Source of the DNA: a virus
Taxonomy: Duplodnaviria; Caudoviricetes
Reading direction: 5' to 3' (one strand)
IMG/VR virus record: IMGVR_UViG_3300042337_000069
Span: 1-55,218 of that record
Length of the DNA stretch: 55,218 nt
Part shown: piece after piece, positions 1 to 55,218 of the stretch
How the letters are laid out: each line of letters starts with the position of its first letter
How positions within the stretch are numbered: position 1 is the stretch's first letter
Made by a program: the position numbers and the translations under genes
Notes under the pieces: generated by a model
What the model was told of the DNA's origin: nothing
The model's input: the letters and a program-made list of their open reading frames with translations, nothing else
Database searches by the model: none

Positions 1-92
1 AAGGTAGAAATCAGAGATTACACAGGAACCAAGAAGCGTTGTGAACATTGCTTTGCGCCTATTGAAACGAAACCTTGGTGGAAGTTCTGGTC

Positions 93-203
93 ATGAACAA
101 TGATATAAAAGAAGCAGTTCGTAAAGCGGTAACCAAAGCCCTCAATGAAATGGGTCTTGAACAGTTCAAGAAAACTTCGTTTTTTGTGAGTAATATAAAA
201 TGA
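93..203 (+). CDS. small hypothetical protein (36 aa)
   Basis: Hand-translated MNNDIKEAVRK...SNIK; ATGA overlaps with the ORFs on both sides. Confidence 0.5.
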   Translation: MNNDIKEAVRKAVTKALNEMGLEQFKKTSFFVSNIK

Positions 204-508
204 GCAAAACATATCTAATTGAAACACGACAGACATTCATCATCGGTTATGCTGTAACTATGGATGACGATATGGATCCAAAGACAATTGCTGGTAAGAT
301 CATTGCCGAGACTGGTCATGGTGCAGAATATCCTATAGAACTATATCAGTATGATGCTGGCGAAGTTTTTGAACAATGCATTCCCACAAGCAATGAACAA
401 ATACCAAAAGTCTTTAGAGCAAAGAATGACTATCTCAGCCACCTGACTGATGAAGAGATAGCCTTTAGATTTACAATGGATTTTAGAACGAACAAAGAGG
501 AAAAGTAA
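200..508 (+). CDS. hypothetical protein
   Basis: 102-aa ORF coupled (TAATG) to nrdJ. Confidence 0.75.
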   Translation: MSKTYLIETRQTFIIGYAVTMDDDMDPKTIAGKIIAETGHGAEYPIELYQYDAGEVFEQCIPTSNEQIPKVFRAKNDYLSHLTDEEIAFRFTMDFRTNKEEK

Positions 509-2403
509 TGGAATCACTATATCAAGAATTTATCTATAAGAGCCGCTACAGCCGCTATCTCCCAGAAAAGAATCGTAGAGAGAACTGGGAAGAAACAATC
601 AATCGCTATCTAGACTTCATGTATATGCATCTACATGAAAAGTTTAGTTATGACATTCCACCAGAACTTCGCAAGCGTCTATTCGATCACATTCACGATA
701 TGAAGGTGATGCCTTCTATGCGAGCCCTTATGACTTCTGGTAAGGCTCTATTGCGTGATAACACATGCGGATATAATTGTTCGTTTCTACCAGTTGATGA
801 TCCAAAAGCATTTGATGAGGCTATGTTCATCCTACTCTGCGGCACCGGAGTAGGATTTTCTGTTGAGCGTCAGTTTATCAATCAACTACCTGAGATTCCA
901 GATCGTATGTTTGACTCTGAAACCGTTATCGTGGTTCGTGACAGTAAGGAAGGTTGGGCAAAGGCACTTCGTATGATGATTGCCCTACTATACACTGGTG
1001 AAGTTCCTAAGTGGGATCTTTCTAAGGTTCGTCCTGCTGGTGCACCGCTAAAGACATTCGGCGGCCGTTCGTCAGGTCCTGGTCCACTTTCCGATCTATT
1101 CAAGTTTGTTGTAAAGATTTTCAAGAATGCACATGGTCGTCGATTGACTTCATTAGAGTGTCATGATATTATGTGTAAGATCGGTGAGGTTGTAGTCGTT
1201 GGTGGCGTTCGTCGCTCTGCTATGATCAGTCTATCCAATCTTTCCGATGACCGTATGCGTCACGCTAAGGCAGGTGCATGGTGGGAAGCAAATCCGCAGC
1301 GAGCCCTATCAAACAACTCTGCCGTGTATAATGAAAAGCCAGAAATCGGATCGTTTATGTCCGAGTGGGTATCACTATACGAATCTAAATCAGGAGAGAG
1401 AGGTCTATTCAGTCGTGAAGCATGTCAAAAGATTGCCAAAAGGAACGGGCGTAGAAATAGTGACCAACTTTTTGGCACTAACCCATGCAGCGAAATCATT
1501 CTTCGCCCATATGGATTCTGTAACCTTACAGAGGTTGTTATCCGAGCCACTGACACCTTGGAAGATATTAAAGATAAGATTGAAGTTGCGACTATCCTTG
1601 GCACTTTTCAGTCTACTCTTACGGATTTTCCCTACCTAAGAAAGATTTGGCAGAAGAATGCAGAGGAAGAGAGACTACTTGGTGTTTCTCTCACAGGCAT
1701 TTATGATTCCAAGCTGTTCAACAATCCTGATGATAAGGGTATCAGGGAGCGTCTTGCTTCTCTTCGTGACTTTGCTATTGAGGTAAACAATGGACTTGCT
1801 ACTCAACTTGGTATCAATCCTGCTGCTGCTATTACTTGTGTCAAACCTTCGGGAACTGTTTCGCAACTTTGTGATTCTGCTTCTGGGATTCATCCTCGTC
1901 ATTCACAGTATTATATCCGCCGTGTTAGGGCTGACAACAAAGATCCGCTAACTCAGTTCATGAAGGACAAGGGTGTGCCATGGGAACCAGATGTTATGAA
2001 GCCTGATAGCACAACCGTCTTCTCGTTTCCAATGAAGGCACCAAAGGGTGCTGTGGTTCGTGACGACATTGACGCTATCAAGCATCTAGAACTATGGTCA
2101 GTGTATCAGGAAGCGTGGTGTGAGCATAAACCTTCGGTGACTATCAATGTCAAGGAAGAAGAATGGATGCGTGTTGGTGCATGGGTGTATGATCATTTTG
2201 ACGAAATGTCTGGTGTATCATTCTTACCACATGATGGTGGTTCATATCGTCAGGCTCCTTATGAAGAGATTGCAGAGGATCTTTACAAGGCAATGCTACC
2301 AACAATCCCAGAGCATCTAGACTGGGACTCACTTGTTGAAATGGATGATAACGTGGAAGGCGTGCAGACACTCGCTTGCACCGCCGGCTCATGCGAAATC
2401 TAA
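508..2403 (+). CDS. nrdJ: class II (adenosylcobalamin-dependent) ribonucleotide reductase
   Basis: GYNCSF, GTGVGFS, GGVRRSA, TNPCSEI (thiyl Cys), TCVKPSGT, C-terminal CTAGSCEI redox pair; no nrdB alongside. Confidence 0.93.
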   Translation: MESLYQEFIYKSRYSRYLPEKNRRENWEETINRYLDFMYMHLHEKFSYDIPPELRKRLFDHIHDMKVMPSMRALMTSGKALLRDNTCGYNCSFLPVDDPKAFDEAMFILLCGTGVGFSVERQFINQLPEIPDRMFDSETVIVVRDSKEGWAKALRMMIALLYTGEVPKWDLSKVRPAGAPLKTFGGRSSGPGPLSDLFKFVVKIFKNAHGRRLTSLECHDIMCKIGEVVVVGGVRRSAMISLSNLSDDRMRHAKAGAWWEANPQRALSNNSAVYNEKPEIGSFMSEWVSLYESKSGERGLFSREACQKIAKRNGRRNSDQLFGTNPCSEIILRPYGFCNLTEVVIRATDTLEDIKDKIEVATILGTFQSTLTDFPYLRKIWQKNAEEERLLGVSLTGIYDSKLFNNPDDKGIRERLASLRDFAIEVNNGLATQLGINPAAAITCVKPSGTVSQLCDSASGIHPRHSQYYIRRVRADNKDPLTQFMKDKGVPWEPDVMKPDSTTVFSFPMKAPKGAVVRDDIDAIKHLELWSVYQEAWCEHKPSVTINVKEEEWMRVGAWVYDHFDEMSGVSFLPHDGGSYRQAPYEEIAEDLYKAMLPTIPEHLDWDSLVEMDDNVEGVQTLACTAGSCEI

Positions 2404-2416
2404 AAAAGGAAAGCAA

Positions 2417-2641
2417 ATGACAGATACAAAAGATATGTTTCACGAAAAAGTTGAAGACCTGCGTGAGGAGTATGTCTCTGCCACAGGACATACCATGAAA
2501 CGAGAATATGGTACTAAGACTCCTAATGGAAACAAGATGGATGGTCATTGGGTAGTAAGAGATAAAAATAAACGGTTTGTTGATTTTCATACACATTCAA
2601 ATGATTTGATTGACAAGCATGGACTAAAACCAAAGAAATGA
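2417..2641 (+). CDS. hypothetical protein
   Basis: Start moved to ATG 2417 after AGGAAAG RBS. Confidence 0.65.
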   Translation: MTDTKDMFHEKVEDLREEYVSATGHTMKREYGTKTPNGNKMDGHWVVRDKNKRFVDFHTHSNDLIDKHGLKPKK

Positions 2642-3120
2642 GAAAGCTAGTTCTAGCAATGCTCCTCATGCCTTCACTGGCATGGGGAGCAGACCCGATC
2701 GTTCCTGACCCTCACCTAACCCCAGGGGAGGTAGACCCAAACGCTACACTTGAAAAGGTATGCACGACTGGATATACCAAGAAGGTTCGTCATGTGACCC
2801 AATCAAAGAAGGATCATGTGTATGAGCTATATAATATTCAGAAGGTGCCGCACCAGTATGAAATTGACCACTTGATAAGTTTAGAACTAGGTGGCTCAAA
2901 CTCGATGCGTAATCTATGGCCTCAATCATTCTTTACAGAGACATGGAACGCTAGAGTGAAAGACGTTCTAGAGCATCAGCTAAATCGTATGGTATGTGAC
3001 GGCAAGATCAGTCTAGAGGCTGCCCAGAAAGCTATCGCTACAGACTGGATCAAAGCCTACTGCACCTATTATAACAAACTTCCATCATCATGTTTTGAAT
3101 ATATGAAAGGTAAACAATGA
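2638..3120 (+). CDS. exported HNH-family nuclease-like protein
   Basis: Signal peptide MRKLVLAMLLMPSLAWG; YEIDHLISLELGGSN..NLWP HNH motif. Confidence 0.75.
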   Translation: MRKLVLAMLLMPSLAWGADPIVPDPHLTPGEVDPNATLEKVCTTGYTKKVRHVTQSKKDHVYELYNIQKVPHQYEIDHLISLELGGSNSMRNLWPQSFFTETWNARVKDVLEHQLNRMVCDGKISLEAAQKAIATDWIKAYCTYYNKLPSSCFEYMKGKQ

Positions 3121-3512
3121 AGCACTTCCTCCTCGCCATGCTACTATCAACATCACCAGCACTCGCTGAAACAAATATCACAGTAAACAAATCAACTCAA
3201 ACAATGACGGTGGACTCAGATGAAGGACAATACGAATGGCCCGTATCTACGGCTCGTAAAGGATACTACACACCATCAGGATCATTCAGACCCTACTCAC
3301 TTCAAACCATGCACTACTCCAAGAAATACGACAACTCCCCTATGCCATATTCAATCTTCTTTACGGGTGGTTTCGCTATCCATGGAACTCCTCATGTGGG
3401 CAACCTTGGTCGCCCTGCCAGTCATGGTTGCGTTAGACTTCATCCATCGAATGCTCGGACCCTATTCAGCATTGTGAGTAGAGATAACGATACAAGGATT
3501 GTAATTCGATGA
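3117..3512 (+). CDS. L,D-transpeptidase (YkuD family), exported
   Basis: Signal peptide ending ALA; WPVSTA, TPSG, AIHGT and ASHGCVRL catalytic motif. Confidence 0.9.
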   Translation: MKHFLLAMLLSTSPALAETNITVNKSTQTMTVDSDEGQYEWPVSTARKGYYTPSGSFRPYSLQTMHYSKKYDNSPMPYSIFFTGGFAIHGTPHVGNLGRPASHGCVRLHPSNARTLFSIVSRDNDTRIVIR

Positions 3513-3871
3513 GTTTATTTCAAAAGGGTGACTTCACCTCACACGCTGGACTTCCACTCGCATGGAAGATTGAATGTGACGCACTAACTGATGATGATTG
3601 GGAATGCCTGGCATTTCTAATCTCACAGCGTTGTTCGTTTGGCACTGTCTATGGTATTCCCAGGGGAGGAGTCAAACTAGCAAACGCATTAGAAAAGTAT
3701 TGCGATCCGACTAGCAAGATTCGCCTTGTCGTAGATGATGTTTACACTACTGGCAAGTCAATGAATGATGTTATGCAGGATGGTGATATTGGCTTCGTTG
3801 TGTTTGCTCGCCGTAATGTTATGTTTGATGCATCTCGTTATGTCCGAGCCCTATTCACAATGGATGTATGA
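3509..3871 (+). CDS. type I phosphoribosyltransferase-like protein (orotate PRTase-like)
   Basis: GDFTSHAG, GIPRGG and the PRPP-binding loop VVDDVYTTGKS. Confidence 0.8.
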   Translation: MSLFQKGDFTSHAGLPLAWKIECDALTDDDWECLAFLISQRCSFGTVYGIPRGGVKLANALEKYCDPTSKIRLVVDDVYTTGKSMNDVMQDGDIGFVVFARRNVMFDASRYVRALFTMDV

Positions 3872-4224
3872 TCGAGTCCCTTATGGACGATCTAGATTAT
3901 ATTCTGTTAGATCAGTTACATTCGATCAAGAAAAGCAAGAAGGCTGTAAAGAGAATTAGACAACTTACTCCTGACGACCCTCTTGTTTCTCTTGGTGAAG
4001 CACTAATAGAAAACCGTATAAAATTTTTTGAGAGTATGGTAAGTGACAAAGCATTATTGCGTAAGAAACATAAAAGAAAGAAACGAAAAGACATAGATAT
4101 ATTGGCAAAGAATCCTGTTTATGATTGGTATAAAACTATCTTTATGGCGTCTACCCTTGGTTATAGGATGTTTATGGGTTCAGTTTCATCATACATGTCT
4201 TATTTCAAGAAAGGTAAAACCTAA
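3868..4224 (+). CDS. hypothetical protein
   Basis: Coupled ORF within the operon. Confidence 0.65.
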   Translation: MIESLMDDLDYILLDQLHSIKKSKKAVKRIRQLTPDDPLVSLGEALIENRIKFFESMVSDKALLRKKHKRKKRKDIDILAKNPVYDWYKTIFMASTLGYRMFMGSVSSYMSYFKKGKT

Positions 4225-4442
4225 TGGCAGGAGAAAGAGCCGCAATCTTTGGTCAGTTTATTGAGCAACTATCGGAAACAGATATCAACATATTAGAACG
4301 TGAAGAAGTTTATAGAGTCTTGTTAGATGTCCTCGAAGAGTTCGACATAAAAGGTATGGATGGATATCTAGACATAGACCCAGCATTTGATGAAGTGTAT
4401 AACGAAAAGTATCCACCAGAGATAGAAGACTTCGAGGAGTAA
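4224..4442 (+). CDS. acidic hypothetical protein
   Basis: Coupled ORF, D/E-rich. Confidence 0.7.
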   Translation: MAGERAAIFGQFIEQLSETDINILEREEVYRVLLDVLEEFDIKGMDGYLDIDPAFDEVYNEKYPPEIEDFEE

Positions 4443-4455
4443 ACTATATATCCAT

Positions 4456-4863
4456 ATGACATGGATATATGAAAACAACCCCTTTGAAGAAATTCCCGAC
4501 GGTATCATTGGATATGTGTATGAGATTACATGTATACCCAATGGTAAACGATACATCGGCAAAAAGAACTTTTACTTTTCCAAGACGAAACAAGTCAAAG
4601 GTAAAAAGAAAAAGTTCAAGGTCGACTCTGATTGGAAGACCTACTTTGGTTCTAACAAAGAGATTCAAGAGCATGTTGCCCTATACGGTGAACACAGGTT
4701 TGAAAGAAAGATTTTGCGCCTGTGTTCATCTAAGGGTGAGATGTCTTATTACGAAACCAAATTCATCTTTGAAACCGATGCGATCATATCTGAACAATAT
4801 TACAATGACTGGTGCATGTGCCGAGTTCGTAGGTCGCATGTTGTGAAGAAAGGCAAATCATGA
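4456..4863 (+). CDS. GIY-YIG family endonuclease
   Basis: GYVYEIT...RYIGKK and YFGS motifs. Confidence 0.8.
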   Translation: MTWIYENNPFEEIPDGIIGYVYEITCIPNGKRYIGKKNFYFSKTKQVKGKKKKFKVDSDWKTYFGSNKEIQEHVALYGEHRFERKILRLCSSKGEMSYYETKFIFETDAIISEQYYNDWCMCRVRRSHVVKKGKS

Positions 4864-5087
4864 GAATCATAATCTATTCCAAGGACCAATGTCCTTACTG
4901 TGACAATGCCCGAGACCTACTAAAGCGTTTTGGAAAGGAATACATTGAATACAAGTTGGACAAGGACTTTTCGAGAGCCATGATCAAGGAAGTATTCCCA
5001 ACAGCTAAAACATTCCCAATAATAACACTTGACAAAACCTACATCGGGGGTTATAATGATCTTTGTGAAATCGCAAAGGAATGGTAA
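4860..5087 (+). CDS. nrdC: glutaredoxin (T4 NrdC-like)
   Basis: CPYC active site, TFPII, YIGGY. Confidence 0.9.
   Translation: MRIIIYSKDQCPYCDNARDLLKRFGKEYIEYKLDKDFSRAMIKEVFPTAKTFPIITLDKTYIGGYNDLCEIAKEW
5029..5057 (+). promoter_or_regulatory. sigma70-type promoter
   Basis: TTGACA-17 nt-TATAAT, perfect consensus. Confidence 0.7.
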
Positions 5088-5866
5088 TGAAAATCGCTTA
5101 TGGTTCCGATCTACATCTAGAGTTTGATGGGAACAAGCATGTCAATCCGCTACCTATCTATAATCTAGAGGATGCTCATGTTCTAATTCTAGCTGGCGAC
5201 ATTCTTCTAGCGTCCGATCTAAATCTTGCTATGCAGGAATTCATGGACACTGTTTCGAAAGAGTTTCCATTTGTTCTATATGTCATGGGTAATCATGAGC
5301 ATTATGCCGGAGACTTTTTAGAAACAAAGTCGCTACTAAAGAAGTATATCAGTCCATATAGCAATGTCGCACTACTAGATAATGAATGTGTTCTGTTGGA
5401 TGACACTGCTTTCTTTGGAGGCACTCTATGGACTGATCTAAATCGTCGTGATCCATATGTGGTCGATGTTGTAGCACAAGCAATGAATGATTTTCAGTGT
5501 ATTCAATATGGCGACCGAATGTTTCGTGCTAGAGATACATTGACTGAGCATGACAAAACTCTAGATGCTCTAAAGGATGCTTTGTCTAAAACAAAGGCAT
5601 CTAAGATGGTTGCGATTACTCACCATACACCATCATCCAAATCGTCTCATCCTCGATATGCTGGTGATCCGACTAACTATGCTTACTACTCTGATCTAAG
5701 TGAATTGATTCTTGACAATCAAATCATCAAGGCTTGGATTCATGGTCATACACATGATCAGTATGATTATATGATTGGAGAGACAAGGGTGCTTTGTAAT
5801 CCTCGTGGTTATAAAGGCATTCAATCAAGTGCTGATACATGGCAAGTGAAATACGTGGAGGTCTGA
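5081..5866 (+). CDS. calcineurin-like metallophosphoesterase
   Basis: SDLH, LAGDI, GNHEHY, HHTP and HGHTH motifs. Confidence 0.9.
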   Translation: MVMKIAYGSDLHLEFDGNKHVNPLPIYNLEDAHVLILAGDILLASDLNLAMQEFMDTVSKEFPFVLYVMGNHEHYAGDFLETKSLLKKYISPYSNVALLDNECVLLDDTAFFGGTLWTDLNRRDPYVVDVVAQAMNDFQCIQYGDRMFRARDTLTEHDKTLDALKDALSKTKASKMVAITHHTPSSKSSHPRYAGDPTNYAYYSDLSELILDNQIIKAWIHGHTHDQYDYMIGETRVLCNPRGYKGIQSSADTWQVKYVEV

Positions 5867-5867
5867 T

Positions 5868-6053
5868 ATGAATCGTGATGAAATCGCTACATGTGTTCTA
5901 GAGATTGTCGAAGACTTTATCAAGAAACAGAAGATTGGTTGTGCCGAAGATGTTTACCAATCAGATTGGGTAAGCGAAAATTCACTTGATCTAATCGCAG
6001 AACTATGCGAAGCTGTTGGATATTATGAAGAGGAAAAAGAAAATGTGGAATAA
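5868..6053 (+). CDS. hypothetical protein
   Basis: GGAGG RBS; acidic 61-aa ORF. Confidence 0.7.
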   Translation: MNRDEIATCVLEIVEDFIKKQKIGCAEDVYQSDWVSENSLDLIAELCEAVGYYEEEKENVE

Positions 6054-6294
6054 GTATGAACTAAAGGAAACGCTGCGTAATGGTGTGTATACCGTTGTCT
6101 TTGAGAAGGTCGATGGAACGGAACGCAGAATGGAATGCACCCTTGATCCTACTTTTATGCCTGCACAGCTCTTGACAGAGCAGCAGGAAACTGCTAAGAT
6201 CAGAAACGAAAATGACGATGTGCTAGCCGTATGGGATACGCAAGCAAAGGGTTGGCGTTCGTTCCATGTGAGCAAGATCAAGGAGGTATCGTAA
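6043..6294 (+). CDS. SH3/WYL-like beta-barrel protein (T4 gp61.1/DUF2693-like)
   Basis: VVFEKVDGTERRMECTL...VWD...GWRSF; start moved to ATG 6043. Confidence 0.75.
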   Translation: MWNKYELKETLRNGVYTVVFEKVDGTERRMECTLDPTFMPAQLLTEQQETAKIRNENDDVLAVWDTQAKGWRSFHVSKIKEVS

Positions 6295-6389
6295 TGGCGC
6301 ATCCGCATAAAAATAGACCTCGAAAGGGTCGTCGTAAGATTGGTTCTTCAAAGCGTAAAGCTAGAAGACTAAAAGGAAGAAAGAAGTAA
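6294..6389 (+). CDS. very basic 31-aa peptide
   Basis: AAGGAGGT RBS; MAHPHKNRPRKGRRKIGSSKRKARRLKGRKK; too short for the ORF track. Confidence 0.7.
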   Translation: MAHPHKNRPRKGRRKIGSSKRKARRLKGRKK

Positions 6390-6653
6390 ATGCCTACAAA
6401 TATACCACCAAGGTTTGGAGTGAATGATATGAATACGAAGAATGTAAAGGTCATTTCGATCGGTTCGAATGATAATCCTATCAACTTTATGGATGGTCTA
6501 TCTCTTCTATTCATTGGGTTGAAGTTAACAGGACACCTAGATACTTGGAGTTGGGTAGAAGTTTTGTCTCCTCTATGGGGTCCTTTTATGATAGTATGGT
6601 TTATTCGACTAGTGGTATCCACGTTTTTTAAAACTGACGAGAATGAGGAATAA
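6390..6653 (+). CDS. small membrane protein
   Basis: LLFIGLKLTGHLDTWSWVEVLSPLW two-TM motif. Confidence 0.7.
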   Translation: MPTNIPPRFGVNDMNTKNVKVISIGSNDNPINFMDGLSLLFIGLKLTGHLDTWSWVEVLSPLWGPFMIVWFIRLVVSTFFKTDENEE

Positions 6654-6655
6654 CA

Positions 6656-6952
6656 ATGTCTGCGGATAACGGTATCTATGTTCTGTTCACAGAATCAGAA
6701 AAGGGTCCTGAATATCGTGTCGCATATGCTCACGCTATCGACAACATTTACGGAAAATATAACGACGAACTAGGACGGTACGAAGGAGACATTCCTTCTA
6801 TCGTTTCCGTCTTTGGTGAAGCAAATGTTTTCTTTTCCTTGAATGAAGCACTTGACTTTGCCGAAGAACTAGAGTATGGTAGAGAACACTACCTTGAAGA
6901 CGGAATTTGCGTCATTAACGAGTTCAAGGACTATGGCTATATCTTCGGATAA
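6656..6952 (+). CDS. hypothetical protein
   Basis: GAGG RBS; MSADNGIY... ORF. Confidence 0.7.
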   Translation: MSADNGIYVLFTESEKGPEYRVAYAHAIDNIYGKYNDELGRYEGDIPSIVSVFGEANVFFSLNEALDFAEELEYGREHYLEDGICVINEFKDYGYIFG

Positions 6953-6962
6953 GGAGAAAAAG

Positions 6963-8066
6963 GTGAAAAAGACAACTACCGTTCGTCGGCCGAAATTCGC
7001 TGATGAAAAGTACCTCGGCCCGGAACCCACCGTGACCGAGGAATCGACTCAGGTTGATATGTCTAATGCCTACACATGGTTCAATTACTTCTATAACTCG
7101 GAGGACGCTAAGTCCTTCACTCTCTCCTACCTTAAGTCTATCAAGTATGACAAAGACACAATTAAGAAACTGTCAAAAGCAAAGCCAATCGATCTACACA
7201 ACATTGGATGGAACTGTCGGCTCCTTGCAGGCGGGTCCATTCTCCCTGATAATGGTTGGGAAAGGGTCGAGCAACGTATTAAAGCAGTTGCAGACTCAAT
7301 CACAATCGTTGATGAAATTGAAGAAGATGGCCCTGTCCTAAAGGTCATCTCAATTCAAGATCGTATCAATAACAAAGCGTCTGACCTGATCGGTGAACTG
7401 GAAGAACAGATGGACGTTTTCTTCAAAGAAGGAGTCGTTCAATTTGACGTTAAGAAGTGGTCCCTTGAGAAGGGAATTAAACCGCAAATTGCGAAGAGGA
7501 TTGCAGAACACTTCCGTCCTCAATACGAAGAAATCACCCAAGCCATCGAAGGCAAAGACAAAGAGTTGGCTGAGTCATATAAGTGCTGGCGTAAGCCGGT
7601 TCTTAAGATCATGGTTCTTTTCATAAAGAGAATCATTGATCATATGATTGAACTAGATTCAGCGGGGCAGGCTGTTCGTAAGCCACGTGCCAAGAAGGTA
7701 AAGCCTGCTGGACAGTTGGTCGCTAAAATGAATTACTGCAAGTCTGCTGATACTCTAACGAGTGTCGAACCAAAGGAGATTATCGGTGCTTCACAGCTTT
7801 GGGTCTATAATCATAAGACTCGCAATCTTTCTGTTTATAATGCCGTGGGTCATTCGGGGCTTAGTGTCCGAGGGACTACCATTACAGGATATGATGAAGC
7901 TACTTCTATCACGAAGAAACTTCGTAAACCAGAAGCAGTAATCAAGCCGCTGCTTGAAGGCGGTAAGATTTATCTTCGCAAGGTGATGGAGAATATCACT
8001 ACGAAGGAAGCAGCGGCTAATGGTCGTATCAATGCAGAAACAATTCTATTGAGAGTAGTAAAATGA
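6963..8066 (+). CDS. conserved T4-like phage hypothetical protein
   Basis: Long ORF; GTG start after AAGGAG; IIGASQLWVYN and KKLRKPE C-terminal motifs. Confidence 0.75.
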   Translation: MKKTTTVRRPKFADEKYLGPEPTVTEESTQVDMSNAYTWFNYFYNSEDAKSFTLSYLKSIKYDKDTIKKLSKAKPIDLHNIGWNCRLLAGGSILPDNGWERVEQRIKAVADSITIVDEIEEDGPVLKVISIQDRINNKASDLIGELEEQMDVFFKEGVVQFDVKKWSLEKGIKPQIAKRIAEHFRPQYEEITQAIEGKDKELAESYKCWRKPVLKIMVLFIKRIIDHMIELDSAGQAVRKPRAKKVKPAGQLVAKMNYCKSADTLTSVEPKEIIGASQLWVYNHKTRNLSVYNAVGHSGLSVRGTTITGYDEATSITKKLRKPEAVIKPLLEGGKIYLRKVMENITTKEAAANGRINAETILLRVVK

Positions 8067-8203
8067 CAGAGGAAACAATTCACACACTAATATTAACGTG
8101 GGTATATGCAGGAGTTGGTGCTGCTGTGTTTAGCCTCGTCCTCCTATTCGCAGTAATGTATTATACAAACAAAGAGAAGAATAATGACAGAGAAGGTAAT
8201 TGA
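8063..8203 (+). CDS. small single-TM protein
   Basis: Hand-translated MTEETIHTLILTWVYAGVGAAVFSLVLLFAVMYY... Confidence 0.55.
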   Translation: MTEETIHTLILTWVYAGVGAAVFSLVLLFAVMYYTNKEKNNDREGN

Positions 8204-8585
8204 GTTTCCTAAGCATAAGGTTGTAAGAGATGTGCCTGGTGCTGTATTAGAAGAACGCAATAGGCGTGCTGATCAAAAGATGGCAGATAGCATTGTCGAT
8301 GAATTGACTGGAATGATCATAACCGAACTAGATAATTATTATGTTGAGGTTGAAAACAAGCAGTTTGCTAAAGACCTGGTTTTAGTTGCCGATTCTATCA
8401 AGGCTTGTGTCTATCGTTCTTTCGGACTAGACCATCATCTGCATCCCTTTATCGACGATAATGTTAAACTGATTGAAGGTGATGTTTCCTCGATGTCAAA
8501 GGAAGAGATTAAGGAAAAAATCGAAACCATTATGAGCGAACTATCACAAGCAAAAGAAAAACTTGACACTGACGAGGAAGAGTGA
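8184..8585 (+). CDS. hypothetical protein
   Basis: 133-aa ORF starting with a KVIEFP motif. Confidence 0.7.
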   Translation: MTEKVIEFPKHKVVRDVPGAVLEERNRRADQKMADSIVDELTGMIITELDNYYVEVENKQFAKDLVLVADSIKACVYRSFGLDHHLHPFIDDNVKLIEGDVSSMSKEEIKEKIETIMSELSQAKEKLDTDEEE

Positions 8586-8591
8586 TAGAAT
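8563..8591 (+). promoter_or_regulatory. sigma70-type promoter for rnh
   Basis: TTGACA-17-TAGAAT with extended TG. Confidence 0.6.
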
Positions 8592-8617
8592 ATAATTCAC
8601 TCAATAAGGAATAAATC

Positions 8618-9514
8618 ATGTCTTACATGTTGATTGACCTCAACCAGGTTCTAATCTCAAATCTAATGCAGTATCTCACTAGAAACCCAACATACGTTGA
8701 TGCCAACGGTGTTACCGTAAAGGCTTCTAGTTCTAATATCAATGAGAATATGATTCGCCATATGTGTATCAATACCATTCGCTCTAATGTGAAGCAGTTT
8801 CGCTCCAAGTATAAGAATGTGGTTCTCTGCTGCGACTCCAAGCACTATTGGCGCCGTGATTACTTCCCCTTCTATAAGGCGCATCGTAAGCATGACCGAG
8901 AGGCATCAGGTCTTGATTGGGATATGATCTTTTCTGTCCTTAATCGACTTCGTGACGAACTGCGAGACAACTTTCCGTATAAAACACTTAACATTGAGGG
9001 TGCCGAGGCCGACGATGTTATTGCTGTGCTTACTGCTCGACTTGCTCCACATGGGGATATTCTTATTCTATCATCTGACAAAGACTTTGGCCAGTTGCAG
9101 AAGTATCCTAATGTCAAGCAGTATTCTCCTATCCTAAAGCGTTTCATTCAGATCGATGATCCGCAGCGTTTTGTGCGTGAGCATATTCTAAAGGGTGATC
9201 GTGGTGATGGCATTCCTAATTTTCTATCTGCCGATAATACATTCGTTGCAGGTGAACGCCAGAAACCTCTTAGCAGTAAGAAACTGAATGAATGGGTTAC
9301 GCAGGATACGTCTAAGTTCTGTACCACAGATAATCTACTACGTGGATTCATGCGTAATCAAACACTTGTTGATTTCGACTATATACCTAGCGAGATTCAG
9401 GCCAACATCGTTACAGCATTTGACGAAGCAAAGCCTGCAAGCAAAGAGAAGATGCTAAACTACTTTATCGATAAGGGTCTTAAGGTTATGATCGAATCGA
9501 TAAGTGACTTTTGA
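8618..9514 (+). CDS. rnh: T4-type RNase H (5'-3' exonuclease)
   Basis: LIDLNQ, WRRDYFPFYK, EADDVIA, SSDKDF, KGDRGDGIPN. Confidence 0.92.
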   Translation: MSYMLIDLNQVLISNLMQYLTRNPTYVDANGVTVKASSSNINENMIRHMCINTIRSNVKQFRSKYKNVVLCCDSKHYWRRDYFPFYKAHRKHDREASGLDWDMIFSVLNRLRDELRDNFPYKTLNIEGAEADDVIAVLTARLAPHGDILILSSDKDFGQLQKYPNVKQYSPILKRFIQIDDPQRFVREHILKGDRGDGIPNFLSADNTFVAGERQKPLSSKKLNEWVTQDTSKFCTTDNLLRGFMRNQTLVDFDYIPSEIQANIVTAFDEAKPASKEKMLNYFIDKGLKVMIESISDF

Positions 9515-9521
9515 GGATAAC

Positions 9522-9953
9522 ATGGCAATCAAAAACATTTACGAAGTCCTTAACGAGTTTAAGGCAGTGAAGACTAAACAAGAAAGGATCGACGTTTTAC
9601 GAAAGAACGATTCTTGGGCGCTCAAGATGGTGCTACAGGCAATCTTTCATCCGAACGTCAAGTTTAATGTCAAAATTCCTGACTATAATAAAATCGATGT
9701 GCCGCCAGGTATGTCATATAATCACATGACCGATGCTCTACAGAGAGCGTATCTGTTTCAAGAAGGTCACCCTAAAACACCACCAGCACTGACCGACAAG
9801 CGCCGAGAAGAAATCCTTATTCAACTTCTCGAATCTCTTGAGCCACCGGAAGCAGAAGTTTTTGCTAACATGCTACGAAAGGATTTGAAAGTTCCATATC
9901 TAACTCAGGCACTAGTGAATGAAACGTTCCCCGGAATACTACCGCAATCGTAA
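9522..9953 (+). CDS. conserved T4-like hypothetical protein
   Basis: KRREEILIQLLESL motif; position after rnh. Confidence 0.7.
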   Translation: MAIKNIYEVLNEFKAVKTKQERIDVLRKNDSWALKMVLQAIFHPNVKFNVKIPDYNKIDVPPGMSYNHMTDALQRAYLFQEGHPKTPPALTDKRREEILIQLLESLEPPEAEVFANMLRKDLKVPYLTQALVNETFPGILPQS

Positions 9954-10323
9954 AAGACTGAAAAACCTAACGTATGATACCGACAACTTCAATACTACAA
10001 TTGACGATATTCATATATGGTTTGATATCCTTAACGAACAGTTGTTCGGTAACAAGTTGCAACCATTTGGTAAAATCTCGCTTAAGCGCCATAAAAATGT
10101 TCATGCGTTGTTTCATTATTGGCCTCGCAAGGAGAACAAGCCAACAATGCTGGAGATTAATCGAAAGTTTGAGAATAAAAAATTCTTTGTCGAAATCCTG
10201 GCACATGAGATGGTTCATCTGTTTCAATACCAATATAATGAACCACTAGGACACGGACCGTCGTTCTTCGTATGGAGTGACAATTTTTATCTCAAAGGGT
10301 TAAAACTACAAAAGGCATCATGA
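9919..10323 (+). CDS. SprT-like zinc metalloprotease
   Basis: ILAHEMVHLFQY...HGPSF (HExxH plus distal H). Confidence 0.8.
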   Translation: MKRSPEYYRNRKRLKNLTYDTDNFNTTIDDIHIWFDILNEQLFGNKLQPFGKISLKRHKNVHALFHYWPRKENKPTMLEINRKFENKKFFVEILAHEMVHLFQYQYNEPLGHGPSFFVWSDNFYLKGLKLQKAS

Positions 10324-10324
10324 C

Positions 10325-10522
10325 ATGAAAAACAAGTCTCCTTCTCTCAAGAATGATCCTCTATATGCAGAGCTATATGAAGAGGACAAAAAATATGGCG
10401 GCAAGCGCCTTGAAAGGCCGCAAACCGAAGTTAATAAGAAGAGACCTTTAAAGAATTTAAAAAAAGCATGGATGGAGCATCTAGAGGACTTTGATGAAGT
10501 GGACGACTTCTATGAGCATTAA
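10325..10522 (+). CDS. hypothetical protein
   Basis: Charged 65-aa ORF. Confidence 0.65.
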   Translation: MKNKSPSLKNDPLYAELYEEDKKYGGKRLERPQTEVNKKRPLKNLKKAWMEHLEDFDEVDDFYEH

Positions 10523-10552
10523 CTAAATTAGAATTGTCTAATATTTGACTTA

Positions 10553-10609
10553 GATCAATTCCTTTATAAAACAATCACTTATAAAAACTCCTTTTAAATC
10601 AAACACTTA
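10553..10609 (+). promoter_or_regulatory. cluster of IHF-like sites
   Basis: AATCAAACACTTA (10597-10609) fits WATCAANNNNTTR; near matches at 10569-10581 and 10553-10565. Confidence 0.4.
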
Positions 10610-10610
10610 G

Positions 10611-10633
10611 AGGTGCGACATTTTGTCGCACCT
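10611..10633. repeat. palindromic promoter-associated element, copy 1
   Basis: AGGTGCGACA-TTT-TGTCGCACCT followed by a T-run. Confidence 0.85.
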
Positions 10634-10650
10634 TTTTTCGCATTTTTCCC

Positions 10651-10679
10651 TTGCGTTTCTCTCCGAATCGTCCTATATT
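10651..10679 (+). promoter_or_regulatory. early sigma70-type promoter
   Basis: TTGCGT-17-TATATT downstream of the palindrome. Confidence 0.6.
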
Positions 10680-10685
10680 ATATGC

Positions 10686-11009
10686 ATGATGATTCGCAAA
10701 CGGAAAACTCGCTCAGATCGCAATCACGTTATCTATAGCTTGGCTATTGGTAAGCGTGAGTATATCGGTGTCACGGTTGTCAATGACCGCTCGCCCACTA
10801 AATCGCTTAAGCGTCGCTGGCAGAAGCATGTTCAGCGGGCTTACGCCGAAGACAAAGGTTGGAAGCTGTCGCTTGCCATTGTCAAGTATGGTCCCGAAGC
10901 GTTCACAGTTGAGGTTGTTCAAGTCGTCCGTGGCAAAGCTGAAGCTCATAAGATAGAGCGTGACCTTATCCGTATCCGCAAGCCTAAGCTTAACACTGAT
11001 GTTAGGTAG
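10686..11009 (+). CDS. GIY-YIG-like endonuclease (early)
   Basis: VIYSL...EYIGVT, RWQKH, E..LI...P.LN; start moved to ATG 10686. Confidence 0.75.
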   Translation: MMIRKRKTRSDRNHVIYSLAIGKREYIGVTVVNDRSPTKSLKRRWQKHVQRAYAEDKGWKLSLAIVKYGPEAFTVEVVQVVRGKAEAHKIERDLIRIRKPKLNTDVR

Positions 11010-11011
11010 GG

Positions 11012-11057
11012 TGCGACAAAATGTCGCATTGACTATCGTTCCGTGTCGTGCTAAGAT
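11012..11057 (+). promoter_or_regulatory. palindrome copy 2 plus early promoter
   Basis: TGCGACA-AAA-TGTCGCA abutting TTGACT-17-TAAGAT (extended TG). Confidence 0.8.
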
Positions 11058-11082
11058 ATGTCAAGAATCGTGAAAGGAATAT

Positions 11083-11313
11083 ATGATGTCGAATGCTCGC
11101 TTCGCTAACAAGGGTCTTCTCAAATCCGACCTTAATACTCTTAATGCCCTCATTAACTATTTTGAGAATGGCGGCACTATCACTGTTTGTAAGGCCGGTA
11201 AGCGTTCTAAGGCTAACACTTCGTTCCCGAATATTCACGGTACAGTTTCCCATCGTGGTGCTAAATCCGAAACTCTTCGCAATTCTGGGATAGTATCTCA
11301 CAAGAAAGGCTGA
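11083..11313 (+). CDS. early hypothetical protein
   Basis: AAGGA RBS; YFENGGTITVCK motif. Confidence 0.7.
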   Translation: MMSNARFANKGLLKSDLNTLNALINYFENGGTITVCKAGKRSKANTSFPNIHGTVSHRGAKSETLRNSGIVSHKKG

Positions 11314-11316
11314 TAA

Positions 11317-11409
11317 ATGAAAAATCGCTTCTATATCTTTCTAATGGAAAATTTTGAAGCGGTATCCGACTTTATCGCTTTTCAAGCTGTCACTAAACTG
11401 GGAGTATAA
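11317..11409 (+). CDS. small hypothetical protein (30 aa)
   Basis: MKNRFYIFLMENFEAVSDFIAFQAVTKLGV. Confidence 0.5.
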   Translation: MKNRFYIFLMENFEAVSDFIAFQAVTKLGV

Positions 11410-11411
11410 GT

Positions 11412-11543
11412 ATGGTCGTCTTCTATTCGATGTGGTATGATCCCATGCATATGAAATACACTTTCACTCGTTATCTCGGAAATCTCATCCTTGACGATGT
11501 TGATATCTCGTATTGGGCTGTTCCTGGAACTCTGGAGGATTGA
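11412..11543 (+). CDS. microprotein of the PGTLED array, unit 1
   Basis: MVVFYSMWYDPMHMKYTFTRYLGNLILDDVDISYWAVPGTLED. Confidence 0.65.
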   Translation: MVVFYSMWYDPMHMKYTFTRYLGNLILDDVDISYWAVPGTLED

Positions 11544-11545
11544 TT

Positions 11546-11692
11546 ATGAATAAGCCGAGAAAGATTATCTCAGGATCATTCTCATATGTTGCAAAAGTCT
11601 CTCGTCAGTATTATATTCTGGGTTGGAGAATCGTAAAGCAGAATCGCTGGTCTGATGGTAAGTGGACTCTTGTTATCGAACTGGAGGATTGA
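11546..11692 (+). CDS. microprotein, array unit 2
   Basis: MNKPRKIISGSFSYVAKVSRQYYILGWRIVKQNRWSDGKWTLVIELED. Confidence 0.65.
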   Translation: MNKPRKIISGSFSYVAKVSRQYYILGWRIVKQNRWSDGKWTLVIELED

Positions 11693-11694
11693 TT

Positions 11695-11814
11695 ATGGTT
11701 ATCTATTACACTCGCTGGCTCAATCTTTTTGTTACTGATTACATTATCAGCGATGTGAAGCCATATAGCTGCGATGCATCCTGGTGGATTGTTCCTGGAA
11801 CTCTGGAGGATTGA
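11695..11814 (+). CDS. microprotein, array unit 3
   Basis: MVIYYTRWLNLFVTDYIISDVKPYSCDASWWIVPGTLED. Confidence 0.65.
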   Translation: MVIYYTRWLNLFVTDYIISDVKPYSCDASWWIVPGTLED

Positions 11815-11923
11815 TTATGATCGTTGTATATTACGCTCCCTGTTTTAACGTTTTTTCTGTTACTGGTTATAATTTCAGCGATGTGAAGCCATATAGCTGC
11901 GATGCATCCTGGTGGATTGTTCC
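11747..11923 (+). repeat. 49-bp exact direct repeat (11747-11795 / 11875-11923)
   Basis: TCAGCGATGTGAAGCCATATAGCTGCGATGCATCCTGGTGGATTGTTCC occurs twice, period 128. Confidence 0.95.
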
Positions 11924-11942
11924 GGGTACTCTGGAGGACTAA
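11817..11942 (+). CDS. microprotein, array unit 4
   Basis: MIVVYYAPCFNVFSVTGYNFSDVKPYSCDASWWIVPGTLED. Confidence 0.65.
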   Translation: MIVVYYAPCFNVFSVTGYNFSDVKPYSCDASWWIVPGTLED

Positions 11943-11943
11943 T

Positions 11944-12111
11944 ATGTTTCTTTTGTTTGCTGGTGATATCTACTACCCCTGTGGTGGTTGGGAAGACTAC
12001 CGTGGTGTGTATGGTTCGGTAGAATTGGCCCGTGCGGCGGTTCAAGAAATGGAAGTAGAATGGTGGCATATAGTCGATGCTGCGGCTGGTCGTATAGTTG
12101 AGGAAGGATAA
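11944..12111 (+). CDS. small phage protein (YYPxGGWED type)
   Basis: Start moved to ATG 11944 after GGAGG. Confidence 0.75.
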   Translation: MFLLFAGDIYYPCGGWEDYRGVYGSVELARAAVQEMEVEWWHIVDAAAGRIVEEG

Positions 12112-12114
12112 ACC

Positions 12115-12318
12115 ATGTTCGTCTATATCGTATTCTATCATATAGCGTATGAGGGAGAATATGTTGAGGGAGTATTCTCATCCTACGATAAGGCTCGTTC
12201 ATTCGAGTTGGAATTGATCGCCAAGAGGGAGATAACGAGAGCCTCTGAATCAACCAGCATTTGTAAGGTTGAGGTGGATAAGGATTATGGGATGAATGGT
12301 GTAGGAGAAGAAGTATGA
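12115..12318 (+). CDS. hypothetical early protein
   Basis: VYIV...YEG...GVFSS motif; RBS. Confidence 0.7.
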   Translation: MFVYIVFYHIAYEGEYVEGVFSSYDKARSFELELIAKREITRASESTSICKVEVDKDYGMNGVGEEV

Positions 12319-12419
12319 TTGACACTGACAAGTTTGTCCAAATGGTCGCACTGGCTGTAGTTTCCGTGGGTCTTACGGTCGGTGTTCTGCTAATCGCTTA
12401 TCTCGATGGAGGTATGTAA
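12315..12419 (+). CDS. small membrane peptide
   Basis: MIDTDKFVQMVALAVVSVGLTVGVLLIAYLDGGM; AGGAG RBS. Confidence 0.55.
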   Translation: MIDTDKFVQMVALAVVSVGLTVGVLLIAYLDGGM

Positions 12420-12592
12420 TGGCCGAAGTAAAAGTTGTTCTTCGTAGAGGCAAAGGTGATCGTTCAAAATATCTTTATGCAAATGTCTATGATGCTAATA
12501 CGGGTGAAATCCTGATCGCAGCGGATGCTGAGTATGTAATTCAATCACTCAAAGAACACAAGCACACAATCGTTGACCTGGAAATGGAGTAA
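12419..12592 (+). CDS. hypothetical protein (57 aa)
   Basis: GGAGG RBS; MAEVKVVLRRG... Confidence 0.6.
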   Translation: MAEVKVVLRRGKGDRSKYLYANVYDANTGEILIAADAEYVIQSLKEHKHTIVDLEME

Positions 12593-12596
12593 TCAA

Positions 12597-12737
12597 ATGA
12601 GCGTTACCATCCGCTTGGACGGCTTTCCGCTTTATGCTTTCGTGTCTGAGTGGATGGTCTTTTGCACCTTCGTTGGTGCGTGTGTCCTCTATTTTATTCT
12701 TCGTAACTACGGTTCTGTGAGGTATACAAATGGCTAA
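12597..12737 (+). CDS. small membrane protein
   Basis: GGAG RBS; hydrophobic core. Confidence 0.5.
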   Translation: MSVTIRLDGFPLYAFVSEWMVFCTFVGACVLYFILRNYGSVRYTNG

Positions 12738-12888
12738 TGTAAAAACATTTTCATTCAAAGTGTTTTATCATAATGGTGATCTAGCAAAAGTTTTCACTGG
12801 TCTATCTCGGGTTGCTCTAATCCGTTATAGAAACTGGTATCACAATCTGCCGGAAGTGTCGGCAACCGTAACAACAGAGGAAGAATAA
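12730..12888 (+). CDS. hypothetical protein (52 aa)
   Basis: GAGG RBS; MANVKTFSFKVFY... Confidence 0.55.
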   Translation: MANVKTFSFKVFYHNGDLAKVFTGLSRVALIRYRNWYHNLPEVSATVTTEEE

Positions 12889-12889
12889 G

Positions 12890-14113
12890 ATGGGTTTTCA
12901 GTTCGTAGGTGGTCAGGGTCGTGCGCCGCTAAAGATGTGGTGTGATGGTGTCGAAGTCGAACATGATGCTCGCACCCAGTTAGAGAACATAGCGTCCCTG
13001 CCGTTCATTTATAAGCATGTGGCGGTTATGCCGGACGTTCACTTGGGTAAGGGTGCAACGGTTGGTTCTGTTATTGCTACGAAGGGTGCTGTTGTTCCCG
13101 CCGCTGTCGGTGTCGATATCGGTTGTGGTATGATGGCTGTTCGTTTGTCACTGACGGCGAATGATTTACCCGACGATCTTTCTTCGCTGCGTTCTCATAT
13201 AGAGTCCGTAGTGCCGCATGGTCGCACCGACAACGGTGGAAAGAATGATCGTGGAACTTGGGGTGTTGTGCCGCAGAAGGTGATTGGTCAGTGGAATCGT
13301 TTAGCTGATCGCTATGCGAAGATTGTCGAAAAGCACCCGAAGATCGCTTCGCATAAGACGGCGGAGTTTATGGGTACCCTGGGAACGGGGAACCACTTTA
13401 TCGAGTTGTGTCTTGACGAGGACGACTGTGTGTGGGTAATGCTGCACTCTGGTTCTCGTGGTGTTGGCAACAAGATTGGTACGTATTTCATTGAAGCTGC
13501 GAAGCGTGAAATGGAGCGTTATCATATCCTGCCGTATCTGCCGGATCAGGACTTATCCTATCTTGTAGAGCATACGACCCTGTTTGATGATTATGTGGAG
13601 GCTGTATCCTGGGCACAGGAGTTTGCTGCTCTCAACCGTCAGGTGATGATGGATGCGGTGCTTGACGTTCTGCGTCAGCGTTTGCCGCTGTTTGTTGTCT
13701 CTGATGATCGTGCGGTGAACTGTCATCACAACTATATTGAAAAGGAGAACCACTTTGGTGCTAACGTTCTCGTAACCCGTAAGGGTGCGGTTCGTGCCCG
13801 TGCTGGCGATCTTGGTATCATACCGGGGTCAATGGGAACTGGTTCTTTTATCGTTCGTGGTAAGGGTAACCAGGAGTCGTTTTGTTCATGTTCTCATGGC
13901 GCTGGTCGTCGTATGTCCCGCACGGCGGCACGTAAGGCAATCACGCTAGAAGATCATATCAAGGCGACCGAGGGTATCGAGTGCCGTAAGGATGCTGATG
14001 TGATTGACGAGTCGCCGGCTGCTTACAAGGATATCGGTGCTGTCATGGCAGCGCAGGACGACCTTGTGGAAATCGTGCATCGTCTTCGTCAGGTCCTGAA
14101 CGTGAAGGGGTAA
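12890..14113 (+). CDS. rtcB: RtcB 3'-phosphate/5'-OH RNA ligase
   Basis: MPDVHLG, VGVDIGCG, GTLGTGNHFIE, HSGSRG, HHNY, PGSMG, SHGAGR, DESPAAYK, NVKG. Confidence 0.96.
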   Translation: MGFQFVGGQGRAPLKMWCDGVEVEHDARTQLENIASLPFIYKHVAVMPDVHLGKGATVGSVIATKGAVVPAAVGVDIGCGMMAVRLSLTANDLPDDLSSLRSHIESVVPHGRTDNGGKNDRGTWGVVPQKVIGQWNRLADRYAKIVEKHPKIASHKTAEFMGTLGTGNHFIELCLDEDDCVWVMLHSGSRGVGNKIGTYFIEAAKREMERYHILPYLPDQDLSYLVEHTTLFDDYVEAVSWAQEFAALNRQVMMDAVLDVLRQRLPLFVVSDDRAVNCHHNYIEKENHFGANVLVTRKGAVRARAGDLGIIPGSMGTGSFIVRGKGNQESFCSCSHGAGRRMSRTAARKAITLEDHIKATEGIECRKDADVIDESPAAYKDIGAVMAAQDDLVEIVHRLRQVLNVKG

Positions 14114-14189
14114 AGCAGAAGCGTAGCAATAACTGTTAGCGAGGACTTAACCATACCAATCACCGACGGTGAGAGAGGAGCAAAAGAGC

Positions 14190-14369
14190 ATGGGTACCCC
14201 GTCTAAACACCGAAAGAGCACCACCGGTGCTGCCAACCCTGTCGCTTTTGCCCTTAAAAGCGGGCAATTCAGACAGCGAATAGTCAAGTCCAAGGTTAAA
14301 TATAACCGTAAGCGTGACCATAAGGGGTGCGACAATCTGTCGCACCCTTTTTTGTATTTTTCCTATTGA
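14190..14369 (+). CDS. ArfA-like alternative ribosome rescue factor candidate (59 aa)
   Basis: GGAG RBS; NPVAFALKSGQFRQRIVKSKVKYNRKRDH resembles the ArfA core as recalled ([32 protein letters not shown]); hydrophobic C-tail. Confidence 0.6.
   Translation: MGTPSKHRKSTTGAANPVAFALKSGQFRQRIVKSKVKYNRKRDHKGCDNLSHPFLYFSY
14325..14353 (+). terminator. intrinsic terminator / palindrome copy 3, inside the ArfA-like ORF
   Basis: GGGTGCGACA-ATC-TGTCGCACCC-TTTTTT, ending 13 nt before the TGA at 14367. Confidence 0.75.
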
Positions 14370-14394
14370 CCTTTCCGTTCCTTCGTGCTAAGAT
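14366..14394 (+). promoter_or_regulatory. early sigma70-type promoter
   Basis: TTGACC-17-TAAGAT; shares CGTGCTAAGATATGT with the promoter at 11029-11057. Confidence 0.75.
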
Positions 14395-14421
14395 ATGTTC
14401 ATAATGATGAAAGGAACCCAT

Positions 14422-14673
14422 ATGAAACTCAATCCCATCTCCACTAATCAGACCGAACTTGAAATTGGCAAGGGTGTTGTCGTTTTCTTCTCTTATAAGA
14501 CTCCTGTTGCTGCCTTTGTGCCTGGTGCTGGTTATCTTCGCACGAATCATAAGTGGTCTCGCACCACTTCGAAACATATCAATCAGTGGCTCCGTCGTAT
14601 GACTGGCACCGCTTCTCCCACTCTTACAGAAGTTGATCAGTCGGTTCTCGACACTCTCGTTGGAGGTATCTAA
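14422..14673 (+). CDS. conserved early phage protein (FSYxTPVA...SRTTSKH type)
   Basis: AAAGGA RBS; motif seen in early proteins of T4-like phages. Confidence 0.75.
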   Translation: MKLNPISTNQTELEIGKGVVVFFSYKTPVAAFVPGAGYLRTNHKWSRTTSKHINQWLRRMTGTASPTLTEVDQSVLDTLVGGI

Positions 14674-14674
14674 T

Positions 14675-14851
14675 ATGTTTTTATTCTATTATGTCGATAA
14701 AAACGGTGAGCGTCATTCTTTTAATCAACTGTCGGAAAGAATGGCAAAACAAATGTATAAGGTCTTTCTTCGTGAAAGCGGTATACATGGTTATAAACAA
14801 ATAGGCTGGCAAAAAGAAGATGGTTCTTATGCCACGGGAACAACCTGCTAA
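14675..14851 (+). CDS. hypothetical protein
   Basis: GGAGG RBS. Confidence 0.65.
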   Translation: MFLFYYVDKNGERHSFNQLSERMAKQMYKVFLRESGIHGYKQIGWQKEDGSYATGTTC

Positions 14852-14863
14852 AGGAGATATCTA

Positions 14864-15082
14864 ATGCGTAAATATACGAATAAGATTATCGAAATGGTCG
14901 ATGAAGGTTCTCTGGATCGTGATACTCTTATCCGTGACTTGCTCATGTGGATGAGTGAGTATGATGTGGAAGAGTTTTATGATCGTAATCTTAATGATGA
15001 TGAGGACGAAGACGAGGAGGACGATTATGACGGCCAGCCGTCCGAAATGGACGAGTGGCACGACTTCGATCCAGACTGCTAA
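14864..15082 (+). CDS. acidic hypothetical protein
   Basis: AAGGAG RBS; C-terminal DGQPSEMDEWHDFDPDC. Confidence 0.75.
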   Translation: MRKYTNKIIEMVDEGSLDRDTLIRDLLMWMSEYDVEEFYDRNLNDDEDEDEEDDYDGQPSEMDEWHDFDPDC

Positions 15083-15154
15083 TAGTCTATAGAAAGGGTA
15101 GACTATTGAATAGTCAAGCCAGAGGTAGACTACTCTACCATTTCTATAGACTAT
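15082..15154. repeat. nested inverted repeat
   Basis: ATAGTCTATAGAAA...TTTCTATAGACTAT (14 bp) enclosing GACTATT-G-AATAGTC and GGTAGA-CTAC-TCTACC. Confidence 0.8.
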
Positions 15155-15223
15155 GGGTGCGTCATCGTGTCGCACCCTAACCGGGATATTTCCCTTGACT
15201 CCTTCCCAAAAGTGTCCTATTAT
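15155..15223 (+). promoter_or_regulatory. palindrome copy 4 plus early promoter
   Basis: GGGTGCGTCA-TCG-TGTCGCACCC, then TTGACT-17-TATTAT. Confidence 0.8.
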
Positions 15224-15256
15224 AGATCATAAAGTGAAAAGCGAGGTCTTAACAAT

Positions 15257-15808
15257 ATGGCTAATCTGACTATCTCCCCCACTATCGTCAAGGCGCTTCA
15301 AGTTATCAAGTTGAATGTTCCTGTTACTCCGACTGAAATTAATGATCATGTCGGTGATGGCGACTATGCTTCTAAACATGTCTGGTATCTCGGTAAGCTC
15401 GGCTTCACTGTGACAAAGCAGAAAGACGGCCGCAAGGTTTCGTCTTATACTTTGATCGCAGAACCCGAAAATGCCGAAGCAATTCGCAACACTATTCACG
15501 GCGCTGCCCGTAAGGCGGCCGCCCCCAAGGCACCCAAAGCGCCTAAGGCGACTAAAGCGCCCAAGGTTGTTGCTCCCAAGAAAGCGGCGACTAAGACTGC
15601 TGCTCCCAAGAAGGTTGCTGCCAAGAAGTCGGTTGCCGAAATCAAGGCTGCTAATCTCGCTAAACTCAAGGCTGTCGGTGCTAAGTTCAAGGCCGATCGT
15701 CCCATGACCGATGCGGATATTCTTCGTGACGAGCCGAAGGCTACCACTTTCTCGCTCGACGGTGATTGGGATTCTATCGACGGTCTCGATCTTTCGAAAC
15801 TTATCTAA
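15257..15808 (+). CDS. putative DNA-binding protein: wHTH-like N-terminus plus histone H1-like Lys/Ala/Pro repeats
   Basis: APKAPKAPKATKAPKVVAPKKAATKTAAPKKVAAKK; acidic C-terminus. Confidence 0.7.
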   Translation: MANLTISPTIVKALQVIKLNVPVTPTEINDHVGDGDYASKHVWYLGKLGFTVTKQKDGRKVSSYTLIAEPENAEAIRNTIHGAARKAAAPKAPKAPKATKAPKVVAPKKAATKTAAPKKVAAKKSVAEIKAANLAKLKAVGAKFKADRPMTDADILRDEPKATTFSLDGDWDSIDGLDLSKLI

Positions 15809-15819
15809 TAGGTGACTTG

Positions 15820-16173
15820 ATGCATCTCAAGGTAAAGGTCAAAAACCCAGAATATCCGTTTCGGCATCGCTATGCGAGTTATGTCGTTATTCCTGAGTTC
15901 AATACCTATATCGGACAGGTCGTCAAGTCAAAGCCGAAAGGCATATCAGATAAGCAATTCATGCTTACAACCGGAGACTATGAATCTCCGGTTCGTATTC
16001 TGGAGAAAGACTCGATTGTAGAGGCTTGGGTCAATCGTTCGAAGTGTCAAACAAATGTCCATATCATCGAAGATAAGTATGTGGTGACGCAAGGTCCTCT
16101 CAATCGTTATTCTTGCACTTGCACCGCATATCATTATCGTCGTCGTTGTTCCCACATAGATGGAGTGAAATAA
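15820..16173 (+). CDS. SWIM zinc-finger protein
   Basis: CTCTAYHYRRRCSHI. Confidence 0.75.
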   Translation: MHLKVKVKNPEYPFRHRYASYVVIPEFNTYIGQVVKSKPKGISDKQFMLTTGDYESPVRILEKDSIVEAWVNRSKCQTNVHIIEDKYVVTQGPLNRYSCTCTAYHYRRRCSHIDGVK

Positions 16174-16361
16174 TGCGCTGGTTCTTTGAATATATGTTCC
16201 CCGTCGTATTCGGTCTCATGCTTGTGTTTGTATTCGGCATGATTGGTGTCAATATGTATCTCGGGTATCAGTGTTACAAGTCTAATGATCCGACTAGCAC
16301 TGCCTGTTTTATGGTGACTGCTAATCAACAGACTATCAACCTGAATCAGAGGATGCAGTAA
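16173..16361 (+). CDS. small membrane protein
   Basis: Hydrophobic N-half; GGAG RBS. Confidence 0.6.
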   Translation: MRWFFEYMFPVVFGLMLVFVFGMIGVNMYLGYQCYKSNDPTSTACFMVTANQQTINLNQRMQ

Positions 16362-16564
16362 TGATGTATTATGTTCTTCACTTTGATAAAGGTGAATTTG
16401 TAATTCACCCGACTGCTGAAAAGGTTGCTACCTACCTTTTAGGTAAATCTGTCAATCATGTTATAATCTTCAAGGCTATTCCTGAATTTGTTGGTGCAAA
16501 GATATATATTCCTTCTGACGGTGATGTGACAAAGATTCAAGAGGAATTGGAGGCTCTATTATGA
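16361..16564 (+). CDS. hypothetical protein
   Basis: Coupled ORF. Confidence 0.65.
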   Translation: MMYYVLHFDKGEFVIHPTAEKVATYLLGKSVNHVIIFKAIPEFVGAKIYIPSDGDVTKIQEELEALL

Positions 16565-16749
16565 CGTTTTTCTATTCAAGAAATCCTGAGAAGGCGCTTG
16601 TTGAAGTGAAAGAACATTTGTTTGAACGTCTCAACATTCTTCGTCAGTGTCTTGGTCCTTCAGATGAATATGGAGATGATGTCCAGAACCAAATGCGTAA
16701 TGAGATATCCTTTCTGGAAGATATGCTTGATATGATGGAGCGGAGTTAG
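16561..16749 (+). CDS. hypothetical protein
   Basis: GGAGG RBS; coupled ORF. Confidence 0.65.
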   Translation: MTFFYSRNPEKALVEVKEHLFERLNILRQCLGPSDEYGDDVQNQMRNEISFLEDMLDMMERS

Positions 16750-16750
16750 T

Positions 16751-16894
16751 ATGGAACGCTTTCATTGGAACGGCAGCAAAGAAGTTCGCCGCAAGTATTG
16801 GTACCGAGGTAAGCGAAGACAGTTCTGGCATTGGGGTTATGACTGGTATCATTATCTTCTGCAAGATGCTCATGATCGGAGACCTATAAAGTGA
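16751..16894 (+). CDS. small aromatic/basic protein (47 aa)
   Basis: MERFHWNGSKEVRRKYWYRGKRRQFWHWGYDWYHY...; GGAG RBS. Confidence 0.45.
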   Translation: MERFHWNGSKEVRRKYWYRGKRRQFWHWGYDWYHYLLQDAHDRRPIK

Positions 16895-18003
16895 CACACC
16901 ATCACAAGCTGTATAAGATCGACTCCAACGGCAACACCCGTGTTTGGTGGATTGAATATGACAATGAGAAATATCGCACTCACTCTGGCATTGATGGCGG
17001 TAAGATCGTTGTTTCTGGTTGGCAGTATCCTACTGAGAAGAATGTTGGCCGCTCGAATGCGACCACTGTAGCGGAACAGGTGCTTGCTGAGATTGGGTCT
17101 GAGTATATAAAGAAGATGCATCAGGGTAAATATCACGCCACGAAAAATGCAACTGCAAAGGGTGCTGGCTTCATTGAATGTATGCTGGCTGACAAATATA
17201 ATCCTAAGAAGCATACCAACTTCCCTTATTACTCACAGCCTAAGTTCGATGGTGTTCGCTGTCTCGTTTCTAAAGACGGTATGCAGTCACGCAATGGCAA
17301 GCCTATTGTATCTGCTCCGCATATTCATGAACAATTGGAGTCATTCTTCAATGTGTTTCCTGATGCCGTGCTTGATGGCGAGTTGTATAATCATGATCTA
17401 AAACATGACTTTGAAAAGATCATCTCGCTCGCTCGTAAGACAAAGCCGACTAAAGAGGATCTGGAAGAATCAAAAGAAATGATTCAGTATCATGTGTATG
17501 ATATTGTTGATCCTACAATGACCTTTGCAGAACGCAATACATTTCTACACAATGTATATGGATTCTGGTGTAAGATGATTCAGCCAGTCTCGACTGTCAA
17601 AGTGAATGACGAGGAAGAGATTCAATCTTATCTTGGAGCGTGTCTCTCTGAGGGATATGAAGGTATGATGCTTCGTGATCCCGAGGGATATTACGAGGGT
17701 AAGCGTTCAAAGGGTTTGCTCAAACATAAGGAGTTTGAGGATGCCGAGTTTCGTATCGTTTCTATCGTAGAAGGAAATGGTAACTGGGCTGGTCGTGCAA
17801 AGTCTATCGAGATTGCTCTTCCTGACGGAACGACTCAGTTTTCCGGAGTGCGTGGGTCATTTGACAAACTCGAAGAAGTGCTGTATAATGCTGATTCGTA
17901 TGTCGGCACTGATGTTACCGTGCGGTATCAGAACAAGACGGAAGACGGTAAACTGCGCTTTCCCGTAGTCGTTGCATTCTGGAAAGGTAAGCGTGATGTC
18001 TAA
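16891..18003 (+). CDS. ATP-dependent DNA ligase
   Basis: QPKFDGVR (adenylated Lys), LDGELY, YDIV, EGMMLR, KRSKGLLKHK, LRFP. Confidence 0.93.
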   Translation: MTHHHKLYKIDSNGNTRVWWIEYDNEKYRTHSGIDGGKIVVSGWQYPTEKNVGRSNATTVAEQVLAEIGSEYIKKMHQGKYHATKNATAKGAGFIECMLADKYNPKKHTNFPYYSQPKFDGVRCLVSKDGMQSRNGKPIVSAPHIHEQLESFFNVFPDAVLDGELYNHDLKHDFEKIISLARKTKPTKEDLEESKEMIQYHVYDIVDPTMTFAERNTFLHNVYGFWCKMIQPVSTVKVNDEEEIQSYLGACLSEGYEGMMLRDPEGYYEGKRSKGLLKHKEFEDAEFRIVSIVEGNGNWAGRAKSIEIALPDGTTQFSGVRGSFDKLEEVLYNADSYVGTDVTVRYQNKTEDGKLRFPVVVAFWKGKRDV

Positions 18004-18199
18004 TGATATCGTCTATTACAAACTGGTAAAAGAGACCATTCCATATAATCCTGATGCTTTTGTGACTGCTGCTGTCTGGTCGTGTGCGCTTTGTGATGAA
18101 ACTATTAGCGGTCATAGTGGTCCTGGATGTGGTGAGATTTGTGTTCAATGTGCTATAGATATTCGTTCAAATAAATTAAAATACAAGAGGGAACTATGA
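17996..18199 (+). CDS. small zinc-binding protein
   Basis: CALC...CVQC. Confidence 0.6.
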   Translation: MSNDIVYYKLVKETIPYNPDAFVTAAVWSCALCDETISGHSGPGCGEICVQCAIDIRSNKLKYKREL

Positions 18200-18378
18200 C
18201 CGACGAAACGTTCACTTTTACAAAAGAAATGATATCGTGCGCTCTGGTGGCGAATGGATACTATACTCTATGGAATGAGGACAACTGGGTGCCACCGGAT
18301 TCTAAGAATCCTGACTGGGCAGGTATGTCTATGATGGAAGCATTCAAATCCCTTCTCCGTAAAAAGAATATGGCGTAA
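18196..18378 (+). CDS. hypothetical protein
   Basis: AGAGGGAACTATGA junction. Confidence 0.7.
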   Translation: MTDETFTFTKEMISCALVANGYYTLWNEDNWVPPDSKNPDWAGMSMMEAFKSLLRKKNMA

Positions 18379-18392
18379 AAAAAGAGGGAACT

Positions 18393-18587
18393 ATGAATCA
18401 TATTGAAAGACTCGAACACGACCGTATAAACGCCCGCTTTGATGCTTTAGAAAAGCGTATCAACGAACTAGAACAGAAATGGAAAGATCAAGAAACTGAA
18501 ATAAGCGTAGGATGCACTAATCTGGTGACGAAAGATTATCTTGACCAAGAAATTTCTTGGCGCCTACGTTCATATAAACATAAGTGA
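18393..18587 (+). CDS. coiled-coil hypothetical protein
   Basis: AGAGGGAACTATGA junction. Confidence 0.7.
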   Translation: MNHIERLEHDRINARFDALEKRINELEQKWKDQETEISVGCTNLVTKDYLDQEISWRLRSYKHK

Positions 18588-18596
18588 GAGGGAACT

Positions 18597-18806
18597 ATGA
18601 TCATTGAAAAGACAATCACTCAAACTGTGCAAGTAGATGTATATTGCCGTCCTATGCACTGGGCAGTTGTTACAGTGCCGTTATCAGGTTATCCTGATAA
18701 TCCATATGTGATGGCACAGTTTCATTCTGAGACAGATGCTAAGTTCTTTGTGGATAACCTTCCGCCTCAGGGTCTAGAAGTGAGAAAGATTGTTTCTCAT
18801 GACTGA
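18597..18806 (+). CDS. hypothetical protein
   Basis: AGAGGGAACTATGA junction. Confidence 0.7.
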   Translation: MIIEKTITQTVQVDVYCRPMHWAVVTVPLSGYPDNPYVMAQFHSETDAKFFVDNLPPQGLEVRKIVSHD

Positions 18807-18969
18807 TGAAGATAAAGATAGAGAAATTTTTGAAATATTGATGGCACATTATGGATTTCGAGATGTTGTGCTTTGTCTTCAAGGTGCGGCATTTCGTTTC
18901 CGTGCTTATCATGATGGTGGTTGGCTTGAAGGATATCGATCTGATCCTGTGATCTACTGGGGTGCATAA
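18799..18969 (+). CDS. hypothetical protein (56 aa)
   Basis: Hand-translated MTDEDKDREIFEIL...YWGA; overlaps both neighbours. Confidence 0.5.
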   Translation: MTDEDKDREIFEILMAHYGFRDVVLCLQGAAFRFRAYHDGGWLEGYRSDPVIYWGA

Positions 18970-19133
18970 TGCTTGACTCTCTTCGTCAAATCGCATATAA
19001 TGAAGGTTATGAATGTTGTGCGGAAAACATTCTATATCTTTCCGATAATCCGTATGTTGGTGTGTCCGACGAACTTGCTCACATGTTCAGTGAAGGTTGG
19101 TGGGATGCATTCTATGAGGACCTCGAAAAATGA
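18969..19133 (+). CDS. Rmf/CrpP-like small protein (54 aa)
   Basis: AYNEGY...NPY...FSEGWWDA pattern; coupled to the next gene. Confidence 0.5.
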   Translation: MLDSLRQIAYNEGYECCAENILYLSDNPYVGVSDELAHMFSEGWWDAFYEDLEK

Positions 19134-19675
19134 ATATCTTCTATATCCATAGTAATCCTAAACTCTGTGCCGAGTGGGCTGTTGACAAGCATGTGGTCAA
19201 GATGATTCTTGAAGCGGCACAGTTGCTTTCTACGGCGCATCGTGTGCTTGATGGCATCGAGTATATTGACGCATCTTCTGGTCGTAAGATCAAGCGTTGG
19301 CGTCTACCTGATAATCGTGATACAGAAATGTATTCAGCCACGCATATCAATCATCCAAGTGCTGTGTGGGTCCGTCAGTCCAATCACAACTACAACTGGC
19401 TTTGGTGTTATCTTCATGAGCATTGTATTGAATACACTCGTCGTTATGGCAAGAAGCATAAGGTTGAGACAAGCGGTCTATTGAATGTTCTGTCACAGCC
19501 GCCACGCAACATTCCTATTGCTCATAAGACGCAACCACCAAGTGCGATGGACGCTAAATATATCATTAGCGAAGACTCTATAGTGAACTATCGCAACTAC
19601 TACAAGGTTGGCAAGGCGCATCTTCATTCATGGAAGGCGCCTGCTACGCCACCAGACTGGATTATGGAGAACTAA
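19130..19675 (+). CDS. pyrimidine-dimer DNA glycosylase / endonuclease V-like protein
   Basis: MNIF..., DKHVVKMILEAAQLLSTAH, THINHPSAVW, EYTRRYGKKH. Confidence 0.8.
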   Translation: MNIFYIHSNPKLCAEWAVDKHVVKMILEAAQLLSTAHRVLDGIEYIDASSGRKIKRWRLPDNRDTEMYSATHINHPSAVWVRQSNHNYNWLWCYLHEHCIEYTRRYGKKHKVETSGLLNVLSQPPRNIPIAHKTQPPSAMDAKYIISEDSIVNYRNYYKVGKAHLHSWKAPATPPDWIMEN

Positions 19676-19869
19676 TGCCCACATATTCGTTCAAGTCAAA
19701 AGATACTGGCGAGACATTTGACATTTTTATGGGAGTGTCTGAATTAGATCAGTTCATGGAAGATCATCCAGAATTTGAAAAACTTTTGTCTGCACCACAT
19801 TTTCTCGGTACCAACATGAATGGCGGAATGCTAAATAACAAAACATATGATCCAAAGGATAATGCATAA
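19675..19869 (+). CDS. FmdB-like small protein, paralog 1
   Basis: MPTYSFKSKDTGETFD... Confidence 0.65.
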   Translation: MPTYSFKSKDTGETFDIFMGVSELDQFMEDHPEFEKLLSAPHFLGTNMNGGMLNNKTYDPKDNA

Positions 19870-20132
19870 TGCCTAATTACACATGGTGCCATAAAGAGAC
19901 TGGCGAAGAACACACAAACACAATGACGATTGCAGAGCGTGACGAATACGAGAAGAACAATCCGCATCTTCGTCAAGTTCTGCGTAACTTTACAATGTGT
20001 GATCCTGTGAATATTGGCGTCACCAAGCCGCCAAGTGATTTCCAAAAGTATATTCTTGGTCGTGTCAAGGCTTCTGTACCACAAGCAGATGCAGTAGCGA
20101 GCAAGCGTTGGGACATTCCTAAGGAGGTCTAG
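19869..20132 (+). CDS. FmdB-like small protein, paralog 2
   Basis: MPNYTWCHKETGEEH...NPHL; upstream of phoH. Confidence 0.7.
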   Translation: MPNYTWCHKETGEEHTNTMTIAERDEYEKNNPHLRQVLRNFTMCDPVNIGVTKPPSDFQKYILGRVKASVPQADAVASKRWDIPKEV

Positions 20133-20163
20133 GCTGTCAAACAAACATTTCAGTAAAAGGTTT

Positions 20164-20200
20164 AGAGGTCGCTCCCGTAAAAAGGAGTCGACCTCTTTTT
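20164..20200 (+). terminator. intrinsic terminator
   Basis: AGAGGTCGCTCC...GGAGTCGACCTCT followed by a T-run. Confidence 0.6.
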
Positions 20201-20241
20201 GTTATGATGATGTGACCAACAATAACAACAAAGGTCAATAT

Positions 20242-20955
20242 ATGTCTAGAAAGCAGAGAAGAAATAACCAAAAGCAGCAACATGAGAATCAGGCTGAAAG
20301 AAACCATTTCGAACTTCGTCATATCAAACCTCTAACAGTAAATCAACAGAGAGTTTGGGACGCATACGAAGCGGGTTCTAATCTTATGCTACATGGTTAT
20401 GCCGGCACCGGTAAAACTTTTCTATCCTCATACCTAGCTCTAAAGGAGGTTTTAATAGACGAGACATATAAGAGGGTCGTTATCATCCGCTCAGTCGTTC
20501 CATCCAGAGACATGGGATTCTTACCTGGCTCTGAAAAGCAAAAGGCGGAAGTTTACGAACAACCCTATCAAGAAATCTGTGACGATCTATTTGGTCGTGG
20601 TGATGGATGGAAGATTCTAAAGATGAAGCGATTGGTTGAGTTTACCACAACATCGTTTCTTCGTGGAACAACCTTCAATGATTCAATCATCATTGTTGAC
20701 GAATGCAATAACATGAACTTTCAGGAGATTGATACAGTTATGACTCGTATCGGTACCAACTCACGTATCATCTTCTGTGGTGACTATCGCCAGTCTGATC
20801 TACACAAGCCACATGATAAGACAGGCATCAGAGAGCTAATGTCTATCACTCGTCGTATGAAGTCATTCGATCATATCGAGTTTGAAATGGAAGACATTGT
20901 GCGTTCTGGTACAGTCAAAGAGTATATCATTCAGAAGACTGAAATGGGGCTATAA
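20242..20955 (+). CDS. phoH: PhoH-family ATPase
   Basis: GYAGTGKT, GFLPG, SFLRGTTF, IVDECNN, GDYRQSDL, DIVRSG. Confidence 0.93.
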   Translation: MSRKQRRNNQKQQHENQAERNHFELRHIKPLTVNQQRVWDAYEAGSNLMLHGYAGTGKTFLSSYLALKEVLIDETYKRVVIIRSVVPSRDMGFLPGSEKQKAEVYEQPYQEICDDLFGRGDGWKILKMKRLVEFTTTSFLRGTTFNDSIIIVDECNNMNFQEIDTVMTRIGTNSRIIFCGDYRQSDLHKPHDKTGIRELMSITRRMKSFDHIEFEMEDIVRSGTVKEYIIQKTEMGL

Positions 20956-20962
20956 CTAAATA
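20955..20962 (+). promoter_or_regulatory. T4-like late promoter
   Basis: ACTAAATA (variant of TATAAATA). Confidence 0.5.
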
Positions 20963-20985
20963 CTAAAAACCCAGGGAGGATTACC

Positions 20986-21498
20986 GTGCTTAGATTTTTT
21001 GAGTTCTTACAAGAGAGAAATTTAGAGGAGGGTAATCCTCTCGCTCGGGTACATAAGTTTGAAAAGAAGGATCGTCCAACCGCTGCTATCACTGGCTATC
21101 GTGCTGGCAAGTCTGATACTGAGAATAAGGCAGCGATGAAATCATTCGACAAGGACCTTCGTGCTAAAGGCTACGGTTTCCGTAAGTCAGAAGGTACCTG
21201 GGAAGGCGGTAAAGAACCATCACGATTCGTTACCGCTAAAGGAAAAGGAAATCGTCATGTCAAGCAGTTTAAACGAGACATGACAAACCTTTCCGCAAAA
21301 TACGATCAGGATGCGGTAGCTATCCGTCACAAGAAAACAACGAATCTTGTCGGTACCAATGACACTGGGTACCCAGGTCGTGGCAAGGTTGACAACGTGG
21401 GTAAGACAGTATATAATAAACAAGATGCAGACTTCAAAACGGAATTCCGTCCTTCGAAGCCAGCAGGAAAGCGTCCGACGTTCACAACAAAGGAATGA
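20986..21498 (+). CDS. putative internal head protein
   Basis: N-terminus MLRFFEFLQE resembles the T4 capsid-targeting sequence; basic; late promoter and GGAGG RBS. Confidence 0.6.
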   Translation: MLRFFEFLQERNLEEGNPLARVHKFEKKDRPTAAITGYRAGKSDTENKAAMKSFDKDLRAKGYGFRKSEGTWEGGKEPSRFVTAKGKGNRHVKQFKRDMTNLSAKYDQDAVAIRHKKTTNLVGTNDTGYPGRGKVDNVGKTVYNKQDADFKTEFRPSKPAGKRPTFTTKE

Positions 21499-21502
21499 GT
21501 GA

Positions 21503-21874
21503 ATGACCAACTTTGACATGATCCGTGAAACGGTAGCATACAAGCTTGTGCTTGACAGTGGCCATAAGCATCTTTCCGAGAAAGATTATATGGCGCTTTC
21601 GGTGCACATTTGCAATGAAGCGTATGCTGACGATGAAAGCAAGGCGTCGGGGTTTAATGCTAAGATGGGGTGGTGGCACAAGCTGCGCCAAGCATTACAG
21701 GCCGCTTTAACATCTGACGGTATCACGGTCCATTATGATGATGAGTATGAAACTCAGTTCAAAGAGTGGATCAAGACGCAGGGCGACAACCCAGGACTTG
21801 GCCCTATGGGTAAGATCGACTGGTATTCGCAGAAGCGGGCTGAGTTCGATAAGATTTACAAGAAGGAAGAATAA
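21503..21874 (+). CDS. hypothetical protein
   Basis: 123-aa ORF with RBS. Confidence 0.7.
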   Translation: MTNFDMIRETVAYKLVLDSGHKHLSEKDYMALSVHICNEAYADDESKASGFNAKMGWWHKLRQALQAALTSDGITVHYDDEYETQFKEWIKTQGDNPGLGPMGKIDWYSQKRAEFDKIYKKEE

Positions 21875-22416
21875 TGCTAACATTCAGCGAGTTCATTACC
21901 GAGAAGATTCTAAACATAGGTCTAAACCCTAAACACGAAAAGCATCGTGAAGGTTATCGCAAACAGATTCACGATGTTATTCAGCGTTCATATAAAGATG
22001 TTGAAGGTGGCTATGGCGGACATGGTTCGGGATCGGATGCAGAGAGTAAGGCTATTCACGCAGACATCTCGGACAATGCCGTCAAGGCTACTAGAAGAGG
22101 CGATAAGATTACTCACGCCACAATCTACAAACAAAAACACGGTCGTAAGATTATCGGACTGGGCACAGACGGATCAAAGCAAGGTTCAGCAGACTTTGAT
22201 CGGAATGCAAGAGAAGACAACAAACAAAAGAGAGCATGGGGTGAGTTTAGCGGCAATGCCGAAAAGGCATATCGCAAGCGTGATATGCCTCAGGTTTCTT
22301 CATCCGAAGCAGGTAAATTGACTGGAAAGAAAGTCAAAGTAAAAGATGCTGAAAGATACAGTAGAGATATCGGTGGACATGAACATGAAAAGACTATACT
22401 TGGTCATCCAAAGTAA
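21874..22416 (+). CDS. putative internal head protein
   Basis: N-terminus MLTFSEFITE is very like the T4 IP CTS MKTYQEFIAE; basic. Confidence 0.65.
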   Translation: MLTFSEFITEKILNIGLNPKHEKHREGYRKQIHDVIQRSYKDVEGGYGGHGSGSDAESKAIHADISDNAVKATRRGDKITHATIYKQKHGRKIIGLGTDGSKQGSADFDRNAREDNKQKRAWGEFSGNAEKAYRKRDMPQVSSSEAGKLTGKKVKVKDAERYSRDIGGHEHEKTILGHPK

Positions 22417-22424
22417 TAAAGTCC

Positions 22425-22453
22425 TTGACTTTTGATATATTCCTTGCTATAAT
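22425..22453 (+). promoter_or_regulatory. sigma70-type promoter
   Basis: TTGACT-17-TATAAT with extended TG. Confidence 0.75.
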
Positions 22454-22485
22454 ATACACATAATCGAGACAACACGGAATATATC

Positions 22486-23013
22486 ATGACCCAGCCAGGA
22501 ATCATCTACTTTCACGGTTACAATTCGTCTCCTAATACCGACAAGGTTACGGAACTTCGTAAGCACTTTTCCGAAGTGTATGCTTTTCCTATCGATGTTG
22601 ATCCTGACAAGTCTCTGCCCTATCTAGAGGCAGAGATCGATCATATTCTTGCTTCCTCTATCAACTCCGATAAGCCTCTTGTTTTCGTCGGCACTTCTCT
22701 GGGAGCGTGGTATGCTGGTCATCTCGCCAAGATGTTTTATTCACCTGCCGTTCTAATCAATCCTTGTTGGTCATTCGATGCTGTCAAGGTTGACTTGGGT
22801 ATTGCTGGTGAAATCAAGGCAAAGTATGAAACGCTAGGATTTGAGTATCCTGAAAATACGACATTCTTCATTGCTCAGAATGACGAGGTAATCGACTTCT
22901 CACGCTTTCATCCTCTAAACACTCGCACCATATATAATAAGAATGCGGATCATCGATTCAACGGTGAGCCGTTTGAACGGGTGATTGAGTTATTGAAGCA
23001 TGAAGAATTTTAG
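22486..23013 (+). CDS. YqiA/YcfP-like alpha/beta hydrolase (esterase)
   Basis: YFHGYNSS, GTSLG nucleophile elbow, LINP, DEVID, DHRF. Confidence 0.85.
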   Translation: MTQPGIIYFHGYNSSPNTDKVTELRKHFSEVYAFPIDVDPDKSLPYLEAEIDHILASSINSDKPLVFVGTSLGAWYAGHLAKMFYSPAVLINPCWSFDAVKVDLGIAGEIKAKYETLGFEYPENTTFFIAQNDEVIDFSRFHPLNTRTIYNKNADHRFNGEPFERVIELLKHEEF

Positions 23014-23677
23014 ACATATCCACAACAATCCGGATATCTGTAGTTTAAACAGAATTGAATACAATGGTAAGAGATACTATGAGTCACCTGACGGTAAAAG
23101 ATTACCGTCGGTGACTACTTTTTTATCACATTTCAAGAAAGACTCCATAATCAAATGGCGCAAGCGAGTTGGTGAAGAGGAAGCAAACAAGATATCCGCT
23201 AAAGCAACTAGAAGAGGCACTAAATTTCATTCGCTAATGGAAGCATACCTAGGTAATCAAGACCCCTCTACATTTCTTACCGAAGATTTGATGCCTGATA
23301 TGAAACATCATTTCAATTTGATGAAACCAAAGCTTGACAGGATCGACAATATACATTATATTGAGGCTATGCTTTATAGCGAAACGATTGGTCTTGCAGG
23401 ACAGGTAGATTGTATCGCAGAGTTTGACGGTATTCCTTCTATCATCGATTTCAAGACGGCTAACAAGATTAAGAAAGAAGAGTGGATCGAAGACTACTTT
23501 CTACAGACAACAGCATATTCGCTCATGTATGAAGACATGACAGGGGTGCAGGCAAAACAGATTGTAATTCTTATTTCGGTAGATCACGAACTACCACAAG
23601 TCTTTGTGAAAGATCGTCGTGATTATGTGCCTTTATTGGCAGAACGTCTCAGAGAGTTTAGGAGAATAGCGCCATGA
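23000..23677 (+). CDS. PD-(D/E)XK exonuclease
   Basis: PSVTT, RGTKFH, AGQVDCIA, IIDFKT, YFLQTTAY. Confidence 0.88.
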   Translation: MKNFRHIHNNPDICSLNRIEYNGKRYYESPDGKRLPSVTTFLSHFKKDSIIKWRKRVGEEEANKISAKATRRGTKFHSLMEAYLGNQDPSTFLTEDLMPDMKHHFNLMKPKLDRIDNIHYIEAMLYSETIGLAGQVDCIAEFDGIPSIIDFKTANKIKKEEWIEDYFLQTTAYSLMYEDMTGVQAKQIVILISVDHELPQVFVKDRRDYVPLLAERLREFRRIAP

Positions 23678-23844
23678 AGGGATCTAGAGAGTTCAAGAAT
23701 TATGTGAAAAGATATTCAAAGCAATTGAAAATGTGTTATTGGGATGATCTGAACATATTGACGAAATATCCTAATGATAAAAAGTGGCGAAAGACAAAGC
23801 GTCGTCCAAGAGATGGTTATGGCGAAAAAGGAGTAGAGGAATGA
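23674..23844 (+). CDS. basic hypothetical protein (56 aa)
   Basis: AGGAG RBS; ATGA couplings. Confidence 0.5.
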   Translation: MKGSREFKNYVKRYSKQLKMCYWDDLNILTKYPNDKKWRKTKRRPRDGYGEKGVEE

Positions 23845-23966
23845 AAAAGATCGCATTAGTTCTAGTAGGTTTATCCTTTCTTAGTTTTAGTTTGGCTGGC
23901 TGTGGTGCAGCAGGAACGATTGCTCGCTGCACATTACTGGATAACACATCTAGGCCCTGTAACTGA
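23841..23966 (+). CDS. small lipoprotein
   Basis: MKKIALVLVGLSFLSFSLAG-C lipobox. Confidence 0.7.
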   Translation: MKKIALVLVGLSFLSFSLAGCGAAGTIARCTLLDNTSRPCN

Positions 23967-24011
23967 TACTCCTTGGATAGAGGAGTTTGAGAAAGATTTG
24001 GAGAATAAAGA

Positions 24012-24299
24012 GTGATTCGTATTTTCGTTATGTTGCTTCTTTCTTGCTCTGCCGCTCTTGCTGAGGACATCTCTTGTCAAAAGAAGCCAACTCATAACTT
24101 TGTTATCGAGTGTAAGAGCAAGAAAGAAGCGGATGTCTCTCTATTAGCACTGAACGGTGGTGAATGTGCTTCTGTTGCATTTCACAAACATGTTGGCGCA
24201 GAGAAAGCATTTGAGATACCTGGAACAAAAGAGTGCTTCTATGTTCGAAGCGTAACATTATCAATAGATGGCAAGAGTAAGACAATCGGACCACTATGA
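24012..24299 (+). CDS. exported Cys-containing protein
   Basis: Signal peptide ending ALA; four Cys in the mature part. Confidence 0.65.
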   Translation: MIRIFVMLLLSCSAALAEDISCQKKPTHNFVIECKSKKEADVSLLALNGGECASVAFHKHVGAEKAFEIPGTKECFYVRSVTLSIDGKSKTIGPL

Positions 24300-24490
24300 T
24301 AAAAGAACTGATCATACTGGCGCAGGTGGCTAATACAATTCCTCCTACTGACATTATGAGAAATGACACTCCGACTTATTCATGGGAAAGGCCAACACAG
24401 CCACCGAGATATCAAGTTCCCGCAACTGGTATTTACTCGGCAGGATCTAGACCTCCTCCGATTTCGTTTGAAGAGGTTGAAGTAGAATAA
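24296..24490 (+). CDS. hypothetical Pro-rich protein
   Basis: Coupled ORF. Confidence 0.5.
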   Translation: MIKELIILAQVANTIPPTDIMRNDTPTYSWERPTQPPRYQVPATGIYSAGSRPPPISFEEVEVE

Positions 24491-24496
24491 ATAGAA

Positions 24497-24790
24497 TTGC
24501 CAAAGGTCGTTGAGAGACGAAACATAGGTTTCTTGGACGTGGGTGCGATTCCCACCGTCTCCACCATAGATACATCGTAAAGATTGCCGATTAATGATCG
24601 TATATCGCTTAGGTACCATAAGCACGATGTATCTTTGATGGGGACGAACAGGTTCGACAGGATTCAGTAAGGTCGTAAGGAGACTGTAGGCATTTATAGG
24701 TGCAGCAAATGATAACGCACCTTACGAAATGGCTCTAGCAGCTTGATCGTTTGGGTATGGGTTCCACCTCGAAACAGAACGGGCCCACTA
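24497..24790 (+). ncRNA. ssrA: circularly permuted (two-piece) tmRNA
   Basis: T-arm GTGGG-TGCGATT-CCCAC and 3' CGTCTCC-A-CCA (ends 24566) come before the 5' strand GGGGACG (24640), giving G3.U70; tag frame 24702-24746 reads AANDNAPYEMALAA*; outer ends approximate. Confidence 0.93.
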
Positions 24791-24808
24791 ACAACAATAG
24801 GATTACAA

Positions 24809-25009
24809 ATGTCCGATATCAAAGAAAGTTTCTTCACCAAAGTAGACGAATTGCGTGAAAACAAAACATTTTTACCCATTCTTCCTGACTATAAAAAGAT
24901 AAAGTCAAAGAAGGAACCATGGGGCAAATCTCACAAGCCTAAACCAGTGGATCCTGATAAGATGGATGAAATCGGCAGAAAGATTGGAAAAGTAAAGAAT
25001 AAAGAGTGA
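24809..25009 (+). CDS. basic hypothetical protein
   Basis: Start moved to ATG 24809 after AGGA. Confidence 0.6.
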   Translation: MSDIKESFFTKVDELRENKTFLPILPDYKKIKSKKEPWGKSHKPKPVDPDKMDEIGRKIGKVKNKE

Positions 25010-25123
25010 AATCAATCTTAGCACAATTGCTCTTTAGTAGGTTACGTGCCGAATGAGAGAGTCGGTAGGAAACATTGAGACTGATCCGTGACTGACACTC
25101 ACACAAACACACAGGAGAATATA

Positions 25124-25339
25124 ATGGACCCCTTTACAATCCGGCTAGAACTGCTAAAATTAGCACAGTCAATCGAAAGTGATCGTATCTGGTCGGAACG
25201 GAATCGACTAGAGATGGATTGGAATGCTGCTAGAGATAATAAGCAGACCCTTCCGTATCCCATCCAACCCGTCGTCACTTACGAAGACGTTATCAAGGTA
25301 GCAAATGAACTGAATAAGTTCGTCTCTAACAAATCATAA
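25124..25339 (+). CDS. conserved T4-like hypothetical protein
   Basis: PFTIRLELLKLA...A.ELNKFV; ACACACAGGAG leader. Confidence 0.75.
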   Translation: MDPFTIRLELLKLAQSIESDRIWSERNRLEMDWNAARDNKQTLPYPIQPVVTYEDVIKVANELNKFVSNKS

Positions 25340-25349
25340 GGATTATCCA

Positions 25350-25544
25350 ATGAGCAACAAAGACAAATATACAGGTATGCGTGACTTTGAGTTTGCCCTA
25401 AGCACAAACGTTTATATTTGTGCTGTAGCAGGTGCCATTCTCGGTGCTATTCTTGGATACTGGGCAACATCAACGATTGAGATTACTCTTGCTTCTGCAA
25501 TTACGTTCTTTGTCCTCTCAGGCATCTTTGGAATGTTTGTATGA
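25350..25544 (+). CDS. small two-TM membrane protein
   Basis: Two hydrophobic segments. Confidence 0.65.
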   Translation: MSNKDKYTGMRDFEFALSTNVYICAVAGAILGAILGYWATSTIEITLASAITFFVLSGIFGMFV

Positions 25545-25765
25545 CGCCGGACGACATTCAAAAATTTAGTCTAGAGATTGAAGAGATTGTCTATATGAAG
25601 GACATTCCATATATTGATGCGGTTGTTATGTATTGTGAGCAGACAGGCTTCGAAGTCGAAACGGCCGCTAAACTTATCTCCGGCGTCCTCAAATCCAAAA
25701 TTAAATTAGAAGCAGAACAACTACACTTCCTCAAAAAGACAAGCACCTCACAACTTCCCTTTTAA
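25541..25765 (+). CDS. gp33: late transcription coactivator gp33
   Basis: FSLEIE, YIDAVVMYCE, KSKIKLEA, ends LPF; synteny with gp59/gp32. Confidence 0.88.
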   Translation: MTPDDIQKFSLEIEEIVYMKDIPYIDAVVMYCEQTGFEVETAAKLISGVLKSKIKLEAEQLHFLKKTSTSQLPF

Positions 25766-25782
25766 CTTCTAAAGGATATATT

Positions 25783-26682
25783 ATGACAGCGTTCTCGGTA
25801 GAAGAAACATCCCATCTTCAAAAAGTAAAAAAGAATCTTTTGACGATTCTTGATAGTTCTCAGGCAATTGGTTATTTTGAACTGGTCATGAATGAAAATA
25901 CATTCAAGCCTGTTAAAAACATACTCTCTATTGGTGAGATTGAAAAGATTGTGGTCGCTGGTGGTTGTATTACTTCCATCATTAGGAATGATCATGTCAA
26001 CGATATCGATGTTTTCGTTCTAGGCTCAGACTTCAATCTATTTCATAAACTCTTTCGTCAAAAGGGTTCACAGTGGCATGTGAAGTATTTTATTGATCCT
26101 GATCTTGATAGTAGAGAAGATGATTATAAGAATGATCATGTTCTCGCCGTTGCTTTCAATGCTGATTCAAAGGTTCAGTATATTCTAACAGATCATTCTA
26201 CACGCAAGGAACTGTTAGAAGACTTTGACTTTATTCATTGCACTGCTTCATATTGTAACGGTTCTTTTTATATCAACCGTGAAACATATGATTCAATTGT
26301 CACTCGGCGTCTTGTTCCTGTAAACAAGAAAAAGAAGATCAAGAGGCCACGACTTGATAAGTTTCTTTCTCGTGGTTGGTCAATTGACGAGGATTCACTC
26401 GCAAAGGATCCTATCATGAAGACTGCTAAGGATAGACTGCTTGAAAGACTAGAGCAGCAAAAGCAAGGTCTCAATCCTGTTCCGACTAAGCCATGGCACA
26501 ATCAAACACCATCAACTAAGCCAATCACTTGGCAACCACTAGAATCAGAAGATGATTCGAAAACACTTCAACCAGTTCCAACTTGGCCACTTTCTTCGGA
26601 TTCAATGTGGCAAGACATGCAAGACATGCAAGACATTGCTGAGACCTTGAAAAGGTCTGTCAAGATAAAGACATCTAACTAA
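25783..26682 (+). CDS. nucleotidyltransferase-fold protein (PolA/CCA-head-like)
   Basis: VAGGCI...DIDVF, FDFIH, R..KF..RGW. Confidence 0.65.
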   Translation: MTAFSVEETSHLQKVKKNLLTILDSSQAIGYFELVMNENTFKPVKNILSIGEIEKIVVAGGCITSIIRNDHVNDIDVFVLGSDFNLFHKLFRQKGSQWHVKYFIDPDLDSREDDYKNDHVLAVAFNADSKVQYILTDHSTRKELLEDFDFIHCTASYCNGSFYINRETYDSIVTRRLVPVNKKKKIKRPRLDKFLSRGWSIDEDSLAKDPIMKTAKDRLLERLEQQKQGLNPVPTKPWHNQTPSTKPITWQPLESEDDSKTLQPVPTWPLSSDSMWQDMQDMQDIAETLKRSVKIKTSN

Positions 26683-26686
26683 TAAA

Positions 26687-27304
26687 ATGAAACACTTCTC
26701 TGGATACGGAGCCTATCTGTTATTCTTGGCGCTGAGAACTCATTTCACTCGGCCCAAGTATGACTTCTTTCAAATGCACGGCAAACTCCGTGCAACTAAG
26801 GAGGCGTATCTAAAGCGAAGAGATAAGTCTCTCTTTGAGAAGATTGCGAGAACATATAATGCCGAAGAGTTAAAGACATTCTACATAGCGAACTTTCTTG
26901 ACGATCGGCATTATATCACCGACATGCTAGACGAGGATGCACATGGATCATTCTACGAACTACAAAAGCGACAACAATCACTCTCATACATTTTTAAAAA
27001 TGACCTTGATGTCATATTTGAACATGGTTGCAAATCTGCTTTTGATTGCCATGATGGGGATTACCCTCATCTTCTCAATATGGTTATGCGTAGAACTGTT
27101 TCTTTTGAGTCTGCGACTATCCTAAATGACTACGTTCCCTACACGGAGAAATTCACTAAATACCTTGGAGACGATGATATCGTCTGGTCAAGAGTTGCTT
27201 TGAAACTCCGCAAGTATAGACCATTCATAAAGTATGATGCCGAGAAATTCAAAGCCATACTGAAGGAGAAGGTCCATGAATACACTACAGGGGAACGCTT
27301 CTGA
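26687..27304 (+). CDS. gp59: helicase loader gp59
   Basis: LALRTHFT..YDFF, KRRDK..FEK, KYRPF. Confidence 0.88.
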   Translation: MKHFSGYGAYLLFLALRTHFTRPKYDFFQMHGKLRATKEAYLKRRDKSLFEKIARTYNAEELKTFYIANFLDDRHYITDMLDEDAHGSFYELQKRQQSLSYIFKNDLDVIFEHGCKSAFDCHDGDYPHLLNMVMRRTVSFESATILNDYVPYTEKFTKYLGDDDIVWSRVALKLRKYRPFIKYDAEKFKAILKEKVHEYTTGERF

Positions 27305-27461
27305 CATTTTGAAAGAATGGGTGGATGGACGATATGATGTTCATTACAAGTATGACGGAGACAGAGTATTTCAGATAGAAATTTTTGAGAAGGAGACGAG
27401 AACAAGTTTTCTACCAAATGAAGAAACTGAATACTTTTTGGAGATTGTGTTGAATGAGTAA
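27276..27461 (+). CDS. hypothetical protein
   Basis: AAGGAG RBS. Confidence 0.55.
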   Translation: MNTLQGNASDILKEWVDGRYDVHYKYDGDRVFQIEIFEKETRTSFLPNEETEYFLEIVLNE

Positions 27462-27765
27462 AGAACAGAGACAGAAGCGTTTTCAACAGAAGACGAGACA
27501 CATTGATAGGCAGTTAGAGATTGCCAAGACTTATCTTCATGGTGCTTATAACGACAACAATAAGCACAAATTACATAAGAAACACGCCATGAATTGTGGC
27601 ATTCCTAATTGCTACATGTGCGCTAATCCTCGCCGAACATGGGGTGAGAAGACAATACAAGAAACAAAGTTTGAGTGTTCCGCAGTTGAACAAACAAATC
27701 GTGATTCAATTGGTAAATGGGAATGGGAAGATTTAACAGACCCAAACATGGAGTGGGATGGATGA
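27454..27765 (+). CDS. hypothetical Cys-motif protein
   Basis: NCGIPNCYMCANPRR. Confidence 0.7.
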   Translation: MSKEQRQKRFQQKTRHIDRQLEIAKTYLHGAYNDNNKHKLHKKHAMNCGIPNCYMCANPRRTWGEKTIQETKFECSAVEQTNRDSIGKWEWEDLTDPNMEWDG

Positions 27766-27929
27766 CAAAGACAGTGAATGAAGTGAAGACAGAGAATGAG
27801 TTTTATCGTGAAGGATATCGTGACGGTTTTAAAGATGGTCAGGAATCCGCTCGTGAGGAGGCTCGTAAGTTTTTCGAAATGATTCAGAGCGGACAGATGG
27901 AAGATATGCCTCGACCACCGGGACGCTAA
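27762..27929 (+). CDS. hypothetical protein
   Basis: YREGYRDGFKDG motif; start moved to ATG 27762. Confidence 0.6.
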   Translation: MTKTVNEVKTENEFYREGYRDGFKDGQESAREEARKFFEMIQSGQMEDMPRPPGR

Positions 27930-27965
27930 ATACCTATTGACAGGACGAGATTGTTCTGTTAGAAT
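27925..27965 (+). promoter_or_regulatory. tandem late (CTAAATA) and sigma70 promoters of gp32
   Basis: GCTAAATA at 27925; TTGACA-17-TAGAAT at 27937-27965. Confidence 0.6.
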
Positions 27966-28026
27966 ACACTTCTTATATAATGATAATGTGGATAAGAAAA
28001 CATACAACGTAATACGGAGAAATAAT

Positions 28027-28953
28027 ATGAACTTTTCAAACCTCAAGAAACAGTCTAAGGACTTCTCAATCCTTCTAAAGAAGGTTGATGAACTCAACAA
28101 GCCCGCCTACGAAAAGGACGACACCACAGACAATTACTGGAAGCCCACTCAGGACAAGGCTGGTAATGCTCTTGCTGTTATTCGTTTTCTTCCTGGTCCT
28201 GCCGTCGATGGTGAAGATGCTCTTCCCTGGGAACAGTATTGGGATCACGGTTTCCAGAACAAGGTAACCGGTAAGTGGTATATTGAGAAGTCACTAACGA
28301 CTCTCGGTCAGAAGGACCCCGTTTCTGAGTATAACACCCAGCTTTGGAACTCAACCGCTGATGAAAACTCTCCTGAACGAAAGCAGGCGAGAGACCAGAA
28401 GCGTCGTCTTCACTACGTTTCCAACATTCAGGTGATTAGCGATCCAAAGAATCCTGAGAACGAAGGCAAGGTCTTCCTGTTCAAGTATGGAAAGAAAATC
28501 TTTGATAAGATTACAAAGATGATGAACCCAGACCTTGAATCAGAACAGAAGATTAATCCTTTTGATCTATGGGCTGGTGCACCATTCAAGCTAAAGATGG
28601 TGCGTGTGTCTGGTTTTCCAAACTATGACGAATCAACCTTCCTAACGCCTGGTCCTCTGAGTGAAGACGATGCAGAACTAGAGCGTATTTGGAAGTCCGA
28701 ATATTCTCTTAAGGAGATTACTGATCCTAAGAACTTCAAGACTTATGATCAGCTTAAGGCTCGTCTAGATGATGTTCTCGGTCTTTCTACTCAGTCAGCT
28801 ACCCGTCGCAAGGTAGCAGATACTATTGAGGAAGATGTTGAGGATGTTCCTTTCACTGAGAGCAAGCCTGTTTCTCGTAAGCCTGCGGCACCTGTTGTCG
28901 AGGAAGAAGAGGATGATGACTTCGCAATGTTTAAGAAACTAGCAGAAGACTAA
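28027..28953 (+). CDS. gp32: single-stranded DNA-binding protein gp32
   Basis: AVIRFLP, WYIEKSLTTLG, GKVFLFKYGKKIFDK, NYDES, acidic tail FKKLAED; start after GGAG. Confidence 0.95.
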   Translation: MNFSNLKKQSKDFSILLKKVDELNKPAYEKDDTTDNYWKPTQDKAGNALAVIRFLPGPAVDGEDALPWEQYWDHGFQNKVTGKWYIEKSLTTLGQKDPVSEYNTQLWNSTADENSPERKQARDQKRRLHYVSNIQVISDPKNPENEGKVFLFKYGKKIFDKITKMMNPDLESEQKINPFDLWAGAPFKLKMVRVSGFPNYDESTFLTPGPLSEDDAELERIWKSEYSLKEITDPKNFKTYDQLKARLDDVLGLSTQSATRRKVADTIEEDVEDVPFTESKPVSRKPAAPVVEEEEDDDFAMFKKLAED

Positions 28954-28960
28954 GAGATTG

Positions 28961-28987
28961 AGGCGGGGAGAAATCCCCGCCTTTTTT
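28961..28987 (+). terminator. intrinsic terminator between convergent genes
   Basis: AGGCGGGGA-GAAA-TCCCCGCCT followed by a T-run. Confidence 0.85.
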
Positions 28988-28988
28988 A

Positions 28989-31900
28989 TTATCCCATTAT
29001 CTTTCTGATGTTCATATCACCAGGCAAATCTTCACCTGAATTGATTCGACTGAATGCTCGATAGATCGAAGGGTTATCGGCAGGTGATTGTATCATTTTC
29101 ATATTCGAATCATGATTTTCATTTGTCACATGCGAAACTTGTTGCATCATAGGCAATGATCGTCCTTGTGATTCTGTAGATGATGCTACGGCGGCGGCCA
29201 TTGCTGTCATGTTTGTAGTATGCATTGCGTCTGAGCTAGGAGCAGGACCAGGTGCTTGCATCATTGATCCTCTTACAGGCGATGTATCAGGGAATATAGA
29301 CCTCTGTGGTACCATAGCAGATGGGGCAATAACTGTTGCTGAAAAGTCTCTAAGACCCGCACCTCTAATAGGAAATGTACCTACAGGACTAGTGGTTGGA
29401 AAAACGTTAGTTCCAATTGTGTTGGGAACAGCACCAGGTATATTTGTCATTGATACATTTCTAAGCGCCGATCCAACTGGTGCTGGTTGACTGCTTATGT
29501 CCATAGACCCAGGAGTATATGTAGGACCATAATCTTGTGCTGATGATATACTAGACATACCAGGAGTGGTCATGTTTCCGAGACCTGTTAGACGACCTAT
29601 ACTTTGTTTCAAACTTCTAGCATTGTCGGCATATGATTTTGCATAAGACCTCATCGTTTCACCAAAAGATGGTGCTGCCGATGCTTGTGCTATCTGAGTG
29701 GGTGATGTCACTTGTGAAACAGAAGGAGTAGGTGTCGTCTCGGGTGCAGAGGCGAACATTGTATCTCTTCTTGCCTTCTCACTTTTCATATAATCAGCAT
29801 ACTTATTCATATCAAGCTTATTGACCGATGCGACTCCTGGTATCTGCGGATCTTGTCCTAAGATTGCTTGTGCTTCTGGTAAGAAACGATTAGCATACAT
29901 CTTAGGATACTTTTTCATAAAGTCTCCTTTTGCTCTTGCATATGACATGACCTGATCTTCTGTTGACTGACCGATTGTTGCAAGCATTTTCGGATTCTGT
30001 AGAATGCCCTTGGTGTATCCTCTTTGTTGAATAGATCCACCCCATAGTGCTTCCTGAAAGCGTGGATCTTGTGTGTTATATCCGAGTGCGGTGGCCATTC
30101 TTAGATTAGGCTCGTAGTGTGTTCTACTCAGAAACTTTCTTTGTGCTTCTGCAAATGCAGTAGGGTCTTCGTTGGCAATCTGTTTGTAGATTTGATCAAA
30201 CTGAGGACTAGCGAGTTTAGCTTTACCAAATCTACCACGATATGCCGCTGCTTCTGGACTATTGATAAACTCTTTGAGTGTGCCTGTTCTAGAGGCAATT
30301 TGATGTTCGCCATATGACTTACCACCAGAGTCTTGCTTGCCTGATGAAATAGTCGCCACACCAAAGTTGGCCGCATCACCATACTTACCAGTTTCAAACT
30401 GACGAGTAACATGGCCTATGTCTGGTCTCAATGAAGGCAACATTCTTTCATCTATTTCAGGAATAGGCATTGATGATACGGAACCTTTTTTGCGTCCTCT
30501 CGAACCACCACCAATGCCCTCGCCTGCTCCTTTGCCGGCGCCAAGTGACCCAATCAATGGCATAATAAATCCCATTGCTGTCGTGATAAGTCCTAGTGGT
30601 GTAGCAGATTGCATTCCACCAAAACCACCCATCATACCCATCATCATTCCCATTGGGTTGCCCTGCATGGCACCCATTAGATTTGGTGCACCTCCTAATA
30701 TCCCTAATACTGTTGCTGTCTGTGATTGCCCTTCAATGGGCCCTTGTTGATTCATAGCAGCAGACAATTGTTCTTCTGGTGTCATTGGCACAGGAGCAAG
30801 TGAGTCCATTTCTTCTACTTTTCCAGTAATGCCCGGAGTGCCCGATGCAGTGCCGATGATCTGTTTTTCTGAATCTTTTGCAACAGTTTTACCATAAGAA
30901 AGTGCCTCTTGTGATATCTCGCTGTGCACCTTACCACCTGATGATATTAGACCAAATGATGTTGTACCACCACCTGGAATTGGGTATGCGTTCTTATCAA
31001 CCCATCTTGTTCTAGCAGGTTGTCCATTGAACTGTTCTAGTAGAAGAAACTTGCCTTCTTGATTAGGTGCTGTGAGTGCTACGCCTGTATGGTAACCAGC
31101 ATGTTCTCTATCACCGCCTGGATTGTTATATTGCTTTGTTGCTACTACTTGTCCGGCTTTAATATCACCATCTACAACTGTCCATCCGCCTGATCGGCCA
31201 ATGTTGGGGTTGAATGCTTTACCTAGCGTAGCACATTGTTGAGCGTTTCTTGTGTCATATAGACTGTTATCTTGTGGAACAACGAAGCCTGAAACGACTT
31301 TAAATGATCCGCCTGATGTGCTTCCGCCACCACCTGCCGACCCTGTGGTTGTCTGGCCGCCTGCTTGTTGAGGAGTTTGTCCTTTTGCTTGCTCAGTTGA
31401 TGGTGTTGTGTCTTCAATACTTGCGGCAGCCTTTTGTGCTGTTCCCAAATACTGTCTATATCCACCGTCGGTGAATCCACCCCAATGTCTAATACCATTA
31501 GGTGTTTTATGGTAAAGATAATAAGCAACCTTAGCGTTCTTAGCGGGATCATATAAATCCTCTACACTATTAACACCGGCATATCTCATTTCAGGACTGC
31601 CAAAAGGATGTGCATTGATATTAATCTGAAATAGACCATATGATCTTTCTCTAGATGTTTTATCATTAGACGCTCTAATATTACCAGCGGACTCCTGCAT
31701 ACCGACGGCGGCCATCAGAGTCGCATCTTTATGACTAAATCCTGCTTGTTTTAGAATCTTGACGTATTGTGCTGCTGAAAATGATCCTTTAACATTACCA
31801 CTACCTCCGCCATCCATTGAGACATTGTTACCACCAGAATACTTGTCACGCATCTTCTCAAGCCAAGACCCTTCTGATCTTAGTCGATCATTAACACCTT

Positions 31901-32114
31901 GCTGCCAGAGTGAGGTTCTTTCTGCTGATGCTTTTGAAATAGCATCTCTGAATCCACCAATGTCCGGTGTACCTCGTCTAAAGTAATCAGGGAAGAGTTC
32001 GGCAATCTGAGTAGGAGTCAACCCGTTCAAAAGACCAGGGTTGCTTTTGATAGCTCTATTTCTTTCGGCTGCGCTAAACTGTGCTAGTCTATTATAGTTT
32101 GATTTCTTTGCCAT
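28989..32114 (-). CDS. multi-domain virion peptidoglycan hydrolase (baseplate hub-associated)
   Basis: SLT-like QESAG...SYGLFQIN; amidase-like QCA...HTGV..LLEQF; lysozyme-like FETG...GGKSYGEHQI. Confidence 0.75.
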   Translation of the reverse strand: MAKKSNYNRLAQFSAAERNRAIKSNPGLLNGLTPTQIAELFPDYFRRGTPDIGGFRDAISKASAERTSLWQQGVNDRLRSEGSWLEKMRDKYSGGNNVSMDGGGSGNVKGSFSAAQYVKILKQAGFSHKDATLMAAVGMQESAGNIRASNDKTSRERSYGLFQININAHPFGSPEMRYAGVNSVEDLYDPAKNAKVAYYLYHKTPNGIRHWGGFTDGGYRQYLGTAQKAAASIEDTTPSTEQAKGQTPQQAGGQTTTGSAGGGGSTSGGSFKVVSGFVVPQDNSLYDTRNAQQCATLGKAFNPNIGRSGGWTVVDGDIKAGQVVATKQYNNPGGDREHAGYHTGVALTAPNQEGKFLLLEQFNGQPARTRWVDKNAYPIPGGGTTSFGLISSGGKVHSEISQEALSYGKTVAKDSEKQIIGTASGTPGITGKVEEMDSLAPVPMTPEEQLSAAMNQQGPIEGQSQTATVLGILGGAPNLMGAMQGNPMGMMMGMMGGFGGMQSATPLGLITTAMGFIMPLIGSLGAGKGAGEGIGGGSRGRKKGSVSSMPIPEIDERMLPSLRPDIGHVTRQFETGKYGDAANFGVATISSGKQDSGGKSYGEHQIASRTGTLKEFINSPEAAAYRGRFGKAKLASPQFDQIYKQIANEDPTAFAEAQRKFLSRTHYEPNLRMATALGYNTQDPRFQEALWGGSIQQRGYTKGILQNPKMLATIGQSTEDQVMSYARAKGDFMKKYPKMYANRFLPEAQAILGQDPQIPGVASVNKLDMNKYADYMKSEKARRDTMFASAPETTPTPSVSQVTSPTQIAQASAAPSFGETMRSYAKSYADNARSLKQSIGRLTGLGNMTTPGMSSISSAQDYGPTYTPGSMDISSQPAPVGSALRNVSMTNIPGAVPNTIGTNVFPTTSPVGTFPIRGAGLRDFSATVIAPSAMVPQRSIFPDTSPVRGSMMQAPGPAPSSDAMHTTNMTAMAAAVASSTESQGRSLPMMQQVSHVTNENHDSNMKMIQSPADNPSIYRAFSRINSGEDLPGDMNIRKIMG

Positions 32115-32120
32115 GTAGCC

Positions 32121-32339
32121 TTACATTCGTTTTCTTAGAAGATGATTGAGTTTGTCTCTTTGTTCATTCTCAAGGTCTTTCATCTTCTGCTCTTGTTCTT
32201 TTAGAAACTGTGTTAGCATATCAATGTAAATCTGTCTTTCCCAAGGTATCATACTTTCAACATCGGACAGTGGCCACTTATGATGGTGCATTAGAGAAAA
32301 GTTGTTTCTGAAATGCCCTGATAGTCCTTCATAGGACAT
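32121..32339 (-). CDS. gp51: baseplate hub assembly protein gp51-like
   Basis: NFSLMHHHKW..S..ESMIPWERQIY. Confidence 0.8.
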   Translation of the reverse strand: MSYEGLSGHFRNNFSLMHHHKWPLSDVESMIPWERQIYIDMLTQFLKEQEQKMKDLENEQRDKLNHLLRKRM

Positions 32340-32341
32340 TA

Positions 32342-33067
32342 TTAGAGAAAAAAATCGGCGAAGTCTGTATACCTCACAGAATGTTCAAACCCACACTTAT
32401 TACATGTAGCGTTGATTCTAACAGCAAACGAAGGAAAGTTCTGTGTAAAATCTTCCATCTTTCTAAAGTTTGCTTCTGTTAATCCTTCGACAAATTCTTG
32501 TAATTCTTCTTTCGTATGATCTTTTGAAGAATAGATACCGTCTTTATCATAAATGTAATCGATGCTGCCTATAACAATATTGATTGCTCTATCAATGTCT
32601 GTGCCGCCGTCAATTCTTTTCATTGCACTGTATCCTGGATACTTCATACGAACACCCTTACCATCACCTAACTTGATATCATTGTCTATATGATTATCAT
32701 CTACTAGTTCACAGTTACTAATGTCTAATTCAGCAGGAAAGATATTGGCACATTTTTCTCCACTATCTAGAACATTATTACATGTTAGTTTAACGGCAAC
32801 TTTATCACCAATGCTCTTGGCTCTGAGAAAGATAAAGATGAAATCTACCTCAAAGAATGCAGCTTTGTTAACATCGAACTTACCAGCAACAATACAATTA
32901 TTCACAACTTGTTTAACGGTGTTTTGAATTTCATTCTGATCTTTTGACTCTAGAGCAATCAACAATAACTTTTCTTCTCTCACGTTAAAAGGTCTGAGAG
33001 AAAGAGTTTCTCCTGTTGTTGGTAATGTCAGATCGTAAGTTGGCACATCTATCTTTGGTAATGACAT
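32342..33067 (-). CDS. gp26: baseplate hub subunit gp26
   Basis: MSLPKI.VPTY.LTLP, RPFNVREEKLLL, LRAKSIG, CNKCG. Confidence 0.85.
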   Translation of the reverse strand: MSLPKIDVPTYDLTLPTTGETLSLRPFNVREEKLLLIALESKDQNEIQNTVKQVVNNCIVAGKFDVNKAAFFEVDFIFIFLRAKSIGDKVAVKLTCNNVLDSGEKCANIFPAELDISNCELVDDNHIDNDIKLGDGKGVRMKYPGYSAMKRIDGGTDIDRAINIVIGSIDYIYDKDGIYSSKDHTKEELQEFVEGLTEANFRKMEDFTQNFPSFAVRINATCNKCGFEHSVRYTDFADFFL

Positions 33068-33082
33068 AATCTAAACTCCATA

Positions 33083-33760
33083 TTATTTTGCGAACTTTTC
33101 AGCAACCTTATAAATGTCACCGTGTCTTGTCCAATTTTTGAAAGCAAATGATACTTGTAAACGTAGAGCATCAGAATCCGCCCAGGTAACTTGCTGCGGA
33201 TTTACTGATACCGGCCATGCTTTCATTATCTTCCAACCGTATATAGGTTCAGGTTGATATCTATTAGCAGGGTTTGCATTGCTAGGAATACCCTTAATAG
33301 GATCAGATAATGAAACATTTGTATTTGATCCAAACTCACCGAATTGAAAAACTTCAATGTCAGACCAATACTCATTTGGATATTTGAAGTGATAACTAGT
33401 AGGTGGGTTGATGATATCCATCCAATCATCAAAGAACTGTCTCTCCATTGTTTTAGAACGACACAAGAAAGATAGAGTGATTCCTTCTCCGTAGATAGTG
33501 TTACCAGGAACCAATTGCTTAGGACCGTAGTAACGATACTCAGAAACTTCAAATGAACGACCAGGAAACTCGGCAGCGTCACAGGCGAAATGTAAATCAC
33601 CTTTAATATTGGATGCGTAAGGTAGTTGCGAAGTTAGGTTGCCGAGATTGATTCTGACAAGAAATCTACATCCTTTAACCACACTCTCATTAACATTGAG
33701 TGAAGAAATTGCAGCAGCAAGATCGAGATTAGTAGGTGGGTTGTTACCATTAAATGCCAT
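33083..33760 (-). CDS. gp54: tail-tube initiator gp54-like
   Basis: CDAAEFPGR, FFDDWMD, AWPVSV tube-fold motifs. Confidence 0.7.
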   Translation of the reverse strand: MAFNGNNPPTNLDLAAAISSLNVNESVVKGCRFLVRINLGNLTSQLPYASNIKGDLHFACDAAEFPGRSFEVSEYRYYGPKQLVPGNTIYGEGITLSFLCRSKTMERQFFDDWMDIINPPTSYHFKYPNEYWSDIEVFQFGEFGSNTNVSLSDPIKGIPSNANPANRYQPEPIYGWKIMKAWPVSVNPQQVTWADSDALRLQVSFAFKNWTRHGDIYKVAEKFAK

Positions 33761-34608
33761 TAGAATCCGTCCAGTATTCTTGTTTTGTCTATAATTTCCA
33801 TCTCAACAAAGTTCATTGATAAACGTGCTGTTGTTGGTGCGCCGTTTTCGAACGAACTAAATTCAGTACCAGGGTTATAATCAACATCAACTCTTGTTAG
33901 CACCCCTTTTGCGATTCTGGGCATCTTACCATTTGGTGCCCAATTGCCGCCGTCTCTATAAAGAAAATCTATTTCCCACTCTGATGGGCTCTTGAAGAAT
34001 AACCCATCACCTCCACCACTAAACTCTGGCGCAGCATGATATCTAAATCTATTCAGAATACCAGACCCATCACCATTACCGCTTCCATAGAGTTGAAGGG
34101 CATCAGTCGAACTTTGTGGGGCAAACATGAATGATAAAACGTATGATCTTAGTTTAGTTCCTCTAAACAAAACTTCAACATAAGGATTGATTTGTGTTCT
34201 GAAAATTCCACCGGCAACTTGTCCAACTTTAGATATTGTTCCGGGATCAACACCAGAAATTGCACCTAAAATTCCCGCACCCATACCTGTTGCGAGGCCT
34301 GCCATTTTAACATCTTGGTACTCATGCTCTTGCTGCCATGATAGGTTGACTTCTTGACTACCTGGAACAAACAGATAAATTTGATCCAACATTTCACGAG
34401 ACATTGTTGGCATAGTAATAGGAGTGCCTGCATTAGGACCAAGCAAAGGCGTTCTTAATAATGGATCTAATGCATTAAAAGCAGCGGCTGCTCCGCTTTG
34501 AGCCGCCGCCAATCTAGCAGATTGTGGTGTATATGCTGTGAATACCATCATATGACCGTAATCGGTTGAATCGGATAAGTCAGATGGAAATTGATAAACG
34601 TTGGCCAT
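33760..34608 (-). CDS. gp48: baseplate tail-tube cap gp48
   Basis: NPYVEVLFRG..LRSY..SF.FAPQS, LT.V.VDY.P, F.E.E; start moved to 34608. Confidence 0.8.
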   Translation of the reverse strand: MANVYQFPSDLSDSTDYGHMMVFTAYTPQSARLAAAQSGAAAAFNALDPLLRTPLLGPNAGTPITMPTMSREMLDQIYLFVPGSQEVNLSWQQEHEYQDVKMAGLATGMGAGILGAISGVDPGTISKVGQVAGGIFRTQINPYVEVLFRGTKLRSYVLSFMFAPQSSTDALQLYGSGNGDGSGILNRFRYHAAPEFSGGGDGLFFKSPSEWEIDFLYRDGGNWAPNGKMPRIAKGVLTRVDVDYNPGTEFSSFENGAPTTARLSMNFVEMEIIDKTRILDGF

Positions 34609-34631
34609 TATACCTCCAATAATGCTACATA

Positions 34632-34639
34632 TATTTAGT
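34632..34639 (-). promoter_or_regulatory. late promoter for the gp48 operon
   Basis: ACTAAATA on the minus strand. Confidence 0.5.
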
Positions 34640-34650
34640 GAGGTATACAG

Positions 34651-35097
34651 ATGGCAAGAAACTACAAACAAGGCAAATTTAAACCAGAGAACCCTGACAA
34701 ATACAAAGGTGATGCATCTAACATCGTATATCGTTCAGGCTGGGAAAAGCGAGTGATGGACTGGTGTGATACAAATAGAAATGTCATCGAATGGTCATCA
34801 GAAGAAATCGTCATACCATATCGATCACCGGTCGATAATAGAGTTCACAGATACTTTACCGACTTCTATGTGGTCGTGCTAGATGCTAAAGGCAATAGAC
34901 AGACAATGATATTAGAGGTCAAACCAAAGGCCCAGACACAAGAACCTACACCACCTAAGAGAAAGACAAAACGTTACATCAACGAGGTGTTCACATGGGG
35001 CGTCAATCAGGCCAAGTGGAGAGCCGCAGAAGAATTTTGCAAAGATCGTGGATGGCAGTTTCGTTTGATTACAGAAACAGACTTGTTCAAAAAGTAA
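34651..35097 (+). CDS. gp4: head completion nuclease gp4
   Basis: YRSGWE, WSSEE, HRYFTDF, EVKP, NQAKWRAA. Confidence 0.9.
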   Translation: MARNYKQGKFKPENPDKYKGDASNIVYRSGWEKRVMDWCDTNRNVIEWSSEEIVIPYRSPVDNRVHRYFTDFYVVVLDAKGNRQTMILEVKPKAQTQEPTPPKRKTKRYINEVFTWGVNQAKWRAAEEFCKDRGWQFRLITETDLFKK

Positions 35098-35105
35098 GAT
35101 AAATA
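35098..35105 (+). promoter_or_regulatory. late promoter
   Basis: GATAAATA. Confidence 0.45.
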
Positions 35106-35110
35106 ACAAT

Positions 35111-35614
35111 ATGCAGAATTATACTCAGGACGAATTAACAGACTGGATTAATAATAAGGCTAAAGACCTAACGGCCGGTGTTGTTCAAAAGCGTTTGCTT
35201 AATTCTAAGAGAGCGGCGGGATCAGTTACTATAGGCAATCTATATTTCTTTAAGTATGATCCTAAGACAAAAGACAAGTTAACGATATATGATAAGTATC
35301 CTATGGCATTTCCTATCAAAATGTATGGTGATGGATTTCTAGGTTTGAACATGCACTACCTAGCAATGGGCGCTAGAAGACAATTTGTCAAGAATATTAA
35401 TGAGTATAGAGAGACAAGTCCCGAGTCTCGTTTTGATATTAATGCTGAGTTGTTTAACGAGTTGACCAGAACAAAACGCATCTATGATATGGTACCTCAA
35501 ACGGTTCATCGTTATTTGTTTAAGCAAATGAAATCAAGATTCATTACAATACTGCCGGAAGAATATGAGAAAGCAGTTCAATTACGAATAGACGAATGGG
35601 TAATTAAGGATTAA
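35111..35614 (+). CDS. gp2: DNA end protector gp2
   Basis: YFFKYDPKTK..L..YDKYP, FLGLNMHYL. Confidence 0.88.
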   Translation: MQNYTQDELTDWINNKAKDLTAGVVQKRLLNSKRAAGSVTIGNLYFFKYDPKTKDKLTIYDKYPMAFPIKMYGDGFLGLNMHYLAMGARRQFVKNINEYRETSPESRFDINAELFNELTRTKRIYDMVPQTVHRYLFKQMKSRFITILPEEYEKAVQLRIDEWVIKD

Positions 35615-35617
35615 CAA

Positions 35618-36451
35618 ATGGCTGTTGTAAGTAGTTTCTATGATCTTTTTCCTAAGATCAGTTATGATGCTAATAATCTCAAATCAAATCTGTCCAATTA
35701 CGAAGAAGTTACAAATATCTTCTTTCGTCTAGGTGTGATTCGTGAGGCACTAAACACTATATCATCATACTCTGTGTATGACATTGAAGAAAATGATACG
35801 CCCGAGATTGTTGCTGAGAAAGTTTACGGCGATGCAGGCGGCGCTTGGCTTGTTCTTATGACAAATAATATACTAGACCCTCAGTTTGATTGGCCTTTAG
35901 ATTACACATCATTCAATCAATTTATTGAAGTGAAGTATGGTTCTATCGAGACAGCATTAATCACGCCACATCATTTTGAAAAAGTTATTATAAGAAGAAA
36001 CAATAGAACCAATACAGAATCAGTTACACGTTTCATTGTCAACGAGGAACGTCTAACTGAAAACATGCCAGAAAATATTCCTTTTAGTTATTACAAACCA
36101 TGGACAACAACCACATATAGAACCGCCGACTCCACATTCTTCAATGCTGATAATGAATCGATTGATTTGCTTGCCGACCTTGACAACGGCGAAGAGTTCG
36201 GTGCCACACTTGATAGAGGTAATCTTGCATTAACAGGTGATTATACACCATCTACAACATACATTATTAATGGTGAACCTATTGAGATTATTACCAAAGG
36301 TGAACAAGTCAATTGCTATGAGTATGAGAAGCGTCTTAATGATGACAAACGTTCTATCAAGATTATTAAGAAAGAATATTATATACAGATACAGGATGAA
36401 CTTAAGTCAATGACATCTAACAGACCAACATACATTAGAAGAGTTCTTTAA
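35618..36451 (+). CDS. gp53: baseplate wedge protein gp53
   Basis: TPEIVAEKVYG, NNILDPQFDWP, YEYE...ND.KRSIKI. Confidence 0.85.
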   Translation: MAVVSSFYDLFPKISYDANNLKSNLSNYEEVTNIFFRLGVIREALNTISSYSVYDIEENDTPEIVAEKVYGDAGGAWLVLMTNNILDPQFDWPLDYTSFNQFIEVKYGSIETALITPHHFEKVIIRRNNRTNTESVTRFIVNEERLTENMPENIPFSYYKPWTTTTYRTADSTFFNADNESIDLLADLDNGEEFGATLDRGNLALTGDYTPSTTYIINGEPIEIITKGEQVNCYEYEKRLNDDKRSIKIIKKEYYIQIQDELKSMTSNRPTYIRRVL

Positions 36452-37692
36452 TGAGTTCGCTTGATTTTAACAAAGGCGGTACCAATGATCAAATGCGTTT
36501 GGTCAGAATTTCAGGTGACCTTGGCGGTGTCGATTATACGCAAGTAACAACAAAAGAAATTAATGCTACAGAAAGTTTGTTGACCCCAGGGTTACAGACT
36601 TCGGTAACTTTACAATCTCAGATTTATAACAATACAATATTCAAAAACTGGGATAGAACCAAGGGACAGAAACTACGCCTTGATCTTAAAGATGCTCTCG
36701 GTAATGAGATGACGATTGATCAACGTATTTACAGATTAGATAATCGTGAGTTTATGCCTCTCAATACCGGTCGAACAGAAGAAATGACATTTCATGCCTG
36801 TGACGCTTCATTGTTAGAAGATGCTAAACATCTCGTTTCTAAGTCATGGAAATGCACCACACCTGATGATATTGTTCGCTATTGTTTATCATCATGCCTC
36901 AGTGTAGATCATATGGATATACAAAAGTCTTCACCAGCAAGAGATTACATAGCAGACTCTATTCATCCATTTCAAGTTATTTCTCAAATGGCAAACATGG
37001 CTCTTGATGAGAATGACCCATCGTTTGTTCACTACATGACATATGGTGTCGGTTCTCAGTCACAACCCACACACCATTTCAAGTCACTTAAAAAGTTAAC
37101 GGCACAACCATCAAAGTTTACCTATTACAATACAGAAACAGGTCTTAGAGGTAATTCTGATTATAACAGTCAATCATCAGGCAACAAAGCAATTCACTTT
37201 ATGTTTCCGTGTGATTTTGATTTACTATCCGACCTACTCAATGGTGTTGATGAATCCGGTGCAGATATTAATATAGGCACATTCTTGAACGTTTCTGATG
37301 CCACTGGATCGGCACAAGGTGGTAATATCAACGGTTGTATTCAGAACGGCAATCTAAAAGTTTCGCTTACAAACAAAGGCACTTCTAAGCAACAAAATGG
37401 ATGCGATACAGAAGTCGAAAAGTATTTGCTTCGTCGTCAGGCTCGTATGGGACTCTTAGAAAAAGATAAGGTGACTTTTCGTCTTATAGCACCATGGAAT
37501 CCTAATTTACATGCAGGTGATGTTATAACTTTTAAATGGAAAGACAAAGACGATACTGGCACTTTGATATATGGTTCTGGTGATTATTTGATTGTATCAA
37601 TGACACATAAGATTAGATTGGGCGGTTACGCCACGACCACATTTGATTGTGTGGCGAAAACGGTAGGACAGGGAAAAATAGATCATGAGTAA
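36451..37692 (+). CDS. baseplate hub protein (gp27-like)
   Basis: HFKSL, LHAGDVI, GDYLIVSMTHKI; position in module. Confidence 0.6.
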   Translation: MSSLDFNKGGTNDQMRLVRISGDLGGVDYTQVTTKEINATESLLTPGLQTSVTLQSQIYNNTIFKNWDRTKGQKLRLDLKDALGNEMTIDQRIYRLDNREFMPLNTGRTEEMTFHACDASLLEDAKHLVSKSWKCTTPDDIVRYCLSSCLSVDHMDIQKSSPARDYIADSIHPFQVISQMANMALDENDPSFVHYMTYGVGSQSQPTHHFKSLKKLTAQPSKFTYYNTETGLRGNSDYNSQSSGNKAIHFMFPCDFDLLSDLLNGVDESGADINIGTFLNVSDATGSAQGGNINGCIQNGNLKVSLTNKGTSKQQNGCDTEVEKYLLRRQARMGLLEKDKVTFRLIAPWNPNLHAGDVITFKWKDKDDTGTLIYGSGDYLIVSMTHKIRLGGYATTTFDCVAKTVGQGKIDHE

Positions 37693-39097
37693 TGCTTCTA
37701 CTCCAGCACACAAGCAAGGACAAATTACACCAATGGTGATTGCTGGTGGTAATAAAAACAGCGTCACTGGTGTTTCAGAAAGACAAGATGGGTCGGCACC
37801 TGTCTTCGATCCATTGCGTTGGTCACAAGAGGATGTTGATCCTAACGATCTTTGGTTCTCTGGACTATCATCTTTACCAACAGCATTCGGCCAGAATAGT
37901 TTTATGGCGCCTCCTGATCCAGGCACAATTGTATATGTATTGAAACAGATGGGCGAGCCTGGTGGTATTATTCTGGGTATGTCTAATACTGTTCGTAATG
38001 GTGGTGATGGTGGTGGCGCAGGTGGAACCGATATTATGAACGGTTCATTTATGCAGCAACTTAAGAATGAAAAAGTTCCTGTTAGTATTCCACCTAAACT
38101 AAAAGAGACTACAGAACGTGGTGCTAAGATTCGTAAGATCGAAGAAAAGGGTGAAGAACATTCATTAGGTCTATTAGACGGTCTGCCTATTCACGGTGCA
38201 CTATTTCAGATGACAGGATTTAAACTTCCTGAAATTAAGAACGTGCCGACTGCTAAACAAAAAAATGACAAGATGATGAATAACCAGATGATGCAGCAGC
38301 TCCCTGGTCAGATCATGTCAATGGCACAAATGTTCCAAGGGTTAATGAGTAAAGGAGGAAGCGGAGGAGCGGGTGCTGGTAATCAGACCTACATGCAGCA
38401 AATCAATAATAAAGTTCCTCCACATGTGCAGACTGCCGTTAAGTCGCTATCAAAACTTGTGCAGGGACTAGACGCCGAAGGAGGTGTTGAGTTTGTTACA
38501 GGCGGTGTAGTTCATGAAGATACTTACTTAGAAAACTCTGCTAATCTGTTATCACAATGCACCTCTGTTCATGATATTATGTCATGTATGCAGCGCCTAC
38601 AGTGGGATACATCTCTATTCGGTCATGATAAATTAAATTCAGTAGAATATACAATTGATACAGCACACGGTCCTGCAAAACAAATTGTTGACTTTGATGG
38701 AACGGTTCAGGTTGTTTATGATGCTAATACCATGAACAATATGAACAACTGGGCGAATGTTGTATCAAGCAATACATATTCACCTGGTGTTGGTTCGGCG
38801 CCACCTAGTTCTCCCTCATCAGGATCGAATGCTGGAGGTGGACAGGGATCAATGATGAATAATATGTTTGGACAGTCTTCTAAGATTATGCAGGAGATGT
38901 TCAAGCGTCTAGCACCACAGCAAGAAAAAGAAGCAAAGAAAATGCATGAGAAGTTGAATAGAAGCGGAACTGCCAATAAACTACAGAATATTGCTAAAGA
39001 TACAATAGAAGGCGGAGAGCCTCTTAGTAAAGAACATTATAAGTCTGACGGATCCTCAGTGGGTTCAGGTCAATTCAGTTTGCAGTTTTTGGAGTAA
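37685..39097 (+). CDS. baseplate-associated protein, possibly gp5 N-terminal (OB-fold) part
   Basis: PDPGTIVYV...GIILG resembles the gp5/VgrG OB motif; lies between hub and spike. Confidence 0.45.
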   Translation: MSNASTPAHKQGQITPMVIAGGNKNSVTGVSERQDGSAPVFDPLRWSQEDVDPNDLWFSGLSSLPTAFGQNSFMAPPDPGTIVYVLKQMGEPGGIILGMSNTVRNGGDGGGAGGTDIMNGSFMQQLKNEKVPVSIPPKLKETTERGAKIRKIEEKGEEHSLGLLDGLPIHGALFQMTGFKLPEIKNVPTAKQKNDKMMNNQMMQQLPGQIMSMAQMFQGLMSKGGSGGAGAGNQTYMQQINNKVPPHVQTAVKSLSKLVQGLDAEGGVEFVTGGVVHEDTYLENSANLLSQCTSVHDIMSCMQRLQWDTSLFGHDKLNSVEYTIDTAHGPAKQIVDFDGTVQVVYDANTMNNMNNWANVVSSNTYSPGVGSAPPSSPSSGSNAGGGQGSMMNNMFGQSSKIMQEMFKRLAPQQEKEAKKMHEKLNRSGTANKLQNIAKDTIEGGEPLSKEHYKSDGSSVGSGQFSLQFLE

Positions 39098-39103
39098 TAG
39101 ACA

Positions 39104-40309
39104 ATGGCAAAAGAGAATCCTAATAAGTCTGCGAAAGAAACACAAGATGAAATGCACTTTCGTGGTACTCCAAGAAACGAAAAAGGTGCTGGTGAAAACC
39201 CCAATTATTGGACATGGAAAGATCGTTCGGGTAATAACTTTGGTGCTGATGCGTCTAAAGGTAATGAGTCGATGTGGTTTCAACATCGTTCTGGTACCGC
39301 TATTGAAATGCATCCTGATGGTGCTCTACACGTTACAGCACACAACGGTAAGTTTGAAATTGTCTTTGGTGAAGACAGAGTAACAATTTCTGGCGCACAA
39401 GATATTACAGTCAAAGGTGATGCATCTCTCAGAGTGTTTGGTGATTACAACGTCACATGTCATAAGAATTATAATCTAACCGTCATGGGTGATTATAATG
39501 TCACATCTAAGAACCTCAACAGACATATTCGTGGCAACATGGACACACAAGCAAAAAACGTCAATAAGAAGGTTGAAGGTTCTATTAACTATCAGGCTCA
39601 CGGTGCTGCTGCTTATGTATCTAAAGGTGCCACAACGGTTGCTTCTCAAGGTGATAAGTTGTTTGCCGGAGGTTCTGCTGGTCTTCATGCTTCTGTTGCT
39701 AACGAAGGTGATATGTCATTCTATAACGAAAAGGGTGATATGTTTCATGAGACCAAAGACGGTAAGTCTGATCAGAAGTATGCCAGCAATGATAAGACTG
39801 TAAAGATTATGCATAAAGACGGCAAAACAGATCATACAGCCGACGAGGAAATTACGACAACATCAACTAACAAAGGCATTACTACAACTGCTAAACAAGA
39901 TATTACCACTAAGTCACAGCAAGGTGGTATTCAGATGAAAGCCGATCAAGGTTCCATTTCTGCTGACGCTCAACAGAACATTGAAGTTAAATCGCAGCAA
40001 GACACACACGTTATTGCACAAGGTCATGCTGCCGTCGAAGGTGGTTCAGGTACTACGGTAGGTAATGCGACTGCTACAACAAACGTAGTCGGCGGTGGTA
40101 GCGGTGTTAATATTGAACCTATTTCAGGCCTACTCAATCTTGCTCCAGGTGGTACATCACCATTTGGTGGTCTCGGTCAGTTGGCGTTTGACTTTCTTAC
40201 AGGCGATCAAGCAGAAGGTGTTCAAGATCGTAAATCTAGTAGAGCAGATCAACCACAGGCTGAGGCAGATGCTTCTAGCTGGATTGATGCTCTTGATAGA
40301 ACGGCATAA
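39104..40309 (+). CDS. baseplate spike beta-helix (gp5 C-terminal-like)
   Basis: HRSGTAIEMHPDG; V.GD/GN 8-residue repeats. Confidence 0.75.
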   Translation: MAKENPNKSAKETQDEMHFRGTPRNEKGAGENPNYWTWKDRSGNNFGADASKGNESMWFQHRSGTAIEMHPDGALHVTAHNGKFEIVFGEDRVTISGAQDITVKGDASLRVFGDYNVTCHKNYNLTVMGDYNVTSKNLNRHIRGNMDTQAKNVNKKVEGSINYQAHGAAAYVSKGATTVASQGDKLFAGGSAGLHASVANEGDMSFYNEKGDMFHETKDGKSDQKYASNDKTVKIMHKDGKTDHTADEEITTTSTNKGITTTAKQDITTKSQQGGIQMKADQGSISADAQQNIEVKSQQDTHVIAQGHAAVEGGSGTTVGNATATTNVVGGGSGVNIEPISGLLNLAPGGTSPFGGLGQLAFDFLTGDQAEGVQDRKSSRADQPQAEADASSWIDALDRTA

Positions 40310-40312
40310 ATA
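40305..40312 (+). promoter_or_regulatory. late promoter
   Basis: CATAAATA. Confidence 0.45.
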
Positions 40313-40331
40313 AAAGAAATAGAGGAACCTT

Positions 40332-40736
40332 ATGTCTGTCAATCAAATCAATAGAGATCCTGACTACTCAGACCTGGATTTAGATTTTATTCTAAACCCA
40401 TCAACCAATGATGTGAGTAGAAAGACTGGTAATGCTGCCATTCAACGTTCTATTCGTAATTTGATTTTGACAAACTATTACGAGAGACCGTTTCAGTCTC
40501 AGATTGGTTCTGATGTTACAAGGTTGCTATTCGAACCTACAACATCCATCACATCGATTCAATTAGAAAAAGTAATTAGACTTTGTATTGAAAACTTTGA
40601 ACCTAGAGTTAGGTTGCAGAATGTTAAAGTCTCTTATAGAGAAGATGAATATGGATTTGCTGTTACATTAGAATATGTAATTTTAAATAGAAATCTACCT
40701 GTAGTTACTACAATGTTCCTAGAAAGGATTCGCTGA
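40332..40736 (+). CDS. gp25: baseplate wedge subunit gp25
   Basis: YSDLDL, SIRNLILT..YERPF, FEPRV. Confidence 0.92.
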   Translation: MSVNQINRDPDYSDLDLDFILNPSTNDVSRKTGNAAIQRSIRNLILTNYYERPFQSQIGSDVTRLLFEPTTSITSIQLEKVIRLCIENFEPRVRLQNVKVSYREDEYGFAVTLEYVILNRNLPVVTTMFLERIR

Positions 40737-40741
40737 TAGCC

Positions 40742-42820
40742 ATGGCCAATAATGCACTCAGAGTTGCAGACTTAGACTTCTTTTCTATTCGCAACAACCT
40801 TAAAAACTATCTTAAAAATCAGTCCCAGTTTCAGGATTATGATTTTGAAGGCTCTGGTATGTCCGTGCTGCTTGATGTCCTTGCTTATAACACATATTAT
40901 AATTCTTTCTACCTTAACATGGCAGCTAACGAATCATTTCTAGACACAGCACAAATTCGTAACAACATTCTATCACACGCTAAGTTGGTGAATTATATTC
41001 CTATGTCCAAGCGTGGCGCAGAGGCTGTTGTTGATCTAATTGTCACACCGGGTCCTACAGAAGATCAAGACGTAAACTATATCACTCTAGACAAATATAC
41101 AAACTTTCTAGGTGCAGATAAGGATATGGTCAATTATCCTTTCGTCACAATGAATGCTAACACTGTTAATAAAGTTAACGGATCATTCACATTTTCTAAT
41201 GTCATTATTCGTCAGGGTGAAGCAGTCACCAGACAATTTCCAGTTACGGGAAATAATTCGACCAGACGCTTTCAGATTCCTTCCGCTAATGTTGATACAT
41301 CAACTATTACAGTTGTTGTTCAAGAGTCAGCTTCTAATTCGACTACAACTCTCTACACACTAGCAGACAACTTCATTGAACTAAGAAGCAATTCTGCGGT
41401 TTACTTCCTTGAGGAAGATCATGACCTACAATATACCATTTACTTTGGTGATGGTACATTTGGTCAACGTCCTGCAAACGGTAATATCGTTCAAGTTACT
41501 TATCTTGATACTGTAGGTACTAAGGCAAATAGTATTGTCAAGTTTGCTCCAACAGACGGCGATGGCATTGCAGGGTTTAAAAGTAATGTTATTGTCAGAC
41601 TAGTGCAATCATCTAATGGTGGTTCTGAAAAAGAAACTGATGATCAAGTTCGTTTTCGTGCACCTCTTTATTATACAACTCAGAATCGTGCTGTTACTAA
41701 GTCTGATTATGAATCCCTTATCACCAAAGATTTTCCTAATATTGAGGCAGTCACAACATGGGGCGGTGAAGAGAACGACCCTCCAATCTACGGTAAAGTA
41801 TTCACATCTCTTAAGACAAAGGGATATTATGTTCTAACAAATCTTGAAAAAGAAGAAATTAGAAACACTCTTATTAAGAACAGAAGCGTTCTTACCGTTG
41901 ACCCTGAGATTGTCGACCCGGAGTATGTGTTTGTCATGATTCGTGGTGACATGAAGTATAACCCTCTATTGACAAATAGGACTTCCGATCAGATCAATAC
42001 ATTAATCAAGCAGTCTATCTTTGATTACACCGTTATAGAACTATACACATTCAAGTCAACCTTTAAACTATCTAAGTTGCAGTATTTCATGGAAAGTTCT
42101 GACCCTTCCATTACTTCATCTGATATCGATATTCTTCTTCAAAGAAGAGTTAAGTTAGAAGTAGGCGGAACAAATACATATATTGTTAACTTTAACACAC
42201 CTCTTAGAAAAGGTGATTATACATATAAGTTTAATACATTCCCAAGTGTCAGTGTATATGACTCGGCAGGTATCAGACGCAGTGTGTTTTTTGAAGAAAC
42301 ACCAGAGTCCTATACAGGTGTGGATACTGTCGATATTATCTCAGCAGGTATCAACTACACATCAAAGCCTGTTATCACTATCACCGGTGACGGCACGGGC
42401 GCTGTGGTCGAACCAACCGTTGTGAATGGTAGAATTGTTTCTATTAAAATTGTAAACCCTGGTATCAATTACACAAGAGCATTTGCTCAGATTACCGATC
42501 AGTATGGTTCGGGTGCTCTACTCTCTGTTAAACTAAGATCAGATTCAGCAACCATCAGATCATATTACTATAAGTCAAACGGTGAAAAAGTTTTTGTCAA
42601 TGAGGATGCAGGAACAATCAACTATAAGACAGGTAGAATTATTCTTGATTCATTGAACCCATTGGAAGTAGCATCAAATGACTTCTATGATCAAGATATC
42701 TTGACATTCAACGTTGTTCCGGAAAACACCGTTATTGATCCTTTGAGAAACCGTATTCTAGCAATCGATACAAATAACATTCAAGCAATTCAGCTAAGAG
42801 TAACACCTGAAACAGCATGA
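40742..42820 (+). CDS. gp6: baseplate wedge subunit gp6
   Basis: LDF..I..NL, DYDFEGS, LAYNT, FGDG, QNRAVT..DY. Confidence 0.93.
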   Translation: MANNALRVADLDFFSIRNNLKNYLKNQSQFQDYDFEGSGMSVLLDVLAYNTYYNSFYLNMAANESFLDTAQIRNNILSHAKLVNYIPMSKRGAEAVVDLIVTPGPTEDQDVNYITLDKYTNFLGADKDMVNYPFVTMNANTVNKVNGSFTFSNVIIRQGEAVTRQFPVTGNNSTRRFQIPSANVDTSTITVVVQESASNSTTTLYTLADNFIELRSNSAVYFLEEDHDLQYTIYFGDGTFGQRPANGNIVQVTYLDTVGTKANSIVKFAPTDGDGIAGFKSNVIVRLVQSSNGGSEKETDDQVRFRAPLYYTTQNRAVTKSDYESLITKDFPNIEAVTTWGGEENDPPIYGKVFTSLKTKGYYVLTNLEKEEIRNTLIKNRSVLTVDPEIVDPEYVFVMIRGDMKYNPLLTNRTSDQINTLIKQSIFDYTVIELYTFKSTFKLSKLQYFMESSDPSITSSDIDILLQRRVKLEVGGTNTYIVNFNTPLRKGDYTYKFNTFPSVSVYDSAGIRRSVFFEETPESYTGVDTVDIISAGINYTSKPVITITGDGTGAVVEPTVVNGRIVSIKIVNPGINYTRAFAQITDQYGSGALLSVKLRSDSATIRSYYYKSNGEKVFVNEDAGTINYKTGRIILDSLNPLEVASNDFYDQDILTFNVVPENTVIDPLRNRILAIDTNNIQAIQLRVTPETA

Positions 42821-45732
42821 CAGAATTATCAAATAACAAAACATCGGTACTAATTAAGTCACAAGTTCCTGCATTCGTCAGGGATGAACACGGACTATTT
42901 GTGCAGTTCTTAGAATCGTATTATCAATTCTTAGAACAAGACGGGCAGTTGTCTTATGTCACAAAGAATTTCTTAAACTTCTTAGATATCGATACCATCT
43001 ATCAAGATATTAATTCTGATGATAATATGGATTCGATGAATGATTATCATCAGTTCCTACAAAAGTTCTATGATAATTTTGCTGCTAAGATTCCTGAAAC
43101 ACTTTTATCTAATAAAGCACTATTGCTTAAACATGCCAAAGAGTTTTACGGTTCAAGAGGATCAGAGAAGTCTATTCGCTTTCTAATGCGAGCCTTGTTT
43201 AATGAAGAGGCGGATTTCTATTATCCTAAGAATGACATTCTTCGTGCATCTGATGGCAAGTGGTTTGTTGAACAGTCACTAAACGTAAAAGATTTTGCGG
43301 TTAATAATGTTGCTAACTCTACATGCTTTAGTCAGTTCATTGGTAGAACCATTCGTGGTGCCACATCTAATTCTACATGTAATGTAGAAACAGTTGATCA
43401 GTATTATGATAACGGCACTCTTGTTACAGAACTAAAGATTTCTGCGGTTGAACAGGACTTTATCAATGGCGAAAAGATTTTCACCTTCTTTGAAGAGAAC
43501 GGTGAAGTAAAGCATCTATCATGTAATCTATTCTCTGGCATCATCATTAACACAACTGTAACATATCCTGGATCTGGATATATTCAAGGTGCTTCTGTTC
43601 CTGTTGAAAGCAACTCCGGATCAGGTGCTATTGTTATCATTTCTAAGGTTGTTAAAGCTAATCTAGATGGTAAGATTAAGTCTGTTCTAGTTACTCTACC
43701 TGGTGCAGGTTTCAGAGTTAATGACCCATTGCTATTCACAGGCGGCGGCGGTAAGAATGCTGCGGCTATCATCTACTCAGTCAACGAAGACGAAACATTT
43801 CATAAATCTTCATATGATATTGTCGGTTCCAGAATCATTGATATTCAAAATCAACAAGTCGCCAATACCACAGATCCTAATGAAGGTTTTGCATATAGCA
43901 ACCTTGCTACACAATATGTCAATACAACTAATCTAACTGTCAGCACTATTCCAGGTTCATTTGTAACAGACGGAACACTTTCGGGTGCTTTAGAGACATC
44001 TAATGTTTACTTTGAAACCGGTGATAAGATGATCGTTTCTAATGTAGAGTATTACATTCTAGAGACAAACCGTTACGGTACATACATTCGTGTTAACCCA
44101 CCTGGTCTTCCTGGCGGTCTAACAAACGAAACAATCACAGTTATTAAGAAACCTAATGCCAATACTACAATGGCAAACTCTATGATCTATTGGACATATG
44201 CAAACTGTGGTCCTATTGTTTCTACACTTATTACAAATCCGGGTCAGAACTATGTCGAACTACCAACTGTAGACGTTCAATCAAACAGTTTCATTCGTGC
44301 CGCTGGTATTCTAGGACGTATGGAAATTATTGACGGCGGCCTCGGATATCAAAATGGTGATGAGATCGAGTTTATTAATCAGCCTGGTGACTATGGACAC
44401 GGTGCTAATGCTGTTGTAACTCTTGTTGATGCTAATGGTGTTATTGAACAAGTAACATTCTATTCATCTGACGGTGATAATGCAGGTGGTATGGGTTACT
44501 CTCTCAAAGCAATGCCTAGAGCAAACGTTATAACAACAACCGGTAATGGTGCTAACATTATGGTTACCGCAATCATTGCTGACGGTGAATTGCTTGAAGC
44601 AACATCTAACGTCATTGGTTCTATTGAGAGACTTAAAGTCCTATCAGGTGGCGCTGGTTATCTTACGAACCCAACTCTTAATCTTACTTCACAAGGCGAC
44701 GGCACTGCTAAGGCAATTGCCAATATCGTTACGGGTATCTTTACTTATCCTGGTCGTTATATCAATGACGATGGACACCTTTCAGGATATAACTTTATTC
44801 AAGATCGTGACTACTATCAGCCTTATTCATACGTTATTAAATCTAAAGTCTCTACAGACAAGTATAGAAAAGTTGTCAAAGAACTTACACATCCTGCCGG
44901 CATGAAGATGTTTGGACAGTTTGTGTATAGTGATCAGAATCAACAGAACGTTTCGGCCAATGTTGTTAATACTCTAATATACACATCAAATTCATATGCT
45001 AACTTGGTTGTAAAATTCAGTCGCTCAAACACTTTAAGTTTCGTCACAACAGGTGATTATGCTTACTTGACTTTTGATCGTAGAATTGGTGCACAGAACA
45101 CAAGAGCAAATCTTAATAACGTTTACTATGACACACAAAACATTTGGTATAATGCCGCAAATACAAAACAGTATGCCGTTGTGAATGGTAATACTTACTT
45201 TACATCAGCAGGTCTAAACTTTGACGGTATCTATAGTCAGGGTAACGCTATTGCTACACATGCTAACAGTATGAACGTATCGAATATCATGACAGTTATT
45301 GCTTGGGTTAAACAAGCAAATACATCCGGATATAAGGCTATCGTTGCTAAGAATAATACAGGATTCACTAGAGGGTTTGAGTTCTTTTTGTCCAATGGAA
45401 CGCCAACTGTGTATATGAGACCCGGTACCGCAAATAATACTATGACATTTGGACCTGCACTATCTAATACTGTATGGCACTGTGTCGCCTTTACATATGA
45501 TGGTGTCAACATTCGTGGATACTCAAACGGTGCATTCAAAGCAGTTTCAACTGGTATTTCCAACGCTGCATCAGATTCAACAGGCAGTTTGTTTATAGGT
45601 GCCAGAAACTTCCCATCTGCACCAATGATCTTTGAAGGTCAAATCGGCTCAGTTGAAATCTATAATAGAGTATTGTCAAATAACGAAATTCTTAATGTTT
45701 ATAACACTACCCGTAGAATATACGGCGTATAA
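42817..45732 (+). CDS. gp7: baseplate wedge initiator gp7-like, C-terminal LamG domain
   Basis: SRGSEKS..FL, IQDRDYYQPYSY, HPAGMKMFG; LamG-like WHCVAFTYDG...IYNRVLS. Confidence 0.8.
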   Translation: MTELSNNKTSVLIKSQVPAFVRDEHGLFVQFLESYYQFLEQDGQLSYVTKNFLNFLDIDTIYQDINSDDNMDSMNDYHQFLQKFYDNFAAKIPETLLSNKALLLKHAKEFYGSRGSEKSIRFLMRALFNEEADFYYPKNDILRASDGKWFVEQSLNVKDFAVNNVANSTCFSQFIGRTIRGATSNSTCNVETVDQYYDNGTLVTELKISAVEQDFINGEKIFTFFEENGEVKHLSCNLFSGIIINTTVTYPGSGYIQGASVPVESNSGSGAIVIISKVVKANLDGKIKSVLVTLPGAGFRVNDPLLFTGGGGKNAAAIIYSVNEDETFHKSSYDIVGSRIIDIQNQQVANTTDPNEGFAYSNLATQYVNTTNLTVSTIPGSFVTDGTLSGALETSNVYFETGDKMIVSNVEYYILETNRYGTYIRVNPPGLPGGLTNETITVIKKPNANTTMANSMIYWTYANCGPIVSTLITNPGQNYVELPTVDVQSNSFIRAAGILGRMEIIDGGLGYQNGDEIEFINQPGDYGHGANAVVTLVDANGVIEQVTFYSSDGDNAGGMGYSLKAMPRANVITTTGNGANIMVTAIIADGELLEATSNVIGSIERLKVLSGGAGYLTNPTLNLTSQGDGTAKAIANIVTGIFTYPGRYINDDGHLSGYNFIQDRDYYQPYSYVIKSKVSTDKYRKVVKELTHPAGMKMFGQFVYSDQNQQNVSANVVNTLIYTSNSYANLVVKFSRSNTLSFVTTGDYAYLTFDRRIGAQNTRANLNNVYYDTQNIWYNAANTKQYAVVNGNTYFTSAGLNFDGIYSQGNAIATHANSMNVSNIMTVIAWVKQANTSGYKAIVAKNNTGFTRGFEFFLSNGTPTVYMRPGTANNTMTFGPALSNTVWHCVAFTYDGVNIRGYSNGAFKAVSTGISNAASDSTGSLFIGARNFPSAPMIFEGQIGSVEIYNRVLSNNEILNVYNTTRRIYGV

Positions 45733-45735
45733 ATA
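45728..45735 (+). promoter_or_regulatory. T4 late promoter
   Basis: Perfect TATAAATA. Confidence 0.65.
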
Positions 45736-45754
45736 GTCTTAAAGAGAGAAAGTA

Positions 45755-47086
45755 ATGGCATCAGTTCGTTCAAAAGACCTTGGGGTATTCATCGCTAAAC
45801 AGTTTCGTGAATCGGTATCAGAACCTTCAAGTTCAAATCTTTATTTGACTTTTGGTAGATCATATCCATGGACTAACGATGCTAACCCACCTGCGGCTAA
45901 CACATCTGATATATCAGTCTATGATGTTTGGAATAACATGATTGGTGGTAAGCGTATTACCGGTAATGATATTCGTCATGTTGTGCCACGTTTTAATTGG
46001 ACAAATAACACAACTTATACTGCCTATTCCGATTTTATGGATTCAAAAGATTTGAAGAATCCTAATACTGCTTTCTATGTTGTTACTGATGAGTTCAACG
46101 TTTATAAGTGTATCTCTAACAATTACGGCAATGTTTCTTTAACCAAGCCTCAATCAACAAATCCTATTGGACAGTTTCAAACTTCTGATAAGTATATCTG
46201 GAAGTATATGTATTCAATCTCAGCAGAAGATCAGGAACGTTTTCTAACTGACTCTTTCATGCCTGTAAGAACACTAATAACAGACGATAATACTCTACAG
46301 TGGCAGGTACAGGATAACGCCGTAGATGGTGCTATTCATAGTATTCTTATTACTAATAGAGGTGCAGGATACACATCAAATAATATTACAGTAAACATTA
46401 CCGGTGACGGACTGTTTGCTAATGCGGTTGCTGTAAGAAATACATCAACATATCAGATCGAAAGTATCATTGTTGACAACAAAGGTTCTAAGTATACCTA
46501 TGCCAACGTAAGAATTACATCAAGCACAGGTGCGGGTGCTACTGCTAAAGCAGTTATTTCTCCACCAGGTGGACATGGTTACGACCCTCTTTATGAATTG
46601 GGTGGATCATATCTAATGATTGATACTCGTATTAAGACAGACGAAGGACAAGTTCTAACCGTCGCCAATGATTTCAGACAGATTGCAATTGTAGAAAACC
46701 CTTTTGTCTACAATGAATCAAATACTGTATCCAATACCGTTGTTTCACAGTTGACAGTTCTAACAATGGCTGAGAGTTCTTCAACCACAAATTATCTTGA
46801 AGATGAATGGGTATATCAGGGTAAGAACCTAGCAAACGCAACGTTTAGAGGTGTCGTAGTAGATTGGGATTACTCTAATAATAGATTGAAGTTGTCTAAT
46901 GTCAAGGGCATTCCTACATCAGATATTATTACAGGTAACAATTCGACCACTACACGTTATGTCAGTTCAATCAAAGATCCTGACTTACAGCCCTATTCAG
47001 GAAAACTTTTATATATAGATCAAATAGTTCCTATCGAACGTTCGGGCGACCAAACCGAAGAATATAAAATTCTACTAAGTTTCTAA
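45755..47086 (+). CDS. gp8: baseplate wedge subunit gp8
   Basis: FYVVT..FNVYKC, DKYIWKYMY, PPGGHG, FRQI, QTEEYKI. Confidence 0.88.
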   Translation: MASVRSKDLGVFIAKQFRESVSEPSSSNLYLTFGRSYPWTNDANPPAANTSDISVYDVWNNMIGGKRITGNDIRHVVPRFNWTNNTTYTAYSDFMDSKDLKNPNTAFYVVTDEFNVYKCISNNYGNVSLTKPQSTNPIGQFQTSDKYIWKYMYSISAEDQERFLTDSFMPVRTLITDDNTLQWQVQDNAVDGAIHSILITNRGAGYTSNNITVNITGDGLFANAVAVRNTSTYQIESIIVDNKGSKYTYANVRITSSTGAGATAKAVISPPGGHGYDPLYELGGSYLMIDTRIKTDEGQVLTVANDFRQIAIVENPFVYNESNTVSNTVVSQLTVLTMAESSSTTNYLEDEWVYQGKNLANATFRGVVVDWDYSNNRLKLSNVKGIPTSDIITGNNSTTTRYVSSIKDPDLQPYSGKLLYIDQIVPIERSGDQTEEYKILLSF

Positions 47087-47101
47087 AAGGAAGAATAGAA
47101 A

Positions 47102-50100
47102 ATGGCAAATACTGCTAACACAACTGCCTTGACTACAGATTTCAATGTAACACCTTACTATGACGATTATGATCCGGAGAAGGGTTACTATCGCATTCTG
47201 TTCAAGCCAGGTTATGCTGTTCAGGCAAGAGAACTTACACAGATTCAATCTTCCTTACAGGAACAGATTCAGCGTTTCGGTCGCAATATCTTTAAAGACG
47301 GCACTATTGTTCTTCCAGGTGCATTCTATCTAGAAACAAATGATGGGTTGAGTGCCGGTCGTGGTGTTCGTTATGTCAAGGTTAAAGACACGGATTCTAA
47401 CGGCGATACTGTTGATATTTCTGAATGGAATAATTTTGTAACTCTAGGCAAGGCAAACGGTAATACTCGACTTGAAGTAGTTGGCGCAACCACAAACATC
47501 AGAGCAAAGATTGTTCAAACAATCGATGGTGTTCAAACTTCTTCAAACACCAAGACAATTTATGTTGCTTATTCATCTGCATCAACAGCAAACGGTCAGA
47601 TTAAAGTATTTCAGGCCGGTGAAACTCTTACAGCAAATGTTAACGGAACACTTCGCACTCTAGTAGTTCATGATACTGATCCTAAGCCAGTTGGTTCAGG
47701 ATCACGTTTCTCTATTTCTTCTGGTGTTCTGTTTGCCAAGAATCACTTCATTGCATTTCCTGATCAGTCTATTATCATTGATCGTTATAATCCAAACCCA
47801 ACTGCTAGAGTTGGGTTCTATATTACAGAAGAAATTGTTTCTGCTACTAGAGATGCATCTCTACTCGATCCTGCACAAGAAGCCTCAAACTTCTCTGCGC
47901 CAGGTGCTGACCGTCTTCTATTAAATCCTGAGTTGGCTGTTGTTGGTATCAATGATACAACAGACGTTCAAAACTTCGTAACACTATTCACAGTTGAAAA
48001 TGGTGTTGTTAAGACATACCTAGCCAATACTCAGTATTCATACATCAATGATGCTATGGCTCGTCGCACATATGACAACTCAGGCGACTATGTTATTAAT
48101 GGTCTAGAAGTTCAACTAAAAGAACATGATGACACCGGTAGTAACTATGGACGTTACACCAGCGGCAATAACAAACTACTTTATGTCGGTGTATCACCTG
48201 GTACTGGATATTGTCAGGGATATCAAGTTGGACTATTATCAACTTTTGATATGTCAACTGAGAAGGGACTATCATCAGCAAACGTTAACGGACAATATGC
48301 TGCTGCCACTATGGGTCAGTATGTCACAGTTAATGAGTTTGTAGGAGGTTGGGAACTTAATAAAGGTAATACAATTGACCTATACGACACATATCAATAC
48401 CGCATCTCAGGAAGAAAGTGGTCTACTGGTGCTCAGACTGGTAATAAGATCGGTACAGCAACTCTACTTTCATATGAGTATGTTACCGGAACACCAGGAT
48501 ATGATGCTAAGTATAATGTGTATCTTGCTGATATCACATTCAATGGCCCTTACACATTTAGCAACGTAAAAAACCTTCGTGCTGCTGGATCAGGTGTAAG
48601 TTCTGCTATTGGTGCTGACGTTGTTCCTACGAAGACTGTAGCATATCCAAGTGGTATTCCTATGCTACAGAGAGTGCCAGATTCAACTCTTCTTTATAGA
48701 ACAGGATCAGATTCAACCAGAACAATTCGTTCTGCTAGTGATATTTCACAGACTGATACATCATTCATATTCAACGATACTGCCGGTGTTGCTTCTTCTG
48801 TTGAAGTAAAAGCAAATGGTAACTTCACCATCTCTATTTCACCTGGTGATGAAAAGTTCCCATACGGAACTACCACTTTGTCAGGTGTTCAGACAAATGG
48901 ACTATACCTAACATTCAACCAAACTTCTGTCGGTGCTACAGAGACTTCTATCACTCTGCCCGGTTCTGCGGCTTCTGGTACAGGAACAGACACACTAACA
49001 GGACTAGGAACTAAGTTCTTAAGACTAAACGTTGGTGATAAGATCAGCATTTCCGGCAATTCAAGAATTTACTATGTAACTGCTATTAACAACAATCTAA
49101 CACTTAAGGTCGACTCTAACCTACCTTCTGTCTTTGCTGCTAATACAATTTACAAAGTTTACAAGTCAGGTGATATGATTGCGCTCAATGCTCTTGGATC
49201 AGATTCAGGAGAGCAGAGAGTAGTTACCGCAACAGATACAACTTTGAGATTCGATCTTAAAGAAACGTTCCCAAGCATCTTCTATGCAACAGTTTCTTAT
49301 CCTCTTGTTAGAAGAAATGCTCTAGAAATTAAGAAGGATCTACGCACTCGTAGATATGTTAAGATCAATTGCGCCACACATCCTAACGGTGTTGCTGGTC
49401 CATACGATCTAGGTTTCTCTGATGTCTATAAAGTTAGAACCATTAGAGTAAGAACCGATTCAACATTCCCAACATCAAATACTGATGGAACGAATGCTAC
49501 AACTTCATTTGTCATAAACAATGGACAAAAAGATACTCATTACGATCACGGAACAATCAAGCCACAAGTATCACTTTCTAGCACAACTAGAATCCTTGTT
49601 GAACTAGATTACTTCATTTCAGACTTCACTAATCGTGGTGGTTACTTCTCTATCGATTCTTATCCAGTTCAAGATGACGACGCACTATTCAATGCATCTA
49701 CAAACATCAGAACTGAGAATATTCCTATCTTTAGATCACCAACAAATGGTGCAACTTATGATCTAAGAAATTGCTTGGACTTTAGACCTATTAAGACAAA
49801 CTCTGCAACAGATGCTTTGACTGTAGTAACTGCATCTACAAATCCGGCAAAGTCTACATCATTCTCATCACCTGCTTCGGGATTGAAGTTCCCTGTGCCA
49901 TCTTCATTGATCACATATGACTTCCATTATTACCTAGGCAGAACTGATCTACTAATTGTTGATAAAGATAATAACTTCCAGATCATCAAGGGTATTCCAA
50001 GTGCTAACCCACAGACACCTCAGATTTACCCTGGAACAATGGCACTATATTCAATTAATATTGCGCCATATCCATCCTTGTCACCTGCTTATGCAGTATC

Positions 50101-53100
50101 ACTAGGACGTTCCGATCTAGCATGTTCTAGCCGTCGTCTTTCAAACATTCGTTTCACAATGCGTGATATCGGTGTTCTAAAGCAGCGTATTGTTAACCTA
50201 GAATACTATACATCTCTATCTGTTCTAGAACGTTCTGCAACCAGCACATCAATTCAGAATGATCTAGGTGGCGAAAGATTTAAGAACGGTATCTTTACTG
50301 ATACCTTTAGAGATGATTCGCTTTCTAGAACCGACGATACGGAACAGAGAATCACATTCGATCCAGAAGAGAAGTCAATTCGTCCTCTTTACAAGATGGA
50401 AACAGTTGCTTTCGATTATAAGTCTGGAACAAACGTCAAGTATAACAGCCCTGTGATTACTCTTAACTATACAGAAGTCGAGTATTTCAATCAACTTAAG
50501 GCAACTGTCGATGTTAACGTGGAGCGTGGTTCTTGGTTGTATATCGGAACAGTTAACCTATTCCCTGATCAAGATATTTGGATTGATACTAATATCATGC
50601 CTGATGAAAAACTCGGCAGTCAGTCAATCAAGATTGTCACCTACGGATCACAGGCAAACGGTTATCTTACCAATGCTTACACTACAGATAAGTATGGATA
50701 TTCTGGAAATACAGTAACAACTTTCGGTAACTTTACTGCTAATGCTACACCCGGTGTTGTCGATATTATCAATAGCACTGAATGGAAATCTTGGCAGAAG
50801 TGGGTTACTGGTTATAAGATTTATAAAGGCACAGGATCAACCAGAACTCTTGTTGGTAGTGCTTCAACTTATGATCAAGCCAGAACAATCGCTAACTCCA
50901 ACAACCCTGTAGGTGGTCCTGGTGTAACAATCGAGACTGTCTATAATAATCAAAGAACTGGTACACAGTATTGGGAAGCAGCCGGAACAGATGTTGTCCA
51001 AACAGACTATAAGATCATTGACATTCAGTCATATCCTTATATCCGTCCACAGATGATCACTGTTCAATGCACCGGACTCAAGCCTTTCACTCGTGTTTGG
51101 CCATTCTTTGACAACGTTCCAGTTGCTAATAACTCTCGTCCTGTCACAGCTAACCAGTTTGGTTGGATCATTAAGAACGGACAGTTTGGTCTACCATCTA
51201 ACACTGTCATTGATTTGACCAAAAATACCACAAGTAATAACATGCTGGCAGCACCTTCTACACTAGGTACATGGTCACAGTTTGGATCTGATCTAGTAAC
51301 AGATTCGAATGGTGAAGTTACCTTCCAGTTCCAAGTCACATCTGGACAGTTCCGTGTTGGCCAGCGTTCGATGCTTGTTATTGACAGTCGCTTGCCGGTA
51401 GATCAGAACGCATTCAAAACTAGATCAGATATTCCAGATGAAATCTCTACAGGTGGTACCGCAACATTTACTGCTTCCGGACAGTCTGTAACTAAGCAGC
51501 GCACAATCTTGTCAACAAAGACAGTTTCTTATCACTCAGAAGCCGTAAGACAAGATTTCCCATCATCTGATTGGCAGTCACTTGCTGCTCCTCCACCACC
51601 GGCAAGATGTTCACATTCTTGCTCTGCCTACTCATTCTTGGCTAGAGCACCAAATGGTGAAGAAGGTATCTTCCTAACAGGTGTTGATATCTTCGTTTCA
51701 AGAATCGGCCGTCAAGGATTCTGGGTCGAAATTCGTGAAATGGATGCTGGTCAGACCATTACAAGAAACACTGTTCCATATTCAGAAGTGTTCTTTAATG
51801 ATCCTACAAAGGTTCCTATTTCATCAAATGGTAAAGACAACCCATGTAAGGTTAAGTTCCAAGCACCGGTATTCTTGTATGATAATACTCAATATGCTAT
51901 CGTCATTCACCCAATCAACGCTAACCCTGATCTTTATGTTTGGGTTGCTAAACTTGGCCAGAATGATGTTAACGGACTTGGCCCTGTGGTTGATCGTCGT
52001 GGATTCGGCACATTCTTCCAGACAAACAACAATACAAACTGGGATATTGTTCCTGATACTGATCTAACCTGCTATTTCTATAGAGCAGAATTTGCGAAGA
52101 ATGTGGACGGTATTGCTTATCTTGCTAACAAACCGCTTGAGAAAATCTTCCTTAAGAATCAGTCAATCACATTTGGTGAAAACCTAGGTGAATTGGTTCT
52201 ATCAGGCGATAAGTTGACAACCTCTATTCCAGTTGGCGGATCAATCTCTGTAGGTGATGTTATTCACGGTAACACATCAGGTCAGAACAGCACAGTAATT
52301 AATATCTCTGCTGGAATGATTCATTGTTCAAATACTGGATACATTCAAGGTGAAGAATTTTACGTCCTAGACGGAACAACTCTACTTTCGAAGGCAATCT
52401 TTGCTAATATTCTTGATATCAGCAATGCATATGGTACTCTAGATTATTACATCGATGGTCCCGATACATCTCTACTTCATCTAGGCGGATCAGGAGGCGG
52501 CTTCGTCACTGGCGATTCTGTTATCTGTTCAACAGATTGGAGTAAATCAGGTGTGATTGAAAAGGTTGAGTCAATCTCAAACTTTAGATATTCTACTGTA
52601 ACATTCGAACCTTCTTATCTGTCATTCAAGAATACAGATATTCAGTTCTATATGCGTCCAACAACTGTTGCAGGAACACTAGGAACTTATTTCCCTATTG
52701 ATCCTTCTGAGTTGCATGAGTTTAACAGAGAGCAAGCAATTCTCTCTAAGTCAAACGAGATGACGTTGCTTGGCGGAACTCAGTCAATGAACGTTCAAGT
52801 TATTATGCGTTCTTCATCAAACGCTGTTTCACCAGTAGTTGATGCAGGCAGAACACATGCTATCATTATTGATAACATCATTAATAACAATACAACTGGT
52901 GAGACTTGGCCAACCAACGGTCTACTCCTTAATAAGTATATGACTAAGACTGTAACACTGGCTGAAGGACAAGATGCAGAAGACATTCGTATTATTCTTG
53001 CTGCTTATCGTCCACCAGGAACAGACGTAAAGGTATGGATCAAGATTCTAAATGCAGAAGATGACACACCTTTTGATGAAAGACCATGGACAGAACTATA

Positions 53101-53578
53101 CAAGGATAATAGCGGCGACGTTATCTATTCTGATCTAGATCATAAGGATGACTTTAAGGAATATACATTCCTTGTTCCAACTTCAACAATTGATAGAGTA
53201 ACACTAGCAAATACTAAGGGTATCGCAGTTGTTAATGTTGGAGATACTCTAGAAGGACTAACATCAGCATTTACATCAAGAGTCAATTCAATAGAAGGAT
53301 CTATCTATCTAATGTCTGGCTCCGGATACTCTGCCGGTGAAACTGCAAATGTTATCGTTAGTGGTGTTGTCGTTGGTAACACCGAGATTTATGCCACAGG
53401 GCGTCCAGTTGCTCTTAATGGTGGTGTCTCAAACGTTATAAGTTATACAACCGACTCTGGCGTAACTTATTCATCATATAAGTATTTCGCTGTTAAGATC
53501 GGACTACTTAACGATGGATTGAATACTGCAATTGTTCCTAGAGTTGGTGATCTAAGAGTTATCGCACTACAAATGTAA
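47102..53578 (+). CDS. large virion structural protein (VrlC/DUF4815-like)
   Basis: PYYDDYD...ILFKPG.AVQARELTQ.Q, APGADR, MARRTYD.SGDY, RFTMRDIG, RFKNGIF. Confidence 0.8.
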   Translation: MANTANTTALTTDFNVTPYYDDYDPEKGYYRILFKPGYAVQARELTQIQSSLQEQIQRFGRNIFKDGTIVLPGAFYLETNDGLSAGRGVRYVKVKDTDSNGDTVDISEWNNFVTLGKANGNTRLEVVGATTNIRAKIVQTIDGVQTSSNTKTIYVAYSSASTANGQIKVFQAGETLTANVNGTLRTLVVHDTDPKPVGSGSRFSISSGVLFAKNHFIAFPDQSIIIDRYNPNPTARVGFYITEEIVSATRDASLLDPAQEASNFSAPGADRLLLNPELAVVGINDTTDVQNFVTLFTVENGVVKTYLANTQYSYINDAMARRTYDNSGDYVINGLEVQLKEHDDTGSNYGRYTSGNNKLLYVGVSPGTGYCQGYQVGLLSTFDMSTEKGLSSANVNGQYAAATMGQYVTVNEFVGGWELNKGNTIDLYDTYQYRISGRKWSTGAQTGNKIGTATLLSYEYVTGTPGYDAKYNVYLADITFNGPYTFSNVKNLRAAGSGVSSAIGADVVPTKTVAYPSGIPMLQRVPDSTLLYRTGSDSTRTIRSASDISQTDTSFIFNDTAGVASSVEVKANGNFTISISPGDEKFPYGTTTLSGVQTNGLYLTFNQTSVGATETSITLPGSAASGTGTDTLTGLGTKFLRLNVGDKISISGNSRIYYVTAINNNLTLKVDSNLPSVFAANTIYKVYKSGDMIALNALGSDSGEQRVVTATDTTLRFDLKETFPSIFYATVSYPLVRRNALEIKKDLRTRRYVKINCATHPNGVAGPYDLGFSDVYKVRTIRVRTDSTFPTSNTDGTNATTSFVINNGQKDTHYDHGTIKPQVSLSSTTRILVELDYFISDFTNRGGYFSIDSYPVQDDDALFNASTNIRTENIPIFRSPTNGATYDLRNCLDFRPIKTNSATDALTVVTASTNPAKSTSFSSPASGLKFPVPSSLITYDFHYYLGRTDLLIVDKDNNFQIIKGIPSANPQTPQIYPGTMALYSINIAPYPSLSPAYAVSLGRSDLACSSRRLSNIRFTMRDIGVLKQRIVNLEYYTSLSVLERSATSTSIQNDLGGERFKNGIFTDTFRDDSLSRTDDTEQRITFDPEEKSIRPLYKMETVAFDYKSGTNVKYNSPVITLNYTEVEYFNQLKATVDVNVERGSWLYIGTVNLFPDQDIWIDTNIMPDEKLGSQSIKIVTYGSQANGYLTNAYTTDKYGYSGNTVTTFGNFTANATPGVVDIINSTEWKSWQKWVTGYKIYKGTGSTRTLVGSASTYDQARTIANSNNPVGGPGVTIETVYNNQRTGTQYWEAAGTDVVQTDYKIIDIQSYPYIRPQMITVQCTGLKPFTRVWPFFDNVPVANNSRPVTANQFGWIIKNGQFGLPSNTVIDLTKNTTSNNMLAAPSTLGTWSQFGSDLVTDSNGEVTFQFQVTSGQFRVGQRSMLVIDSRLPVDQNAFKTRSDIPDEISTGGTATFTASGQSVTKQRTILSTKTVSYHSEAVRQDFPSSDWQSLAAPPPPARCSHSCSAYSFLARAPNGEEGIFLTGVDIFVSRIGRQGFWVEIREMDAGQTITRNTVPYSEVFFNDPTKVPISSNGKDNPCKVKFQAPVFLYDNTQYAIVIHPINANPDLYVWVAKLGQNDVNGLGPVVDRRGFGTFFQTNNNTNWDIVPDTDLTCYFYRAEFAKNVDGIAYLANKPLEKIFLKNQSITFGENLGELVLSGDKLTTSIPVGGSISVGDVIHGNTSGQNSTVINISAGMIHCSNTGYIQGEEFYVLDGTTLLSKAIFANILDISNAYGTLDYYIDGPDTSLLHLGGSGGGFVTGDSVICSTDWSKSGVIEKVESISNFRYSTVTFEPSYLSFKNTDIQFYMRPTTVAGTLGTYFPIDPSELHEFNREQAILSKSNEMTLLGGTQSMNVQVIMRSSSNAVSPVVDAGRTHAIIIDNIINNNTTGETWPTNGLLLNKYMTKTVTLAEGQDAEDIRIILAAYRPPGTDVKVWIKILNAEDDTPFDERPWTELYKDNSGDVIYSDLDHKDDFKEYTFLVPTSTIDRVTLANTKGIAVVNVGDTLEGLTSAFTSRVNSIEGSIYLMSGSGYSAGETANVIVSGVVVGNTEIYATGRPVALNGGVSNVISYTTDSGVTYSSYKYFAVKIGLLNDGLNTAIVPRVGDLRVIALQM

Positions 53579-53588
53579 TGGAGAACAA

Positions 53589-54359
53589 ATGGAATTTCGT
53601 TTTGACCCAAGTGAATTTATTGAAGAGATAACAATTGACTTTCAAGATGGAGCGGGGCCTGTCCCCGCCCATCAGCACATAAAAGGCGGTGGCTGGGTTG
53701 CATCAACCGCCCATGTAGATGATACCTGTTATGTCGGTCCTTTTGCAATGGTTTATGGTGAAGCAAGAGTTACCGGCAAGGCAATTATTAATGATTATGC
53801 AAAAGTATATGGTAAGGCACAAGTCTATGACAATGCGAAAGTTTATGGTGATTGTCAAGTTTATGGAGATGCCCAGGTATATAATGATGCTAAGATTAGT
53901 GGACACTCAAAAGTATATGGTAACTGTAGAATACTAAACAACGCCATGGTTTATGATAGTGCAGAAGTATTTGGTAGTGCTATTGTAAGAAACAACGCAG
54001 AAGTCTTAAACGAATCTAAAGTTCATGGTAATGCGGACATATACGATTCAATCAAGATATATGATAACAGTATCGTTACAAGAAAACCAAAAGTATGTTA
54101 CGGGTTTGATTACAATATTACAGTAACAGATCATCATATATGTATTGGGTGTGTCACATTTCCTCCTAAGTTCTTAGAGACTACCGGTAAGAGAGTAATG
54201 CTAATGATGCAGTATCATCCTGACGACGCATCAAAATGGATTCAAGCAATTAGTTTCTTAGCAGAATTTCACAAGTGTACCGATAGACCAGAGGATGTTG
54301 AGAGTTATAACGAAAGAAAAGTTCTCACCGATCTACTAAATGCGAGAATCGGACTATGA
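53589..54359 (+). CDS. left-handed beta-helix (hexapeptide repeat) protein
   Basis: Repeats of A[K/Q]VY[G/D]x; GGWVA N-terminal motif. Confidence 0.8.
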   Translation: MEFRFDPSEFIEEITIDFQDGAGPVPAHQHIKGGGWVASTAHVDDTCYVGPFAMVYGEARVTGKAIINDYAKVYGKAQVYDNAKVYGDCQVYGDAQVYNDAKISGHSKVYGNCRILNNAMVYDSAEVFGSAIVRNNAEVLNESKVHGNADIYDSIKIYDNSIVTRKPKVCYGFDYNITVTDHHICIGCVTFPPKFLETTGKRVMLMMQYHPDDASKWIQAISFLAEFHKCTDRPEDVESYNERKVLTDLLNARIGL

Positions 54360-54565
54360 ATAACAAAAAAGATGTGAAAACAGATGTTCCCGGTATTTAC
54401 CGATCCCCGGAAGGATTTCTTATAAATAAAGATAACAATGCTCTTGCTGCATACAAAGCAAAGCGGATAAGAGACCAGGAACTTGATAAGATGAAGGAAG
54501 AAGTTTCTTCGCTGAAAGATGACATCAACGAAATAAAAGAAATGCTAAAGAAGGTTTTAAAGTAA
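54356..54565 (+). CDS. small coiled-coil protein
   Basis: LINKD...YK; LKDDINEIKEML. Confidence 0.7.
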   Translation: MNNKKDVKTDVPGIYRSPEGFLINKDNNALAAYKAKRIRDQELDKMKEEVSSLKDDINEIKEMLKKVLK

Positions 54566-54566
54566 C

Positions 54567-55218
54567 ATGGGATTAACAACCGTAAATCTTACTGACACAT
54601 TCGATCAGCAAAGACTAAAGATCAATCAATCTATCCTTTATCTAAACGACCAGAATTTGTTGTTGAACTTAGCGTTTGATACAACCAATTCAGCATTTGG
54701 TGTGGCCAATGCGGCCTATAACAACGCCAACATAGGGTTTGTTTCTGCTAATAACTACTCTGGATTTATGGCAAACAGCGGTAACGCATTTGCTGTATCA
54801 GTTGGTATAGCAGGTAACGTTTATGCAAATCTTGTAGGTACTTCTGGTAATACATATGCTAATCTTGTAGGTGTATCAGGAAACACATACGCAAATCTTG
54901 TAGGTACTTCTGGTAATACATATGCTAATCTAGTAGGTATATCAGGCAATGCTTATGCTAATCTGGTAGGAATTTCTGGTAATACATATGCAAATACAGT
55001 CGGACTTGCAGGAAATGCTTATGCTCTTTTCATCGATACTGCATCTAATACAGCAGCCTACGCAAACATCAGAACTTCTACAGTAGCAGCAAATGCCTAT
55101 GCTTTGAGCATTGATTCAGCATCTAATACCGCTGCTTATGCCAACATCTTGGCATCAACCGTTGCAGCAAATGCCTATGCTTTGAGCATTGATTCAGCAT
55201 CTAATACCGCTGCTTATG
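54567..55218 (+). CDS. tail-fibre-like protein, truncated by the window edge
   Basis: MGLTTVNLTDTFDQQRLKIN, then 11-aa (GNxYANLVGxS) and 26-aa repeats; open to the end of the window. Confidence 0.75.
   Translation, partial: MGLTTVNLTDTFDQQRLKINQSILYLNDQNLLLNLAFDTTNSAFGVANAAYNNANIGFVSANNYSGFMANSGNAFAVSVGIAGNVYANLVGTSGNTYANLVGVSGNTYANLVGTSGNTYANLVGISGNAYANLVGISGNTYANTVGLAGNAYALFIDTASNTAAYANIRTSTVAANAYALSIDSASNTAAYANILASTVAANAYALSIDSASNTAAY

Follow-up and report, generated by a model that had tools for sequence, protein, structure and literature searches.

A freshwater T4-like phage encodes, just downstream of its RNA ligase gene rtcB, a small protein that is best explained as a divergent ArfA-superfamily member with a short loop, probably made from a non-stop mRNA and exposed to tmRNA, a joint reading of the sequence to which we give about an even chance. 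The window, that is, the whole stretch of viral DNA analysed here, comprises 55,218 nt. On this explanation, once a ribosome has stalled at the 3′ end of a broken mRNA, the basic C-terminal half of the protein (KSKVKYNRKRDHK) would probe the vacant mRNA channel, and its conserved F-R-Q-R-I-V strand would recruit host RF2 for peptide release. The arfA-like mRNA itself probably ends at a strong intrinsic terminator ahead of the stop codon, and the factor would be made from this non-stop message as a peptide of ~54–55 aa. Such a peptide would be exposed to tagging by tmRNA, either that of the host or the phage’s own, and would accumulate mainly once trans-translation is saturated, an arrangement as known for arfA and brfA. 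The sequence analysis establishes a real gene with homology to ArfA, the geometry of the terminator and a phage-borne tmRNA, from which RF2 recruitment, expression from a non-stop message, tmRNA gating and any part played against host RNases are inferred. In some proteobacteria, ArfA backs up trans-translation.

The rtcB gene (12890–14113, + strand) encodes an RNA 3′-phosphate ligase of 407 aa, which matches Pfam RtcB (PF01139) over the full length of the model (positions 1–426 of 426; 431.2 bits) as well as PHROG 1075, tRNA splicing ligase, and its start overlaps the stop of a 52-aa ORF upstream. It is followed by a 76-nt spacer (14114–14189), at the end of which a Shine-Dalgarno sequence, GAGAGAGGAG, is located 8 nt before the ATG of the arfA-like ORF (14190–14369, + strand; 59 codons as written). 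The position, length and core of this ORF are exactly those given by an earlier, sequence-only reading of the DNA. Because the spacer carries no terminator-like site in a scan of positions 8000–20000, co-transcription is likely, and the ORF is probably transcribed together with rtcB. The conserved core, N16–R42 (NPVAFALKSGQFRQRIVKSKVKYNRKR; 14235–14315), is evident from family alignments. Compared with the related locus L009, there are 9 synonymous and 3 non-synonymous codon differences, with 11 of the 14 base changes at third positions, and differences from relatives within a 26-codon core are mostly synonymous, a sign of purifying selection which indicates that the ORF is a real gene. Its TGA stop (14367–14369) is situated within the -35 hexamer of a promoter-like site found by promoter scan (TTGACC-17-TAAGAT with a TG extension; 14366–14394, + strand), which would serve the next gene (14422–14673, PHROG 5643). 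Megablast of positions 12700–14700 against GenBank phages gave no match.

Kinship with ArfA is supported by profiles, not by curated models. The Pfam ArfA, Pfam DUF7230 and NCBIfam models gave no match to the ORF at E values up to 1, PF03889 had none in the six frames of the window record at E up to 10, and searches of PDB chains, by phmmer with the ORF and by the family profile, returned nothing. Among 21 relatives, one touches Pfam ArfA (E 0.074) and five touch DUF7230 (best E 1.1e-4), the gathering scores being 25.5 bits for ArfA (PF03889) and 27 bits for DUF7230 (PF23876). The lack of a curated match to the ORF, together with the weak pairwise scores to which so short a region gives rise (BLASTP against E. 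coli ArfA: 8/20 identical, E 0.004), would fit a generic small basic nucleic-acid-binding protein unrelated to ArfA, its likeness coming from a lysine/arginine-rich composition. Such an origin is already disfavoured and very improbable. Aligned by hhalign, the profile of the 21-sequence family matches enterobacterial ArfA alone with a probability of 71.4% (E 3.6e-5), and a profile of ArfA plus 8 phage ArfAs, each above the Pfam cut-off, with 95.7% (E 8.5e-9, 39 columns), the ArfA alignments consisting of Enterobacteriaceae and phage sequences. A composition effect is excluded because 100 composition-keeping column shuffles reach 17.4 at most (mean 8.5) against a real score of 44.6; the reversed alignment scores 11.5. 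Moreover, intermediates pass both Pfam models: a protein of Pseudoalteromonas phage J2-1 scores 41.3 bits on ArfA and 28.6 bits on DUF7230 over overlapping residues, both above the cut-offs, and this Pfam-positive phage ArfA also has the short loop. Likewise, viral contig L050 and Caulobacter phage Cr30 agree in one half and have exchanged the other: the L050 protein has the N-terminal half of the Cr30 ArfA, but its loop reads DKTKYNRKKK in place of KGKGSFTRKGK. Thus, the ArfA-like identity proposed by the sequence-only reading, and the search against ArfA that it had suggested, find backing in the profile-profile match, the shuffles and the intermediates, but none in the curated models or the PDB chains.

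Like ArfA (YhdL, PF03889, of E. coli), the predicted protein is small and basic, with an N-x-[IV]-x-x-x-L ... F-R-Q-R-[VI] core followed by Y-x-R-K, and its ORF has a stem-loop ahead of the stop; unlike ArfA, it is phage-encoded and has no Pfam match. The stretch F27-R28-Q29-R30-I31-V32 aligns with ArfA F25–E30, is nearly invariant and is the best conserved stretch of the phage family; in ArfA, F25 and Q27–E30 contribute an extra strand to the sheet of RF2, according to the part of PMC8012679 that was available. The KGKGS loop is, as the sequence-only reading had cautioned, shortened, by 3 residues in the profile alignments, although a basic stretch is present. H44 aligns with H45 of the ArfA KH motif, the histidine not being conserved among relatives. 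A complex prediction from the family alignment with RF2_ECOLI (score 0.01, mark 0.32) carries no weight either way.

The same alignments bear on an ArfA-derived ribosome binder for take-over, which would occupy the empty mRNA channel or A site, block the host tmRNA–SmpB or ArfA, or hold ribosomes, all without productive RF2 activation. The shortened mRNA-channel loop would suit such a protein, as would its N terminus, where NPVAFAL replaces ArfA NAIEALL, so that the position of ArfA A18 is not conserved; an A18T change in ArfA kills RF2 activation, again according to the available part of PMC8012679. On the other hand, the RF2-pairing strand FRQR[IV] is the very part that the family conserves best, the NP[VI]A form of the N terminus is common to Pfam-positive phage ArfAs, and a phage with a canonical-tag tmRNA of its own (see below) is unlikely to block trans-translation. 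We therefore regard this take-over role as improbable.

The nearest curated family is the phage family DUF7230 (PF23876), exemplified by Acinetobacter phage Ac42 p003 (51.6 bits on DUF7230), with which the ORF shares the short-loop form NP[VI]A ... VVK.K..Y.RK; in the ESM Atlas, the nearest named clusters are also DUF7230. Unlike members of that family, the window ORF itself is below the reach of the model, and Ac42 and ZZ1 stop normally, with a terminator after the stop or none. No mention of DUF7230 was found in the literature searched.

A 10-bp G+C-rich hairpin (GGGTGCGACA-ATC-TGTCGCACCC, 14325–14347) followed by T6 (14348–14353) constitutes an intrinsic terminator within the arfA-like ORF (14325–14353, + strand), as seen by sequence, folding and terminator scan. 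With a folding energy of -21.2 kcal/mol (z = -6.1; none of 200 shuffles equally stable), it is the strongest terminator-like site of 8000–20000, and the TGA is 14 nt past the T-run; a hairpin with T6 in frame ahead of the stop, which the sequence-only reading had described, is therefore borne out at the level of the DNA letters (14325–14353, the stop being at 14367). By the usual 7–9 nt rule for placing the RNA 3′ end of an intrinsic terminator, transcripts are predicted to end near 14354–14356, giving a stop-less product of ~54–55 aa, similar to the active form of ArfA (~55 aa), while the tail past the hairpin is ~5 residues as against ~17 in ArfA. Termination there may be suppressed when a ribosome translates the hairpin sequence. 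How unusual the geometry is was assessed by a stringent terminator scan of ~399 kb, covering the window and two complete relatives, which replaced a first, loose scan that had returned mostly incidental hairpins within long genes. At 14 of the 18 terminator-like sites, an ORF no shorter than 35 aa ends before the hairpin (once within the 5′ arm). Only two sites are read through by an ORF of 35 codons or more, one of them by the arfA-like ORF; the second also has a 79-aa ORF that stops 14 nt upstream. The hairpin in the arfA-like ORF is the only one of the 18 strong terminators whose sole ORF found reads through, and read-through of a strong terminator by an ORF is unusual for these three phages.

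The hairpin is also, as the sequence-only reading had warned, a copy of a promoter-associated palindrome. The palindrome GTGCGACAnnnTGTCGCAC occurs at 10613, 11011, 14327 and 15157 of the window (0.15 copies expected by chance), each time just upstream of a promoter-like site. At the other three sites, assigned to neither strand, the upstream ORF stops first: at 10613–10631, a copy with T6 lies 19 nt upstream of a -35-like hexamer and the ORF stops 89 nt earlier; at 11011–11029, a copy without a T-run abuts TTGACT and the ORF stops at 11009; and at 15157–15175, another copy without a T-run is upstream of TTGACT-17-TATTAT and the ORF stops at 15082. The hairpin is thus a generic promoter-associated element, in this respect unlike that of ArfA, and its conservation needs no arfA-specific reason. 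In addition, since the canonical palindrome holds no stop in any frame on the + strand of the window, any ORF running into it will by default continue beyond it.

These observations favour an ArfA-family rescue factor with ordinary expression, in which the palindrome would belong to the downstream promoter, acting as its operator or activator site and sometimes doubling as a terminator, and the ORF would merely run into it; the product would come from read-through transcripts or be truncated but unregulated, and tmRNA gating would not be selected. Across the window and its two complete relatives, the 14 copies of the palindrome track -35-like hexamers, located 9–20 nt downstream in 11, rather than T-runs, present at only 7. 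The stop also drifts among close relatives, from beyond the T-run to positions within the T-run or the 5′ arm. In the 15 relatives with the hairpin, the protein runs past the T-run in five, stops right at or after the stem in seven, where the stop would be at the very 3′ end of the terminated RNA, and stops within the 5′ arm in three (KGV/KEV ends), including the complete phage G002, which encodes a tmRNA as well. Against ordinary expression, termination ahead of the stop is the physical expectation because the window copy has T6 and a stem of -21 kcal/mol, and at no other strong terminator of the scan does the only ORF read through. Ordinary expression is rather unlikely, and gating of the arfA-like factor by trans-translation is plausible as a hypothesis.

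In a wider survey of 40 scored phage ArfA-like loci, in which a hairpin was counted if it had at least 7 bp, the stop came after a perfect hairpin in 4, within the hairpin in 2 and before it in 5, and 29 had no such hairpin, 3 of these 29 carrying a mismatched version of the window hairpin. Phage ArfA-like genes mostly end normally, which again speaks for ordinary expression. By contrast, phiN3 and phiM12 have a different hairpin, of 11 bp with T6, ahead of the stop, and Atu_ph07 has that hairpin without the T-run, in one copy per genome. Codons for the same residue in phiN3 and Atu_ph07 are identical at 5/5 positions in the stem versus 5/15 outside it (Fisher p = 0.016), so that the pre-stop hairpin of these three phages is gene-specific and under nucleotide-level constraint, which argues against ordinary expression. 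In Citromicrobium phage RXM, the gene annotated as ArfA has, like the window ORF, a hairpin (11 bp, 53 nt before the stop) and a hydrophobic tail. Hence the geometry is present in the window, phiN3, phiM12, Atu_ph07 and RXM, and absent in G002, Ac42, Cr30, J2-1 and most others.

The described systems offer close parallels for this arrangement. In arfA, a stem-loop within the ORF before the stop yields mRNA without a stop, and brfA of Bacillus subtilis has a rho-independent terminator before its stop codon, is controlled by trans-translation and encodes an RF2-dependent rescue factor, both as summarized in the accessible part of a review. The arfA-like ORF resembles brfA in having the terminator before the stop codon. 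No sequence relation between the two was found, and the same review text names the KH motif as the only notable similarity of ArfA and BrfA.

The phage itself encodes a tmRNA, a point the sequence-only reading did not mention. A permuted, two-piece tmRNA (24464–24789, + strand) scores 95.2 bits on Rfam tmRNA_permuted (RF04321; cut-off 47) and 59.7 bits on alpha_tmRNA (cut-off 50), and ARAGORN also calls it as permuted. Its tag reading frame, read from the aligned sequence, gives ANDNAPYEMALAA, ending in ALAA, and the window and both complete relatives (G001 and G002) all have a permuted tmRNA whose tag ends in ...ALAA. A phage SmpB was looked for and not found. Whether a tmRNA generally accompanies phage arfA-like genes was judged on records outside the window clade, and the notion was rejected: a permuted tmRNA was above the cut-off in one of five records (Brevundimonas phage Bambus) and a standard tmRNA in none of five others.

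The pairing with rtcB is less constant. Although the window and 7 near-identical loci have rtcB directly upstream of the arfA-like gene, L008 and L009 lack it at that place and G002 lacks it altogether; a fixed rtcB–arfA module was accordingly rejected, and the candidate repair and rescue module of the sequence-only reading is weak. The nearest known counterpart is the RtcB2–PrfH operon, which combines the gene for an RtcB ligase with that for a ribosome-rescue factor, as the available portions of PMC9304027, PMC9223846 and PMC13166195 describe. The window rtcB likewise adjoins a candidate rescue-factor gene. Its partner is ArfA-like, not a release-factor homologue; the window RtcB scores 127.3 bits on TIGR03073 release_rtcB, below the cut-off of 271.8; G002 and L008 have lost the pairing; and no gene with an RF-1 domain was found in the window, G001 or G002.

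A broader picture can be put forward tentatively, as possible but doubtful when all its parts are taken jointly. The freshwater T4-like clade would have a layered rescue kit, with tmRNA as the first line, an ArfA-like factor whose non-stop mRNA limits its accumulation to saturated trans-translation, and, in some members, RtcB re-joining cut RNAs; DUF7230 would form the phage-borne branch of the ArfA superfamily, occurring in T4-like, jumbo and marine phages, including those of alphaproteobacteria; and these factors would sustain phage translation under attack on mRNA or tRNA by nucleases of the host defence. Should DUF7230 indeed consist of short-loop ArfAs, an entire family of small phage proteins would acquire a function open to testing, and the channel loop that is 3 residues shorter would be a natural experiment on how ArfA senses the empty mRNA channel. 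Moreover, a phage with a tmRNA, a possibly self-gated ArfA-like gene and RtcB is a compact system in which to ask whether ribosome rescue counters RNA-cutting abortive-infection systems.

Phage copies of ArfA have so far been noted only in passing, as annotations, in GenBank and in two papers of which parts were available (PMC8953757, PMC12753301), and these annotations also went unmentioned in the sequence-only reading. They comprise Citromicrobium phage vB_CbaS-RXM g10 and the genes of Brevundimonas phage Bambus, Pseudoalteromonas phage J2-1 and pelagiphage HTVC027P (gp30). Many of the annotated copies are found in phages of alphaproteobacteria. To our knowledge, alphaproteobacteria themselves mostly lack arfA. 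Unlike the window ORF, most annotated phage ArfAs have the KGKGS loop and pass the Pfam ArfA model. The literature searched contained no functional test of them and, in the portions available, no description of them with rtcB, tmRNA or non-stop mRNA. In several GenBank phages, the arfA-like gene is unannotated or misnamed.

The record, an IMG/VR entry of 55,218 bp with a completeness of about one third, is that of a T4-like phage judging from its genes for RNase H, DNA ligase, gp59, gp32, a T4 baseplate protein, PhoH and ribonucleotide reductase. Its relatives are contigs of 169–174 kb, and the sequencing runs containing this stretch are lake and freshwater metagenomes. As the sequence-only reading accurately described, rtcB (12890-14113; Pfam RtcB, 431 bits) is followed, after a 76-nt spacer with a strong Shine-Dalgarno sequence at its end, by an arfA-like ORF of 59 codons (14190-14369), within which a hairpin of 10 bp with a 3-nt loop (14325-14347) and a T6 tract (14348-14353) lie ahead of the TGA stop (14367-14369), itself located within the -35 hexamer of the next promoter-like site. 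The hairpin folds at -21.2 kcal/mol (z = -6.1), and none of 200 shuffles was equally stable. Homologues with 60–83% identity occur in metagenomes, and there are more distant ones; across a core of 26 codons the ORF differs from four relatives mainly synonymously. Relative to the related locus L009 there are 9 synonymous and 3 non-synonymous codon differences, and 11 of the 14 base changes fall at third positions. Judged by these homologues and core differences, the ORF is a genuine gene.

Its kinship with the ribosome-rescue factor ArfA emerges from profile comparison. Searches of the ORF against Pfam, NCBIfam and PDB sequences gave no match, nor did the phage-family profile against PDB chains, and PHROGs returned only two families of unknown function. 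BLASTP against E. coli ArfA (the K-12 record) gave 8/20 identities with an E of 0.004, and hhalign of 21 phage-family sequences against 18 enterobacterial ArfAs a probability of 71% (E 3.6e-5), with a 3-residue gap falling at the KGKGS loop, which bears out the earlier caveat that this motif is shortened. Moreover, tblastn of E. coli ArfA against GenBank phages retrieved 17 records, three of which annotate an alternative ribosome-rescue factor, and each of eight such phage proteins exceeded the Pfam ArfA cut-off. When these eight were added, the hhalign probability rose to 95.7% (E 8.5e-9, 39 columns). A similarity of composition only was rejected: 100 column shuffles of the enlarged alignment scored 8.5 ± 2.3 (maximum 17.4) and the reversed alignment 11.5, far below the real 44.6, so that lysine/arginine richness does not explain the match.

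Bridging sequences exist as well. A Pseudoalteromonas phage J2-1 protein, which has the short loop, scores above the cut-offs of the ArfA (41.3 bits) and DUF7230 (28.6 bits) models on overlapping residues; a Caulobacter phage Cr30 protein joins the phage-family N-terminal half NPIAKALR to a canonical KGKGSF loop, and contig L050 carries the same N-terminal half yet the short loop. Among the 21 relatives of the ORF, five touch DUF7230 and one touches ArfA, and in the ESM Atlas DUF7230 clusters are the nearest named ones. The proposed likeness to ArfA thus stands at the level of profile-profile matches and bridging sequences, although the curated Pfam and NCBIfam models are silent on the ORF itself. 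From these comparisons, homology to ArfA is well supported, and we place the ORF in a phage branch of the ArfA superfamily, marked by the short loop and overlapping with DUF7230. According to the review PMC8012679, ArfA pairs with RF2 through a strand made of F25 and Q27-E30, and its basic C-terminus occupies the mRNA channel in a redundant manner. The most conserved stretch in the phage family, F-R-Q-R-I-V, aligns to this RF2-pairing strand, and rescue through RF2 would be a reasonable inference.

Annotation of such genes in other phages is uneven. Salmonella phage Arash gp99c (L018:1417-1641) is labeled 'ribosomal protein L2', yet it scores 69.6 bits with Pfam ArfA and shows 63% identity with E. 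coli ArfA across residues 4-41. ArfA- or DUF7230-like ORFs have no same-strand annotation in pf16 (L021), RsoM2USA (L026), Cr30 (L023), ORM_20 (L016), OLIVR5 (L087), Atu_ph07 (L017) and HMO-2011 (L089); in pf16 and RsoM2USA an opposite-strand gene is annotated instead. In ORM_20, OLIVR5 and IC12 the ORF meets no earlier stop and overlaps a convergent gene by ~90–100 nt. In Roseobacter phage CRP-212, a clear ArfA-like ORF (L024:1489-1611; 33.3 bits with Pfam ArfA) sits within the 3' part of the large annotated gene gp38 and in a different frame, which suggests that either two genes overlap or the annotation of gp38 extends too far.

The sequence-only reading held that the pre-stop terminator would gate the factor by trans-translation, as in arfA and brfA. 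A review confirms this background, describing control by trans-translation through a stem-loop ahead of the stop in arfA (termination or RNase III cleavage) and a rho-independent terminator ahead of the stop in brfA. By sequence, the site in the arfA-like ORF is a strong terminator. A stringent scan of ~399 kb, comprising the window and two complete relatives (G001 and G002), found 18 terminator-like sites. At 14 of these an ORF of 35 aa or more reaches its stop ahead of the hairpin or, in a single case, within the 5' arm. At only two does an ORF of 35 codons or longer continue through the site; the arfA-like ORF is one of them, and at the other a different ORF ends 14 nt upstream. In Sinorhizobium phages phiN3 and phiM12 the homologue has a different 11-bp hairpin plus T6 ahead of its stop, and jumbo Agrobacterium phage Atu_ph07 has the same hairpin as these two without the T-run, in one copy per genome in all three. 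Between phiN3 and Atu_ph07, same-residue codons are identical at 5/5 positions in the stem versus 5/15 elsewhere (p = 0.016), and at 8/8 when three flanking codons are added (p = 0.003), which points to selection at the nucleotide-sequence level. In addition, an 11-bp hairpin lies well ahead of the stop in the gene annotated as ArfA in Citromicrobium phage RXM, whose product has a hydrophobic tail.

The window hairpin, however, is also a copy of a repeated palindrome, a caveat raised earlier that proved justified. The palindrome, GTGCGACAnnnTGTCGCAC (8-3-8), occurs four times in the window (10613, 11011, 14327 and 15157) against 0.15 expected, and 14 times over three genomes (window 4, G002 4, G001 6). 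A -35-like hexamer lies 9–20 nt downstream at 11 of these 14 sites, a twelfth copy abuts TTGACT, and a T-run is found at only seven. Because of these features, the palindrome looks first like a predicted binding site for a protein, placed upstream of early promoters and at times doubling as a terminator, and it looks like the putative site of a dimeric regulator for a set of such promoters. In favor of a real design, the upstream ORF ends first at the three other window copies; against it, the canonical palindrome holds a stop codon in no frame on this strand.

The position of the stop varies among relatives. Judged by protein ends, 5 of 15 relatives with the palindrome hairpin continue past the T-run, seven stop at the stem or just after it (in the DNA of loci L001 and L007, by a TAG inside the T-tract), and three, including the complete phage G002, stop within the 5' arm. 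For a wider survey 45 loci were entered, many of them near-duplicates, and 40 were scored after L021, L026, L060, L061 and L074 were dropped for lack of the anchor motif; the stop follows a perfect hairpin in 4, falls inside it in 2 and precedes it in 5, while 29 lack a hairpin of 7 bp or more; three of these 29 bear a mismatched form of the window palindrome hairpin. Ac42, ZZ1, HMO-2011, J2-1 and Cr30 have normal gene ends. Homologues in phiN3, phiM12, Atu_ph07, RXM and some relatives thus have a pre-stop hairpin and most survey loci do not, so that such a hairpin recurs in some lineages and is not a family-wide rule. Self-gating via non-stop mRNA would be physically expected from the terminator of the window copy, but the evolutionary evidence is divided.

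A permuted tmRNA is encoded on the + strand at 24464-24789 (Rfam tmRNA_permuted 95.2 bits, alpha_tmRNA 59.7 bits; ARAGORN agrees), with a tag frame, read from the alignment as ANDNAPYEMALAA, that has the canonical ALAA ending; the tag suggests an alphaproteobacterial host. Both complete relatives also have a permuted, alpha-type tmRNA (93.8 and 62.5 bits; loci L081:1464-1800 and L082:925-1674), the G001 copy being ~660–750 nt long and perhaps holding an insertion. Outside the clade, among records with the gene, a tmRNA exceeded the cut-off in 1 of 5 with the permuted model and in 0 of 5 with the standard model. No SmpB or RF-domain gene was found in the window, G001 or G002, so host partners would be needed. 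The proposed module with rtcB is weakly borne out: rtcB lies directly upstream of the gene in the window and in loci L001-L007 (88–91% identity), but is not beside it in L008 or L009 and was not found anywhere in G002. Different pairings of the factor with genes for RNA repair or stress occur in two phages: in Cr30 the ArfA homologue (L023:1465-1614) precedes an annotated RNA ligase gene (2036 onward) by ~420 nt, and in phiN3 (L015) a RelA/SpoT family gene lies two genes downstream of the homologue.

Phage ArfAs have been mentioned as annotations, namely RXM g10 (PMC8953757) and pelagiphage HTVC027P gp30 (PMC12753301), and a survey of jumbo phages deals with RtcB and ribosome rescue in a main text from which 'ArfA' and 'tmRNA' are absent (PMC7824862). 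'DUF7230' was not found in the papers searched, and the literature on phage-encoded ArfA and on rtcB with rescue factors, supplements apart, yielded neither a functional study of a phage ArfA nor a non-stop design in phages. On the alignments obtained here, the window gene is a new short-loop form among already known phage-borne ArfA-like factors.

Elsewhere in the window, 11412-11948 (+) holds four tandem small ORFs of ~43–59 aa, ending in VPGTLED in three and VIELED in one, with the same ending in L009. A repeated 36-nt junction of the CTGGAGGATTGATTATG type between them combines Shine-Dalgarno sequence, stop and next start, and the region includes two 90-nt copies that are 90% identical.
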